A program made the translations under genes and the position numbers. Positions 1 to 64,000 of a DNA stretch of 64,000 bases are shown in pieces. Below the pieces are notes generated by a model. The model saw only the letters and a program-made list of their open reading frames with translations. It was not told the origin of the DNA and searched no databases. The first letter of the stretch is position 1, and every line of letters begins with the position of its first letter. This stretch comes from Promethearchaeota archaeon (GTDB taxonomy: Archaea; Asgardarchaeota; Heimdallarchaeia; Hodarchaeales; Hodarchaeaceae). The stretch is taken from assembly GCA_048938105.1 (NCBI GenBank), contig JBHLMN010000004.1, positions 64,001 to 128,000 of the forward strand, written 5' to 3'.

Positions 1-1
1 T

Positions 2-1480
2 TACGGGATTTTAAAAGCGGGAGCGGTTGTTGTTTCATTAAATTTCCAATATCCTGCCAATGAATTAAAAGGTCAATTAGAACAGAGTGAAGCACGAGGG
101 ATTGTTTGTGCTGATATGATTACTACTACAATTCAGCCATACGAAACCTGTAAAATTGTACGTGACCAAGGGTTCACTTCCTTGGAATTTATTGTAGTAG
201 CTTCCATTAAACCTTATCTCAAAGGATTCAAAGCATTCCTTGGTGGTTTACTAGGAAAAATTAGCAAGAAGGATCCCCGTGACTTATACATACACGAGAT
301 TTATGATAACTATCGCGCAGAGGATCGTCCTAATGTTGATGTGAATCCTGATGATGTTGCTGTTATAATGTTCACAGGCGGCACAACTGGAACACCAAAG
401 GGTGCTATGTTAACACATAAGAATCTTGTTGTGAATGTTGAACAATGTTCTGTTTGGATGCAACCTCCTCTTGAGAGAGGAACAACAGTTGGAATTGGAT
501 CGCTACCATTTTATCATAGTTATGGAGCAACGACAGCTATGAACTTAGGCGTCCAGTATGGCGCGACAGGGGTCTTGATGCTTGACCCTCGTGAGGATAA
601 ATTTACTAAGATATTGGAGCTATTACAAAAATATAAAGTTCAAATTTTTAATACCGTACCTACACTCTATATAGCGATTTTAAATCATCCTAATATAAAG
701 AATTATGATCTAAGCTCATTAAAAGTCAGTACGAGTGGTGCCGCACCTCTTCCCCTTAGTGTATTACAAGAATATGAGCGAATTACAGGTGCGAATTTGT
801 CAGAAGGTTATGGGTTGACAGAAACATCTCCTGTTACTCATTCAAATCCCATGGCTGCAGCTCCAGGGCATGACAAACCATTGAAAAAAGAAGGAAGCAT
901 TGGTATACCCTATCCAGACACTGATTGCATAATAGTCGATGTTGAGACAGGAACTAAAAAACTCGGAGTGAATGAAGAAGGAGAAATAGCGATTCATGGT
1001 CCTCAAGTAATGAAGGGGTATTATAGAAAACCTGAAGAAACTAAAGCAGTTTTTAGAGAAATTAACGGTGAGAGATATTTTTTAACTGGAGATATCGGTA
1101 AATATGATGAAGATTTCTACTTCTATGTAACTGATCGCAAAAAAGACATGATTGATGTAGGAGGATTCAAGGCATATCCTAGGGAGATCGAAGAAGTCCT
1201 CATTACTCATCCAAAGGTATCTAATGCAGCTGTCATTGGAGTTCCTCATCCAAAAGTTGGAGAGACAGTCAAGGTGTTTATTGTCCCTAAAGTAGGGGAG
1301 GCGCTTACGAAAGCTGATATTCTTGCTTATTGCAGGGAAAAACTAGTGAAATACAAACAACCCCATGATGAGAGTTATATCGAGTTCAGAACAGAATTAC
1401 CGATGACTCAAGTAGGAAAAGTACTTCGTCGTGCTTTAAAAGAAGAGGAGGAATCTAAAAAAGATAAAAATAATTTCTGA
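2..1480 (+). CDS. Long-chain fatty acid--CoA ligase (ANL superfamily), 5'-truncated by the window edge
   Basis: Frame is open from position 2 (YGILKAGAVVVSLN...). Motifs FTGGTTGTPKG, EGYGLTE, TGDIG and GKVLRR. Confidence 0.93.
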   Translation, partial: YGILKAGAVVVSLNFQYPANELKGQLEQSEARGIVCADMITTTIQPYETCKIVRDQGFTSLEFIVVASIKPYLKGFKAFLGGLLGKISKKDPRDLYIHEIYDNYRAEDRPNVDVNPDDVAVIMFTGGTTGTPKGAMLTHKNLVVNVEQCSVWMQPPLERGTTVGIGSLPFYHSYGATTAMNLGVQYGATGVLMLDPREDKFTKILELLQKYKVQIFNTVPTLYIAILNHPNIKNYDLSSLKVSTSGAAPLPLSVLQEYERITGANLSEGYGLTETSPVTHSNPMAAAPGHDKPLKKEGSIGIPYPDTDCIIVDVETGTKKLGVNEEGEIAIHGPQVMKGYYRKPEETKAVFREINGERYFLTGDIGKYDEDFYFYVTDRKKDMIDVGGFKAYPREIEEVLITHPKVSNAAVIGVPHPKVGETVKVFIVPKVGEALTKADILAYCREKLVKYKQPHDESYIEFRTELPMTQVGKVLRRALKEEEESKKDKNNF

Positions 1481-1537
1481 TCTTTAATTAAAAAGTGTAA
1501 ATACTACAACCTCCCTCTTCTCTCAATCAGGGAATTT

Positions 1538-2092
1538 TCATATAATTATGGATTTTCCTCCAGTTGGTTTGATAGTTAAGGTGTAATCACTTATCCGAAA
1601 ATCAACTGACATACCAGTGTCTCCACCTATAAATTCCTTGATTAATGGGATATTCGCTTCTTTCAATAGTTTCTTTACTTTTTGGGCATTTTCTTTTCCT
1701 ATTTTCATCGTTAGTTTTGAATAGCCAAACATTTCCGCCCCTCCTATCATTTTTGCGACAAAAGACTTTCGACGATGTTTTCCAGTAGTATTTTCAAGCT
1801 TACTAATCATTGTGGGGATAGCGATATCTGCAAATCTTGTTGATCCAAACCTATTTTTATCATTTATATGTTTTTTATTTACCTTTTGCGATTCTGGGAG
1901 CATTATATGTCCCATAATTGCGTATTTTTCGGGATTATCATCATCAGGGTATAATACCGTTCCGACACATGAACCTAAAGAAGTTATTTTCAAAGTATCA
2001 CATGATGAACCTAGTATAATTTCGCCAATTCCGACATAAAGGATTTTACCCACTTCGGAATCCCTTTTTAAGAATTGTTTCAGGTTAATCAC
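1538..2092 (-). CDS. cheD: Chemoreceptor glutamine deamidase CheD
   Basis: Motifs SLGSCVG, GHIMLP, FADIAI, AKMIGGAEMF and IGKEN; adjacent to cheC. Confidence 0.9.
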   Translation of the reverse strand: MINLKQFLKRDSEVGKILYVGIGEIILGSSCDTLKITSLGSCVGTVLYPDDDNPEKYAIMGHIMLPESQKVNKKHINDKNRFGSTRFADIAIPTMISKLENTTGKHRRKSFVAKMIGGAEMFGYSKLTMKIGKENAQKVKKLLKEANIPLIKEFIGGDTGMSVDFRISDYTLTIKPTGGKSIII

Positions 2093-2125
2093 ATTTTCCT
2101 CCTTATAAAAGCTAGGACTCCTTGA

Positions 2126-2791
2126 TCAGAAATTTTGAGTAAGTAATATGTTAAAAAAACGATCATAAGTAACATTATGAGGAATTAAAATGCATTCAGC
2201 TTTCACACGACTTCTTTCTGAAGAGAGATCACATTCAATAAATATTACATTAGATTTTTTCGCTAAACCATTTAACTCATATTGCTGCAAGGAATCAAGA
2301 TTTCCTATACGTAACTTAGGTTGTGATGGAATAGTGGCGTTTATGCATAAAAATGTGTTCAATGTAAGGATGTACTTTATTAGAATTATCGATCCGATCT
2401 CCCTAATCAGATCCATGAACACTGTACTGAATTCCATAAGTGCTTCAATGTTATCTGCGGGAGGTGATTTTTGACTTAGTATTTCGGTCACTGTTTCTTT
2501 GTCAAATAACACCAGAACAGTATAAAATATATCAGTAATATTGCTTGCAGAAGAAATTGCAATTTGTGTGTCAGTAGGGAATCGAGCTTTTAATAAGTCA
2601 GGAATTGATTCAAATGAAACCATTCTAACTGATGGAACTTTCATAACTATTGGTTGTTCAAGAAATTCAGTAAGAGCACTAGCAGCTTGACCCGCACCCA
2701 TAGTTCCGAGTTCTTTTAAGGCTTCTTTTTGGAAATCAGATAATTCCTCGAAATTTTCACTAGGCATTGACATAATTTTCCCGTTAATCAT
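2126..2791 (-). CDS. cheC: CheC-family chemotaxis phosphatase
   Basis: Two CheC-like repeats (ALKELGTMGAGQAASAL; LIREIGSII) and the VPSV motif; co-oriented with cheD. Confidence 0.85.
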   Translation of the reverse strand: MINGKIMSMPSENFEELSDFQKEALKELGTMGAGQAASALTEFLEQPIVMKVPSVRMVSFESIPDLLKARFPTDTQIAISSASNITDIFYTVLVLFDKETVTEILSQKSPPADNIEALMEFSTVFMDLIREIGSIILIKYILTLNTFLCINATIPSQPKLRIGNLDSLQQYELNGLAKKSNVIFIECDLSSERSRVKAECILIPHNVTYDRFFNILLTQNF

Positions 2792-3012
2792 TCTAACCCA
2801 TATATATCATATAATCATTCGCATTAAAAAAAGCAAAAAACGTTCTAATAGTATATTATCGAAAAAGAACTCCTCTCCTTCCCCTATTAATATTCGCATG
2901 GAATCAGATATGGTAAGAGTCTTTATTTCCTCGAAATCTTAATTTATTACACCTGTTATCTGGATTTAAATCATGCAGATGAACCACTTATAGCATCCTA
3001 GAGGTTAATTTT

Positions 3013-4482
3013 ATGAAAATAAGATGTAAATACAAATGGTATCAGGAGATCTTTTCAAATTTCCCAAAAATCATTAAGGAGGCACGAAAAGCTGCAATAG
3101 ATTTGGGTTTAGATAAAATCCAGAGAGATTCTTTTGGAACCTACCCAGGTAGCTCATCCTGTCCTGGTTTGTTACCTAATTATGTCTTAAATGATATCAT
3201 AAAGGCAAATAAACACGTTATCCCGATGAGAAAAATTGAGGATGAACTTCGTAATGTAATAAAAGACATTTATGGTGATGATTATGATTCTGCAGCCACC
3301 AATACTTGTGAGTCGGCATTGAGGGTTTCTTTTGAAACATTAATGGCTTCACCTATGCTAAGAATGGGTGAGACATATAGAAGTAGGTTTATTACTCCCT
3401 ATGGTGAGGACTCTGAATACATAGCTGCGTATGGAAGACCATTCCCTCCTAAATACAAAAATTTATTTGTTGATAGGTCAGTGACAGGAGGAGAGCTCGC
3501 AGTTGAATCAAAATGCCTTCCAAATCTTGATTCACTGCTTGTAAAACTAGTTGGTACAAAATACGAAGTCCATGGAATAAAATACAATCCTGTACCATTG
3601 ATGACTAGGACAGATGCTCAGAAATCGGTTGAAAGGATTGCATTGGTAGCTGAACGCCATATTGAATCATTGACTGGTTTTGCTACTCTTGGTTACGATA
3701 CTCCAGGATATGGATATGGACAAAAAGATGAGAAATGTATACCCATTCTTAAGAAAGGAATTGGTGATCTTGCTCAACAGTACGATTTACCCTATATACT
3801 TGATGGCGGAGGGGGAATGCCCGTAATTGGTCTAGGACCTAATGATGTTGGGGGGGATATAATGATGTGGAGTATGGATAAATCCGCAAGGGCTCCGATC
3901 TGTGGCCTCATTGTCGGCAAAGAAGAAGTTATGGTTCCAGTTCGTAAAGGATTAGGATTGGGAGGTCAAAGATATGGAGAAGTTTCATCCCATGGTAAAG
4001 CGCGATACTCAATGATGGATCCTGGCAGAGATACCGTTGTTGGGTTAATTGCTGTTCTAAAAATGCTCCGTGATAACCCAGATAAAATTAAAAAACCGAT
4101 TGATCAATATCACGATATTATTGTTAATGAGTTCAGCTCTTTTGAGCCAGCTAGGTTTAAAGATAAGTTGATCCTCACTAAAAGCTATACAATGGGAGGA
4201 ACTGAACTAAATTATGAACAAACTTGGCAAAAAGATGAATTTGGGATTCCTATTTTTAATATGGAGGATATGTTCTCTAATACAAATCCTATAATTGTAG
4301 CATTAGATGAAATGGGGGTCGGTTTAGGAGCAACTGTTTATAGTGGAAACATCTTTTTAACGCCAGGGCTTGGCACTCTCGATGAAGAAGGGGATTTAAT
4401 TAAAGAGAATGCTATCATTATAGCGAAATCACTCCTTAAATCAATTGAAATTACGTGTAAATATGCAGATTTGACTGATTAA
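3013..4482 (+). CDS. PLP-dependent fold-type I enzyme, SelA/DgaE-like, function unknown
   Basis: YILDGGGG and WSMDKSARAPICGLIVGK resemble the SelA-like FSGDK..GPQAGIIVGK PLP-lysine motif. Confidence 0.65.
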   Translation: MKIRCKYKWYQEIFSNFPKIIKEARKAAIDLGLDKIQRDSFGTYPGSSSCPGLLPNYVLNDIIKANKHVIPMRKIEDELRNVIKDIYGDDYDSAATNTCESALRVSFETLMASPMLRMGETYRSRFITPYGEDSEYIAAYGRPFPPKYKNLFVDRSVTGGELAVESKCLPNLDSLLVKLVGTKYEVHGIKYNPVPLMTRTDAQKSVERIALVAERHIESLTGFATLGYDTPGYGYGQKDEKCIPILKKGIGDLAQQYDLPYILDGGGGMPVIGLGPNDVGGDIMMWSMDKSARAPICGLIVGKEEVMVPVRKGLGLGGQRYGEVSSHGKARYSMMDPGRDTVVGLIAVLKMLRDNPDKIKKPIDQYHDIIVNEFSSFEPARFKDKLILTKSYTMGGTELNYEQTWQKDEFGIPIFNMEDMFSNTNPIIVALDEMGVGLGATVYSGNIFLTPGLGTLDEEGDLIKENAIIIAKSLLKSIEITCKYADLTD

Positions 4483-4516
4483 CATAATTGAAGGTGTAAA
4501 GGAGAATTATTTTGTA

Positions 4517-5467
4517 ATGGTAGAAATTATAAAGCTAGATCAGATAAAGGAAATTTTGGAAAAGATAGATCCTTTAAAACTTATTGAAGAGGGTTTTATT
4601 GCCTATTCTCAAGGAAAAGTTATAGTTCCTCCAGTAGGGGAGATGATTTTTGAGGATCCACCGGGTGATTGTCATATTAAATACGGATATATCAAAGGTG
4701 GTAATTATTACGTGGTTAAAATTGCTCAAGGATTTTATGATAACCCTAAAATCGGGTTATCATCTATTAATGGCCTTAATCTATTATTTAGCCAGAAAAC
4801 TGGGGAAATAATATGTATTTTACTTGATGAAGGACATTTAACGAACATAAGAACCGCAGCCGCAGGAGCAGTTGTTGCAAAATATCTAGCTCCTAAGAAA
4901 GTGAACCGAATAGGGATTTATGGTTATGGAATACAAGGAAAGATGCAATTAGAGTACTTAAAATCTGTCATTAATTGCCGAGATGCATTAGTGTGGGGAA
5001 GGACACAACAAGGACTGGATAAATACCAAAAGGATATGATAAACTCTGGATTTAACATAGAAACAACTATGAATTCTAAGGATATCACTAAGTCATGCAA
5101 CCTTATTGTAACTTGTACGCCTTCAAAGAAACCTCTAATAAAAGTGGAGGAAGTCGTAAAAGGAACACATATTACAGCAATAGGTTCAGATACGCCTGAG
5201 AAGCAGGAATTGGATGCTGCTATCCTTCAAATCGCTGACCGAGTCGTTGTTGATAGTATTTCCCAAGCAGCTTCTCGGGGGGAGTGTTTCCATGCTATAA
5301 TGGAAAGAAAGATAACAGAAGGTAATTTGATCGAACTGGGGACTATGATATCTAATAGAAAGTTCCAACGTGCGACAGATGATGAAATTACTGTTGCTGA
5401 TTTAACTGGTGTGGCGGTTCAAGACATCCAAATTTCAAAAGCGGTGTATGAAGGATTAAAATCTTAG
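4517..5467 (+). CDS. Ornithine cyclodeaminase / mu-crystallin family protein
   Basis: Motifs LTNIRTAAAG, GYGIQG (Rossmann), GTHITAIGSD and DLTGVAVQD. Confidence 0.92.
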   Translation: MVEIIKLDQIKEILEKIDPLKLIEEGFIAYSQGKVIVPPVGEMIFEDPPGDCHIKYGYIKGGNYYVVKIAQGFYDNPKIGLSSINGLNLLFSQKTGEIICILLDEGHLTNIRTAAAGAVVAKYLAPKKVNRIGIYGYGIQGKMQLEYLKSVINCRDALVWGRTQQGLDKYQKDMINSGFNIETTMNSKDITKSCNLIVTCTPSKKPLIKVEEVVKGTHITAIGSDTPEKQELDAAILQIADRVVVDSISQAASRGECFHAIMERKITEGNLIELGTMISNRKFQRATDDEITVADLTGVAVQDIQISKAVYEGLKS

Positions 5468-5520
5468 AATTTTTGGGTTACCGAGAAAAAAGATATTATA
5501 ATTTGTTTCATGAGGACAAA

Positions 5521-6636
5521 ATGATGAAAATTGAAACCTTCGACCTTGAGAGGAGACAATCTGTCTGGGAGAATCTTGTACAATTTAATCTTTCAGAAAG
5601 TGGAGTTCATCCTTATACTCTTGAAGAACTACTTGATAAAGAGGAACTAGTCAAATTATTGACTATTCAGCTCGGTTATGGTCAAACAAACGGATCTATC
5701 GAGCTTCGAGAGACAATCAGCCGTTTATATAAAGAAGCAGATCTGGATAATATCTTGGTGACAAATGGTTCTGCTGAAGCGAATTTTCTAGGTATTTGGA
5801 GTAATTTAGAACCAAAAGATGAACTAGTTTTCATGATGCCTAATTATATGCAAATTTGGGGAATTGCCCGTTCTTTTGGAATAATAGTCAAACCATTTCA
5901 TTTGAAGGAGGAGTTGAAATGGCAACCAGATATTCAAGAATTAGAGTCTTTAATATCACCCAAAACAAAAATGATAGCCATTTGTAATCCGAATAATCCA
6001 ACAGGTGCCATATTAAGAGGAGAAACAATGCAAAAGATAGTTGAACTAGCAAGAAAGGCAAATGCATGGATCTATTCTGACGAAATATATCGAGGAGCTG
6101 AATTAAATGGAGAAGAAACACCTAGTTTTTGGGATTTACATGATAAGGTAATAATTAGTTGTGGACTTTCCAAAGCTTATGCACTTCCAGGATTACGAAT
6201 CGGATGGTTGGTCGGTCCTAAGAGGCTCATTGAGAAAATGTGGGGTTATCATGATTATACATCAATTACAGCTGGAATTCTAAGTGATCGAATAGCCACA
6301 TTAGTGTTACAGCCTGAGATGCGACAGAAAATCTTGAAGCGGAATAGAGCTAGGTTGAATAGAAATTTGAAAATATTAAAAGAATGGGTTAACAGACATT
6401 CTAATATATTCCATTTCACTCCTCCTCACGCAGGAGGTATTGCTTTTTTAAAATACAATATAAATATCAATTCCACAGAGTTTACTACTAAATTACGAGA
6501 GGAAAAAAGCGTATTTATTGTCGCTGGTGATTGTTTTGGAATGGACCATTATATCCGTATTGGGATTGGATCAGAAACAAATTATTTATTAGCAGGTTTA
6601 AAGCTCATTGATGAAACTTTAGAAGAGTTTACATAA
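5521..6636 (+). CDS. Class I/II PLP-dependent aminotransferase
   Basis: Motifs NPNNPTG, SDEIY and LSKAYALPGLRIGW. Start moved to ATG at 5521. Confidence 0.9.
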   Translation: MMKIETFDLERRQSVWENLVQFNLSESGVHPYTLEELLDKEELVKLLTIQLGYGQTNGSIELRETISRLYKEADLDNILVTNGSAEANFLGIWSNLEPKDELVFMMPNYMQIWGIARSFGIIVKPFHLKEELKWQPDIQELESLISPKTKMIAICNPNNPTGAILRGETMQKIVELARKANAWIYSDEIYRGAELNGEETPSFWDLHDKVIISCGLSKAYALPGLRIGWLVGPKRLIEKMWGYHDYTSITAGILSDRIATLVLQPEMRQKILKRNRARLNRNLKILKEWVNRHSNIFHFTPPHAGGIAFLKYNININSTEFTTKLREEKSVFIVAGDCFGMDHYIRIGIGSETNYLLAGLKLIDETLEEFT

Positions 6637-6728
6637 GCGAATATCGATTACACGATAAAAATTTTTGAAACAGTTTTAAAAAACGATTAGAATTGAGAAA
6701 AAGGAAAAAAGGGATTACTCCCTTGAAT

Positions 6729-8822
6729 TCACTTTCTGTAGAGTCTTCGTTTCAAAACAATTCCACTAATAAGCACTAGCATAATTAATGGAAATTCAAA
6801 ACCTGGCCCAGGGGAAGGAATTGAAGCGCTTTCTGTGTCAGTTGTGGTAGTTTTTGTTTTGGTTTTAGTAACGGTTTTGGTAGGAGTAGTAGGTGGTGTT
6901 GATGTCGGTGTAGTTGATTCTTCTGCGGTTGTCGTGGGAGTTGTGGTCGGTGTAGTTGGTTCTTCTGTGGTTGTCGTGGGAGTTGTGGTCGGTGTAGTTG
7001 GTTCTTCTGTGGTTGTCGTGGGAGTTGTGGTCGATGTAGTTGGTTCTTCTGTGGTTGTCGTGGGCTCCTCTGGGGGATTTACACTAAAGTGCCATTCAGG
7101 GTGTCGTGTTAAAGTGGTGTACATATCAGGTACACTTCCAACCCATTTGTAAGGTCCCGAACCAGTCATATGTGTAGAAGTTGCTGGAATCCAATTCTCA
7201 AAATCAGGCCCATGAGAATCCCAAATATTACGGGGTAACACGGGTAGATTAGTGGATATGATCCACTCCTGGTACCCACTTCTGTTACTGTAAATTTCGA
7301 CTGTATAATCATCTGGGCTGTCAACACGGTATATATTAGCTAGTCGCCACCCCTGTTGTGGACTTCTTGGCCAAATAGTTTCAAAGGAGTACTCGACATC
7401 AGCAGCGTTGACTGGATCCCCATTATGCCAAGTGGCATTATGGTAAAGGTGGAAGGTGAACTTCTGGCCATCTTGAATACCACCACCAGCAGTAGTCTCC
7501 TCAATTGTCCAATCGTATGCTAATTGGGGGATTGGATCCCAAGTGTTGGGATCGACTGACCACAGGCCTTCATAGATGTAATTAAAGATCTCTAGAGTAT
7601 CGGCGTAGTTAGCATTAAGGATATTGGTGGTTTGAAACTCTTGAAATCCACCACATCTAAATGTTCCACCAAATGGGGCCCCCTCAGAAAGTTTCAGGTG
7701 AACATTTGTGATGCTATATGGATTATCATAACATTTTCCCTGACCTAAGAAGTTAAATAATCCCTCAAATATATCAGTCCGATAAGCACTGAAATATACA
7801 TCGTTATATATAGGAATTATTGGCATTTCATAGGCCAGTAATTGTAAAACTTCTGTAGATGTCATCTTTGCCTCTCCAAGTGTTGGAGCTGACATCATAT
7901 CGTCAATTGCAGCATCAATGGTAGAATTACTAAAAGAATAAAGATTAAAAATGCTTGATCTGAACTCTAGCTCTAAATTCTCATATGGATTGTCAGGAGG
8001 AACTCCCATACTCATGCACGTAATGTTGTAGTTAGCATTAACCATGTCGTTAACGATCTCTTGCCAATCTTTTTCGAAGAACTGTACTCTTAATCCCATG
8101 TCTTCTAATGCCATATAAGCATACTGAGAAGTAATAACAGATGGATAAAAGTCATTAGTAGCGTATATATCAGTTTCACAATCGTAATCATCTAGATCAC
8201 CCGTAGTCCAAGTTCCAGAATCATCAACATCATATTCACGCCAACCATCACCATCTAGATCTCTAAATCCAGCTTTTTCAAGAGTTGCATTCCCAGAAGC
8301 GATATCTGGACTATAGTAATGGACAGGAAGCGAACTCTCAATTTCCCATTCTGTTGCTACAAGTGGCATATGGCTATCAATAGGAACACCAGCACCACCA
8401 TTAGCTTCTTCATTGATTTTGACCTTGTCTAGAGCTATAGCTAACGCTCGACGATACCCTGTGATATTAGTAGGGAATTCTCCGCAATTAAGGGCGAGAT
8501 AACGAATCCTTGAAGCTAGACTGAAATCGACATCAACGTTGGGATCTGTAAGGAGTCCAGGCAAAAAATCGATATCAAATCCAATTGAAAAATCGCACAT
8601 GTCAAGATTACCTTCTCTGAGTGCTATCAACGCTTCTATTTTGTTATCATCAGGATAAACTTGAAAGATCACTTCATCAACGTATCCTCCATAAGGACGG
8701 AAATCAGAACCCCACATTGGATCTACATGTATATTCATTGGTGAGGAGAATACACTATTAGCACAACAAAGAGCCACTAGTGTGAGTGCACTAATTATAT
8801 TAAATAATTTCATTTTTCCCAT
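6729..8822 (-). CDS. Family-5 (peptide) ABC solute-binding protein, circularly permuted, with Thr-rich linker and PGF-type C-terminal anchor
   Basis: Signal peptide; RRALAIALDK, DLDGDGWRE, YEGLW, WHNGDPVNAADV and GSGPY; ends in PGPGFE + TM + KRR. Confidence 0.85.
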   Translation of the reverse strand: MGKMKLFNIISALTLVALCCANSVFSSPMNIHVDPMWGSDFRPYGGYVDEVIFQVYPDDNKIEALIALREGNLDMCDFSIGFDIDFLPGLLTDPNVDVDFSLASRIRYLALNCGEFPTNITGYRRALAIALDKVKINEEANGGAGVPIDSHMPLVATEWEIESSLPVHYYSPDIASGNATLEKAGFRDLDGDGWREYDVDDSGTWTTGDLDDYDCETDIYATNDFYPSVITSQYAYMALEDMGLRVQFFEKDWQEIVNDMVNANYNITCMSMGVPPDNPYENLELEFRSSIFNLYSFSNSTIDAAIDDMMSAPTLGEAKMTSTEVLQLLAYEMPIIPIYNDVYFSAYRTDIFEGLFNFLGQGKCYDNPYSITNVHLKLSEGAPFGGTFRCGGFQEFQTTNILNANYADTLEIFNYIYEGLWSVDPNTWDPIPQLAYDWTIEETTAGGGIQDGQKFTFHLYHNATWHNGDPVNAADVEYSFETIWPRSPQQGWRLANIYRVDSPDDYTVEIYSNRSGYQEWIISTNLPVLPRNIWDSHGPDFENWIPATSTHMTGSGPYKWVGSVPDMYTTLTRHPEWHFSVNPPEEPTTTTEEPTTSTTTPTTTTEEPTTPTTTPTTTTEEPTTPTTTPTTTAEESTTPTSTPPTTPTKTVTKTKTKTTTTDTESASIPSPGPGFEFPLIMLVLISGIVLKRRLYRK
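6904..7064. repeat. 42-bp tandem repeat (~3.8 copies) encoding an EEPTTPTTTPTTTT linker
   Basis: Unit gtcggtgtagttggttcttctgtggttgtcgtgggagttgtg starts at 6904, 6946, 6988 and 7030. Confidence 0.9.
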
Positions 8823-8834
8823 AAGAACACCTTC

Positions 8835-10763
8835 CTATTGATATTTTCTCCTCCTTTGCCTGAAATAGAGAGTAGCTACGCCTATTACTACGAACATTGT
8901 GACTGCTATGTATATTTCAAATCCAGATGATGCAGCAGATCTGCCTGCCTCTTTTGACATAGGGATTTTTTCAGAATTTGGGGATTCTTCAAAATTTAAG
9001 TGTGAAACTGAAAGTCGAGCATCATATTGCCAGTCTGTGTGTCTTGTCAGATTAATGTATTCCCCAGGTACATATTCTACCCATTTATAAGGCCCAGAGC
9101 CAGTCAAATCCGCAGCTGTTGTGGGAATCCAGGTCTCAAAATCAGGCCCATGAGTGTTCCAGATGTGCATAGGTAACACTGGTAAGCCAGTTGCTCTACT
9201 CCATTCAAAGTACCCACTCTGGTTGGTATAAATCTCAACAATGTAGTCACTAGGCCTATCGACTCGGTAGACATTTTCTAAATAAGATCCATAGTCATTA
9301 CTTCTAGGCCAGAGGGTCTCAAAAGAGTATTCAACATCTGCAGATGTGACTGGTTGTCCATCGTGCCACGTCGCATTATCATTTAGATAGAAGGTGAACT
9401 TCTGGCCGTCCTGAAAACCCCCACCAGCAGTAGTCTCTTCAATGGTCCAGTTATAAGCCAATTGTGGAATAGGATCCCAGTTATTGGGGTCACTTTGCCA
9501 CAGGCGTTCATAGATGCAGTCGAAGACAATCTTATTGAAGTAATATAGATAATTGAGGACATTAGTTGAGTAAATGTCTTCAGTTGAACCGTATCTGAAC
9601 GTTCCTCCAATTGGACCACCTTCGGATTCCTTCAGAGAAATATGTGTGAGACAATACGGATTTTCACCTGTAATGCCCATACCTTTGAAGTTGAAAAAAC
9701 CCTCAAACTTATCTGTACGGTAAGTATTGATAAGAGGATAGCTGTAACAAGCAATCATTGGCTGTTCATGATTTAGTAGTAATAAAACTTCAGCAGATTT
9801 TGCCTTTACATCTTCAAGAGTAGTTGCTGCCATCATCTCGTCAAGAGCAGCGTTTATAGTTGCATTGTTCAACCGATAAATCATGTCTGAATAGGATTGA
9901 CCAGTTCTAAATAATTGGTACAAATATTCCACTGGATTGACAATATCAGCGGCCCAAGTGAAACACATCGTCCAAGCATCATTTGCAAGTATTTTATCGT
10001 AGATAAGAGAAAAGTCCATTTCTACCACAGTCGCGTTTATTCCCATTGCTTGAAGAGCCTTGGCGGCATATTCACTGACGATAATAGCAGGATCATAATC
10101 AATTGTAGCATATATTTCGATGGCACACTCCTGGTGGTCTTTATCACCAGTACTCCAAGTCCCAGAGTCATCAGCATCAAATTCACGCCAACCATCACCG
10201 TCTAAATCTCTAAATCCAGCTCGTTCGAGAGCTGCGATACCAGAATCAATATCTGGTTCATAAAAGTGCGTTGGTAACGAACTTTCAATTTCCCATTCTG
10301 TAGCAATACTAGGCATGTAAGTGTCTATAGGAGTCCCTGCTCCACCATCGATCTCATAGTTAATTCCCACCTTATCTATAGCAAAAGCTAATGCTCGACG
10401 GTACCCAGTGATATTGGTTGGGAAACGTCCACAATTTAAGGAAAGTTGCCGAAAATATGGTTTTTGATTGATAGCTACCTCAACGTTAGGATTCAATACG
10501 AGCCCAGGTAGGTATCGCGCATTATAGATAAGGTCCTCTGTACTGGCGTCAATTTCCCCTTTTTTCAATGCAAGCAACATTTCAGCCCAGTCATTCTGAT
10601 AAATGTTGAATATCACATTATCAATATATCCCCCGTGAGGGCGGAAATTTGAGGGCCATTTGAAGGTCATCGTTGTCATTGGTGCGGAAAGTGTGGTACT
10701 ACCTGAGAGAAGAGCCACTAATACGAACAAACTTGCGAAATTAAACAGTTTCATTTTTTTCAT
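8835..10763 (-). CDS. Family-5 ABC solute-binding protein, circularly permuted; tandem paralog of 6729-8822
   Basis: Same motifs (FPTNITGYRRALA, DLDGDGWRE, WHDGQPVTSADV, GSGPYKW); C-terminal SGFE + TM + RRRK. Confidence 0.85.
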   Translation of the reverse strand: MKKMKLFNFASLFVLVALLSGSTTLSAPMTTMTFKWPSNFRPHGGYIDNVIFNIYQNDWAEMLLALKKGEIDASTEDLIYNARYLPGLVLNPNVEVAINQKPYFRQLSLNCGRFPTNITGYRRALAFAIDKVGINYEIDGGAGTPIDTYMPSIATEWEIESSLPTHFYEPDIDSGIAALERAGFRDLDGDGWREFDADDSGTWSTGDKDHQECAIEIYATIDYDPAIIVSEYAAKALQAMGINATVVEMDFSLIYDKILANDAWTMCFTWAADIVNPVEYLYQLFRTGQSYSDMIYRLNNATINAALDEMMAATTLEDVKAKSAEVLLLLNHEQPMIACYSYPLINTYRTDKFEGFFNFKGMGITGENPYCLTHISLKESEGGPIGGTFRYGSTEDIYSTNVLNYLYYFNKIVFDCIYERLWQSDPNNWDPIPQLAYNWTIEETTAGGGFQDGQKFTFYLNDNATWHDGQPVTSADVEYSFETLWPRSNDYGSYLENVYRVDRPSDYIVEIYTNQSGYFEWSRATGLPVLPMHIWNTHGPDFETWIPTTAADLTGSGPYKWVEYVPGEYINLTRHTDWQYDARLSVSHLNFEESPNSEKIPMSKEAGRSAASSGFEIYIAVTMFVVIGVATLYFRQRRRKYQ

Positions 10764-11011
10764 AAAAAAATCTTCCTATATTCATTTTAAACTTGTATTA
10801 AGTCTATAAACACCATTCACATACATTTTCGAAATTATTTTTTAGAAGAAATCATTCTAAAATATACCTATTATCTAGTTTTTATAATCTACTATTCGGA
10901 AGATGTCTTACTTAAACGAATTTGGTCAATTAAGAGACAAAATATAAAACTGTTGGACTTAAAACTATAAAAAAAGGCAAGATCTCTCTCCTTTCATTAT
11001 TATATTTGCCT

Positions 11012-11791
11012 TTAAACCCAATAATAACACTTATACGGTTTTGAATCAGTATATCCCAGTTTGAGAGCAAAGTCTCTGGAAATCTCAGTATCAGCATCCC
11101 AATGAGGTTCAATACCATTTTCCAAACAATATGAAATGAGTTCAACTGCTACTCGTGTTGCCAATCCTTTTCTTCGATATTTTATTGAATCCACTGTGTC
11201 TACCTGAATTTCGAGACTTGTTCTGAAAGGAACCAAAGAAGAAGCCATACTAATGATTGAAAGACCATACTTGATACAATATCCCTTTCCCGATGCCATA
11301 AAATGTTTTGGGTCTCCAAAGAACAGATGAACATAATATCCGATCGAATTTTTTATTTGATTCAGGACTTCCATATCCACTTGTTGTAAATAATAACGTT
11401 CAGGAAGGTTGTGTTTTAAATTTTGTATGTATTTAAGAGTAACAGCGGAAGCAGAAAGAGCATATCGGTTGAAGTTTCTTAGTTTAGTTCTAAAGTACAT
11501 CCTTAAGTGTGGAATCCATAATTTCTGATTTGGAATAAAGATTGTCTGTTTCGGAGGGATGTGAGCTAAGATTTTGTTTATATCAGATGAACTGGGAGTT
11601 CCTGCTAGAATATGAACCCCAGGTATTGTAAAAAGTGATACTGAAGGATTTTCAGGATTATCTACAAAAATTTCTCCCAGAGGGAGCTCTGGAATCGCTT
11701 CGATTATATTTCTGAGATGTTGATGTGCATCATACATATGACGAATCGAATCAAAATGAGAACTAGGAATCTGTATCACCATTCGGAGCAC
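11012..11791 (-). CDS. GNAT-family acetyltransferase
   Basis: YRRKGLA acetyl-CoA motif; PHWDA...SRDFALKLGY. Confidence 0.85.
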   Translation of the reverse strand: MLRMVIQIPSSHFDSIRHMYDAHQHLRNIIEAIPELPLGEIFVDNPENPSVSLFTIPGVHILAGTPSSSDINKILAHIPPKQTIFIPNQKLWIPHLRMYFRTKLRNFNRYALSASAVTLKYIQNLKHNLPERYYLQQVDMEVLNQIKNSIGYYVHLFFGDPKHFMASGKGYCIKYGLSIISMASSLVPFRTSLEIQVDTVDSIKYRRKGLATRVAVELISYCLENGIEPHWDADTEISRDFALKLGYTDSKPYKCYYWV

Positions 11792-11842
11792 CGAGTTTAT
11801 ATATTTTATTACTCTACAATGTTTTGATTAGGTGACTCATCT

Positions 11843-12328
11843 TTAGATAAGTCCTTTACATCGGGAGGAGTTTGGACATTTTCCTCGGTATTGATGAAGT
11901 AGAGCCAGTTGGTTTTCTGTCTCTGGACACCCTTCACCTAAAGCTCCATGAATGATCTCTAGTGCTTCTGTTGACTTATATCCATGAGTTACTAGAAATA
12001 ATCCAATCATTGTTCCTGTTCGGCCACAACCAGCAATACAATGGGTCAATACTGCCTGTTCATTTTGTAATGTTTCACATACGATTTGTAAATAATGATT
12101 AATAGTATCCTCTGTAGGAATTCCAAAATCAGGGATAGATAGGCGTTTGAATTTTACTCCACTAGTTTTTAATTGTTCTTTTAGACTATTTGGTAATCCA
12201 CGAGATGTAAGGTTCACTACAAGCATAAGATTCAACTGTGGTAGAATGCCAAGCTCTTTAAAGAGGGGAAAAGGGCTGCCAGCCAATTTTCCTGGAATAA
12301 TCCACCTGATTATTTGGTTTATTGCCAT
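11843..12328 (-). CDS. Dual-specificity / protein-tyrosine phosphatase
   Basis: HCIAGCGRTG (CX5R) active site, IPDF acid loop and ETENQ. Confidence 0.92.
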   Translation of the reverse strand: MAINQIIRWIIPGKLAGSPFPLFKELGILPQLNLMLVVNLTSRGLPNSLKEQLKTSGVKFKRLSIPDFGIPTEDTINHYLQIVCETLQNEQAVLTHCIAGCGRTGTMIGLFLVTHGYKSTEALEIIHGALGEGCPETENQLALLHQYRGKCPNSSRCKGLI

Positions 12329-12349
12329 AAATTTCCCGATTCGATAAGT

Positions 12350-13216
12350 TCATTTTATGATTGATTTAATAAAACCAATAACTTGAGTACTATAATCTGG
12401 ATGTTTTTCAATATCGGAATGATTAGTCTGGTCTGGTATCCATATTTTACTGTAGGGTATTTCCTTTTGGAGGAGAATAGTATATTTTACTGGTAAGATT
12501 TCATCTTCTCGTCCATGGATCAACAAAGTAGGGACAGTAATATGTGATGCAGCATCCAGTGGAGAAAATTCCAGTTTTGAATATTTCCTAAACTTAAATA
12601 AAGTAAGGATTGTGATACCTGGCATCAAGAATGGGGTAAACCATTTCAAGACTGGACCATAAACGTATTTAAGACTGTGAGGAAATGCATAAGGAGATGC
12701 TTCTGCTATTACAGCTTTAACTAGAGGATTTTGGGCTGCTACTATCAATGTGGCACCAGCCCCAATTGAATGGCCAGTTACTATCACTGGTTTTCCCCAC
12801 CAATTAACACAGGAATTAAGGTCTTGACTGAATCGTACAATACTCATTCCTGCGATTTCTTTATCAGAGTTACCATGATCCCTTACAGAAATCAAAATAG
12901 TGATGTATCCATGTTTACCATAGATTCTAGCTCGAGAGACCATTCGCCCTCTATTCCTTCCCCAACCATGAACCAATATTATTGCGGGTTTTTGGTTTCT
13001 GACTTCGTCTGTTCTTCCTTTTGGATAGACTACCCAACACTCCATTCTTTTTCCATTGATTGTAGGCACTTTAAATTCTTTCACTACCCCCCAATCAGGA
13101 TATTCATTAATAGGTCTTCTTGGAAAATTCGCTAAGATAAGTATAATACTCTGATTAATTAGAAAATAAGCAAAAATAATGACACCTAACCAAGTTAATA
13201 TATGGATAATTGTCAT
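12350..13216 (-). CDS. Membrane-anchored alpha/beta hydrolase
   Basis: N-terminal TM; VHGWG, GHSIG nucleophile elbow, HGRED and a C-terminal His. Confidence 0.88.
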   Translation of the reverse strand: MTIIHILTWLGVIIFAYFLINQSIILILANFPRRPINEYPDWGVVKEFKVPTINGKRMECWVVYPKGRTDEVRNQKPAIILVHGWGRNRGRMVSRARIYGKHGYITILISVRDHGNSDKEIAGMSIVRFSQDLNSCVNWWGKPVIVTGHSIGAGATLIVAAQNPLVKAVIAEASPYAFPHSLKYVYGPVLKWFTPFLMPGITILTLFKFRKYSKLEFSPLDAASHITVPTLLIHGREDEILPVKYTILLQKEIPYSKIWIPDQTNHSDIEKHPDYSTQVIGFIKSIIK

Positions 13217-13372
13217 TGTAAGTCCTCATTATGGAAAAACTAAGCCATTAACCTGTGGTCAATGATTATTATATTATGGATAATGAATTCTTTGTTTGTT
13301 ATTGCGCAGTAGATGAATATTAAACATTTTATTTTCTAAAAGTGTTATTTCTTGACATAAAAACTCATATTA

Positions 13373-15466
13373 CTAAGCTATCTTAAACTTCTCTTCTAAG
13401 AGAATGTCACTTGAAGATCTTCCCACTAAGAGCTTGTATTCACCAGGTTCAATTTTCCAAGAATGGGTATTATCATCGTAAAACGCTAAATCTTTAGCTC
13501 TTATAACCATATTTACAATCTCTGTTTCATTTGCAGTAATAAATATCTTTTTAAATCCAGTTAACTCTTTTAGGGGCCGTTCAACTCCACAATCAAGACT
13601 TTGTGTATATGCCTGAACAACTTCAGATCCAGGATGATTGCTTGTATTTGTTAAATTGAGAGTTACGGTTATATTTTCATTCTTAGTATATTTCTTTTTG
13701 TTTAATCGGAGATTGTCATAAAGAAAGGTAGAATAAGAGAGACCATAACCAAATGGAAAGAGAGGTATTATCTTTTCCTTTTCAAAAAAACGATAACCTA
13801 CAAAAATTCCCTCATCATAATAAACTTTCAATCCCTCCCCAGGATAAGTTTTGGTAGAACGATGCACAGGTGAGTCTCTAAGTTTCTTTGGAAAAGTTAT
13901 TGGTAATTTTCCAGAAGGATTAACATCACCAAATAGTATATTAGCGATTGCATGGCCCCCTTCCATCCCTGGATACCAAGCCTCAAGAATAACAGGAACA
14001 TTTTCTAGCCAACCATTCATTGCGATTGGACTACCATTTAATAAAACAACTATAGTATTTGGATTATTTTGAACTGTATGATTAATCAAATTGACTTGTT
14101 CTTTGGGCAATTCGAGTTGATTTCGATCTATTCCTTCACTATCATTTCCAAATGATGACTTTTTATCTTGATTTTCCCCCCTCGCTAGAGATTTATTGCT
14201 GTCATGATTTAGTCCTGCAAAAATAATTACGTAATCAGTTTTTGAAGGATCAGTAGTAATTTGAACTTTATTCTCACATTTTTTCTTCAATCCTTTAAGA
14301 GGAGTTATTTCATACGGAGGTTTGACTGCAGAACTACCACCATAAAGCCATTTACCGAATTTTTTATCTCGGTTGGGCCCTATAATTGATAAAGTACTGA
14401 TTTTTGATATATCAAGAGGAAGAATGTTAGTATCATTCTTTAACAACACCATTCCTTCTTCAGCCATTCGTCTTGCTAATTTTTGATGATCTGGAGTGTT
14501 TCGTTTTCCTTGAGGAAGAGTACTTTTATTTTCAAAAAGACCAACCAAAAACATAACACGTAAAAGCTTTCTTACAATAGTATTTAGGTCTTCTTCTGTG
14601 ATTTTCTGTTCATTTAAAGTACAATGCAACGATTTAAGATGATATACTTTAGCCTTAGGCATTTCAAGTGAAACACCTGCTAAGATACATTCTTCTGCTG
14701 AAACTGGAGGATTGGCACGTGAGAAGGCCCACCAATCTGAAACAATAAATCCCTTAAAATTCCATTTATCCCAAAGAGTATTTCGAAGTAACGCTTTGTT
14801 AGCAAATAAATATTGACCATTAACTTTATTATATGATGTCATAATCATCCAAGGATCTGCTTCTTTTATTACCTCCATGAACGCTCTAAGATAAATTTCG
14901 TGGAGTGTTCTTTCATCAATTTCAGCACTAATAGTAAAACGCTTCGTTTCTTGGTTATTAGCCACATAATGTTTAGGACAAGCCGCGATACGTTGACTTT
15001 GAACTCCTTTAACATATGGAATTGCCAGTTCTTTCGTTAAATATGGATCTTCACTTAAGTATTCAAAAGTTCGGCCATTTAAGGGTGTTCTATCAATATT
15101 TATTCCTGGAGCTAGGATAGCATGCCTTCCGATTGCTCGAGCCTCTTTTCCGACAGCCTTACCGAATTCATGGGCAAGCTGGCGATTGAAGGAAGAAGCA
15201 AGACATATCCCTCCTGGAAAGCGGGTATTTTTACGAAGAAAACTCGTATGCATTGAAATACCGAATGGTCCATCAGTCATTTTAAATGGTTTTATACCTA
15301 ACCTTTTAATGGACTGAGTCTGGAAAAATCGGTTACCTGCAAGTAATTTGAACTTCTCATCGATTGTTAGACGATTTAGCAGATCATCGACTCTAGCTTC
15401 GATATCTAAACTAGGATTTCTATACGAAAGGTGTGTTAATTCCTCTGTCTCAAGTTTTTGGGTCAT
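13373..15466 (-). CDS. Glycoside hydrolase family 3 (beta-glucosidase)
   Basis: Motifs TDGP, GRTFEYLSEDP, KHY, IVSDW, VLLKN and FPFGYGLSY, plus an Fn3-like C-terminus. Confidence 0.95.
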   Translation of the reverse strand: MTQKLETEELTHLSYRNPSLDIEARVDDLLNRLTIDEKFKLLAGNRFFQTQSIKRLGIKPFKMTDGPFGISMHTSFLRKNTRFPGGICLASSFNRQLAHEFGKAVGKEARAIGRHAILAPGINIDRTPLNGRTFEYLSEDPYLTKELAIPYVKGVQSQRIAACPKHYVANNQETKRFTISAEIDERTLHEIYLRAFMEVIKEADPWMIMTSYNKVNGQYLFANKALLRNTLWDKWNFKGFIVSDWWAFSRANPPVSAEECILAGVSLEMPKAKVYHLKSLHCTLNEQKITEEDLNTIVRKLLRVMFLVGLFENKSTLPQGKRNTPDHQKLARRMAEEGMVLLKNDTNILPLDISKISTLSIIGPNRDKKFGKWLYGGSSAVKPPYEITPLKGLKKKCENKVQITTDPSKTDYVIIFAGLNHDSNKSLARGENQDKKSSFGNDSEGIDRNQLELPKEQVNLINHTVQNNPNTIVVLLNGSPIAMNGWLENVPVILEAWYPGMEGGHAIANILFGDVNPSGKLPITFPKKLRDSPVHRSTKTYPGEGLKVYYDEGIFVGYRFFEKEKIIPLFPFGYGLSYSTFLYDNLRLNKKKYTKNENITVTLNLTNTSNHPGSEVVQAYTQSLDCGVERPLKELTGFKKIFITANETEIVNMVIRAKDLAFYDDNTHSWKIEPGEYKLLVGRSSSDILLEEKFKIA

Positions 15467-15593
15467 AAATCATATTTCCAACGTGTTCATTCAGAATATG
15501 AAAGATAATTTTTGTCTATAAAGTAGAATACAAGATAAAATGCTAAATTAAAAACAAGAATGTATTGAATGTACATCTTTAAGTAAATTCACA

Positions 15594-16613
15594 TTATTTG
15601 AGAAGAAGTGCTTCTATTTCAGGAATGACCAATCCAGTCCTACTATTAAGTAATTTATAGACTTTCTTGAAAGCTGGTATATATTGTTTCATGACTTCTT
15701 TTGTTTCATCTCTCATCCCCATTTCAGCTGCTCCTGAACTTAAAGAAACAGATAGATCGAATAGTCTCCTTAAACAAGCTAAAACCTCAAAATATTCGAT
15801 ATTAGGAACTTTAGAACCATAAAGATTTTGATAGATGTTCAAAACATTATGTCGAAAATCTGAAGATATGTGGGCTTCACATAATACCAAAGTCCAACCT
15901 AAATCCATACGAAAATCCTTAATACTTAACCTGTGCCAATCAATGACATATGCTTCATTTTCAGCTGTTATCAAAATGTTGTTTGGATGAAAATCTCCAT
16001 GAAAAATTGAAAGATATTTAGCAGACATTTTAGGGATATTGTCAAGCCATTCTATTATTGGTAAAAACTCCTCCTTTTTGAAATGTCTTATCTCTTGTCT
16101 AAATTGGAGAAAGTAATCAAGTAATAGGTGTTTTGGATTCTTCTGATCAAGAGAAAAATCAATATTTATTATATTCCAGTTTAACCTGTGAAGAGTATAA
16201 AAAAGATTACAAAATAAATACATCAAATCAGAAAATTCATCCCTACATGCTGTTTGCATCCTCTCCCCTAAAGGTTGGCCATTAATCCTTTCCATGATGA
16301 TGAAAGGTTTATCAACATAGGAGGGTTCTACTCCCAAGAAATATGGAAAAGGGACAGGGTAGTCAATTTTATGTAACTCAGATAATGTCTGGAATTCATT
16401 TTTTGCGCTTTGAGTGGCATATTTTCCAGAGTATAGTCGTAAAATTAGATCTTTCCTTATATCGGCTCCCGAATCTCGATATTCAAGTGTAAAAGAATAA
16501 ATATCAGTCTCCCACCCTGAAGTAATATCTTTAAGATCTAAGACACGAATATTTTCCTTATCAGACAATTTTTCATGTAGAAACGCAGCTATAACTTCTT
16601 CCATAGAATTCAT
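15594..16613 (-). CDS. Aminoglycoside-phosphotransferase (APH)-family kinase
   Basis: Motifs HGDFHPNNIL, VIDW and IMERING. Confidence 0.88.
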   Translation of the reverse strand: MNSMEEVIAAFLHEKLSDKENIRVLDLKDITSGWETDIYSFTLEYRDSGADIRKDLILRLYSGKYATQSAKNEFQTLSELHKIDYPVPFPYFLGVEPSYVDKPFIIMERINGQPLGERMQTACRDEFSDLMYLFCNLFYTLHRLNWNIINIDFSLDQKNPKHLLLDYFLQFRQEIRHFKKEEFLPIIEWLDNIPKMSAKYLSIFHGDFHPNNILITAENEAYVIDWHRLSIKDFRMDLGWTLVLCEAHISSDFRHNVLNIYQNLYGSKVPNIEYFEVLACLRRLFDLSVSLSSGAAEMGMRDETKEVMKQYIPAFKKVYKLLNSRTGLVIPEIEALLLK

Positions 16614-16756
16614 GAATTCATAACCACATCGTAATAACTAAACAAGAAGCTTTTTTTTCTGCCATATTTAGTATAGGATCTAAATAAAAGCAATTATGAT
16701 CATTCTGAAAAAAGACACTTTAATTTCAATATAAAAGTGCTTATTTCTCCCTTAAT

Positions 16757-16966
16757 TCATTTAGAAAAGAAGATTAAATCTTCCTTAGGCTCTGTTTCGG
16801 TCATAACTCCGATTAAATCATGACTTTTCATATGATGGTTTAAATAACATCTCTCGTGTATTAGTTTATGACATTGATCGCAACGTATAACTAAAACGAA
16901 ACCATTATGATCTCTTTTTAGTAAAAGCTTACCACATACGGAACAAAACCGTGGGTCATCCTTCAT
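16757..16966 (-). CDS. Small Cys/His zinc-finger protein (69 aa)
   Basis: CSVC...CDQC...HERC...HH..SH; GAGGTGA SD-like site upstream. Confidence 0.75.
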   Translation of the reverse strand: MKDDPRFCSVCGKLLLKRDHNGFVLVIRCDQCHKLIHERCYLNHHMKSHDLIGVMTETEPKEDLIFFSK

Positions 16967-16975
16967 GGCTTCACC

Positions 16976-17101
16976 TCATTGAACTACATCAGGATTTAGG
17001 TCTACTTGCTTTTCTGTATCCAATTCTCCTTCAAGCTTTTTCTCACAATTTATACATTGACCATGTACATTTAACACTGTACCACAGGATTCACAGAACA
17101 T
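16976..17101 (-). CDS. Unannotated 41-aa zinc-ribbon protein MFCESCGTVLNVHGQCINCEKKLEGELDTEKQVDLNPDVVQ
   Basis: Translated by hand. CxxC-x9-CxxC; AAGGAGGT SD upstream; the stop overlaps the SD of the next zinc-finger gene. Confidence 0.8.
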   Translation of the reverse strand: MFCESCGTVLNVHGQCINCEKKLEGELDTEKQVDLNPDVVQ

Positions 17102-17404
17102 CTACAAACGAACCTCCTTTCTCTGTCTCAAATTCCCAGGAAAAGTTGAGACTTTGGTGTTTAGGCAAAATAAGGGTGTGTGACAATAATGCCATTCCCT
17201 TGGAACCACATTCTAATGGCAATTGAAAATTTCATAGTGTCACACCAAGTTTCAACAAGAAGATTCCTGGATTCTCCTTGCATATATGACTTTTTTACCT
17301 GAGGTTAAAAGGTTTCCCGTTCCCGCACAATGAGATATGATCCAATAAACTAGATGATTAAAGAGCGCTTAAGACGAATATTTCATAACAAAAATATAGA
17401 GAAT

Positions 17405-17680
17405 GGTGAATTAAGGCATATCAAGAGGTAATTTGTTACCTGAAAACCCATTTTCCCTCGGTCTGTAGTTATAATTACAGACACAGGTGCACCATTATCC
17501 TGTACTACTAATTTAGCTCGTGGTTTAAGAATGCCTGCAGTTGTTTGGTTATTGTGATGTAACCGTGCGTTTACAGACAAGGGATCGTCTGATTGTCTAT
17601 GACGGACAGAGGATTGTCAAAAATCTAGAATTTATCAAATCGAGCTCACAATGATGAATGCTAATCTGAAAGTAGACTGA
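17405..17680 (+). ncRNA. Candidate structured non-coding RNA, family unknown
   Basis: Six local hairpins plus two long-range 6-bp complementarities; the wobble pairs are G-U on the + strand; no credible ORF. Confidence 0.4.
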
Positions 17681-17681
17681 A

Positions 17682-20099
17682 TCAAATTCTCTTAAATTCC
17701 AGTTTTATTTCTTGATAGTCAATCATTTCGATTTGTAATTGGTACATAATACCCCAGGTTACTGATTGCTTAGAAAAAGGATATTGTACTGATTTTAGTT
17801 TAAAATTCTCAGGAAATAGTATAAATAGGTCTCCTCTGTGATATCCTCGTTGTTCAAGGGTTATTTTAAGGCAATTAGAATTTGTTTCTATTCGTTTTAC
17901 CTCTTCACATCCCTGCGAGATATGTAATGTTGATGAGATTACTAAAGGAAGATGCAGATCCTCAAAAGGAATAATCCCGAGATATCGACAACCGTGTGGG
18001 GGAATGTCAAGTGGTGGTAACGATTCCTTGTAAGAAAAGCATCCGATTAATCTCTCTTCCCACCAATCAAAAATTAGATAGTGGTCAGAGATGTTCGAAT
18101 TCATAAATATATCCTTTAAAATATAATTTCTTTTGACTGGTTCATCATTCCAGTTAATGATCGCAAGTAAAGCACGTTTTCCTAATACACTTTCTGTTTC
18201 TAAAAGATAGAGTGTTGGCAGAGGTTCATATAGAGTATTAATTGGGAGAGCTGTGGCGGAGTACGGGGGCATGAGTTTTAAAGCCAAGTTTAGTCTCTCT
18301 TTCTCTATTTTCGTCATGTCATCTGAAAGTAATAATTGCCCACCTGTTAATCCAAAAATGGTGCATTGGAGCTTAATCTCCTCATCTGTTAGTTCACTAT
18401 TTTTCTTTCTTACGATCAAACAATCAGGATCATTAACCCAAAATTTATTATGCATGAAGGAACGATTAATACTTCCGATGAGAGCATATTTTAAACAGGG
18501 ATTTCCATAAATAGGGTCATCTCCAGTGTCCCACAATTCTTTCGTGTCTTCACTGACTCTCATGGCGTCGACACATCCGATACTTGGGCCTAAAGGAGCC
18601 CCACAACCAAGAAGATACTTCCCTTTCCCCATTATTTTTCGAATCAGATTTACTGATTCACGATAGACTTGAGCCCGAGTCAATCCTTTCTTGTAGTATT
18701 GACTCCTAAAAACAGAAGCAGCATAAATAAAGTCAATTTTTATGAAATCAAATTGCCACTTATTTACAATGGTGTTGATAAGATTTTCTATGTGAATTTG
18801 GACTTCAGGACGGGTTAAATCTAAAGCATATTCTGTTTGATTCCAATTATAACAAACAGGTAAGAGCTCTTGATCCTCCTGTGAGTGTAGAAACCATTCA
18901 GGATGTTTTAGGAAAAGCTCCGAGTTCTCTGCTGCAAAAAAAGGAGCAATCCATATTCCTGCAGCTTTGTTCTGTTGGTGAGTCAAATCTACAAAATCAG
19001 AAAGACCATCTAAAAATTTGTCATTAAAGGAAGTATAATCTCCAATAGCTGTAAAATAACCGTCATCGAGTTGTAACATATCAATGGGAATGTTTGGTGA
19101 TTTTTCGAAATAATTTGCGTTTGAAAGCAATTCTACATTTGAAATATCAGTATAATAATAATACCAACTACACCATCCTACTTTTGGTTGATGGATCTGG
19201 ACATTCATTCTTTTACTAGTTACTTCAGCATACTCAACTAATCCTAGGTAACCTTGGCCTTGTGATTTAAAACTGATGAGTAATTCTTCTGATTTAATAG
19301 GTTTTTTTCTTAGTTTGTTCATTGGAATACCGTCGTACTGAGAATATGCAGATAACCAAGAAATTTGCGAGGGCCCTCTGAATTGATCCATAACAATTCG
19401 TGAGAAAGAGTTTGCTAGTGTACAAAATCCAAGTATCAGACTACCCTTACTCTCTATATCAGAAATCGCAGTTAGATACTCCGACATGAACCGTCCATGA
19501 ATTAAATTATCCTTATTCTGATGAATAGACGCGATTACATCGACTTCTATAGACTGAAAAGCTTCTTCGAACATTCGGGTTTTTGTAAAACTCCAGCTTT
19601 GGAAACCATGTTCAAAAAAAGTCACATTTTCAGGATAAGTTTCAGAATTTTCATTCAATTTTATGCTTCCATTCATAATCCTTAGAGGTGCTAATGAATG
19701 TAAAGCATATGACAGGTTTTCTGCAGAGTTCTTTGAGATTATCAGCTGCAAAATACAAAAATCATGATTTTCATATAGAGTAATGCTTAATTGTGCTTTA
19801 ATTTCTACTTTCCTAATGGAAAAAGCATCAGTGAATATTAGATCAAATAAAACTTGTTTTCCTGTGCCGATCTCATCTGAAATTATTGTATCAGAGAATA
19901 CACTTTCGTCTGGTACTTTTGGTATTAAAGTTATAATCTTATTATCGTCAATAAGATTGATTGCTGGGGTAATTCCATTTATGTTAAAATTTGTTATCAA
20001 AGAAGAAATTTCTATCTCATTTGTCGATTTTAAAAACCTGATCTTGAGAGTGTTTCCCTGAATTGCTATAAATTCAACAGTTTCAAACAGTTCAATCAT
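17682..20099 (-). CDS. Glycoside hydrolase family 36 (alpha-galactosidase-like)
   Basis: Motifs GWCSWY, QLDDGY, GIWIAPF, FIKIDF, LGCGAP, MRVSED and NDPDC. Confidence 0.9.
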   Translation of the reverse strand: MIELFETVEFIAIQGNTLKIRFLKSTNEIEISSLITNFNINGITPAINLIDDNKIITLIPKVPDESVFSDTIISDEIGTGKQVLFDLIFTDAFSIRKVEIKAQLSITLYENHDFCILQLIISKNSAENLSYALHSLAPLRIMNGSIKLNENSETYPENVTFFEHGFQSWSFTKTRMFEEAFQSIEVDVIASIHQNKDNLIHGRFMSEYLTAISDIESKGSLILGFCTLANSFSRIVMDQFRGPSQISWLSAYSQYDGIPMNKLRKKPIKSEELLISFKSQGQGYLGLVEYAEVTSKRMNVQIHQPKVGWCSWYYYYTDISNVELLSNANYFEKSPNIPIDMLQLDDGYFTAIGDYTSFNDKFLDGLSDFVDLTHQQNKAAGIWIAPFFAAENSELFLKHPEWFLHSQEDQELLPVCYNWNQTEYALDLTRPEVQIHIENLINTIVNKWQFDFIKIDFIYAASVFRSQYYKKGLTRAQVYRESVNLIRKIMGKGKYLLGCGAPLGPSIGCVDAMRVSEDTKELWDTGDDPIYGNPCLKYALIGSINRSFMHNKFWVNDPDCLIVRKKNSELTDEEIKLQCTIFGLTGGQLLLSDDMTKIEKERLNLALKLMPPYSATALPINTLYEPLPTLYLLETESVLGKRALLAIINWNDEPVKRNYILKDIFMNSNISDHYLIFDWWEERLIGCFSYKESLPPLDIPPHGCRYLGIIPFEDLHLPLVISSTLHISQGCEEVKRIETNSNCLKITLEQRGYHRGDLFILFPENFKLKSVQYPFSKQSVTWGIMYQLQIEMIDYQEIKLEFKRI

Positions 20100-20226
20100 A
20101 TTTTGTCATTTTACGAATCTATTAAAAAGAAATATCATCATACTCAAGAACGGATAAATTAAGTCAATAAAGCTAGATTAGGGAGAAAATTCCTTATTTA
20201 AAAAGAAATTTCACTTATTTCCTCCA

Positions 20227-20246
20227 AATACAAAAGCTTTTGTATT
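20227..20246. promoter_or_regulatory. Perfect 20-bp palindrome AATACAAAAGCTTTTGTATT, probable operator
   Basis: Lies in the divergent GH36/aminotransferase intergenic region and ends 13 bp before the ATG at 20260. Confidence 0.6.
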
Positions 20247-20259
20247 GAATGTGACGATC

Positions 20260-21345
20260 ATGACCTTTGCCCGAATGCTTCTTGAAGAATGGTTTGATAA
20301 ATACCAGTTTGAAGTCGATTATGACATTGGAGAGAGTGGAGTAAAATTCTTCAAATTTCGTGATTTGAATTTAGATCTTGATGATGTCGAATTAAGATAC
20401 ACCCACCATTTAGGTAACCCTGAACTGAGAGAAGTCATTGCTCTGGAATATGAAAATATAAGTTGGGAGAGTATTGCAGTTACTACTGGTGCCGCAGAAT
20501 CTATTTTTTCACTTATTGCATCTTTAACAAGTAGAAAAGATCATATTATAGTAGAATGTCCCAATTATCCCTCCTTTTGGTATATTCCAGAATCCTTGGA
20601 GCGTCAAATGGATCTTTTCTCCTTAAGATTCGATGAACAATTTAAACCGAATGTTGAGACTCTAGAGGAAATGATAAGACCAAATACGAAACTAATTTGT
20701 TTAACACACCCAAATAATCCAACTGGATCTGTAATAACAGAAGAGGAACTAAAGAATATATTAGATATAATTGAAGAGAAGAAGATTTGGCTATTAATGG
20801 ATGAAACTTATAGAGATTTATCAATTAGTAAATCACCCCCTCCAACAGCTGCAAGCTTAAATTCAAGGGCTATTAGTGTTTCTACAATGTCTAAAGTGTT
20901 TGGTGTTCCTGGGATAAGAATTGGTTGGTCTGCTTGTCTTGATGAAAATGTTATCAAAGGAATTTTAAAAGTTCGGGAACAAAAAACTATTTGCAATTCA
21001 GCATTGAATGAGGTAATAGCACTGCAGCTGTTAAACCAGAAAGAAGAGCATTTACTGGATATTAAAAGACGAGTTAATACCAATATTCAAATCCTAATAG
21101 AATGGATGAAAAATCAAGAGGATTTAAAATTTATAGTTCCTGAAGGTGGAGTAACGTGTTTTCCCCGCTATAGAGAATCAACTAAGGAACTTTGTCGTCT
21201 CTTAGTAGAAAAATATAGGACATTTACAGTTCCAGGTTACTGCTTTAAGATGGATTCCTTTTTCCGTTTGGGATTTGGTGGAGAAACGGAAGAATTGAAG
21301 AAAGGGCTTGAAAAACTAAACCTAGCTATAAATGAAATTGAATGA
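20260..21345 (+). CDS. Class I/II PLP-dependent aminotransferase/lyase, paralog of 5521-6636
   Basis: Motifs HPNNPTG, DETY and MSKVFGVPGIRIGW. Confidence 0.9.
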   Translation: MTFARMLLEEWFDKYQFEVDYDIGESGVKFFKFRDLNLDLDDVELRYTHHLGNPELREVIALEYENISWESIAVTTGAAESIFSLIASLTSRKDHIIVECPNYPSFWYIPESLERQMDLFSLRFDEQFKPNVETLEEMIRPNTKLICLTHPNNPTGSVITEEELKNILDIIEEKKIWLLMDETYRDLSISKSPPPTAASLNSRAISVSTMSKVFGVPGIRIGWSACLDENVIKGILKVREQKTICNSALNEVIALQLLNQKEEHLLDIKRRVNTNIQILIEWMKNQEDLKFIVPEGGVTCFPRYRESTKELCRLLVEKYRTFTVPGYCFKMDSFFRLGFGGETEELKKGLEKLNLAINEIE

Positions 21346-21400
21346 ACAACACAAACATCATAAATCCTAAAAATATACTTATCAAAGGGTTTCGATAACG

Positions 21401-22477
21401 TTGAAAAGACCTTTGAAGATTCTCCTTACATCAGTAGGATGTCCTGGTGCACCAGCACTTATTAGACACTTAAAAGACAATGGAGAGAGAGAAATCCAGA
21501 TAATCGGCATTGATATGAACCAATATGCTACAGGATTCTATATGGTTGATAAACCGTATATTGTACCACCAGCCAAAGAAAGTAATTATATTCCATCATT
21601 GTTTAAAATAGCTGAAAAAGAGAAACCTGATGTAATTTTTCCCCAATCCTCCTATGAAGTAGGACCAATTTCTCGGAATAAAGAAAAATTTGAAGATTTA
21701 GGCGCTAAAGTAATGGTCTCCAAACCTAAACCTATCGAAATATGTAATAATAAGTATCTTTTGCTAGAATTCTTGAGATCTCATGGATTGAAGACAGCAG
21801 AATATTATTATCCGAAAGATCTCAAAGAGTTTCAAGAATGTGCAAGACTCTTAGGATTTCCAGAGAAAAAAGTTTGCTTCAAACCACATATTTCTAAAGG
21901 GAGTCGAGGCATGCGGATTATAGACCCCAAAATAAATAAGGTCGATTTACTTCTGAACAAACGTCCTTTTAATAGATATATTGATATGAATGATTTTTTT
22001 GAGATTTTTACTGATAAAGAATTCCCCAAACTTCTGCTAATGGAGTACTTAGACGGACTTGAATGTACTGTGGACACATTAGTTTCTGATGGTGAAACGC
22101 TTCTTTCAACAGTAAAAACCCGTGAAAAAGCCACATCTGGTCTAGCAATGATTTTTAAAACAGTTGATCGTCCAGACCTTGAATCATTTACAGAATTAGC
22201 TATGAAAGCACTTCGTCTTGACTACTGTATCAATGTTCAATTCAAGGGTAAACATCTTATAGAAATCAATCCACGAGTATCAACTTTTACATACCAAGAA
22301 GACCTTGTTTTACCCTATCTTTCTCTTAAATGGCTTCTTGGGGAAATTTCAAAAAAAGAACTAGCTGATCAAAAATCTAAAATAAGATATGGGAGAATAA
22401 CGATCCGCTATTATGAACAATACGGTATTAATGAATTCAATGTTCCACAAATAGATAGTAGAAGGATTATCAATTAA
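21401..22477 (+). CDS. ATP-grasp ligase (carbamoyl-phosphate-synthase-like / PylC-like single module)
   Basis: Motifs CNNKY, FKPHISKGSRG, MEYLDG.E.TVD, NVQF and IEINPR. Confidence 0.88.
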   Translation: MKRPLKILLTSVGCPGAPALIRHLKDNGEREIQIIGIDMNQYATGFYMVDKPYIVPPAKESNYIPSLFKIAEKEKPDVIFPQSSYEVGPISRNKEKFEDLGAKVMVSKPKPIEICNNKYLLLEFLRSHGLKTAEYYYPKDLKEFQECARLLGFPEKKVCFKPHISKGSRGMRIIDPKINKVDLLLNKRPFNRYIDMNDFFEIFTDKEFPKLLLMEYLDGLECTVDTLVSDGETLLSTVKTREKATSGLAMIFKTVDRPDLESFTELAMKALRLDYCINVQFKGKHLIEINPRVSTFTYQEDLVLPYLSLKWLLGEISKKELADQKSKIRYGRITIRYYEQYGINEFNVPQIDSRRIIN

Positions 22478-22505
22478 ATACTCTGTGTCATAGAGCTGTT
22501 CAGAA

Positions 22506-24014
22506 ATGACAAAGAAAAAGGAATTATCAGAATATTATGGCAAAGGAGGGCGATTGAAGACCTCTGCTGCACGAGAATTAATTGAAACAGCCTATAATTT
22601 TGAGTGTAATGAACAAAAGATATTATTTAACGATATAGGGTATGCTGATATCGCTCATGTCTTGATGTTGATTGAGGAAGGAGTGATTCCTCCTGAAAAA
22701 GGAGGTACTCTTCTTAAAGCTTTAATGGATTTACAAGAAGTAGATGTTGACAACATACCTCTCAAAACTGAATTGGGAGATATTTATAACGTTCGAACTG
22801 GTATATTAGAAGAAAAAATTGGAAAATTAACTGGTTGGATGCACGCAGGCCGCCCTCGGCGTGAAGCAATTAATATTGGTTTTTTGCTTACTGTTAGACG
22901 TCTTTTACTCAGATTGTTAAAGGTTCATCTCCTTTTAATCAATGAATTCCTAGCCAAAGCTCAAAGCCACTTGAATACAATAATGCCAGATTTCACATAT
23001 TTACATCATGCACAACCCACATCTTTGAGTCACTACTTGTTAACATTTGTATATCCTGCTTTACGAGATTTAGAGAGATTAAAAGTTAATTATGAACGAA
23101 TAAACTCAAGTCCCTGTGGTTCTGGTAGTGTGAATGGATCAAGGCTTCCCCTTAATCGAACCCGTCTTATGATATTACTAGGATTCGATAGAATGACAAA
23201 ACATACAAGGGATGCAATGTGGCAACCTGATATACCTATTGAAACAGCATCAAATTTACTGGCATTGTTAATCAATATTAACAGATTTTCTGAAGAGTTA
23301 CAAATATGGAGCACAACAGAATTTAAGATGATTGATCTTCCAGATCGTTTCTGCAGAGCAAGTGTAATTATGCCTCAAAAGAAAAATCCTTACTCGCTGA
23401 CATACATTCGTGGATTAACGGGAGATATGATAGGTACTTTTACGAGTATTGCTGGAGTAGCAAAAACTTCATCAGGCAATCCTGATTCTAGAATGTTCGT
23501 TTACGGTAAGTTGCCAAGAGCTATTGAAAATATTTCAAAAGCAGTTGATCTTTTTGCTTCTCTTATAAGAGACATGAAACCAAAAACTGAAATAATGTTA
23601 CAAAGAGCAAATGAGGGTTTTCCCCAAGCTACTGATCTTGCTGATGTCATAATGCAAGAAAAAAAAGTAGATTATCGGTCTGCACACCAAATCGTCGGCA
23701 TTCTTGCTAGAAAATCTATTGAATCTGAGTCAATAGAATTTTCTCTGACTCCTGAATCAGTTGATGAAGCTGCTAGTCAAGTTCTCGGGGAAAAAATTGG
23801 TTTAACACAAAAACAATTAGAATCAGTACTTGATCCAGTAAAAATCGTTGAAACAAGGCAAGGTCCTGGAGGTGCTTCGAAAATTCGTGTCCAAGAAATG
23901 ATTAGGGAGTGCCATGAATTCATTCAAGAGATTTCAGGATGGAGAGATGAATGTGAAGAACGTTCTTTAAATGCTCTCAATAATCTCATTTTGATAGCAA
24001 AAGAAAAAATTTGA
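22506..24014 (+). CDS. Argininosuccinate-lyase-like (fumarase/aspartase superfamily) enzyme with non-canonical active site, XcbC-like candidate
   Basis: HAGRPRRE; FTYLHHAQP versus canonical YTHLQxAQP; ASVIMPQKKNP versus canonical GSSxMPQKKNP; ATDLAD; immediately upstream of comA. Confidence 0.85.
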   Translation: MTKKKELSEYYGKGGRLKTSAARELIETAYNFECNEQKILFNDIGYADIAHVLMLIEEGVIPPEKGGTLLKALMDLQEVDVDNIPLKTELGDIYNVRTGILEEKIGKLTGWMHAGRPRREAINIGFLLTVRRLLLRLLKVHLLLINEFLAKAQSHLNTIMPDFTYLHHAQPTSLSHYLLTFVYPALRDLERLKVNYERINSSPCGSGSVNGSRLPLNRTRLMILLGFDRMTKHTRDAMWQPDIPIETASNLLALLININRFSEELQIWSTTEFKMIDLPDRFCRASVIMPQKKNPYSLTYIRGLTGDMIGTFTSIAGVAKTSSGNPDSRMFVYGKLPRAIENISKAVDLFASLIRDMKPKTEIMLQRANEGFPQATDLADVIMQEKKVDYRSAHQIVGILARKSIESESIEFSLTPESVDEAASQVLGEKIGLTQKQLESVLDPVKIVETRQGPGGASKIRVQEMIRECHEFIQEISGWRDECEERSLNALNNLILIAKEKI

Positions 24015-24793
24015 GTTGTGGAATTATGAAAAAATTACTAAATCTTCCTGAAAGAGCTAAAAAGCCAAGAGAAATTGGATTAACTCATGTTTTAGACAAA
24101 GCAATTGGTCTCTCAGCCCAAGAAGATATGCTTAACACATGTGCTTATTATATTGATATAGTGAAAATTGGGTGGGGATTAGGAGTTCTCGTACAGCACC
24201 TAAAAGATAAAATCGATTTGTATCATAAGCATAAAATCCCAGTCACCTTTGGTGGCACATTATTTGAGGTTGCCTACGCCAATAACAGGCTTGATGAATA
24301 CAAGAATTGGATGAAAGAATTAGGGGTAGGGTATATGGAGATCTCTGATGGTACAATTACCTTATCTATATCTGAGAAGTTGGATTTTATAAAGGAATTT
24401 TCCAAAGATTTCACTGTACTTTCTGAATTCGGCAGCAAAGATGCTGCAACCATTGTCGCTCCTAAAGAGTGGGTGTTAGGAATGATTATGGAACTTGATG
24501 CTGGAGCATGGAAAGTAATCGCTGAAGGCAGAGAATCAGGAACATCTGGTCTTTATCGGCGAAGTTCTGAAATCCGTACAGGTCTCGTCGATGAGCTCAT
24601 TGATGCAATTAATCATGAAAAAATCATTTGGGAGGCTCCTCAAAAGTCCCAACAAGTGTGGTTCATCAAAAAATTTGGTCCGAATGTAAATTTGGGCAAT
24701 ATTGCCCCCTCAGAAATAATTCCATTAGAAACTTTGCGTCTTGGGTTACGTGGAGACACATTGTTAACATTTCATGGTTCAAAGGAAAAATAG
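24011..24793 (+). CDS. comA: Phosphosulfolactate synthase ComA
   Basis: KPR..GLTHVLDK, IDIVKIGWG, GGTLFE, EISDG, SEFGSK, EGRESG, WEAPQK.QQ, FGPNVNLGNI and LETLRLGLRGDT. Confidence 0.95.
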   Translation: MSCGIMKKLLNLPERAKKPREIGLTHVLDKAIGLSAQEDMLNTCAYYIDIVKIGWGLGVLVQHLKDKIDLYHKHKIPVTFGGTLFEVAYANNRLDEYKNWMKELGVGYMEISDGTITLSISEKLDFIKEFSKDFTVLSEFGSKDAATIVAPKEWVLGMIMELDAGAWKVIAEGRESGTSGLYRRSSEIRTGLVDELIDAINHEKIIWEAPQKSQQVWFIKKFGPNVNLGNIAPSEIIPLETLRLGLRGDTLLTFHGSKEK

Positions 24794-24800
24794 CCCATTT

Positions 24801-25619
24801 TCAGCTTTTATCTTTTCTTCTATGAATGTCTTTTTTGAGATCGGGGTTGGAAATGGTCGTTAAACTCGAATCCAAATCAATAGTTGTTGCCATTTCCCGT
24901 ATAAATTGTTCCTTGTTTGCATGTATGTGAATTCCACATTCTTTTTTCTCCAATCCTTTCCAACGTCCCTCTCTTTCTCCTTCCCCATCATTTACGGGTG
25001 CTGTGCAGGGAACGCATCCAATACTTGGGAAATTTTTGTCATGAAGAGGATTATACGGAAGTTCATACTTTTTAATATAGAACCAGACTTTTTCTTGAGA
25101 CCAATCCCACATTGGATTGATTTTAATCATTCCCCGCCCATCTATTTCAATAACATCTAGATTTGCACGCGTTTTAAACTGATCTCTTCTTATTGCACTT
25201 AACCAAGCGTTTTTCGTTTCCAGTACTTTTAGGAGGGGTATAACCTTTCTATAATGGCAACAGATGTCAGGGTTTGTTCTGAAAGCGTTTTTTCCAATTA
25301 TAGTGTCTAATTCTTTTTCGCTAAAATTCGGATATAAAAGCTGTATATTTAGTTTCCATTCATTTCTTATTCTATTCATGAGATCAATTGTCTCTGGAAA
25401 ATGGAGACGAGTATCAATGAAATATATTGGAACTTGTGGTACTGTATCTTTAATAAAGTTCATTAAAACAATACCACTATAGCCAAAGGCAGTAGTCATT
25501 GCTAATTCTTCACTAAATTCCTCATAAGATAATAAAATGATTTCTGATACATCTCTGCCAGTGAAATCCTTTTTCAATATTTTTACTTTTCTTATCTTTT
25601 CTCTCATTGAAAATTTCAT
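24801..25619 (-). CDS. cysH: APS/PAPS reductase of the Fe-S-containing APS-reductase type
   Basis: Motifs FIDTRLHFPET, CC..RKV.PL, AIRRDQ, SIGCVPCT, REGRW and KECGIH. Confidence 0.93.
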   Translation of the reverse strand: MKFSMREKIRKVKILKKDFTGRDVSEIILLSYEEFSEELAMTTAFGYSGIVLMNFIKDTVPQVPIYFIDTRLHFPETIDLMNRIRNEWKLNIQLLYPNFSEKELDTIIGKNAFRTNPDICCHYRKVIPLLKVLETKNAWLSAIRRDQFKTRANLDVIEIDGRGMIKINPMWDWSQEKVWFYIKKYELPYNPLHDKNFPSIGCVPCTAPVNDGEGEREGRWKGLEKKECGIHIHANKEQFIREMATTIDLDSSLTTISNPDLKKDIHRRKDKS

Positions 25620-25930
25620 TTATATCACTGGTTTCTTGGATATTTAGTCAGATATTTTTCTATAGGATTAGTTAAACTCGTTTGGGATCTTCAAATCGTG
25701 ATCCTTTGGTAGAGAGGAATTAGTTGGCATTATTTCTGATTTTTAATTCTAATAAACAAGCACTCAAATTGATGTTATTAAATATTTTCAATCCTTATCA
25801 TGTGCTTCAAACATCATTTAGTATGTTAGTATCAGCTGGAGAAAGATATAATAATTCGTATTTATGAAAGAATTTCATAATTCTAGTTCTCTTGACTATC
25901 TTAATATTAAAAAAGTAATGGACATCTCAT

Positions 25931-26920
25931 TCATTGAATATTCATAAAATCTTTGATAATTATACTTAGTTTTTCCATATCAAGAGTCATGAAATTGATA
26001 AATCCATCAATTATAAACATTAAAATTCCTAAAAGTAATATTAAAGGTGTTTTACTAAATAATCCTCCTAAAAAGTAAAAACCAAAGTAGCTTAAATGAA
26101 AGAATATGAAAATTATTGGAGGCAATAAATCAGTATTCTTTTCCACAATTGGTTTTGATTGACTAAAAGGCACAAGAAGTATTATACTAGCCAAAATCAT
26201 TGTATAGATGAGAATCGATAATCCTGTCAAACCTGAAGGAATACTGTAATTATAAATACTTAAAATATTAAATAATATGTATACAGGTAGTGGAAGGACA
26301 TGAAATGATAGAAATAAAGGCAGGTATGAAAAGAAGGGAATAATTAGGAAATACAGGATCGATAAGATTGAAGGAACATTAAATTTTTTACTAATTTCTT
26401 TTTCTTCTAATCGTAACATTACCGAGAAAATAAGTACAACAAAGAACCATCCAACAAAATTCCCATAATTTACTCCAAAGAAACTATTTAAAGTGGGAAA
26501 GGGTTCCATAGGGATATCAATCCAACTCCAAAAACCACCATCAAGACGAATAGCAATTGTATCCATAGATAAATCAATAGTTAATGCCAGAAACCCATCT
26601 AATACTGAACGTGACCATTCAGGAATATTAACGACCTTGTTGGAAACATTCATACACGCATAAATGATCAAACCCCAACATAATCCAATACATATTGGAA
26701 TGTTGTCAGGAGGAGATCCAAGTTGAATAAGGAATTCAGGGGAGTACGTATAGGTATGCATTACTTGTACATTCATAAATTCAAGGGTCACTCCAAAAAG
26801 GCTTCCACTCACAATTTGAGCTATTGATTTATGATCTTTCCTCATAAACCATAAATAGAACAGAACACCAAGGAACAAGAGAAATGCTGATAATTCTGCA
26901 AATAAAGTGAAAAACACCAT
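25931..26920 (-). CDS. Polytopic membrane protein, CruF/carotenoid-hydratase-like
   Basis: Many TMs; E...YTY, DLSMD...WSW...GVNYGNFVGWF pattern. Confidence 0.6.
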   Translation of the reverse strand: MVFFTLFAELSAFLLFLGVLFYLWFMRKDHKSIAQIVSGSLFGVTLEFMNVQVMHTYTYSPEFLIQLGSPPDNIPICIGLCWGLIIYACMNVSNKVVNIPEWSRSVLDGFLALTIDLSMDTIAIRLDGGFWSWIDIPMEPFPTLNSFFGVNYGNFVGWFFVVLIFSVMLRLEEKEISKKFNVPSILSILYFLIIPFFSYLPLFLSFHVLPLPVYILFNILSIYNYSIPSGLTGLSILIYTMILASIILLVPFSQSKPIVEKNTDLLPPIIFIFFHLSYFGFYFLGGLFSKTPLILLLGILMFIIDGFINFMTLDMEKLSIIIKDFMNIQ

Positions 26921-27189
26921 CTTTGAACCTTCAGATTTATTTTTATGTTGAGGTGAATTCTATTTTATTCTTCTTTTGTCAATTTGTCTCTTCTAGGAGA
27001 ATCATGAGTTCTACAGAAATCATGTTTGTGTTCATAATTGTGATTTACAATATATGCTTAAATCTTAAGACAAGCATAAAAGTATCGTTTCTAAAAGAGT
27101 AGTTTCATTAGACAATATGGACGAGAATACATAGTAATACATAAAAGCAAAATGATTTGTCAATTCACTTTAAGAACGGAGATTATATT

Positions 27190-28851
27190 ATGAATATTAT
27201 TCAGGGATTCTCTGCCACCTCATCAGGTATTCAGCTGAATGTCACAAATATTCTCAAACACGGGGCAAGGAGCTTTGGTAGACAAGAAATTGTTAGTAGG
27301 AGACAAGATGGAACTATATTTCGTTATACTTACAAAGACGCTTACACTCGTGTAAAGCGTTTGGCTAGTTCTTTAAGTTTTTTGGATATAACAATTGGAG
27401 ATAAGATTGGGGTTCTTGCTTGGAATACCTATCGCCACTTTGAGCTATATTATGGGCTTTCTGGTACTGGAGCAGTAATGCTTCTTCTGAATCTACGTCT
27501 TGCTCCTCAAGAATTGAGCTATATCGTGAACCATGCTAAGGCAAGATTCATCTTTGTAGATGAAAACCTTCTAGATGTAGCAGAATCGATTGCTCCCTTG
27601 TGTAAGACAGTCAAAGCGTATGTTATTATATCAGATAAACCGTTGAGTGATGTTCCTACATCTCTTACTCCAATATATAGTTATGAAGAGATGTTAAATG
27701 AAACAAATCCAGAGTTTGAATGGCCCAACATTGCTGAGACCTCAGCTCATTCAGCTTGTTACACCAGTGGGACAACTGGTAAACCTAAAGGAGTCTATTA
27801 TTCTCATCGTGATGTTTATCTTCAAGCAATGATGTATGCCGTTAATGCTTCGATTTCAATAAATGATTGCCTACTCCAAATTGTTCCAATGTTTCATGTT
27901 CTAGGTTGGGGTTCTCCTTACGCAGCGACACTAGTAGGAGCTAAACTCGTTTTTCCTGGCAAATACCATTTAACTGACCTAGGGGATCTCATAAAGATTC
28001 TAGTTGAGGAAAAAGTGACGATTTCAAATGGGGCTCCTGCTGTCTTAATGCCAATGTTAGAACACATCCGAAAAATGGATCCAAAACCCAATCTGACAAA
28101 AACACGGTTTATTTCGGGGGCCTCGGAACCTCCTATCTCTATGATAAGGGATTTTCAGAAGTTGACTGGGGCAGAAATTGTCCATTCCTATGGTTCAACT
28201 GAAGCGCATGCAATCGTAACATTGAACCGAGTCATTCCTGCATTAAAGAAAGAGCTCTCCGAGGAAGAAAGTTGGGATCTAAAAAGAAAACAGGGATATA
28301 TTGTTGTTGGACTTGACATTAAAATTATAGATGAAAATGGCAAGGAACTTCCTCATGATGGCAAATCAGCTGGAGAAATACTTATCCGAGGCCCTTGGGT
28401 TTCAGGGAGTTATTATAACAACCCTGGTTCTGAAATTCAGTTTAATAATGATGGTTATTTTAAGAGTGGAGATGTCGGAACGATTGATTCTGAGGGATTT
28501 TTGAAGATTACAGATCGCCTCAAAGATCTTATTAAGAGCGGTGGAGAATGGATCTCTTCAGTGGATATGGAGAATGCAATTGTCTCTCATCCTGCCGTTA
28601 TTGAAGCAGCAGTCGTTGGATGTCCTCATCCTGAGTGGCAAGAACGGCCTTTAGCTTTAGTAGTCTTAAGAGACGAATTCAGAACAAAAGTAACTAAGGA
28701 TGAGATTAAAAAACATCTTGCTGAAAAATTTGCTAAGTGGCAGCTCCCTGATGAGATTCTTTTTGTGACTAGAATACTAAAAACAAGTGTAGGGAAGATA
28801 GACAAGAAAACTATTCGAATGCAATATAATAACATCTATACAAGTACTTAA
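27190..28851 (+). CDS. Medium-chain acyl-CoA ligase (AlkK/DmdB-like)
   Basis: Motifs [35 protein letters not shown] and WQERP. Start moved to ATG at 27190. Confidence 0.92.
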
Positions 28852-28865
28852 ATAGGCCAATAAAA

Positions 28866-29270
28866 TTAGATTTCAATTCGTAGTACCTTCTTGACTTCTT
28901 CCCAGTACCATTCCCGTTTATAAATGGGATAAATTTGTTGTAGTTCAGATATTTCTTCTTTTATTGCCTTTGTTATTTGATAATTTTTATGAATTGAACA
29001 TTCATCATGGATAAAGGGCTTTCCAGTTATAAAAATCGGATAATATTTACAGTAAAGGGGTTTAGTTTGGTGAATTACGCATTGATTATTGTGAAAATAA
29101 GGACATCCTTGAGTTGTGTAGTATATCCCACCATCCTTCACTTGTTTGAATCTTTCTGAATAGTTTTTGAAAAGATAGACTTCATCAGGATTGAGAATAA
29201 TATAAACATCGATGCAGCAATCATTACCATCTCTTCCTATACAATTACGACAAAGATTTTCTTTACTCAT
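28866..29270 (-). CDS. YkgJ/CxxCxxCC cysteine-cluster protein
   Basis: CRNC....CC, then CPYF...C.IH..KP..C..YP. Probable start is MSKENL at 29270. Confidence 0.8.
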   Translation of the reverse strand: MSKENLCRNCIGRDGNDCCIDVYIILNPDEVYLFKNYSERFKQVKDGGIYYTTQGCPYFHNNQCVIHQTKPLYCKYYPIFITGKPFIHDECSIHKNYQITKAIKEEISELQQIYPIYKREWYWEEVKKVLRIEI

Positions 29271-29298
29271 AAGAATTCCCAATTTTTTGTGTGGGCCA

Positions 29299-32079
29299 CT
29301 AGAATTTACTTCGTATTCCATCAATTAACAATTTAAACAAATGACTAATTTTGAGGTTCACATCATCACGTTCCTTTTCTTCAGGATGTTTCTCTTCCTG
29401 ATTGGCCATGTCTACCCATTCAAGATAAGACTTATCTAAAATCTCCTCAATACCGTATTCTTTTATGATTTTTTCCGTCTTTGGATATAATTGAGAATGA
29501 TTGCCATATAATTTCCCTGTCTGATTATTTTGAAAGAGAATCAAGGCGGGAAATGAAAAATGATTTGCTAAAGATTGGATGAAATTTGATGGTTTATCAC
29601 CCATGTAAGGTACAATTATGAGTTCGAATCTAATAGTTTTTCCCGAAAATGTAGGTGCAGTTGACTTAAATGTGCTTGAATAGGTTGGGATAATTTGTTG
29701 AGCGTGACCTGTCCCATGAGTCCAATGGTGTAGCATTTTCCCATAATATGTTCCGAAAGGGTTTATCCTAATCTGTTGGCCATTCTGATTTAAGTCTCCA
29801 AATCCCTTGGCTCGGATTTTTATCGGAGCGAAAGCGAAATTTGCAGCCTTTAGTGAGTTAAATGCAATTAATAACCCCTGATCCCGATTTGAAACAGCCA
29901 TCCATCCATCAGAGATATTTGATACAAAGCAATCTATATCTGCATTCTTTGGGTCGACTTCAACCATATCTAAGTCAAAATAAGTAGTATGGCCGAAAAA
30001 GTTATGTTTCCAGATTCTTAAATGAGTGTCATTTTTACCAATAATATTTGGTCTAATTTCACAAGGAATAATCTCTTGCCAGCGATCATCAAATTCTGTT
30101 TTCACTCCAAAAATATTACTATCACTAGTGGTAGTACCAAAAATATTAGGAATCGTCATATAAACTTTAAGAAGGACTTTTGGAATGTTCGCATATACAG
30201 TTAATTCTTTTTCTGCCTTCACTTCTAATCCATTAATTATTTTAAATAAGCTAACAATTTTTACAGAAGCAAAGAAATTATTACTCCCATCATGTAAAAT
30301 TTTAATCTCATCAGATGCAGATTTGTACTTTAATAATCGTTTCGGTTTACCAAAAACTATTGCTGACTCTAAAAATTTTTTAGAACTGAATTCCTTTCCC
30401 TCAAAGATGAAAGTATTAATTTTTCCATTATCATCGAATTCTAATTTGACATATTTATTTTTTAGAATACGCTTAGACGCAAATAAATCCCTATCTATTC
30501 GTGGGATTGTTTCTTTTTCTCGATTAAAAAGAAGTTTTAATTTGATATATCCTGATTTATTAAAAGAAGAGGTTGGTATAATCGCTTCAAAGAGATCTGT
30601 CTCACGATTGTTTTCTTTATTGACATTAAATGGTATTTCTTGGGGATTTATTTTCTTTATTCCCTTAAATTCCTTTGGTAATTCCGTTCTAATTAATATC
30701 GGAGAATTAACTAATTTTTCTTCCTTTCTTGTTATCCCTCGGGTTTTAATAGGGAGGATATACATATTAAAAGCATCATCAGTAGAATTCCACGTGGAAT
30801 TCAGGGCTTCACTTAATGCTAAGTTAAAAGACTTTTTTGCTAATTTGAAAGAGTCAATCGCGTATTTTAAAGCGGTTTTTTGGCGATGAGGATGTTGAAA
30901 TGGCATTGACATTCCAAAATGTGTCGTGGATGAGAAAAGTATCTTATTTTTCATGTGAGAATTAACTGAATCATTATCATTCCGAAGATAGTTATTTATT
31001 TGAGAAAGATTCGATTGAGTTATTTTTTGGGAGATTAATGTGTCAGTAACACATTTTAACCAGCGAGAATGTTGTCCAATAGTCCAAAATTTAGTGTTAT
31101 TATATTTTTGTGCCCAATTGTAATAACCACACCAACATCCATCTGCTAAATCTTGTCTAATTGTACAAGATCCATGAACTTTGAGTTTTGGTATAATTTC
31201 TAACAGATTCACCAATTTGACGTATTCTAACTTATCCACTGCTTTAATTATTTCTCGAATTCCTCCAGTATTAGGCATCCACTTCATAAAACGTGGGACG
31301 GCAGTTCCCTTCCACGCAGGACTATCCATATCATGGTTCAACACAACCAGAGCATGACCTTCAATGTTCCCTGTTTTCTGTTTTCTACGTATGAATTTAA
31401 ACCATTTCTCAATAGATAGATGATCAATAATATCCCCGAAACCATACATAGGAATCATAATACAACTAGCATCAGAGATAGTTGATAAGAAATTAACTAA
31501 ACCATAACATTGGTTCCAATCTAATCTAGGATTAATTAGGGGGCGTGCTGTGTCAAAAGGAATAACTGCATAATAGTTGAGGATACCTTTGATCCCAACT
31601 TGCTTAAAAAGTTCTATCATACCGTGGGTAAACATTGTTTCTTGTACGCGAATATAAGGGGCAATTCTACCTGGAAATAATTGTTTTAAACCTATTCCCA
31701 TTGAATTCTCAATGTTCCAAGTGCATTGTAGGAGAAATTCCTCTGTATCTAAAACTGAAAGAGCGTTATTCCCCCAACTTCCGATGATAACTTCATCTCT
31801 ACCTTGTTTCACACGTTCTATTACTTGATCTAGAATATCTGGTTGGTATTTTTGTTGGAGTTGGATCGACCAATATAAATCACTATAATCCCAAGAAATC
31901 CTAATCTTTCCATCACAAAATCCTTCGTCCTCACATTTAACAATTGTGTCCATAATCTCTCGCATTATTTTTAGATCTAGTCCAAAACCATCTGTACCTA
32001 TCGAATCTCCTCGATACGAGTGGTAGTAGTTTATGTGGGGTGACATTACGAAGTATATCTTCTTATTCTGCAATTCCAA
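29299..32079 (-). CDS. Glycoside-hydrolase-like protein (GH38/GH57-type N-terminal barrel plus beta-sandwich C-terminus)
   Basis: N-terminal HxNxxH metal motif, RVQE, NHDMD, and LKNKYVKLEF at the start of a supersandwich domain. Confidence 0.55.
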   Translation of the reverse strand: MELQNKKIYFVMSPHINYYHSYRGDSIGTDGFGLDLKIMREIMDTIVKCEDEGFCDGKIRISWDYSDLYWSIQLQQKYQPDILDQVIERVKQGRDEVIIGSWGNNALSVLDTEEFLLQCTWNIENSMGIGLKQLFPGRIAPYIRVQETMFTHGMIELFKQVGIKGILNYYAVIPFDTARPLINPRLDWNQCYGLVNFLSTISDASCIMIPMYGFGDIIDHLSIEKWFKFIRRKQKTGNIEGHALVVLNHDMDSPAWKGTAVPRFMKWMPNTGGIREIIKAVDKLEYVKLVNLLEIIPKLKVHGSCTIRQDLADGCWCGYYNWAQKYNNTKFWTIGQHSRWLKCVTDTLISQKITQSNLSQINNYLRNDNDSVNSHMKNKILFSSTTHFGMSMPFQHPHRQKTALKYAIDSFKLAKKSFNLALSEALNSTWNSTDDAFNMYILPIKTRGITRKEEKLVNSPILIRTELPKEFKGIKKINPQEIPFNVNKENNRETDLFEAIIPTSSFNKSGYIKLKLLFNREKETIPRIDRDLFASKRILKNKYVKLEFDDNGKINTFIFEGKEFSSKKFLESAIVFGKPKRLLKYKSASDEIKILHDGSNNFFASVKIVSLFKIINGLEVKAEKELTVYANIPKVLLKVYMTIPNIFGTTTSDSNIFGVKTEFDDRWQEIIPCEIRPNIIGKNDTHLRIWKHNFFGHTTYFDLDMVEVDPKNADIDCFVSNISDGWMAVSNRDQGLLIAFNSLKAANFAFAPIKIRAKGFGDLNQNGQQIRINPFGTYYGKMLHHWTHGTGHAQQIIPTYSSTFKSTAPTFSGKTIRFELIIVPYMGDKPSNFIQSLANHFSFPALILFQNNQTGKLYGNHSQLYPKTEKIIKEYGIEEILDKSYLEWVDMANQEEKHPEEKERDDVNLKISHLFKLLIDGIRSKF

Positions 32080-32130
32080 AACTAGTTACCTCTTGGGATG
32101 AACTCAATGATACAACGATTTAGGAAGCTA

Positions 32131-34905
32131 TTATAATACAATCTTCCTTTTAATAGCAGTAAGTTCTGCTGCCTCAGTTTGAGCAGCTTCATAAACCGAA
32201 ATAGGGAATTTATTATGTAGAGGGGAAATCTTTGCGCCGATAGCTGCACATTTATAATAAAATCTGGCAAAAAAGCCCACACCGGTTACCATGTTTGAGC
32301 TTCGGGCTAACTCATCAAGAGTGTTAGCATCATAACCACCAAATAAGGCATAGAAGAAGGAATGAAGGAATTCACCAGCAAATAGGACTAAAATGAGTAA
32401 AAACATGGCACTGATTAATCCTTGACCTAGTCCAATTATGTCAACAATTATTACTTCAAATACTTTGAAAACGAGGTAAACCATTCCTGCTGAGAGTAAT
32501 GGTGCAATGTAAGACGGCCAAGGGTTCCAATCCCACCTGTGAATTTTGATACGTAAGGTGGCTATAACAAAGATATCTTTTACTGCTAACGAGATAATAT
32601 ATGCCCATAAAACTGCTTCCATTATATGGAAATTCATAAGGAAGATAATCATTAATACAGCTCTTAAGCCTTGTTCTATAACCCATGATATCGTTGCGTA
32701 AATTGGTTTATTCGCTGCTGGAAATGCTTGATCACACATCCATGAGGGAGGGCCTAAGATTCTTTGGAATAAAAATAATGGTAACAATTGTGCTGCCCTA
32801 ATCCAAAGAGGGCCTGATGCTCCAATGATAAATGTTTCTGAGATAGCTAAAAATGCTGCTGATAAATAAAGAGTCCACAATATACCCCATCTAAATCCAG
32901 AGATAGTGTTATAATTCAACAAGTTTTCCTTATTATATTCATGAGCTTCTGTAAGTGCACCGAGGAGAGCTGAAGTCATCAGAACAATTGCCATAGGAAC
33001 TTGGCTGATGGTCCACGCAAGTTCAAAATAACCTTGTTCTTGAGAACTATTTGGAATATAAATCACTACAAGATAGACTTGAAGTAACCAAACTAATGGT
33101 ACAAGCATTTCTCCTATTGCCATCTTCATTCCGAACTTAAAAGTTGCAAAGAACTCTGTTTTCGAGAAACTAGCTCCAAAAATTGGTTTACTTGGCAGTT
33201 TTAATGATTTATACATTCGCCAGGTTATGAAAAATAAAGCCCAATCACCAAGGAGTTGTCCAACGAGAAGTCCGATACTCGTTCCAAAAGCAACTCCATA
33301 TTGGACATTGCTTTGGTAAATTGCTTTAAAAAATGGGACAGTGATAACCTGCAATACTAATCTAAGCACGAGAGATTGAAGAGCAAAAGCAATCATTTGG
33401 TAATCTGCACGTTGAGTTCCTTGGAAAAAGTATTGAAACACCAAAAATATCCCTGGGAATTGAATCATTGAATGGATCACAAACATCCATGACAAGTAGT
33501 TGAAATTTGTTAGGGGGAAAACAATAGACCCTACAAACGCTACTAAACCAATCTGTACAACTCCACTTAGGATTTCCCACCAAATAAATAATTGGACATA
33601 ATGATATGCTTTTTCAGGACGTTCTATTCGATGTTGTGCAAAAAATCTTATGATTGCATAATTAAAACCAAGGTCAAAAATTAACCAAATAGCTTCAAAG
33701 AAGTGTAAGGTGTAAGAATACCATCCATTTGATTGTGGATAGGGATTAATAAACTGTGGCATTAAAATCGAACTAACTAGGAGTTGTGGAATGATTAACA
33801 ACATCATGAGGAAATATAATTTTAAGAATCCACTTAACTGACGATGAAAGCCTACAACTTCCCAATCGTTGTCTATATCGACATATATCTCCTCTTTTGG
33901 AGTGGCTTTTAGAACCTCAATATCAGAAGTAGTAAAGTAATCTGGGAGCTTATCTTTCTCTTTTCTTACACGATAAAAAGCCCAAACTGATCCAACAGCA
34001 GTAATGAGAACAATTATTCCTAGAATTAATTGTTCTTCATAATGAGGAACGGCACTGTATCGCCACTCACCATAAATGGGAACTGGTCTCCCAACTGAAG
34101 ATTGAACAGTTGCAAATAAAAGATAGTTGTAAAAAGGCCAAATCATGAAATGTTCATTGGCATTAACATTCTCAAATTCTTCTTGTAACCATCCTGAAAG
34201 GAGAAAAATATTCTCTCCTTCATTTTCTCCAGCGCGAATTCCTGCAATCATTGGGTAATCTTGTTCTTCCTCTGCGTTTAAATCAGCATCATTCCACTGC
34301 ATTTTGACATACATTATTACATCGTCTTTAAGATCAGGTACTAATGTCCAATAAAAAGTTTCAGGTGCAGTATTCCAGACAATAGTTGCTAGAATGGGAT
34401 GTGATTTGATTTGTTTTTCTGCACTCGAAATAGATATACCTTTTAGTTTATTAAATAAATCTGGATTTTCTTCTTCAGTAACATCTCCCATATTATCTTC
34501 AAATTGAGTGGTAGAGGTAAAATTAAATGTAGAAAGAATGTGGGTTCCTCTTGTAAGAGTAGGTCCCATAATAATGATTAAACCGTGACCATTTATTTTT
34601 GTCCAAGCGGATAATGTGATTAATTGGGTCTGATTTAAATTTGCGTCATTAATAACTACTGTATCAAAATTTCCTAGATTGGAAAATGATATTTTTGATA
34701 TTTTCTGAGTAGTTACAACTATATTATCTGAATCAAGCTCAAGGGCAGCTAAAGTTTTTCCCTGGGAATTACCAATATAAAGAACATGTGTTTTAACTCC
34801 TTGAGCTTTGCTAGGGGTTATTCCTGATGAGATAAAGCTTAGAGTGCTTAGGTTAATTATTAAAAGGGTCAAAACAAGTGATATAGCTTTCTTTTCTGTT
34901 TTCAT
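32131..34905 (-). CDS. Wzx/MATE-like flippase fused to an N-terminal extracellular domain
   Basis: Signal peptide, ~250-aa soluble domain, a TM, then >12 TMs including FDLG...AIIRF. Confidence 0.65.
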   Translation of the reverse strand: MKTEKKAISLVLTLLIINLSTLSFISSGITPSKAQGVKTHVLYIGNSQGKTLAALELDSDNIVVTTQKISKISFSNLGNFDTVVINDANLNQTQLITLSAWTKINGHGLIIIMGPTLTRGTHILSTFNFTSTTQFEDNMGDVTEEENPDLFNKLKGISISSAEKQIKSHPILATIVWNTAPETFYWTLVPDLKDDVIMYVKMQWNDADLNAEEEQDYPMIAGIRAGENEGENIFLLSGWLQEEFENVNANEHFMIWPFYNYLLFATVQSSVGRPVPIYGEWRYSAVPHYEEQLILGIIVLITAVGSVWAFYRVRKEKDKLPDYFTTSDIEVLKATPKEEIYVDIDNDWEVVGFHRQLSGFLKLYFLMMLLIIPQLLVSSILMPQFINPYPQSNGWYSYTLHFFEAIWLIFDLGFNYAIIRFFAQHRIERPEKAYHYVQLFIWWEILSGVVQIGLVAFVGSIVFPLTNFNYLSWMFVIHSMIQFPGIFLVFQYFFQGTQRADYQMIAFALQSLVLRLVLQVITVPFFKAIYQSNVQYGVAFGTSIGLLVGQLLGDWALFFITWRMYKSLKLPSKPIFGASFSKTEFFATFKFGMKMAIGEMLVPLVWLLQVYLVVIYIPNSSQEQGYFELAWTISQVPMAIVLMTSALLGALTEAHEYNKENLLNYNTISGFRWGILWTLYLSAAFLAISETFIIGASGPLWIRAAQLLPLFLFQRILGPPSWMCDQAFPAANKPIYATISWVIEQGLRAVLMIIFLMNFHIMEAVLWAYIISLAVKDIFVIATLRIKIHRWDWNPWPSYIAPLLSAGMVYLVFKVFEVIIVDIIGLGQGLISAMFLLILVLFAGEFLHSFFYALFGGYDANTLDELARSSNMVTGVGFFARFYYKCAAIGAKISPLHNKFPISVYEAAQTEAAELTAIKRKIVL

Positions 34906-35144
34906 ATTACATCCCTTTGCGAATTATCCTTTTAAAACTGGTTATACCACATTGGAATAGATCTCAAACTTAAACTTAATAAGAAGCCTTCTCAATTTAG
35001 CTGAAGGATGTCAAGACCTTTTTTTGATTTATTTGTTTTTCGTAAAACAAAATGATTGAACTAGCCAAAAAAGATTCTGTATATAATAATCTGCTCAAAA
35101 ACTTTCGTGAATTATTGTTATCTTGAAGAAGAAAGCTACTATCC

Positions 35145-37466
35145 TTAAAGTCTCTTTTTTCTTTTTCTCCATAATATTAATGTTCCTAATCCTAAAATGA
35201 GGCCAATAATTGCGTATTTTACCTTAGTTGATGTTGTTGAAGACGTTGAACTTGGCGTTGAAGAAGAGCTGATGGTAGTAGTAGTAGTAGATATAGAGGT
35301 AGAAGTAGATATAGGGGTAGTAGTAGTAATAGTAGTAGTAGTAGATATAGGGGTAGTAGTAGTGGTGGAAGTGGATGTAGAGGAAGTGGTAGCAAGAATA
35401 TTAATGATGACTCTATCTTCTGCATCATTACCAAGGATATCAAAAACGATCAAAGTCACAAGAAATTTACCAATAGTAGATGAATTGAAGATAAATGTAA
35501 TATCAGAGCCATCCCAGGGGCCTGATTTAACTATAAAATTATTAACTAGAATGGTAAAATTCCAGGGGCTAAGATCATAGATTTTCCATTTTAATGATAT
35601 GTTTGTTTGATTCAGCCAGAGTTTCATATCGTTTGGTTTAGATATGACAATTGGAGGTGTTGAAGAATAGACAGTAACCCAGAATGTATCACAATACTGT
35701 TTTTCAACCTCATTATATAATAAAAAAGTAATATTATGTTTGCCAAGTGCTAAAGAATTTAGATCTAATTCTTTCTTAGAACCATTCCAAGTAAATATTT
35801 CTAACAATGAATTATTATTGTATATCTTACCTATTAGAGGTGGAGTCGATGTTCCCGTCCATTGAATACTTCCATTTTTCTGTCCTAATTCGATTTGATG
35901 AGGACCATCACGGTAAACAAGAAAATCTTTAGTAGTAACAATAATAGTATCTTTAGTTATTTTTCCTCCCTCATCAGAAACTAATAAGGTAAAGTTATGT
36001 TCACCAAGATCGAGAGGACTCAAATCAAAAGTTAGATTAGTTGGTAGCCATAACTGATTAAAAAGAACCTCTCCATCATTAATAACTTGACCATTCTGGT
36101 ACAATATATAAGAACCATTCATTTTCAGTCTTGCACGAAAATTATACCAAGTTTGCCAAGTTAGCTTGAATGCTTCTTCTTCTCTAATAATTTTATCTTC
36201 AGGGGAATCTAGAATTGGAGTCAATCGGAATCGTTCTGCTTTAAATATTCCCATCGATGCACCTTTATAATACATTTCCCATACAACATCCCCAGAAGCA
36301 TTTACCTCTACCAATCTTGGACCAATGTCTGTTCCATCATGATTTTCAGTTCCAAAGGTGCCCAAACGATTTCCATTGGGTAACCTATCTGCATCGCCCC
36401 AATAAGCGGAATAATATTCACGTGTTCCAGTCCAAGACCATGAAACATTAGCTGTCATCGTAGTTTCATTGATACTGATTTCCAAGATTCGGGATCGATG
36501 ATTATTCAAATTCGTTTGGTTGAGATAGTCATTATCAAAAAGAATAAAGGTGTTATCATCCACTTTTTCTAAAGCATGGGCATGATAAAAGAGATTTTCG
36601 CGTTGATTACCTTTTTGGTCAAATAAAGTGAAATTTCCGTGTTCTCCTAATCCCCAAACAATTCTACCTGTTGAATGCTCTATCTTAAAGAAGGTATTTA
36701 GATTTCTACAGAGTAAATATATCATATCTTCCTCAATATCCCAAAATACGCTATTAGAATGTGTAATATCTCGATTTCCTCCCATCAATTCTCCAGACCA
36801 CCAGCTAAACGGTATGAAAGTTTGAGTGTGTAATTCCCATAATATAACCCCTGTTATGTTCCTTTCACGAATTATATCGTATTTGTAAGTATAATCACCA
36901 TCAACAATATAATCCATATTTAAAGTAATAAAAGTCTTGGTCCTGGGATTATAGGAAATATCATGGTGACTACCAAAGGGAATTGATACATTTTTACCAG
37001 TCTCTATATTCCAAAAGTATGATGGGGCTGAACTAACCAGCAGGAATGTAGTAGAGTTAATCGGTTGAGCATAACCATAATTATTTTTGCTTGGGAATGT
37101 GTTTATGATATTTCCCTCCATGTCAGTTATTCGAAAAGAATAGGGGGGATCATTGAAATTTCGAAATTGAAAGATATTGTACCCATCAAAATATTCCCCA
37201 GAATGAATTACGTGTGTACTTACCTCCACCCCTTTTACTTCAGATTCCTTCTTAGAAACTAAATTAGGCAAATCTTCGTTAAAAAATTCCTGTGATGTTT
37301 GATGTAATTTAGTAATACCGTTATCGTAACTTGAGAAACTTCCTGTCTTGTCATTAGCAGGTATAAAAAATCCAAAATAACTAGGAACGAATAAGAACAG
37401 CGCGATTATGAAGATAAGAGTGAAAAATTGTTGAAAATGTCGGTTCAGCGTTAAAATCATTATCAT
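35145..37466 (-). CDS. Secreted arylsulfate sulfotransferase (ASST)-like beta-propeller with Ig-like domains, Thr/Ser linker and C-terminal anchor
   Basis: Motifs HHD, DITHSNSV, YHAHA, LFDN, SRILEI and GDADRLPNGN; tail is TM + RKRKKR. Confidence 0.82.
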   Translation of the reverse strand: MIMILTLNRHFQQFFTLIFIIALFLFVPSYFGFFIPANDKTGSFSSYDNGITKLHQTSQEFFNEDLPNLVSKKESEVKGVEVSTHVIHSGEYFDGYNIFQFRNFNDPPYSFRITDMEGNIINTFPSKNNYGYAQPINSTTFLLVSSAPSYFWNIETGKNVSIPFGSHHDISYNPRTKTFITLNMDYIVDGDYTYKYDIIRERNITGVILWELHTQTFIPFSWWSGELMGGNRDITHSNSVFWDIEEDMIYLLCRNLNTFFKIEHSTGRIVWGLGEHGNFTLFDQKGNQRENLFYHAHALEKVDDNTFILFDNDYLNQTNLNNHRSRILEISINETTMTANVSWSWTGTREYYSAYWGDADRLPNGNRLGTFGTENHDGTDIGPRLVEVNASGDVVWEMYYKGASMGIFKAERFRLTPILDSPEDKIIREEEAFKLTWQTWYNFRARLKMNGSYILYQNGQVINDGEVLFNQLWLPTNLTFDLSPLDLGEHNFTLLVSDEGGKITKDTIIVTTKDFLVYRDGPHQIELGQKNGSIQWTGTSTPPLIGKIYNNNSLLEIFTWNGSKKELDLNSLALGKHNITFLLYNEVEKQYCDTFWVTVYSSTPPIVISKPNDMKLWLNQTNISLKWKIYDLSPWNFTILVNNFIVKSGPWDGSDITFIFNSSTIGKFLVTLIVFDILGNDAEDRVIINILATTSSTSTSTTTTTPISTTTTITTTTPISTSTSISTTTTTISSSSTPSSTSSTTSTKVKYAIIGLILGLGTLILWRKRKKRL
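35277..35390. repeat. Low-complexity (GTA)n-rich repeat encoding a Thr linker
   Basis: gtagtagta runs and a duplicated gatataggggtagtagtagt. Confidence 0.8.
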
Positions 37467-37550
37467 CTTGATGATTCCAGCATTTCAATAGAGGTTTTTC
37501 TTTACTCTTAATGTGAATAAATATCATATTTTTTTAATTTTGCTAAACAA

Positions 37551-37679
37551 ACTAGTGAACCAATTATATTCAATTGGTACTAGTATTTATTGATGAATTT
37601 TGTCAATAGCGCAAAATTAAACTTTGAACCAAAAAGTATTCTGTGATACTTTACCCATTAGTCACTAATTACTTAGTGA
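37551..37679. promoter_or_regulatory. Three inverted repeats in a divergent promoter region
   Basis: ACTAGTgaACCAATT-n6-AATTGGTACTAGT (37551-37584); AAAGTAT-n6-ATACTTT (37633-37652); TCACTAA-n4-TTAGTGA (37662-37679). Confidence 0.45.
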
Positions 37680-37689
37680 GAGATTAATA

Positions 37690-38511
37690 ATGAAAGATGT
37701 ATCAAGAGGAAAGTTAATATCAACGATAGGAGCTGTTCTCGAAGCAAATTTAATTGAACAGGTTAGATTCTACGCAAAATCTCCGCTAGTTGAAATTTAT
37801 GACGAAAAGAAGATGATCAGATTTGTTTCAGGTCTTCCAATCTCAACTCTAAACTTGATAGCAGGAGCTCAGCTCTCTGATAATGATCTTGATCTTCAAA
37901 TCGAAAACGCTCTTATTCCCTTTAAGAAGTACAAAGTTCCAATGATTTGGTGGGTCGGTCCTACAACAGATCCCAAAAATTTAGGAGTATATTTAGAAAA
38001 ACATGGCCTTAAGAAAGGATTTGACATGCCAGGGATGTATTATGATTTGGAGGATTTAGAAAAAGAATTAATTTTTCCTGCAGAATTTTCATTTAGACAA
38101 GTTGATAATGATAGTCTTTTGCAAATTTGGGCTGAAACTCAATCAAAAGGATTTGAAGCTGACCCCTTATTTACTAGATATATCTATAAGTTTGAAAAGT
38201 CACTAGGAACCAATCCAGATTCTCCATGGATAAGATACATTGGATTTCTAGATGAAGAAGCAGTAGGAGTCTCAATCTTATTTTGTGGTGCTGGAATCGC
38301 TGCCATATTTAATGTAGCGACTGACCCTGATTTTAGAAGGCAGGGTATTGGCACAATAATGACAAAAATACCTCTTATGAAAGCTCGTGATTTGGGTTAC
38401 AAATTTGGTGTATTAAAAGCGTCACCAGTGGGAGTACACCTCTATCGAAAGATGCACTTTAAGAGATGTTGCAAAATAGGACTATATTATCTCTCTCTGA
38501 ACAAAATTTGA
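37690..38511 (+). CDS. GNAT-family acetyltransferase
   Basis: NVAT.PDFRRQGIG and ASPVG..LY motifs. Confidence 0.88.
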   Translation: MKDVSRGKLISTIGAVLEANLIEQVRFYAKSPLVEIYDEKKMIRFVSGLPISTLNLIAGAQLSDNDLDLQIENALIPFKKYKVPMIWWVGPTTDPKNLGVYLEKHGLKKGFDMPGMYYDLEDLEKELIFPAEFSFRQVDNDSLLQIWAETQSKGFEADPLFTRYIYKFEKSLGTNPDSPWIRYIGFLDEEAVGVSILFCGAGIAAIFNVATDPDFRRQGIGTIMTKIPLMKARDLGYKFGVLKASPVGVHLYRKMHFKRCCKIGLYYLSLNKI

Positions 38512-38773
38512 GGTTTCTGACCATTCTTTGCCTTTACTCCATAATTATATTCTGTGTTGAACTCATTATTCTTCCACATTTATTAATTTCTCTTCGGATC
38601 TTCTTTCAATTAATCATCTGGAATATTCAAACGGATTTTTTCCAGCATTTTTATGTTCTTATATGAAAAAATATTCCTCATAAATAATAAAGTCATTTAA
38701 AAGATAAAAATTCAAAGAAAATAGTACTAGTTTCAATGTTTTCTATCTTCTGATATCATCCCCAAAGGTGTGA

Positions 38774-40483
38774 TTGACGGTGATCACAAATTTATACTTA
38801 CAAAACTTCAAGGGATTCGGAGATCCAGGTCAAGACATACCAATGAATAGGATAACGCTGCTATTTGGTGCTAATAGTGCTGGAAAAACATCAATTATTC
38901 AAGCTCTTCTCATGCTTCACCAGACAATTACTGAAGTGGCCGATCCTTCAACAGTCTTGCTACCAAATGGGGCCCTCGTCTCGTTGGGAAGTTTTAGGGA
39001 ATTTATCCACAAACATGATTTAGATCGAGTAATAAAAATTGGAATCGAATCAGAAAATGAGAATAAAATTGATTTCTCATTTCGATTAAGAAAAGATCTC
39101 ATGGAAATGTCTAGCTTTGAGGGGAGCCCAAAAGAGTGGTTAAAGAAGAATTCAAATATACAAAACTGGGATTCTATTCGTTTTCATGGGGAAATAACTA
39201 GTAGAAATCAATATAAAGTTAATCTGATAAATTTTCAAGAATCTTTCGATGAAATACTCAATGATACAGAGAGAATAAACGATTTAATCAAAGAACTTGA
39301 AAGAAGAAAAGAATTTACTCAAAAAACAATTAAATTGCTTGAAGGAGAAGGGATACCGATTGAAAGGAAAGGATCCTCTGAAGAAGATAAGAGTATTTAT
39401 TATAATAAAATGATGAAATTTCTTTTTACTAATATTTTCAAATCAATTCAAGAAGGTGGGGAAACAAAACCGCAGGATGAACTCAAGAGTCTAATTTCTT
39501 ATTTATCACCCCAAGATTTTGAATTCACAACCAATTTGATGAAATATCTAAGTGGTAAAGAGCTACTACAGGTCTTTAATGAGGCAATTGAGACAATAAA
39601 AAAGGGAAAAATAAGTCATTTACTGGATTTCGAAGAAACAATGACTCTACATAGCCCGTTCAGGACTGGTTTTACCATTGAACCAAAGATAGAGAAATTT
39701 CTTAGTGCTGATTGTAATAAAGACCAAATAAGAAAAATAATCGTAACAGATACTTTTCGTGAATATTTTAAGATTCCATCTATGAGAGAGAGTATTGAAT
39801 ACACCATTAATAGGATTAATAATTACTTATCTAGAATTCTTTTCTTAGGGCCATTAAGACATGAACCTGAACGGTACTACTTCTTCTCTGGTAATGTTCC
39901 ATCGAATGTGGGTAAAAAAGGCACTAAAACGGCTGAAACATTATTTTATTCTCAAGAGATTCAAAATGCCGTTAATCAAAAATTAAATGAATTGGGTATT
40001 GATTATCACATTAATGTCACCCCAATATCAGGAGAAGCTAAGGATATCTTTAGTGTCCGGTTATTGGATCAAACACTGAAAACAGATTTGAGTATTTCAG
40101 ATGTAGGCTTTGGAATTAGTCAAATCCTACCAATAATCGTTCAATCATATTTATCAACAAGTAATATCATATGTATTGAACAGCCAGAAATACATGTTCA
40201 TCCTCGATTGCAAACAGAGCTCGCCCAGTTATTTTTTGAAAGAGTTTATGAAAATAAGGAACTTCAATATATCATTGAAACACATAGTGAACACATTATT
40301 CTTCGTTTTCAAAAATTAATCAGAGAAAGGCAATTAAAACCTCAAGATATCTCAGTTATCTATGTCATGAAAAAAGAGGAAGGGATAATATGTAAAAAAC
40401 TTGAAATCGACTCAAAAGGTGATTTCATTGATCCTTGGCCAGAAGGATTTTTTGAGGAGGCATTTAGAGAGAGATTTGGGTAA
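38774..40483 (+). CDS. ABC-type (AAA_15/AAA_21) ATPase with a DUF3696-like C-terminus
   Basis: LQNFKGF, Walker A GANSAGKT, signature VGFGISQ, Walker B IEQPE, ETHSEH and C-terminal WPEGFF. Confidence 0.88.
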   Translation: MTVITNLYLQNFKGFGDPGQDIPMNRITLLFGANSAGKTSIIQALLMLHQTITEVADPSTVLLPNGALVSLGSFREFIHKHDLDRVIKIGIESENENKIDFSFRLRKDLMEMSSFEGSPKEWLKKNSNIQNWDSIRFHGEITSRNQYKVNLINFQESFDEILNDTERINDLIKELERRKEFTQKTIKLLEGEGIPIERKGSSEEDKSIYYNKMMKFLFTNIFKSIQEGGETKPQDELKSLISYLSPQDFEFTTNLMKYLSGKELLQVFNEAIETIKKGKISHLLDFEETMTLHSPFRTGFTIEPKIEKFLSADCNKDQIRKIIVTDTFREYFKIPSMRESIEYTINRINNYLSRILFLGPLRHEPERYYFFSGNVPSNVGKKGTKTAETLFYSQEIQNAVNQKLNELGIDYHINVTPISGEAKDIFSVRLLDQTLKTDLSISDVGFGISQILPIIVQSYLSTSNIICIEQPEIHVHPRLQTELAQLFFERVYENKELQYIIETHSEHIILRFQKLIRERQLKPQDISVIYVMKKEEGIICKKLEIDSKGDFIDPWPEGFFEEAFRERFG

Positions 40484-40489
40484 AAAGAA

Positions 40490-41524
40490 ATGAAATTTCA
40501 CTTAATTTCACTTTCCCCAAGCTGCTTTGGAAATAACAAGAACTTAGAACTTACAATTAGGATACTTAATTATTTATTTCGTCAAACAATATTAATCAAC
40601 TATCAAAACTTATATGGTAAAATTGTGAATGAATCCCGTACATACTTGGATCATAATCGATTGAAAGATTTTGAATTGATACTACTTATGTACGATAAAG
40701 AGAAACGAATAGTAGAAGTATCGGAGATTGGTGATCATAATTTTACTTCTTTATGCAAACTAAATCGCTTCCTATTTGAACGAGGTATTACCATTCTTTA
40801 TTCAAAGGAAGACTTGCACTCTTCATTAACAACCTCATGTAAGGATTTTTGTTTTATGGTTAATGAGTCAGATCAAGACGATATTAAGACTTATACGGAG
40901 AAATATCCAGTCCCACCATCACAAGAAATTCGTCTAGAAAAAAGTCACGATAGTGATTGGATGGCTACTAATATTTACATTCCACTTTTAACATGTTCCT
41001 CTAAAGTAGAAATCATAGATCCATTCATTGGAAGGGAATTACACGACATTTCTGATGTTCACATTGATAAATGGTTGACAGAGAGCCAATGGATATTCTC
41101 ATTAACAGAGATATTTAAAATCTTTAAAGTTCAATCCATTTATCGAGAAAAACATTATTCAATCCATACTGCTGTGCGAATTGATGAAGAGGATAAGGCG
41201 GTAGAGGCAGCAAAGAGATTTCGTAAATTTTTTCTAAACGCTCCAGATGTTGAAGTCAAATTCATTTTATATGTTTACGAGAAATTGTTTAATCCACCAG
41301 AAGAATTCCCCCATGATAGGTATATATTCTCAAATAATGTAGGAGTGAATATTGGAATCGGTATTGACACAATAAACCCAGAAGATGAACAAGTGAGACG
41401 AGAAACCCAATTAACTGCGATTGGGATAAGTACAGTGACTTCTGTAATGTCTCAGCTCAAAAGCCTTCCAGATAGCACGACACACACGAAAAAAAGACGA
41501 ATATTAAGAAAAAGAACCATTTAG
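40490..41524 (+). CDS. Putative effector with a C-terminal PLD-like (MIT_C-type) domain
   Basis: VEIIDPFI ... PHDRYIFSN..GVNIGIGID matches the DPY/HDR/IGRGLD pattern; starts 6 bp after the ATPase. Confidence 0.55.
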   Translation: MKFHLISLSPSCFGNNKNLELTIRILNYLFRQTILINYQNLYGKIVNESRTYLDHNRLKDFELILLMYDKEKRIVEVSEIGDHNFTSLCKLNRFLFERGITILYSKEDLHSSLTTSCKDFCFMVNESDQDDIKTYTEKYPVPPSQEIRLEKSHDSDWMATNIYIPLLTCSSKVEIIDPFIGRELHDISDVHIDKWLTESQWIFSLTEIFKIFKVQSIYREKHYSIHTAVRIDEEDKAVEAAKRFRKFFLNAPDVEVKFILYVYEKLFNPPEEFPHDRYIFSNNVGVNIGIGIDTINPEDEQVRRETQLTAIGISTVTSVMSQLKSLPDSTTHTKKRRILRKRTI

Positions 41525-41572
41525 TCGCCTATTAATCTAGAGTGAACAAAAATTAGGATGTAAACAATTATT

Positions 41573-41701
41573 TTAGATAGAGCGTTGCTTTTCGAATTCT
41601 TCAATAGCATCTAAAAGCTTATCTTTGATATGTTTAGGAATCTCTGGAGTTATTATACTATAAAGAAGACGTTCATCGTCCATGGTTTCCACTAAAAGCA
41701 T
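41573..41701 (-). CDS. Unannotated 42-aa protein MLLVETMDDERLLYSIITPEIPKHIKDKLLDAIEEFEKQRSI
   Basis: Translated by hand. 24/42 identical and the same length as the ORF at 54580-54708. Confidence 0.8.
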   Translation of the reverse strand: MLLVETMDDERLLYSIITPEIPKHIKDKLLDAIEEFEKQRSI

Positions 41702-42176
41702 TTCAAATCACAGAGATTTAATTGCCAGTACAAGATGGAAAATCGCATTCCCCTATTAAAATGTGGGTGATAATGAGGGAGTACGCAAGATTGTTTTGAT
41801 GATCAATAATAATGTCGGACATATTTCTTATAATAACCTATTTTCATTATTAGGGAAATAGAAGATTTATATTTGGGAATTATTATTAAAACAGCATTTG
41901 AAAGATTTTTTAGTTTCCTTTTCTGATGTAGATTTTTCAAAGTCCTTTATCTTATTTATGAGAGACTTTATTAAGAATATGTGTCTTTTTCACAAGTATC
42001 CTGAATTGAATGTACAAAAATTCTTGGTATTAATTGCTAAAGATATGAAAATGATACATAATAATTTTATTAGGCAAAAGAAAACACTAATTTGCTTCAT
42101 GGTTAAGAGAAATTTTTTTAATACTTTTTTGATTGGATTTACAGTCCTTTCGACATTATTGAAAGGAGGAGAAAAA

Positions 42177-43880
42177 ATGAAAGAAGCAAAATTGTTTCAA
42201 TTTATTGCCCTAATATCAATTGTTACTTTAGCACCGATGCTTACAGGAACTAAAATTCTTCCTGCTATACCCGCAAATGTTAAAGTAGACGAAATCCCTG
42301 GGGAAATAGGTCCAGGAACGTTGCCTGACTGGCACGAAGACGCACAGGTACAACTAGGTTGGATTTTTGATGACCCCACCAATCCCCAAGAAAGCACCCC
42401 CCTTCCAGGGTGGGATAAAGCCATTGGTGATATTCCTGTTTGGTCTTATATTCCAAATCGTACCGCATTTGGCTATCCCGCTCAATGGTACATCCGTATA
42501 CCTAATCTAATCAATGATAATCCATCCAAGAAATTCTGGATCAGCTGGGTCTACGAATTCGATACTTACCTACCTGAAGGTCTTCGTTCAGCTACTAACC
42601 TTGAATGGTATCCTGATTCTGGCCATGGAGAACCCCAGTATCTCGAAGAATGGTTTGATAGTGATGGTGAGCTGACCACAGATTTTTTACAGGCGACCCA
42701 TGCTCGCGTGACACAAAATCTCGATTTGTACCCCAATCCTCAATATGAAGACGTCTGGCTTGGAGTATACGGAGGTTCTAAGAACGCGGTAGAGGTATAT
42801 ATCAAAACACTCTGCGTTGAAGAAGTCGAACCTGTAACAATAGGTCCAGGAACATTACCTGACTGGCACGAAGACGCCCAAGTTCAGCTAGGTTGGATCT
42901 TCGATGACCCCACCAATCCTCAAAACACCAGCCCCCTACCAGGATGGGATAAAGCCATTGGTGATACTCCCGTTTGGTCTTATAATCCAAACCAAACAAT
43001 ACTTGATCAACCAGGACAATGGTACATTCGAATCCCTAATTTGGATAATGACAATCCAGCTAAAAAAGTCTGGATCAGTTGGGTCTATGAATTTGATCCT
43101 TATTTTGAAGGAGTCCAAGCAGCAACAAACCTGGATTGGTATCCTAACTCTGGCAGTGACAATCCTCAGATTCTCGAGGAGTGGTTTGATGGTGAAGGTG
43201 TTTTAACCACAAATCAATCAGAGGTGGCATATGGCAGAATAACGGGTGGTCTTGATCTATATCCCAATCCATTATATGAAGACATTTGGCTTGGGTTGTA
43301 CAACTCTCTGAATGCGCGTGAGGTTTATATCAAAACACTTTGTGTTACTGAGCCTAAGCCTGAAATCGATGTTGATGTAGAAGTCACCTTAATCCTTAAA
43401 TTGAGTCCCGATACTTTCGAATTCACGACGGATATTGAGCTGGGTTCCAACAGTGAGATCGAAGTCTCCACAAATATCAAATTGACCTCCAACGGTATTG
43501 AAGTCACCGCAGATATTAGTCTAGGAACAAATAATCTTGAAATCGCCATGAATTTTGGATTGAATAGCAGTTTCGGTGAAGAACTCGGAGTTATCATTAA
43601 TATTAAACTAAAAACCTCAGAAGATGGCATGGAGATCATTACAGATTTTGAAATGAATACTCCGTCTAGTGTCATTCAAACCGTCATAGATATGAACATA
43701 GGCCCTGATAGCTTTGAATTCAGTTCCGATGTTGATTTGAGTAGTAGCTTTGATAATATTGAGGTCTCTACGAATTTCAGTTTGAACCCTGGCGGTATCT
43801 CAGCCAGTACAGATATAGATTTAGACTCTATCGAAGCTGTCCTTGATATTCTGCTGATTAGTGGTACCAATCCATCGTAA
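42177..43880 (+). CDS. Secreted acidic protein with two ~170-aa Trp/Pro-rich repeats and a beta-strand-rich C-terminal region
   Basis: True start is the ATG at 42177, after GGAGGAG; signal peptide; duplicated IGPGTLPDWHEDAQVQLGWIFDDP...IKTLCV. Confidence 0.85.
   Translation: MKEAKLFQFIALISIVTLAPMLTGTKILPAIPANVKVDEIPGEIGPGTLPDWHEDAQVQLGWIFDDPTNPQESTPLPGWDKAIGDIPVWSYIPNRTAFGYPAQWYIRIPNLINDNPSKKFWISWVYEFDTYLPEGLRSATNLEWYPDSGHGEPQYLEEWFDSDGELTTDFLQATHARVTQNLDLYPNPQYEDVWLGVYGGSKNAVEVYIKTLCVEEVEPVTIGPGTLPDWHEDAQVQLGWIFDDPTNPQNTSPLPGWDKAIGDTPVWSYNPNQTILDQPGQWYIRIPNLDNDNPAKKVWISWVYEFDPYFEGVQAATNLDWYPNSGSDNPQILEEWFDGEGVLTTNQSEVAYGRITGGLDLYPNPLYEDIWLGLYNSLNAREVYIKTLCVTEPKPEIDVDVEVTLILKLSPDTFEFTTDIELGSNSEIEVSTNIKLTSNGIEVTADISLGTNNLEIAMNFGLNSSFGEELGVIINIKLKTSEDGMEIITDFEMNTPSSVIQTVIDMNIGPDSFEFSSDVDLSSSFDNIEVSTNFSLNPGGISASTDIDLDSIEAVLDILLISGTNPS
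42306..43346 (+). repeat. Intragenic duplication: 42306-42818 and 42840-43346
   Basis: Clear DNA-level similarity at a 534-bp offset. Confidence 0.9.
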
Positions 43881-43896
43881 TAAAATTAAAGGCAAA

Positions 43897-43929
43897 GGTC
43901 ACAAGAAGTGACCCCTCCTCTTTTTTTTT
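43897..43929 (+). terminator. Hairpin GGTCAC-aagaa-GTGACC followed by a T9 tract
   Basis: Begins 16 bp after the stop at 43880. Confidence 0.65.
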
Positions 43930-43961
43930 GTCTATCAGTGATATTCCAATGCATAACTCAA

Positions 43962-45200
43962 TTAAATTTTTTCTTTCTGCTTTTTTTTCCAAATTATTAG
44001 TAGTGGAACTGTAAGAAGTATAGATAAAAGGCCTATTGGAGAGGAAGTCTGAATTGTGCTGCTACTTGAACTAGGAAGATTTGTTAGATTAGTAATCATG
44101 TTGTCACTTGATTCAGTAATCACACTTGAACTGTTCGTATGCATTGGTTGAGTGCTTATTGTTGTTGGCGTGATTGCAGGTATTACTGTAGATGTTGCTG
44201 TAGATGTAGGTGTTGTTGTGGATGTAGATGTTGCTGTGGATGTAGGTGTTGTTGTGGATGTAGATGTTGCTGTGGATGTAGGTGTTGTTGTGGATGTAGG
44301 TGTTGTTGTAGTACTGACCACGGTATTCGTGATAGGTTCATCAGTCAATTCTTCGAAACCATATCTAGTTATTGCTAACCTTGTCGCGTTACCAAAAGTT
44401 GTGTTTACAAATAGGGAATAGTGAAATCTAGTCATTAAGTTATATGTTAAATCCGCTACAATATTAAAATCAGTGATCGAAACATATTTCCAATATCCAT
44501 ATGATGTGTTTGTTTCTTTCGTCCCATTATGCCGAAAAGACATAGAAAAATTGTCTTCAATTATTGCAGCATCAGAATCCACATACCAAGTACTAGTTAT
44601 ATTATCTGATATTGAAGTGTTCGTTCTAGGATAATCTCCTGTTGTCTCATTTACCAATTCCATATAGAATGTGTGGTTGGTGCCTATAAATACTGGAGGC
44701 CCAAGAGACTCTTCACTACCACTTGAAGAGCCTGGAGAGGAGAAATCAATAGATTCAGGGGATGCTATATCGAAGCCAAAACTTGAAAGTAATGCTAACA
44801 CGAAATAATGGAGTACCCAAGCATCTGTCATTGTGCTTAGTTCACTGGTGTCATTACGGATTCTTTGGGAAATATTAATTGTGTATATTGGCCCCAAAAG
44901 TGAGCTAAATAAATCGCTCCCGTTACCTTTCTGAATAGTTTTTACATCGATCTTGAATATATCACCCTCCATTGTTTCATTGGTGAGGCCAAACATATTA
45001 AGAAGGTTAAGCTCAGTAGTTTCATCCATAAAGTCTGATCCATTGATCTCTAACAAAATTTCGAGATCTGTGATTCTGAATTCAAAAATATCTCCGATTT
45101 TTATTGCTAATTCGGGGTATTCAGATGAAACAGCTTGAAAATTCAAGAGTAAGATAAAAATTAGTGAAAAAGAGATACCTTTAAGATATCTAGACTCTAT
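43962..45200 (-). CDS. Cell-surface glycoprotein with Thr-rich linker and C-terminal TM anchor
   Basis: Many NxS/T sequons; SPIG + TM + KKK tail. The frame extends upstream of 45146 into a signal peptide, with a likely ATA start at 45200. Confidence 0.75.
   Translation of the reverse strand: MESRYLKGISFSLIFILLLNFQAVSSEYPELAIKIGDIFEFRITDLEILLEINGSDFMDETTELNLLNMFGLTNETMEGDIFKIDVKTIQKGNGSDLFSSLLGPIYTINISQRIRNDTSELSTMTDAWVLHYFVLALLSSFGFDIASPESIDFSSPGSSSGSEESLGPPVFIGTNHTFYMELVNETTGDYPRTNTSISDNITSTWYVDSDAAIIEDNFSMSFRHNGTKETNTSYGYWKYVSITDFNIVADLTYNLMTRFHYSLFVNTTFGNATRLAITRYGFEELTDEPITNTVVSTTTTPTSTTTPTSTATSTSTTTPTSTATSTSTTTPTSTATSTVIPAITPTTISTQPMHTNSSSVITESSDNMITNLTNLPSSSSSTIQTSSPIGLLSILLTVPLLIIWKKKQKEKI
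44186..44310. repeat. 36-bp tandem repeat (~3 copies) encoding TSTTTPTSTA-like units
   Basis: Repeated tgtggatgtaggtgttgttgtggatgtagatgttgc. Confidence 0.85.
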
Positions 45201-45275
45201 TTTAATCCCCTCAACACTTTGAGATTACTTTTAAATAATCTATTAGTAAATGAAATAAGAACTTAACTAAATTAA

Positions 45276-45314
45276 ATCTCCGGATAATTTTATCCGAGAT
45301 GAAAAATCCGGATA
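45276..45314. promoter_or_regulatory. Inverted repeat ATCTCcGGATAA-tt-TTATCCGAGAT plus a third CCGGATA half-site
   Basis: Intergenic, upstream of the surface-protein gene; operator or terminator hairpin. Confidence 0.45.
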
Positions 45315-45373
45315 GAGGGATTAGAGCGTATTTTTTGGGATTAATAAATTCGTAAGAGATTTGAGTCTTGGAC

Positions 45374-46705
45374 TCAGAAAGATTCTTTCAATTCCTGTAC
45401 CTTTGTTTTTATTAGTTCAGGGGCTTGTTTGAGAATACCAGGAGCTTCAGAACGAGGTTTTCCTTTGAATCTCCAAAGAATAATAATATACACTAATCCT
45501 ATTAATCCTGCAAGTAGTTCTAACTGTTGTATCTTCAACTGATCTGGATAACCAGTTATAACAGCGATAGCTGCATTTTCTAGAGAATAATAAAAACCCC
45601 AAATGCTCATGACGAACAGAACTAATGTTTTCGAATATGGATGAAGACAGTTGATTCGTTCGATTGGATTAACACGTTCAATACCATTCAGCGGCTCCAT
45701 CCGTTGTTCAATACCAAGAACTCTCCATACACCTAAAATTATTGCCAAAAAAAGGCCTAATAAGTCGAGTATACTAGTCAGTTCAGCTAAAGAACCACTT
45801 GAACTAGCAATGATAGGAATCATTGAGGTGGAAATGATTAATAGACTAAAACCTAGATAAAAAGGTAATATTCCTTTTTTACGTTCTCTTGTCGGTTCTG
45901 TACCCTTGATATGATCTTTAATAAACCATAAGAGCATAAACATAAAGGAGATGACAACTATCCCAGATAAAGTACTCCTATAGGATGCAATTGCTGGTTT
46001 AAACAGAGAAAAATCAAAAGAATTGAAAATAGAAAGCTCTATAAACTCACCTGATGTTCTATTAAAACCTAAAAGGATAGCAGCTATTAGTGGACCAAAA
46101 AGGCCAATTACTGATAAAATAATAAGAGCAAATAAACTATATCTGGAATAGCTTTCTAGAGGATAATCTGTATCAATAATATCAATAAAAATCAAGATTC
46201 CATTTAATAAGAAGAATGGCTCTAAGAACATCCAAATATAAAACATTAAAGGCCCCAAAGCCACTATCACAAAAAATGTAGATATTATCGAAATGTATAC
46301 AATGGCAACAGTCAGACCTGTAAAGAATATGGTAGATAGAATCAAAAGAATTTTGTATCTTGTACGGAAAGATGGAAGTTTTGGTTTTTGAAGAAAATTA
46401 GGTAGTTTTCCATTTTTAAATAGACTAAACAATGCCATTGCAGAAATGTATAGGTATAAAACCGCAGCTAAGGATAAAAAACTGGATGGAGTAATTGCTG
46501 GCTCCTCTCCCCTTAGAAAAGCGGAATGAACTCCTTCTATTGCTTCGGGGGACAAACTGGCAAAGTGCAAGAACGTTAAAATGAATGACAGAATATAGAA
46601 TGTTAATATCAATACCTTATGCCGTGAAATAACTAGATTTTCCTCTGAATCCACTTCGAAAACGAGGAGCTGGAAATCAGACAATTTCTCTGTGACATTA
46701 ACCAT
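45374..46705 (-). CDS. Polytopic membrane protein (~11 TM), function unknown
   Basis: Long hydrophobic ORF; no recognisable motif. Confidence 0.75.
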   Translation of the reverse strand: MVNVTEKLSDFQLLVFEVDSEENLVISRHKVLILTFYILSFILTFLHFASLSPEAIEGVHSAFLRGEEPAITPSSFLSLAAVLYLYISAMALFSLFKNGKLPNFLQKPKLPSFRTRYKILLILSTIFFTGLTVAIVYISIISTFFVIVALGPLMFYIWMFLEPFFLLNGILIFIDIIDTDYPLESYSRYSLFALIILSVIGLFGPLIAAILLGFNRTSGEFIELSIFNSFDFSLFKPAIASYRSTLSGIVVISFMFMLLWFIKDHIKGTEPTRERKKGILPFYLGFSLLIISTSMIPIIASSSGSLAELTSILDLLGLFLAIILGVWRVLGIEQRMEPLNGIERVNPIERINCLHPYSKTLVLFVMSIWGFYYSLENAAIAVITGYPDQLKIQQLELLAGLIGLVYIIILWRFKGKPRSEAPGILKQAPELIKTKVQELKESF

Positions 46706-46905
46706 AAGGGAATGTCTCCAGTATAATTGGAAATTATTGAATAAGGATTCATTGACTTGTTAAAAAGAATTCTAGTCTGCAAGTTAGAATTGATGAGGTC
46801 AAAATATCTACAGAGATTTCGTTCAAAAGAAGTTTCAAGCGTACTTAATATTATAAAGCACTTTCTATTTTTTTTTCATAACGACTTTGAATAACAAGCT
46901 TTATA

Positions 46906-47469
46906 CTACAAGCTTCTTTCTCTTCGTAATTGATCATCTAATAGCTTGATTTTATTCTCAACTTTTTCAATTACTTCTTCCATCGAGCCAAGATAGAAGT
47001 CATAGTAGTTGTAGAAAGTTTCCCCAACCTCTAAAATGTGTCTTGCTTCAGGAGTATCTTGAACTTCCTTGGGTAACTCCATCCATGCTTTCTCATGTTT
47101 TTCTAACTTGTTCATTTGCTGACGAAGCAGTTCAGAGGCCATCTTCATCCTATCAGCAAATGTCTTAAGAAAAGATCCAGAGCCAACATGGTATACCTTC
47201 TCCCTGGATCCCTTCGGCCGTCTTTTCGTTACAAAGAGAGCATTTTCAAGGTCTTTTAGGGTTTTAGATACTTGTCCACGAGAATAACCAGATGCTTCTA
47301 CGAGTTCTTTTTGGGTAAATGGTTTGGTTGATAATAAAATTATAGCGTACAATCGTCCTGCAACAGGATTATTTCCCCTAAGAGCCCAAATTTCTTCAAA
47401 TAGCTGAATAATACCGTTTCTAAATTCTTGTAACGTTTTTTCTGGAGAGTTAGATTCCGATTCCGTCAT
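46906..47469 (-). CDS. GbsR/MarR-family transcriptional regulator
   Basis: wHTH (GRLYAIILLS.KPFTQKELVEASGYSRGQVSKTL...GSREKVY) followed by a coiled coil. Confidence 0.85.
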   Translation of the reverse strand: MTESESNSPEKTLQEFRNGIIQLFEEIWALRGNNPVAGRLYAIILLSTKPFTQKELVEASGYSRGQVSKTLKDLENALFVTKRRPKGSREKVYHVGSGSFLKTFADRMKMASELLRQQMNKLEKHEKAWMELPKEVQDTPEARHILEVGETFYNYYDFYLGSMEEVIEKVENKIKLLDDQLRRERSL

Positions 47470-47552
47470 CTATCATCAAATAATGATGATTTGGGTTTAA
47501 TTTTTATATTTACCAAATTTTCCAAAAACAGAAAAAGTTTTGATTCCTCCTT

Positions 47553-48830
47553 TTATTTCATTAATTGTTCAGCTATATCATCCTTAGCTTCAGCTATCTC
47601 TTTTTGGATCTCTAGATTAGTATTTCTTTCATTTGTCATTTGTTTGGTTTTTTCATCAATCCTTTTAATGATATTTAAATCAAATTGATTGAGCCTAGTC
47701 TTCTCTTTAGTTGAATGATTCAGATTAGAGAAGTCACCTTTAACACTATCCCCACGCTCTGCTGTTTTGATTTCATTTATTCGCTCCTGGTCCACACTAG
47801 CAAGTCTATCAGCTGTGACTAAATTAGATGTTTCTAAGGGATTTTCACCTAAAAATACTTCAAGTTGGCGTTCATTATACTTTCTTAATTGATGGATTTC
47901 CTCTGGGGAAAGATCAGGTATCTGTGGATCATATGAGGAGTCTGGTAGTAAATCTTCCATGATTTTCGACTCGTCCATTACATTGTGTCTTTTTTTAGAT
48001 TCAGTTTCCGTCCTTGGAGAAGATGGAATTGTATTTTGGGAATTATTGTTTTGATTAATTTTTAGATGAGGAATGACATCCCTATTCTCAACCTTCTTAG
48101 AGGTGTAAGTTGGGGGTTGTGGAAATGTGTTATTTGAGGGAGAAGGAGGAGGGGATTGAGAAGATCTATCGAGAAAAGCACCATGATAATCATGGGTTCC
48201 GTTCTCTTCTCGTTGGAGATCAGAGGATAATAATGGAGTAAAAACCAATCCAGGAATGATTTTCTCAATCGCATTTTGAAAGTCCAAGCTACGTTCACGA
48301 ATATTAAAATGAAAGTCTTTTAGTTGATTCAGTGAGGATAATAACTGAGTATAATTACACTCAGGGTAATCTAATGTAAGATTTAAGATAGTATTACCAG
48401 AATCTTCAATGATTCGGAATTGATGTCCTTGAAGATTTTTCAAGACGGAAAGACGGAAGTCTTGAGGTTTCCTATCAACCTGAAAATTTATCAACACGGT
48501 TGTTAGGTTCTCTTTTTGGGAGTATAAGATAATAGCTTCTGGAATATCATCCAATTGAAAACGATCTTGGGTTGTTGGGAGATTGGTAAAATGAAAGGTC
48601 TCCAACTGGTGCTTAATATCTACATTATCCAAAATAAGGCCGAGAAAATATCCAACAGACCCCAGTACTAATACCATGAGAACACTTGCATCCGTAACAT
48701 AATAAAACAGGCATCCACAGAGAAAACCGATAATTGCGGTTAGCACACTGCGCTCTAACATTAATATTTCATCCATTATATGATATTTTGTTCCAGAGTA
48801 TTTATACTCAAAATCAGAGCTACTGGTCAT
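47553..48830 (-). CDS. Membrane-anchored protein: 2 N-terminal TMs, globular domain, disordered Pro/Ser-rich and coiled C-terminus
   Basis: Hydropathy judged by eye. The start may be ATG 48776, 30 nt after the promoter-motif TATA. Confidence 0.75.
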   Translation of the reverse strand: MTSSSDFEYKYSGTKYHIMDEILMLERSVLTAIIGFLCGCLFYYVTDASVLMVLVLGSVGYFLGLILDNVDIKHQLETFHFTNLPTTQDRFQLDDIPEAIILYSQKENLTTVLINFQVDRKPQDFRLSVLKNLQGHQFRIIEDSGNTILNLTLDYPECNYTQLLSSLNQLKDFHFNIRERSLDFQNAIEKIIPGLVFTPLLSSDLQREENGTHDYHGAFLDRSSQSPPPSPSNNTFPQPPTYTSKKVENRDVIPHLKINQNNNSQNTIPSSPRTETESKKRHNVMDESKIMEDLLPDSSYDPQIPDLSPEEIHQLRKYNERQLEVFLGENPLETSNLVTADRLASVDQERINEIKTAERGDSVKGDFSNLNHSTKEKTRLNQFDLNIIKRIDEKTKQMTNERNTNLEIQKEIAEAKDDIAEQLMK

Positions 48831-48838
48831 AGTGGCTA

Positions 48839-51628
48839 CTAGTGGAGAGTTTGAGCGAACTGATTGTAATCATCGCCTAAAGGGATCTCCATTCCTTCAA
48901 GAATGTACATGAGAAGAGACCGTGCTCCAAATTTATCCAATTTGGTGTTATTATGACTACAGCGAGGTAGAAATGTGCATTTCGGACATCCTTGAGGATC
49001 TTTACATTCACAAGCCAAAATATCATAAGCTCTGGTGAATAGCTCGGAGAGATGATCCAAAAGCATAGCACAGACTCCTGAACCATTAGCTTGGTCAAAC
49101 AGTAAAACATAGCCTTGGGGAATTAAGGCTAATCCTCCAATTTCACTGAGCTGCCCCCCAATAAAGGGCAGACTAGCGTGGAGAAGGACATGAACCAAGG
49201 TATGCAACGCAGCTCTAAAAGTACTATGATCAGAACCTATAATATCTGTAAAAAGAGTTGGAACCTGAAAAAGGAGGCCTTTGGAATGGGAGGAATAATA
49301 GAGAGGATCACGAAGTCTATTCATGGAAGTACCATTCGGAGACTCTAAAACATAGCCAAAAACCGTCTGAAGGACCTTTGTTTCAACTGATACGACTTCT
49401 AGTCCAAAGACATGATGATGAGTATGGAGGGTCAAGATCTCTGGTTTTAGCGAGGAGAGAGGATAAGTATTTCCCCACACACTCTTTGGCTTGATAAGCT
49501 CTGCTACCCCTCGTATTCCGTTAAAATAAAAACTAATCACTTGATATCGTGTGCCCCCAGAATAATAAAACGCCCCAGGATATAGTTCTAACATAGCAAT
49601 AGGCATCACACGTTTTCCGATTTTTCTTCCCCCACGTATTTTTATCACCACCTCGTGGTTCCTCCCTCGAATCGAATATCTCCGTGCTTGTTCTTGTCCT
49701 TCTTGCGTTGGCAGGAGAATGGATTCATCTACCTGATTCAGAAGATTTTCTGCTACTAATCTACTAAGGATGGGAGCATATTCAGGAAACTCACTCACAT
49801 CAATGGGATGATCGAGGGAGGCACATAGTAACTGGTTTTCTGTGACGTTAGGATTGTCGGGGTCAAAAAATACTTCTTCTATGTCTTGATAATACCGCTT
49901 GGGGTATCGATAATAGTAGTTAGAAATTGGATCTTCGCTATTTAGATGAATGATTGCTACTGCTTCTTGGCCCTTCCGACCTGCCCTTCCGATTCTTTGC
50001 ATAGCACGATTTACTGCAATAGGAGGCGTAATAACAATGTCTAAATCTCCAATATCGATTCCCAATTCAAATGTGGGTGTAGCTACCAATAAATCGATTA
50101 TACTGTCTTTGAAATCAGTTTCAACCTGTTCTCGGATTTTCTTGTCTAGTCCTGCCCGATGGATACCAACTCTTTTTGCAGTCCCTCCCAGCTTCTGATA
50201 TAAGATTTCGGCATTGCGATGCGAGTCTTGAAATACCAACGTCTTACCATGATATTTGATGCTGTTGACAAGACTTGTTACACTATCCAAAGTCGACATT
50301 CCTTCAAAGGGAGCTACCATTAAGAAGTGTAAACGGCCCCGTCGTCCATTCTGACATTCGATTACTGTGATAGGCCGATCGAGCAATTTTGAGGCAAACG
50401 ATTGCGCATTGGCAACTGTAGCTGAGGCTCCAATAAATTGTAGTTTTGTTTGTATTATTCGTTCTAAACGGCGCAATATGAAGTACATGTTTGAGCCAAA
50501 AGTTCCAGTATACGAATGGATTTCATCTAAAATGACGATTTTAAGGCCTGCGAGTAAATCCTGGAAATAACTGCTATTTTTCCCGATTCCTAAGTGATAA
50601 TGCAAAATATCAGGGTTAGTAATCAAAATTTCAGGGGGATCAGCATAGATTTTTTTCCGCCAATAGTGGCTAGTGTCTCCATCAAAGACTCACACTGACA
50701 AGCCTAGAAGGGATGCGAAATCCTCAATTTTCCGAAGTTGATCTTTAGCCAAGGCTTTCATCGGATAGATCAAAAGTAATTGTACTCCACAGTCCTTATA
50801 CTCACGAATCTTGAGTAGTGTTGGAAGAAGGAACGCCTCGGTCTTACCATTCCCTGTGGGGGCAACAATGCACACATCTTGATCCTTTTGAATCATGGTT
50901 ATCGCTTCTTCTTGAAATTGGAAAAAGTGAGTGATTTCCCGTTTCTTTAACGCTTTAACAAGATTAGGGTCGTTTAAAATGTCAATTCTCTTTCCTATCT
51001 CCCCAGGTTGGTTTTCAAACAGACGATAATCAACTATTTGATGCTGTGCAAATTGGATTATTTTTTGGATAGGTGTTGGGAGATCCTTAATGGGAATGTC
51101 AAACCGATTATGGAATTCAGTCAGTGTGATGACACTTTTCGGAGCCTTACTTTGGATAGTCAGTCCATCCTGAAGACCTAGCTCCTGATGAGATGGCAAT
51201 TTTTTCAATTTTCCTGAACTCGCAAGGCGAAGTTCTGTTGCCTTTTGTAGGCAAGCATTTCCCCCCGTCAGGGAATAATATTTTTGTAAACAGAACTCTC
51301 CTTTCCGAACGTCTCTCTGCTTAAAATAGAGTGAAGATAACTGCTTCCATGTTTCCCTATGCGTGTTATTTAATTGTAATATTCGGCCAAACGCCTTCTT
51401 GGCATCACTAATTTGTTTGAATTTCTGAAAGTGATTAGCGATTTCCGTGAGTAACTCAACAGACGGGGTGGGATTCTCTGAAGCTACAATGGCTCTAAAC
51501 TCTGCTAAGATGTCTTCAAGATCACGAAATTCCTGATAATCCTCTATAGCGGAACGATAGCGTGTCCACAAGTTTTTTTTGTTGTCCCCATGAATAGTCA
51601 TGATTTCATCAATGATGATTATTAACAT
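48839..51628 (-). pseudogene. TPR + Hrq1/YprA-type DEAH helicase with DUF1998 Zn domain, interrupted by one in-frame TGA (50690-50692)
   Basis: APTGNGKT, then LGLSV*VFDGDT..ILITNPD in the same frame, then DEIH, SAT, HRAG, ELGIDIG, QRIGRAGR and CEC...GCPKC....RC. Confidence 0.85.
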
Positions 51629-51715
51629 TCACTTATGAATGCGAAAATACTTTGAACCATAATACTGTGTAACAACCTTTATTTTAACCAAGTTATACCT
51701 TAGAGCGATTCAATG

Positions 51716-54319
51716 TTATTCTTCTTTCTTTTTCACTTTTAACTCCTCAAGGAGGGAGCGTTGTTGGGTATGTAGGGTATAATATAGATCGAAAATCCCT
51801 GTTTTAGGATAAAGTGTTAATCCCAGTTCACGGGAAAACTTTTGCAAGCGTATTAAGTTATCATCAGGGAGAAAATCGTCTAGGTTTTTTTCAGGCCTTG
51901 AAGAAATGGCTGAAGCTTCTAATGCTTGATGGAGTTCTTCGGAGTTTGATTGTTGTTGGAGATGGCTGATCTCAAGTAGTAAGTTATTGACCATTGAGTG
52001 AGCTAGATCAAATAAATGGCGAAAATCCTGCCATTCTAATGAGTCAATCATATGTAAATCGTGGTATTCCGCAATTCGTAACCATGGAATGGAGGTGGCT
52101 CGAAGATAACGAACATAATTGACTAGACTACCTACCAAGTTTTTGACTTTTGTATTTGTCCTCTCCCTGTCGGCTTGGGAAGACGAAATATCAAAGTATG
52201 ATTCTAATCGCTGCAACTCTTGGCTGACTGCGTGAACCATGTCATGGGTAAGCGGAGCAGGGAGCTCATTGACGAAATCCAGCTGCGTTTGATAGTATTC
52301 TCGTCCTCGTTCTGTGATCGTCCAATAGGTGCTACCACTCTCTAAACCTGTGGTAAATAAGCCAAGTGACTGAAATTGGTCTAGCGCGAGCACCCCTTGC
52401 TTATCTTCCTCAATTAATCCCATGACTTCATCCACCTGACGTGGTTGGTAAATAAGCAGTTTCAAGAGCTTCATAAGTAGTTCATATTTTATGGGAGTTA
52501 ATCCCAACGTTTCTGACCCACGTTGCTTCGCCTCTGGAATAAATATGGGTTTAAAATCAATTGGACAGAAGTATTTCAGTTTGAAATGGTAAGCATTATT
52601 CTGGGGACTATCTTCACGGAAGAGGAGCCCCTCTCCTTCAGCAATCCCTACAAACTGTTGTTGGGTGTATATAGGGGATTTATGGGTGAAAGAAATTTCG
52701 TGTGATGTGAGGAGTAATTCCCGATCTTGTGCACTCGCGAGCTTCAGATAAATACTGTTCTTGATCTCTTCAAAGTTATCCATATTCGAAGCTAATGCCT
52801 GTAAGCTTTGGCTTCCAAGCATCATGATGTTATCGCGAGCGATGGTTTTACATGCATCCACCACAATGGATGAAATGATTTCCCGCTGACGGCTATAAGC
52901 TGTTCGTCTACTAAGGAATTCAGCTGCGTGTGTTAACACTACGCATCCATTTTTCATATTCTGTGAGAGGTAATGAAGGAGAAATCCAATAGTTGCGCGA
53001 CGAATAAGTGGTGGTTGAGCACCAAATTGAAAAAATGTTGCTGTTCTGTCCCTAACTAATGTGTTACTATAATGGCCCATGAATGCAGCATAATTAACTT
53101 CGGGAAACGACCGAAATTGCTCAAGAATACCTGCCAAGGCTTCAATAGCCATCATGTCTGCAAACATCATGTCTATCCCTTCTGTGTTGACTTGTACATC
53201 ACTCTCATTTCCCCCTCCAATACTCAACTTCACTTCTTGTAATGTAAATAATGAATTCGATTCCGCAGTCTTTTTGATTTGTGCTTCTAATGGTACTGAG
53301 TACCGTGCTGTAAGATATTCTGAAGTATGTAAAGAGCTGAGGAGAATTTGACTGATGAGATGCGATTTCCATGCTGCTCGCGCTTTGGCTGTCGTTTTTT
53401 TCCCACTTGCTGAAATAGGGATGATAACATCACATAGGTTGAGATGGATATTTGTTCCTAAGCGAAACAATTGTAGGTGGAAATCAGGAGGAGGACTGGC
53501 CTGAAAGTGCTTAATGAGACCATTGAGTTCGCTATAGGTATCGATAACGAAAATTTGGCGGGTAGAGTCAGTTCCCGCTAATGAGGCAATCAGTCGTTGG
53601 AGAATGGTAAGTACTTCGGTATTGGTTGAGCCACAGACGAGAACGGATCCTGTACGTAACGCTGGGAATCCTACTGGCAGCGCGGGGTTTGTAATCTGTG
53701 TACCTACCTTATGTACAACAGGTAGATCAGGGGCAACATAATGTTGGATGTGTCTCGATGGCACTCGATCCAATCGGAGAAATGGCTCAACCCACTTAGA
53801 TTGAAACCCTCTATAACCTTTAAAAACCGTGATACCTTCAGGTACACGTTCCCCATGGAAATGCACCCGAATGAGTCTTTCCCCACTCACTAGGGTAACT
53901 TGACATCCACTTGCTTCGAGAATGGTATGAACCATTGAACGCCGCTTTACGAATGCTTTTCGGGCATCTTGGACAATAGTTGGCAGTATTCGCTCTGATT
54001 TCACCCAGAATTTATACGAGACACGCACAAGGAGAAGTAAGGCGGTATGAGAGTCATCTCTATCATTCTGTTTTGATTTGGTGAATTGTGCGGGAAAAAT
54101 TTCTCGAATAACTTCGACTCCAGGATGATTGGTAGCATAAAACAGCGTTTGTGAGGCATTCTTAATGTCCTTGCGTGGTTGTAGAGCAAATATTGAGATC
54201 AACCCTGCCAGTGGGGCCCATGGGATGAATACTTTATCATAATCAATTTTTTCCAAGATAAAGAGGGTGGATTTATCCTCCAACACTTTAGACGCAAGCT
54301 TCGTGTGCCTGATAGCCAT
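51716..54319 (-). CDS. HerA/VirB4-like P-loop protein with degenerate Walker motifs and a C-terminal wHTH
   Basis: VLVCGSTNTE at the Walker A position, FVIDTYSE, HLNL, VVLTHAAEFL at the Walker B position, LGSQ, GEGLL and TITERGREY. Confidence 0.6.
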   Translation of the reverse strand: MAIRHTKLASKVLEDKSTLFILEKIDYDKVFIPWAPLAGLISIFALQPRKDIKNASQTLFYATNHPGVEVIREIFPAQFTKSKQNDRDDSHTALLLLVRVSYKFWVKSERILPTIVQDARKAFVKRRSMVHTILEASGCQVTLVSGERLIRVHFHGERVPEGITVFKGYRGFQSKWVEPFLRLDRVPSRHIQHYVAPDLPVVHKVGTQITNPALPVGFPALRTGSVLVCGSTNTEVLTILQRLIASLAGTDSTRQIFVIDTYSELNGLIKHFQASPPPDFHLQLFRLGTNIHLNLCDVIIPISASGKKTTAKARAAWKSHLISQILLSSLHTSEYLTARYSVPLEAQIKKTAESNSLFTLQEVKLSIGGGNESDVQVNTEGIDMMFADMMAIEALAGILEQFRSFPEVNYAAFMGHYSNTLVRDRTATFFQFGAQPPLIRRATIGFLLHYLSQNMKNGCVVLTHAAEFLSRRTAYSRQREIISSIVVDACKTIARDNIMMLGSQSLQALASNMDNFEEIKNSIYLKLASAQDRELLLTSHEISFTHKSPIYTQQQFVGIAEGEGLLFREDSPQNNAYHFKLKYFCPIDFKPIFIPEAKQRGSETLGLTPIKYELLMKLLKLLIYQPRQVDEVMGLIEEDKQGVLALDQFQSLGLFTTGLESGSTYWTITERGREYYQTQLDFVNELPAPLTHDMVHAVSQELQRLESYFDISSSQADRERTNTKVKNLVGSLVNYVRYLRATSIPWLRIAEYHDLHMIDSLEWQDFRHLFDLAHSMVNNLLLEISHLQQQSNSEELHQALEASAISSRPEKNLDDFLPDDNLIRLQKFSRELGLTLYPKTGIFDLYYTLHTQQRSLLEELKVKKKEE

Positions 54320-54579
54320 TTCTTCTAGACTCCTAGTTCATCGTATATGATTCCCTCTCTTCCTTTTTATATTCAAGATTCAATTATGTTGAAGATATTT
54401 GCTGAAGTCGTCTTTCAAGGTATATTTTGTAGCTGAGTGACTAATTAATTTCAGTAAAATGAGTATTCACTTGTCTTAATTTGTGGATTTTATGTTTAGC
54501 TTCAATTCATTTAATCCTCTTATTTCGTGTTGTTTTCTCATCCTTTACCTTACACTGCTATAGAACGCTTCACATGGGT

Positions 54580-54708
54580 TCAAATCGCTCTCTGTTCTTC
54601 AAACTCCTCAATAGCATTGAAAAGTATGTCTTTGATAGTTTTGGGAGTATCGGATGCAATGATAGAATATATCAGGCGTTCTTCTTCTAAGCTCTCAATT
54701 TTAATCAA
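54580..54708 (-). CDS. Unannotated 42-aa protein MIKIESLEEERLIYSIIASDTPKTIKDILFNAIEEFEEQRAI
   Basis: TTG start with GAGTGA upstream, 12 bp after the longin gene; paralog of 41573-41701. Confidence 0.8.
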   Translation of the reverse strand: MIKIESLEEERLIYSIIASDTPKTIKDILFNAIEEFEEQRAI

Positions 54709-54720
54709 TGCTATTCACTC

Positions 54721-55518
54721 TCATTCAAAAATCAGTAATTCTAAATCGCTATGATCACAAGTGCTCCACTTCAAGGCTCGTTTCCTTCCATATTGTGTTA
54801 TAGTAGTTTTAAAGTGAAAATATGTCAGTAAGGTATCTAAGAGTGTTTCAAAGAAGCAATCCGAGGAACTTGAGCATAATAGACACTGATCACAATCAAT
54901 GGAATACTGAGTAGCTCGTCTCTCGATATGATTTCCATTTAGCGAATCAAGAATTCTATCAATAATTGTAAGCACATCACGCCTCTGTTGAATTGCATCT
55001 GCTAATTGGAATCTTTGAAGAAGCCTTTGAGCCACCAATATACCTAAATCTTCTAAATCTTTTGCTAAAAAGTCGTTTTCACTGATTAACCGTTCATTCT
55101 GCAACACCATCCCCAACTCAAGTCGTGTGTTGAGTCTGACTAAGTGTTCTCTCACTTTATCCTTGAAGGTATCAAAGATCCGTAGATTGAGGACAATTTC
55201 ATCTTGCCATTGTATTTCAGGAAAATTTCGGAAGAACTCGTGGATCAAGTACTCGAAGTCAGCCTCACACCAAACAGGATTAATGGTGGAGTCCAGCGCA
55301 AGCATAAAAATTAAATCATTTTGTTTCCTGAACATAAATGTGACCTTGGCCATTTGGAGAGCATTAATGGTATCCTCCTCGACTTGACTCACAAAGCTGT
55401 AGAGTGCACTGATTAAACTTGAACGGAGGAAACTATCAGAATCACTTTCATGGTGAGGTAGTTGAACTTGGAAAAGCATCAAACCATGGTCAAGAACACA
55501 AAGAAATTCACGGATCAA
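54721..55518 (-). CDS. Longin-domain protein with a C-terminal V4R/Bet3-like Cys domain
   Basis: N-terminal longin pattern (hh..G..LF...SSLISALYSF...I..L......F....LIFML); C-terminal CDQCLLC....CFFE; GGAGG SD. Confidence 0.6.
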   Translation of the reverse strand: MIREFLCVLDHGLMLFQVQLPHHESDSDSFLRSSLISALYSFVSQVEEDTINALQMAKVTFMFRKQNDLIFMLALDSTINPVWCEADFEYLIHEFFRNFPEIQWQDEIVLNLRIFDTFKDKVREHLVRLNTRLELGMVLQNERLISENDFLAKDLEDLGILVAQRLLQRFQLADAIQQRRDVLTIIDRILDSLNGNHIERRATQYSIDCDQCLLCSSSSDCFFETLLDTLLTYFHFKTTITQYGRKRALKWSTCDHSDLELLIFE

Positions 55519-55589
55519 TTTTGAGAACCTCCAAAAGTAAAATTAACCATATTTTCGACCAGAAATCTATTTAACTCGAGTTTCACTAC

Positions 55590-56477
55590 TCAGTCCTCCC
55601 ACTCATAATCCTCGTCTAAGTCATGAAACTCAGCCTCTGTTGAGCTCACAAGTACACCCTTCTTTGATTTGAAAGGGACGAAGAACACTTGTGGCCTATT
55701 TAATTTCCCATGGAGCGCCAATAGCGCCACCAGTAATAATCCCCACAAATAAATGATAAACGCCACAGTGCCTATCAATACAGCGATCAAGAAGTCTTCT
55801 GTCCGCCAGAATGTGTCTAGGGTGAAAATTATTAGGACAAGGACACTGTTAAAAAGAAAAACAGGCCGAATATTCAGATTCAAAATGATCGTATTGATAA
55901 CGGACAACCAGTCATTCATTGTGGGCATCATGACGCCAAAAATCCCCACAAAAAAGTAGAAGTGGAGTGCGGCGCCAGCAACTGTAAGAAACACCTGAGA
56001 AAGTGGAGTGATCAGTGCCAAAGGAGTGATTAATATGTACCCTACCAACAATACCCAGCCAAACCGACTGGGAGCCATCGCGACTCGTCGTGCATAGTCA
56101 ATACGATTGACCGAGATAATAAGCATAGCGTTCTCATCGAATCGTCCAAGGCCAGTCGAAAGACTTGAACGGATGTGATGTTGGTCGTAAAGATCATCAA
56201 TGTCTTCGCTTTCCTCTTCTTTTTGTTCTAGGTCACGATAAATCTCCTTTGCCATGAACACATGTAGGTACACATGAAGGAAACGAAAAGGAAACCAAAG
56301 GATATTAGCAATCCGTTTCAGAAATGGGAGGATATGCAGGATCAATTGTAATAGCATATACATAAATAGTTGTTTGATAAAGAAGAGTATTAGATCCCGT
56401 GGGTCGAGGATTTCATGTACATACCAGTCAAAAAAACCCAGTAATCCTAAAGCAATCAGATCAAAGACAGTACTCAT
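55590..56477 (-). CDS. Membrane protein resembling M50-like zinc metallopeptidases, with HExxH altered to HVYLH
   Basis: FLHVYLH, VAMAP and PTMND motifs; multiple TMs. Confidence 0.55.
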   Translation of the reverse strand: MSTVFDLIALGLLGFFDWYVHEILDPRDLILFFIKQLFMYMLLQLILHILPFLKRIANILWFPFRFLHVYLHVFMAKEIYRDLEQKEEESEDIDDLYDQHHIRSSLSTGLGRFDENAMLIISVNRIDYARRVAMAPSRFGWVLLVGYILITPLALITPLSQVFLTVAGAALHFYFFVGIFGVMMPTMNDWLSVINTIILNLNIRPVFLFNSVLVLIIFTLDTFWRTEDFLIAVLIGTVAFIIYLWGLLLVALLALHGKLNRPQVFFVPFKSKKGVLVSSTEAEFHDLDEDYEWED

Positions 56478-56739
56478 TATGCATCCCTAACCTATCCTTT
56501 GACTTCATGAATGTATAGTAATGAATCAAACGTTCTCTCTCTAAAGCGGCAAGTGCATACGATAACTGAGTTTCTACATCCGTTAGAATATGAAGTAAAG
56601 TATCGACCACTGACAGATAGTCTGGGAAGGCTGGTATGGTCTGTATCTGATAGAGGTCGGTTAAGAATTGGAGGAACTCCTGAAGAGTACCCTGAAGTTC
56701 TTGTACCCAGTATCCTAGACTAGTCTTTTCTATCAACAT
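56461..56739 (-). CDS. Small helical protein (92 aa)
   Basis: ATG start downstream of a promoter-motif copy; overlaps the start of the next gene. Confidence 0.6.
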   Translation of the reverse strand: MLIEKTSLGYWVQELQGTLQEFLQFLTDLYQIQTIPAFPDYLSVVDTLLHILTDVETQLSYALAALERERLIHYYTFMKSKDRLGMHNEYCL

Positions 56740-56976
56740 AATATCTCAAAAGACTATTCTGGAGTACTCCTTTTATACTAAAAATCAACATGCAAAAAGG
56801 GAAATGGTTCCAATGTTCATAATTAGAAACTCAATATGTAGAAGGATATAATTAAGTGAGGGATAAGTCCTAAATTCACAAAAGGCGATTAAACGAGGAA
56901 ATTAGTTATTTCAAAATAGGTTCCAGGCTTTAAATGATCTATCACTATAATGCAATTGATAATCATTCTTAGTTAT

Positions 56977-57495
56977 TTAAGCCTCTCCCTTCGAGTGACT
57001 GTTACGGGAGCGTTCCCATAAAGGAAGAGTTGAAAAATGTATATGATATCGTTTATTCATTGCACGAATTACTTCTTTCCGTACTTCAGGTAGTATTAAT
57101 TGCTTTTTCGCATGGAGTCGTACTCTGAGCGCTCCTTCTTTTGAGATTGTTATTATTCCTACTCCTGTTTCTTCAGCCCACGACAGTTGTTGCTTTTTGG
57201 TGATAGAGTCAAGGATTTCAAATTGCTCCTCTGGACAAACCAGATAACAGTAGTCACAAAATTTCCGGTATAATACAGGATGTTGGAGATGTAGCTGTGT
57301 TTCTGCTTCAAAGAAGTGGATAGAACTGTCAATTTGGCTTATTGCTGCTAGATCAATTCGGAACTGCTCTTGGTCAATCATTCTTTGTAGATCCAAGTGT
57401 TTTGAAGTGATTTGCAACTCCAGATACGTCTGAAAGTGTACTTGTTTGACTAAAATGGTTTCAAGTCGTATGATCAGTTCTTTCTCTGACAACAT
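56977..57495 (-). CDS. MmcB-like PD-(D/E)XK nuclease-fold protein
   Basis: RIDLAAI...FFEAE...YRKFCDYCYLVCP...GVGII. Confidence 0.6.
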   Translation of the reverse strand: MLSEKELIIRLETILVKQVHFQTYLELQITSKHLDLQRMIDQEQFRIDLAAISQIDSSIHFFEAETQLHLQHPVLYRKFCDYCYLVCPEEQFEILDSITKKQQLSWAEETGVGIITISKEGALRVRLHAKKQLILPEVRKEVIRAMNKRYHIHFSTLPLWERSRNSHSKGEA

Positions 57496-57636
57496 AATTA
57501 GTCATATTCGATTCTTAGTTTCGATTTATATAATCAAAATGAGTCTTTTGAGTTCTTTTTTACTTCAAAGTGAGACTTTCGAGTTCTTAAGCATCATTAA
57601 GAATTCTAGGTAGAGGATAACTACTTTTCAGGTGTA

Positions 57637-57903
57637 TTGATTTTGACTAGTTCTCATAGTATTTCTGGACCTAATCTCCCCTTTCTTGATGAGATTTTTT
57701 GTAACAGCCCTTTGTGTCAGATTTGTGAATATGCTAGTGTATCAGGGGGTGTTTGTTTATTATTACTGAATAGAAGGTTCCCTGTTAATCTAATCGTGAA
57801 AGACTCACAAGTTGTGAGTTGCTCAGCCCATCGGAACTGGATCCAGTCGTTAGACAATGAGAAATTATCTAGTCAAATAGATAGCCACAAATTTTCTGGT
57901 TAG
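57637..57903 (+). CDS. Small Cys-rich protein
   Basis: C....CQIC.......C...C; AGGTG SD; 8 bp before the Hef-like gene. Confidence 0.5.
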   Translation: MILTSSHSISGPNLPFLDEIFCNSPLCQICEYASVSGGVCLLLLNRRFPVNLIVKDSQVVSCSAHRNWIQSLDNEKLSSQIDSHKFSG

Positions 57904-57911
57904 GGATCATT

Positions 57912-59837
57912 ATGACCACACATGACGAATCTCCGCATTTAGAGAAACTTAGGTTTAATCCTTCATTACAAGAACAGCTTCTTCTTCCTAAAGTCCATGA
58001 ACAAAATTTACTAGTAATTTACTCTACAGAAGATACATTAATACGTATTCAGGCATTGATCATTCTTTTTTATTTGAACCAATCCACAAACCATACCTCA
58101 AGAGTTCTTATTCTAACTAAAAGGAATAACCAGGAAAAGTTCCAAACCTTACTCAAAACACATTTAAACCAAAGAACGACAGTTCTTAACGGAACCATAC
58201 TCCCACATGCAAGGAAACTTGACTACAATCGTTATTCAGTGATTTTGTCTACCCCACAAACTACCAAGAACGATCTAGCTGATAATTTCTTCCTATCTGA
58301 TCACTTTTCTTTAATTATAGTCAATCAAGCCGAAATGGCAACATCTTCTAGCTCACTGAGATATTTAGTTAATAAATTAACTAATTTTAGGGTAATTGGA
58401 TTTACTCAGGTGACTAATTCAGACCATTTAGAATCTGTGTGCAAAAACTTGCAGCTAAAGAGAGTGGTTCAGTTAAAGGAACCGCTTTCAACCCTCGAAC
58501 GATCCAATATCCAGCATTACTCGATTCCCTTACCACAGGAATATTTTTTCATTCTGGAAATCCTGGATCAAATAAAGAAACATACATTCGAAGAATTAGC
58601 AAGACTAGGATTTGATGTTTCCTCGAAGAGTACCTATCGAGACATTACTGCGATCCATGAGAGTATTAAAAAAGATAACAATAGGAAAGCTCTTATCTGT
58701 ACAGCAAATCTCCAACGAATTATTATCCTTCAACGTATTATTATTTCCCAAGGCTTTCCTGCTGCTCTTGATTATTTCACAACACTTGAATCACACCTTA
58801 TGAGGGATCAAAATTACCAAGGGAAAAAGGCCATCAGGATTTTTCTTGGGGATATGAAAATAGCGAAGCTTCGAGAGTTTCTTGCTATACACAAACAACT
58901 CCAACATCCTAAATCCCAAATGATCCTTAAAATAATCAATCAATATAGAATAGGGATTTCCATTGTGACCAACAATTACTACAATGCGTCTTTTTTAAAG
59001 AATTATTTAAAGGTAAAGGGCTTTTCTGTACTTCAAATACGTGAACCCATTAGTTCTTTGACGGATATTAATCTCCAACGAGCTCTTTTACCATTCACCG
59101 AACAGAAAGTTCAGATTTGTATCACAAATACTGTCAATGAGCTTATTGCTCGAAATGCTGGAGTAATCATCGCGTATGATGTAAATGCAGGTATCGTTGG
59201 CACTTTGAATAGTTTGGATGTAGACATTCCTAAGGTGTTCTTATTGGCTAAACAAACTAATGAAGAGGCTAGGTTTTTCTATCTCAAAAGATTAGGGCTT
59301 CACTCTCATAAACAGAGTCAGAACTTCAATAACCTCAATGAGACCTTAAAAAGATATCATAGGGAAAATTCTACAATTGCTAATGTTACGGATCCCCAAT
59401 CAACCATTTCTACTAGCGAAGATTCTCATGTCTCCTTAACCTTTAATAGTATTTTGTATGAACTTGGAATACCATATCTTTTCTCACAAAAAGAATACGC
59501 TATTCAATCTGATGATGATGTTAGCTTTCCTGGTTTTATACTCAATAACAAAATTTCTTTTCTTCTCCTCATTCCTGACACGATTGACTTTTTTATGTCT
59601 TCAACACCACAAAAAATCTTTAGTCAACTAAAAAAAGAATTTTCTCATGTACACTTGATTCTTTTACCTGATAGTTTGATGACCCTTAGTTTTAACTTTC
59701 GCTGCGACATTTTACATACAGCAAATCACTTTAGGATATGGATTTCTTTTCTTTTACAAGCTCAAGATATTCCTCAGTTAGTTACACGAATAATTAATAA
59801 GCCATTATATCGTTCTAGTCAACCAGTTTCTCTATAA
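57912..59837 (+). CDS. Hef/FANCM-like SF2 helicase homolog, catalytically degenerate
   Basis: NLLVIYST (no GKT), LNG.....R, STPQTTKNDL, IIVNQAE (for DEAH), VIGFT and HPK. Confidence 0.7.
   Translation: MTTHDESPHLEKLRFNPSLQEQLLLPKVHEQNLLVIYSTEDTLIRIQALIILFYLNQSTNHTSRVLILTKRNNQEKFQTLLKTHLNQRTTVLNGTILPHARKLDYNRYSVILSTPQTTKNDLADNFFLSDHFSLIIVNQAEMATSSSSLRYLVNKLTNFRVIGFTQVTNSDHLESVCKNLQLKRVVQLKEPLSTLERSNIQHYSIPLPQEYFFILEILDQIKKHTFEELARLGFDVSSKSTYRDITAIHESIKKDNNRKALICTANLQRIIILQRIIISQGFPAALDYFTTLESHLMRDQNYQGKKAIRIFLGDMKIAKLREFLAIHKQLQHPKSQMILKIINQYRIGISIVTNNYYNASFLKNYLKVKGFSVLQIREPISSLTDINLQRALLPFTEQKVQICITNTVNELIARNAGVIIAYDVNAGIVGTLNSLDVDIPKVFLLAKQTNEEARFFYLKRLGLHSHKQSQNFNNLNETLKRYHRENSTIANVTDPQSTISTSEDSHVSLTFNSILYELGIPYLFSQKEYAIQSDDDVSFPGFILNNKISFLLLIPDTIDFFMSSTPQKIFSQLKKEFSHVHLILLPDSLMTLSFNFRCDILHTANHFRIWISFLLQAQDIPQLVTRIINKPLYRSSQPVSL

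Positions 59838-64000: not shown

What the first reader, a model, noticed from the sequence alone, without database searches (positions are those of the whole stretch)
20260..25619. Sulfonate biosynthetic cluster resembling bacterial coenzyme M steps but with an ATP-grasp ligase
Seen: aminotransferase, ATP-grasp, ASL-like and comA genes are co-oriented (the last two overlap) and converge 7 bp from an APS reductase. Known: ComA adds sulfite to PEP. In alkene-oxidising bacteria an ASL-family enzyme (XcbC) then eliminates phosphate to give sulfoacrylate, whereas methanogens use ComB-E. APS reductase supplies sulfite. No comB-E or xcbD/E gene is visible in the window. Inference: the archaeon makes sulfoacrylate and ligates it to an amine (amino acid, amino sugar or lipid), giving a new sulfonate metabolite or surface modification, or a variant CoM route that uses the PLP enzyme.
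Basis: partly seen in the sequence, partly recalled or inferred. Interest (0 to 1): 0.8.

Follow-up and report, generated by a model that had tools for sequence, protein, structure and literature searches.

The report
Sulfoacrylate-plus-ligase cassette, Asgard archaeon
A four-gene accessory block in a Hodarchaeales (Asgard) archaeon most likely turns sulfate-derived sulfite and phosphoenolpyruvate into sulfoacrylate and then fixes it by an amide bond to an amine, probably a de-acetylated amino sugar of the cell surface; I found no description of this side branch of bacterial coenzyme M synthesis in the papers I could search.

Summary

**Lyase.** It is an XcbC-type phosphosulfolactate phosphate-lyase, not ArgH:
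- It nests in the clade that holds the Xanthobacter enzyme.
- It carries every residue conserved in that clade.
- The genome has no argininosuccinate synthase.

**Sulfite supply.** APS comes from a Sat gene elsewhere. No sulfite reductase was found, so the APS reductase most likely feeds ComA.

**Not coenzyme M.** No XcbA, XcbD, ComB, ComDE or Mcr was found. Of 80 bacterial and archaeal XcbC loci, 48 are CoM-type and none has an ATP-grasp. The window's subclade lacks CoM genes. In it, ATP-grasp genes of two further, barely related subfamilies lie by lyase/ComA among amino-sugar and glycan genes.

**Correction.** The aminotransferase is not part of the unit. Sister species keep its orthologue without the other four genes.

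**Ligase.** Its own family sits next to a PIG-L deacetylase in 10 of 11 other contexts, often beside a sulfonate supply.

**Best reading.** Sulfoacrylate is amide-linked to a de-acetylated amino sugar. The acceptor is inferred. The scan reached the same reading earlier on another genome (e1-5541159).

The parts
21401..22477 (+). ATP-grasp carboxylate-amine ligase (358 aa; database record starts 4 codons later)
   Evidence: Pfam gives PylC-like_N + ATPgrasp_Ter. The AF2 model has pLDDT 90.5 and an ATP-grasp fold; the top PDB match is 2pn1, which is uncharacterised. Homologues at 29-57% identity lie next to PIG-L in 10 of 11 contexts. The genome has no paralogue.
22506..24014 (+). XcbC-type 2-phospho-3-sulfolactate phosphate-lyase (sulfoacrylate-forming), 502 aa
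   Evidence: NF052535 scores 487 bits, under its cutoff of 575; argH scores 294. The protein nests in the XcbC clade with the characterised Xanthobacter XcbC. All residues conserved at 90% or more in that clade are present, including Tyr165 where ArgH has His. The genome has no ArgG.
24011..24793 (+). ComA, (2R)-phospho-3-sulfolactate synthase; overlaps the lyase by 4 bp
   Evidence: PF02679 scores 298 bits over its full length; TIGR03849 scores 252, under its cutoff of 280. It is the only ComA in the genome.
24801..25619 (-). CysH-type Fe-S APS reductase, convergent with ComA across a 7-bp gap; sulfite source
   Evidence: NF002537 scores 230 bits against a cutoff of 154. The CC...CxxC and ECGIH motifs are present. 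Close orthologues in the genus occur only in genomes that carry the cassette. No NIR_SIR sulfite reductase is in the genome.
20245..21345 (+). Class I/II PLP enzyme directly upstream; a conserved chromosomal neighbour, not part of the cassette
   Evidence: It falls in the PRK07324/GntC/VioD-like group, below all cutoffs; the nearest structure is 3op7. Orthologues occur in 8 of 21 genus genomes, 6 of them without a lyase match. In G240 the next gene is the AMP-binding gene; in G174 it is the Caroten_synth-like gene.
25931..28851 (.). Right flank: Caroten_synth-like membrane protein (25931-26920 -) and acyl-CoA synthetase (27157-28851 +); these mark the far edge of the indel
   Evidence: Both are conserved at 69-83% identity next to the aminotransferase orthologue in genomes that lack the cassette.

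Best explanation
The unit is a four-gene accessory cassette: ATP-grasp ligase, XcbC-type lyase and ComA, with a convergent APS reductase.

Proposed route:
1. APS, made by the Sat gene on another contig, is reduced to sulfite by the cassette's Fe-S APS reductase.
2. ComA adds the sulfite to phosphoenolpyruvate, giving phosphosulfolactate.
3. The XcbC-type lyase eliminates phosphate, giving 3-sulfoacrylate.
4. The ATP-grasp enzyme activates a carboxylate, most simply that of sulfoacrylate, as an acyl phosphate and joins it to an amine.

The amine is most likely a hexosamine residue whose N-acetyl group was removed by a PIG-L deacetylase encoded elsewhere. The product would be a sulfonated surface glycan or glycolipid.

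How firm each step is: steps 1 to 3 rest on homology to characterised enzymes. The ligase's substrates and the acceptor are inferred from gene neighbourhoods. The upstream aminotransferase is a neighbour, not a member.
For: **Enzyme identities.** Pfam and NCBIfam. The lyase nests in the XcbC clade and carries the full XcbC residue set. The XcbC reaction itself is established in PMC9457059.

**Sulfite is committed to this route.** Sat and APS kinase are present. No NIR_SIR sulfite reductase was found in a 99%-complete genome. Within the genus, the close CysH orthologue occurs only with the cassette. CysH also sits beside ComA + lyase in three bacterial loci.

**Four-gene indel.** G174 and G240 carry the empty site.

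**A ligase is the alternative to the CoM genes.** None of 48 CoM-type loci has an ATP-grasp; 6 of the 32 other loci do. With the window's own, the ligases come from three barely related subfamilies. The bacterial ones lie among DegT, Polysacc_deac_1, glycosyltransferase, Wzx and Wzy genes.

**The window's ATP-grasp family.** It is adjacent to PIG-L in 10 of 11 contexts. It often sits next to a sulfonate supply: cysteate synthase + ComDE + CysH, SsuA-like ABC importers, or ComA.

**A candidate partner in this genome.** G000 has one PIG-L of that paired subfamily. It lies in a glycan cluster with GT4, Sat and sulfotransferases and has no ligase next to it.

**Precedent.** The sulfonated peptidylamido-glycan of C. 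difficile flagellin needs an ATP-grasp gene (PMC5207246, PMC5207245).
Against: - No deacetylase, glycosyltransferase or sugar gene lies in or beside the cassette, so the acceptor is a guess by family association.
- In G255 the orthologous PIG-L already has its own ATP-grasp partner.
- G279 has that PIG-L orthologue, yet no lyase, ATP-grasp or CysH match was found there.
- The bacterial relatives usually add a fumarate-reductase-like flavoprotein, which is absent here. The acyl group may therefore differ between them: sulfoacryloyl here, sulfopropionyl there.
- The lyase scores below NCBIfam's XcbC cutoff (487 against 575) and is only 36% identical to the assayed enzyme.
- No expression data could be obtained.
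Confidence: 0.5

Rival explanations
1. The chemistry is the same up to sulfoacrylate, but the ligase joins it to a soluble amine such as an amino acid, peptide or polyamine. The product would be a free sulfonate metabolite: a solute, a signal, or a fumaramoyl-like Michael-acceptor antimetabolite.
For: The cassette holds no sugar gene. One bacterial relative couples lyase + ComA + CysH to an NRPS. The closest ATP-grasp homologue, L037, has no PIG-L within 7 kb. L-amino-acid ligases such as RizA appear among the structural matches.
Against: The ATP-grasp family is otherwise tied to PIG-L and glycan clusters in 10 of 11 contexts. No exporter or immunity gene is present. No precursor-peptide ORF lies in the spacers.
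Confidence: 0.2
2. The ligase works the other way round. It activates a uronic-acid or other carboxylate, and the sulfonate is the amine partner (cysteate or taurine), made from sulfoacrylate by an amination step. The upstream PLP enzyme may take part.
For: UDP-glucose dehydrogenase genes lie in several ATP-grasp/PIG-L clusters. ComDE plus a class III aminotransferase next to the ligase in L039 would give taurine. SsuA/TauA-like importers lie beside the ligase. The PLP gene sits 55 bp upstream.
Against: Sulfoacrylate has no amine, and no aspartase-like aminating enzyme is in the cassette. The PLP gene is retained without the cassette in four sister genomes. In G291 it sits in a row with an OCD gene and an aminotransferase paralogue.
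Confidence: 0.12
3. A variant coenzyme M pathway, in which the ATP-grasp and the PLP enzyme replace XcbD/E/A or ComB-E.
For: The first two steps are those of the bacterial CoM route (PMC9457059). A PALP protein 38% identical to XcbE lies about 100 kb away on the same contig.
Against: No Mcr. No XcbA and no ComDE; the best XcbD match is 28%, at a PurB-like gene. No ComB. The lyase subclade never co-occurs with XcbA/D/E. The cassette is in only 2 of 21 genus genomes, which is odd for a cofactor.
Confidence: 0.04
4. The lyase is an ordinary argininosuccinate lyase, and the adjacency to ComA is coincidental.
For: The TIGR00838 argH score of 293.6 is nominally above its cutoff of 279.5. Public records name the protein argininosuccinate lyase.
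Against: No ArgG in the genome. No lyase match was found in 18 of the 20 other genus genomes searched. The protein lies outside the ArgH group in the tree. The ArgH His of the T-H motif is Tyr, and N/D is R/E. Translational coupling to ComA is conserved across phyla.
Confidence: 0.01

Closest known systems
Bacterial coenzyme M pathway XcbABCDE of Xanthobacter autotrophicus Py2 (PMC9457059; locus L120, CP000782)
   Same: XcbB (ComA) adds sulfite to PEP. XcbC, an ASL-family enzyme, eliminates phosphate to give sulfoacrylate. The ComA and lyase genes are adjacent and coupled. The window's lyase falls in the same clade and has the same signature residues.
   Different: There is no XcbA (DUF7714), no XcbD and no XcbE at the locus. 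An ATP-grasp ligase and an APS reductase are present instead. The lyase is 36% identical to XcbC and scores below the NCBIfam cutoff. No CoM-using enzyme is in the genome.
Sulfonated peptidylamido-glycan of Clostridium difficile type B flagellin (taurinyl-Ala-Gly on Fuc3N; PMC5207245, PMC5207246)
   Same: A sulfonate-bearing acyl chain is amide-linked to an amino sugar. A 'carbamoyl-phosphate-synthetase-like' ATP-grasp gene (CDR20291_0245) is required.
   Different: The sulfonate there is a taurine unit whose origin is unknown. That locus has no ComA, XcbC or CysH. I could not compare the two ATP-grasp sequences because the C. difficile protein is not in any collection I could reach.
Mycothiol / bacillithiol logic (glycosyltransferase, LmbE/PIG-L deacetylase, then ligase on the freed amine)
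   Same: The window's ATP-grasp family is almost always paired with a PIG-L/BshB-like deacetylase and GT4 genes. This implies a swap of the N-acetyl group for another acyl group.
   Different: The ligase is an ATP-grasp, not a CysRS-like MshC or a BshC. The acyl group is a sulfonate, not cysteine. In this window the deacetylase is not adjacent.
Methanogen CoM routes (ComABCDE; cysteate synthase + ComDE in Methanosarcinales)
   Same: ComA is shared. Other Asgard genomes, including G255 at a second locus, carry CysH + cysteate synthase (TIGR03844, 548 bits) + ComDE. In one Asgard genus (L038 type) these stand beside the sister ATP-grasp/PIG-L pair.
   Different: This genome has no ComB, ComDE or Mcr.

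Membership tests
XcbC (2-phosphosulfolactate phosphate-lyase, NCBIfam NF052535) | Score at or above the curated cutoff (575 bits) | tested here: not met
   487 bits. This is still far above the argH model at 294 bits.
XcbC (2-phosphosulfolactate phosphate-lyase, NCBIfam NF052535) | Falls in the clade that holds the assayed Xanthobacter XcbC, apart from XcbD and ArgH | tested here: met
   FastTree of 129 rows. The XcbC clade has support 96, and the window sits in a subclade with support 97-98.
XcbC (2-phosphosulfolactate phosphate-lyase, NCBIfam NF052535) | Clade-specific conserved residues | tested here: met
   All columns conserved at 90% or more in the clade are matched. These include R119, E120, Y165 (His in ArgH), Y94, R235, W239, Q240, R284 and D327.
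XcbC (2-phosphosulfolactate phosphate-lyase, NCBIfam NF052535) | Forms sulfoacrylate from phosphosulfolactate | not testable with these tools
   Needs an enzyme assay.
Bacterial CoM pathway (XcbABCDE) | XcbA (DUF7714), XcbD and XcbE present alongside XcbB/C | tested here: not met
   tblastn of the genome found no XcbA. The best XcbD match is 28%, at a PurB-like gene on C48. The only XcbE-like gene is 38% identical and about 100 kb away.
Methanogen CoM pathway (ComABCDE) | ComB phosphatase and ComDE decarboxylase | tested here: not met
   PF04029 gave no match, while the control genomes did. ComDE gave no tblastn match. No Mcr.
Argininosuccinate lyase (ArgH, TIGR00838) | Catalytic and substrate residues of ASL, and a partner ArgG in the genome | tested here: not met
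   The His of the T-H motif is Tyr, and N/D is R/E. ArgG (PF00764) is absent, while 14 of 14 control genomes have it.
Assimilatory Fe-S APS reductase (CysH type) | PAPS_reduct domain over cutoff, plus the CC...CxxC cluster ligands and the ECGxH catalytic Cys | tested here: met
   NF002537 scores 230 against a cutoff of 154. The motifs CCHYRK, GCVPCT and ECGIH are read directly from the translation.
ATP-grasp carboxylate-amine ligase | ATP-grasp fold and domains | tested here: met
   Pfam PF15632 and PF21360. The AF2 model has pLDDT 90.5, and Foldseek finds at least 500 ATP-grasp matches. Substrates were not testable.
PIG-L + ATP-grasp acyl-swap module | Deacetylase gene adjacent to the ligase | tested here: not met
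   Not adjacent in the window, G255 or L033. It is met in 10 of 11 homologue contexts. G000 has one unlinked PIG-L of that subfamily on C52.

The most novel reading that the evidence does not exclude
Sulfoacrylate is a branch-point metabolite, and N-sulfoacryloyl (or, after reduction, N-sulfopropionyl) amino sugars are an undescribed class of sulfonated surface-glycan decoration. They would be made in Asgard archaea and in several bacterial phyla by ComA + XcbC-type lyase plus ATP-grasp ligases recruited independently three times.
Probability: 0.4. Interest if true: 0.75.

Novelty: new variant of a known kind. Interest (0 to 1): 0.6.

Why it matters
Sulfoacrylate is known from only one pathway, bacterial coenzyme M synthesis, described in 2018-2022. 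Here its two founding enzymes occur without the rest of that pathway. They are coupled to a carboxylate-amine ligase and a dedicated sulfite source, in an archaeon related to the eukaryotic ancestor. The same logic recurs in Verrucomicrobiota, Gammaproteobacteria and Nitrospirota.

If the product is a sulfonated glycan, it adds a carbon-bonded sulfonate, as distinct from a sulfate ester, to the repertoire of microbial surface chemistry. It also gives a concrete mass-spectrometric target.

The result also corrects public annotation: the whole family is named 'argininosuccinate lyase' in the database records. And it shows that about 60% of the XcbC homologues sampled belong to full CoM clusters in phyla that are not known CoM users.

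Tried and rejected
- **ArgH reading.** Rejected on the tree, the residues and the absence of ArgG.
- **CoM variant.** Rejected for lack of XcbA/D, ComB/DE and Mcr.
- **Aminotransferase as a pathway member.** Rejected as the default reading after finding its orthologues without the cassette. It remains possible as a recruited helper.
- **Repeats or recombination sites at the cassette edges.** Only AT-rich chance matches were found. The dif-like sites reported elsewhere in this genome were not seen at the two junctions I read.
- **Small peptide ORFs in the spacers.** Nothing convincing.
- **Bacterial-type promoter and terminator scan.** No enrichment, and not suited to archaea.
- **Fused long forms of the ATP-grasp.** None found, which is weak evidence.
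- **PDB search by sequence and by fold.** It gave only an uncharacterised ATP-grasp (2pn1) and generic carboxylases, so there is no clue to the substrate.
- **Partovi 2018 paper on XcbC residues.** Not held.
- **Literature searches** for sulfoacryloyl, sulfopropionyl or sulfoacetyl glycans and for taurine-amidated uronic acids found nothing relevant.
Full report
**Observation.** The window is G000:C27:64001-128000, from a 5.85-Mb, 99%-complete Hodarchaeales (Asgard) genome (lineage from scan notes). Five ORFs stand as described:
- A class I/II PLP enzyme at 20245-21345 +.
- An ATP-grasp at 21401-22477 +.
- An ASL-family lyase at 22506-24014 +.
- ComA at 24011-24793 +, overlapping the lyase by 4 bp.
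- A PAPS_reduct-family gene at 24801-25619 -, with 7 bp between the two stop codons.

Pfam and NCBIfam confirm each family. The reductase carries the CC...CxxC and ECGIH motifs of the Fe-S APS reductases. The same genes, order and flanks recur in G255 (same genus) and in a contig labelled Thorarchaeota, at 70-87% protein identity.

**The lyase is XcbC-like, not ArgH.**
- The best NCBIfam model is XcbC at 487 bits, under its cutoff of 575. The argH model scores 294.
- I fetched the characterised xcb cluster of Xanthobacter autotrophicus Py2. I then built a tree of 129 lyase-superfamily proteins.
- In that tree the window's protein lies inside the XcbC clade (support 96). It is apart from the XcbD clade and from an outgroup of Asgard ArgH-like proteins.
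- It carries every residue conserved at 90% or more in that clade. This includes positions where ArgH differs, such as Tyr165 for the His of the T-H motif and Arg119-Glu120 for Asn-Asp.
- The genome has no argininosuccinate synthase, although the control search hit 14 of 14 reference genomes.
- No lyase match was found in 18 of the 20 other genus genomes searched.

**Sulfite supply.**
- G000 has Sat and APS kinase on contig C52, inside a glycan cluster with sulfotransferases.
- No NIR_SIR sulfite reductase was found, although the control hit 11 of 14 genomes. Sulfite made by the APS reductase therefore has no assimilatory sink that I could find.
- In the genus, close orthologues of this reductase occur only where the cassette is.
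- The reductase also sits beside ComA + lyase in three bacterial loci.

**Not a coenzyme M pathway.** The genome gave no match to ComB, ComDE, cysteate synthase or XcbA. The best XcbD match is a 28% PurB-like gene. There is no Mcr. An XcbE-like PALP gene, 38% identical, lies about 100 kb away and is not linked.

**What accompanies XcbC elsewhere.**
- A scan of species-representative genomes returned 591 relatives, of which I kept 80 loci.
- After clustering the neighbouring genes, 48 loci are the full CoM type: DUF7714 (XcbA), ComA, two lyases and PALP. None of these 48 has an ATP-grasp.
- The window's protein belongs to a subclade of 8-11 sequences with none of the CoM genes.
- In the Limisphaerales member of that subclade, the lyase and ComA sit in an exopolysaccharide cluster. 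That cluster also holds a 416-aa ATP-grasp, a fumarate-reductase/aspartate-oxidase-like flavoprotein, a polysaccharide deacetylase, UDP-glucose dehydrogenase, glycosyltransferases and Wzy.
- In the gammaproteobacterial symbiont/Chromatiales and Nitrospirota members, the lyase and ComA sit with a 420-aa ATP-grasp, glycosyltransferase GT2 and DegT sugar aminotransferases. The flavoprotein is present in two of these three loci.
- Two bacterial loci outside that subclade also have the 416-aa ATP-grasp. In L052 it is beside lyase + ComA. In L079 it is beside ComA, with no clean lyase ORF called.
- The three ATP-grasp types are barely alignable with one another. A ligase has therefore been recruited to this pair more than once.
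- Other fates of the pair also appear: an NRPS in L070 and a class I fumarase in Desulfovibrio L042.

**Limits of the unit.**
- The aminotransferase has orthologues at 66-76% identity in 8 of 21 genus genomes.
- In G240 it is followed directly by the acyl-CoA synthetase that flanks the cassette here. In G174 it is followed by the Caroten_synth-like gene.
- The presence/absence block is therefore exactly ATP-grasp + lyase + ComA + reductase.
- In G138 the same site holds another set instead: two hexapeptide transferases, an Amidohydro_2 protein and a 56%-identical reductase.
- In G291 the aminotransferase orthologue sits in a tight row with homologues of window genes 3013-6636: an unknown protein, an OCD/mu-crystallin protein and an aminotransferase paralogue.
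- Cassette proteins differ between G000 and G255 about as much as the flanking genes do (71-87% against 72-77%). G240 is closer to G000 at the flanks. The cassette therefore looks old at this site and repeatedly lost or replaced, rather than newly acquired.

**The ligase's own family.**
- Homologues at 44-57% identity are scattered in Asgard, Bathyarchaeota and bacteria. Only 10 of 300 Asgard genomes searched have one.
- In 10 of the 11 further contexts I read, which include three more distant homologues at 29-34% identity, the gene is adjacent to or within two genes of a PIG-L/BshB-like deacetylase. These sit among glycan genes.
- Many of these clusters also hold a sulfonate supply. Examples are CysH + cysteate synthase (TIGR03844, 548 bits) + fused ComDE in one Asgard genus, split ComDE in a Bathyarchaeota genome, SsuA-like ABC importers in three loci, and a ComA 7 kb away in one.
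- A careful tree places the cassette's ligase as its own branch among these PIG-L-linked clades.
- The AF2 model is confident (pLDDT 90.5), but its nearest solved structure is uncharacterised.

**A candidate partner in this genome.**
- G000 has five PIG-L genes. Only one, at C52:230781-231401, belongs to the ligase-paired subfamily. It is 43-51% identical to the paired ones, while the other paralogues are about 24% identical.
- It lies beside GT4 and UDP-GlcNAc 2-epimerase, about 10 kb from Sat.
- Orthologues at 80% or more occur in G255 (cassette present) and in G279 (no cassette gene found), out of 21 genus genomes.
- In G255 this PIG-L has its own 395-aa ATP-grasp neighbour. G000 lacks any homologue of that ligase.

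This evidence is suggestive, not decisive.

**Mechanism proposed.** APS is reduced to sulfite by CysH. ComA adds sulfite to PEP to give phosphosulfolactate. The lyase eliminates phosphate to give sulfoacrylate. These three steps are inferred from homology to assayed enzymes (PMC9457059). The ATP-grasp then forms an acyl phosphate and an amide with an amine. That the acid is sulfoacrylate, and that the amine is a de-acetylated hexosamine, is inferred from the neighbourhoods. The closest precedent in print for a sulfonated acyl chain on an amino sugar that needs an ATP-grasp gene is C. difficile type B flagellin (PMC5207245, PMC5207246).

**Novelty.** Searches of the held literature found no description of ComA + XcbC with a ligase, nor of sulfoacryloyl or sulfopropionyl glycans. 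The scan had already reached much the same reading on another genome (e1-5541159). I re-derived it here from my own searches. I add three things: the exclusion of the aminotransferase, the counts across 80 loci, and the orphan PIG-L.

Noticed in passing
L140 (G138:C32:9500-29499), ORFs 9732-13454 on the minus strand: At the site where this window has the cassette, a sister species has two hexapeptide transferases, an Amidohydro_2 protein and a 56%-identical PAPS_reduct gene. All are co-directional with the aminotransferase orthologue. This is a second, different reductase-containing module at one hot spot.
   Followed up: partly
window 3013-6636; L170 (G291:C37) 295-5002: In G291 the aminotransferase orthologue stands in a tight row with homologues of window 3013-4482 (no Pfam), 4517-5467 (ornithine cyclodeaminase/mu-crystallin) and 5473-6636 (aminotransferase paralogue). 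This is probably its original operon, possibly opine or amino-acid metabolism.
   Followed up: partly
L040-L119 (80 loci of species-representative genomes): 48 of 80 XcbC-homologue loci are full CoM-type clusters (DUF7714 = XcbA, ComA, two lyases, PALP). They occur in Chloroflexota, Methylococcales, Actinomycetota, Marinimicrobia and others, often with OsmC, AllG-like, Pyr_redox_2 and Meth_synt_2 genes. Bacterial CoM synthesis looks far more widespread than the alkene oxidisers.
   Followed up: partly
L042 (Desulfovibrio sp. UBA6079) 5405-9438: ComA + XcbC-like lyase are followed by a class I fumarate hydratase (and probably its small subunit). This could be a sulfoacrylate hydratase route to sulfolactate that bypasses ComB.
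   Followed up: no
L070 (Anaerolineales) 8-8150: Lyase + ComA + APS reductase are followed directly by a 1701-aa NRPS (A-C-A-T). A sulfonate may be a building block of a non-ribosomal peptide.
   Followed up: no
L038/L174, L177, L178 (one Asgard genus); L143 (G255:C1:1019000-1022400): These non-methanogenic Asgard genomes carry CysH + cysteate synthase (TIGR03844, 548 bits) + fused sulfopyruvate decarboxylase ComDE. In one genus this set is divergent from an AsnC regulator + ATP-grasp + PIG-L + second ATP-grasp. This is the Methanosarcina-type early CoM steps without Mcr.
   Followed up: partly
G000:C52:216000-238000 (L127, L128): A glycan cluster holds Sat, APS kinase, at least two sulfotransferase-like genes, UDP-glucose dehydrogenase, a CDP-glycerol glycerophosphotransferase, a nucleotidyltransferase-aminotransferase fusion, GT4/GT2 genes and the orphan PIG-L. 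A sulfated surface polymer is likely.
   Followed up: partly
whole genome G000: No argininosuccinate synthase, no second ASL homologue and no NIR_SIR sulfite reductase were found in a 99%-complete genome. Arginine synthesis through argininosuccinate and assimilatory sulfite reduction both appear to be missing.
   Followed up: partly
L033 (GCA_048883125.1, JBHLQX010000010.1): The contig is labelled Candidatus Thorarchaeota. It is syntenic over about 17 kb with the Hodarchaeales window at about 70% protein identity, so the label is probably wrong.
   Followed up: no
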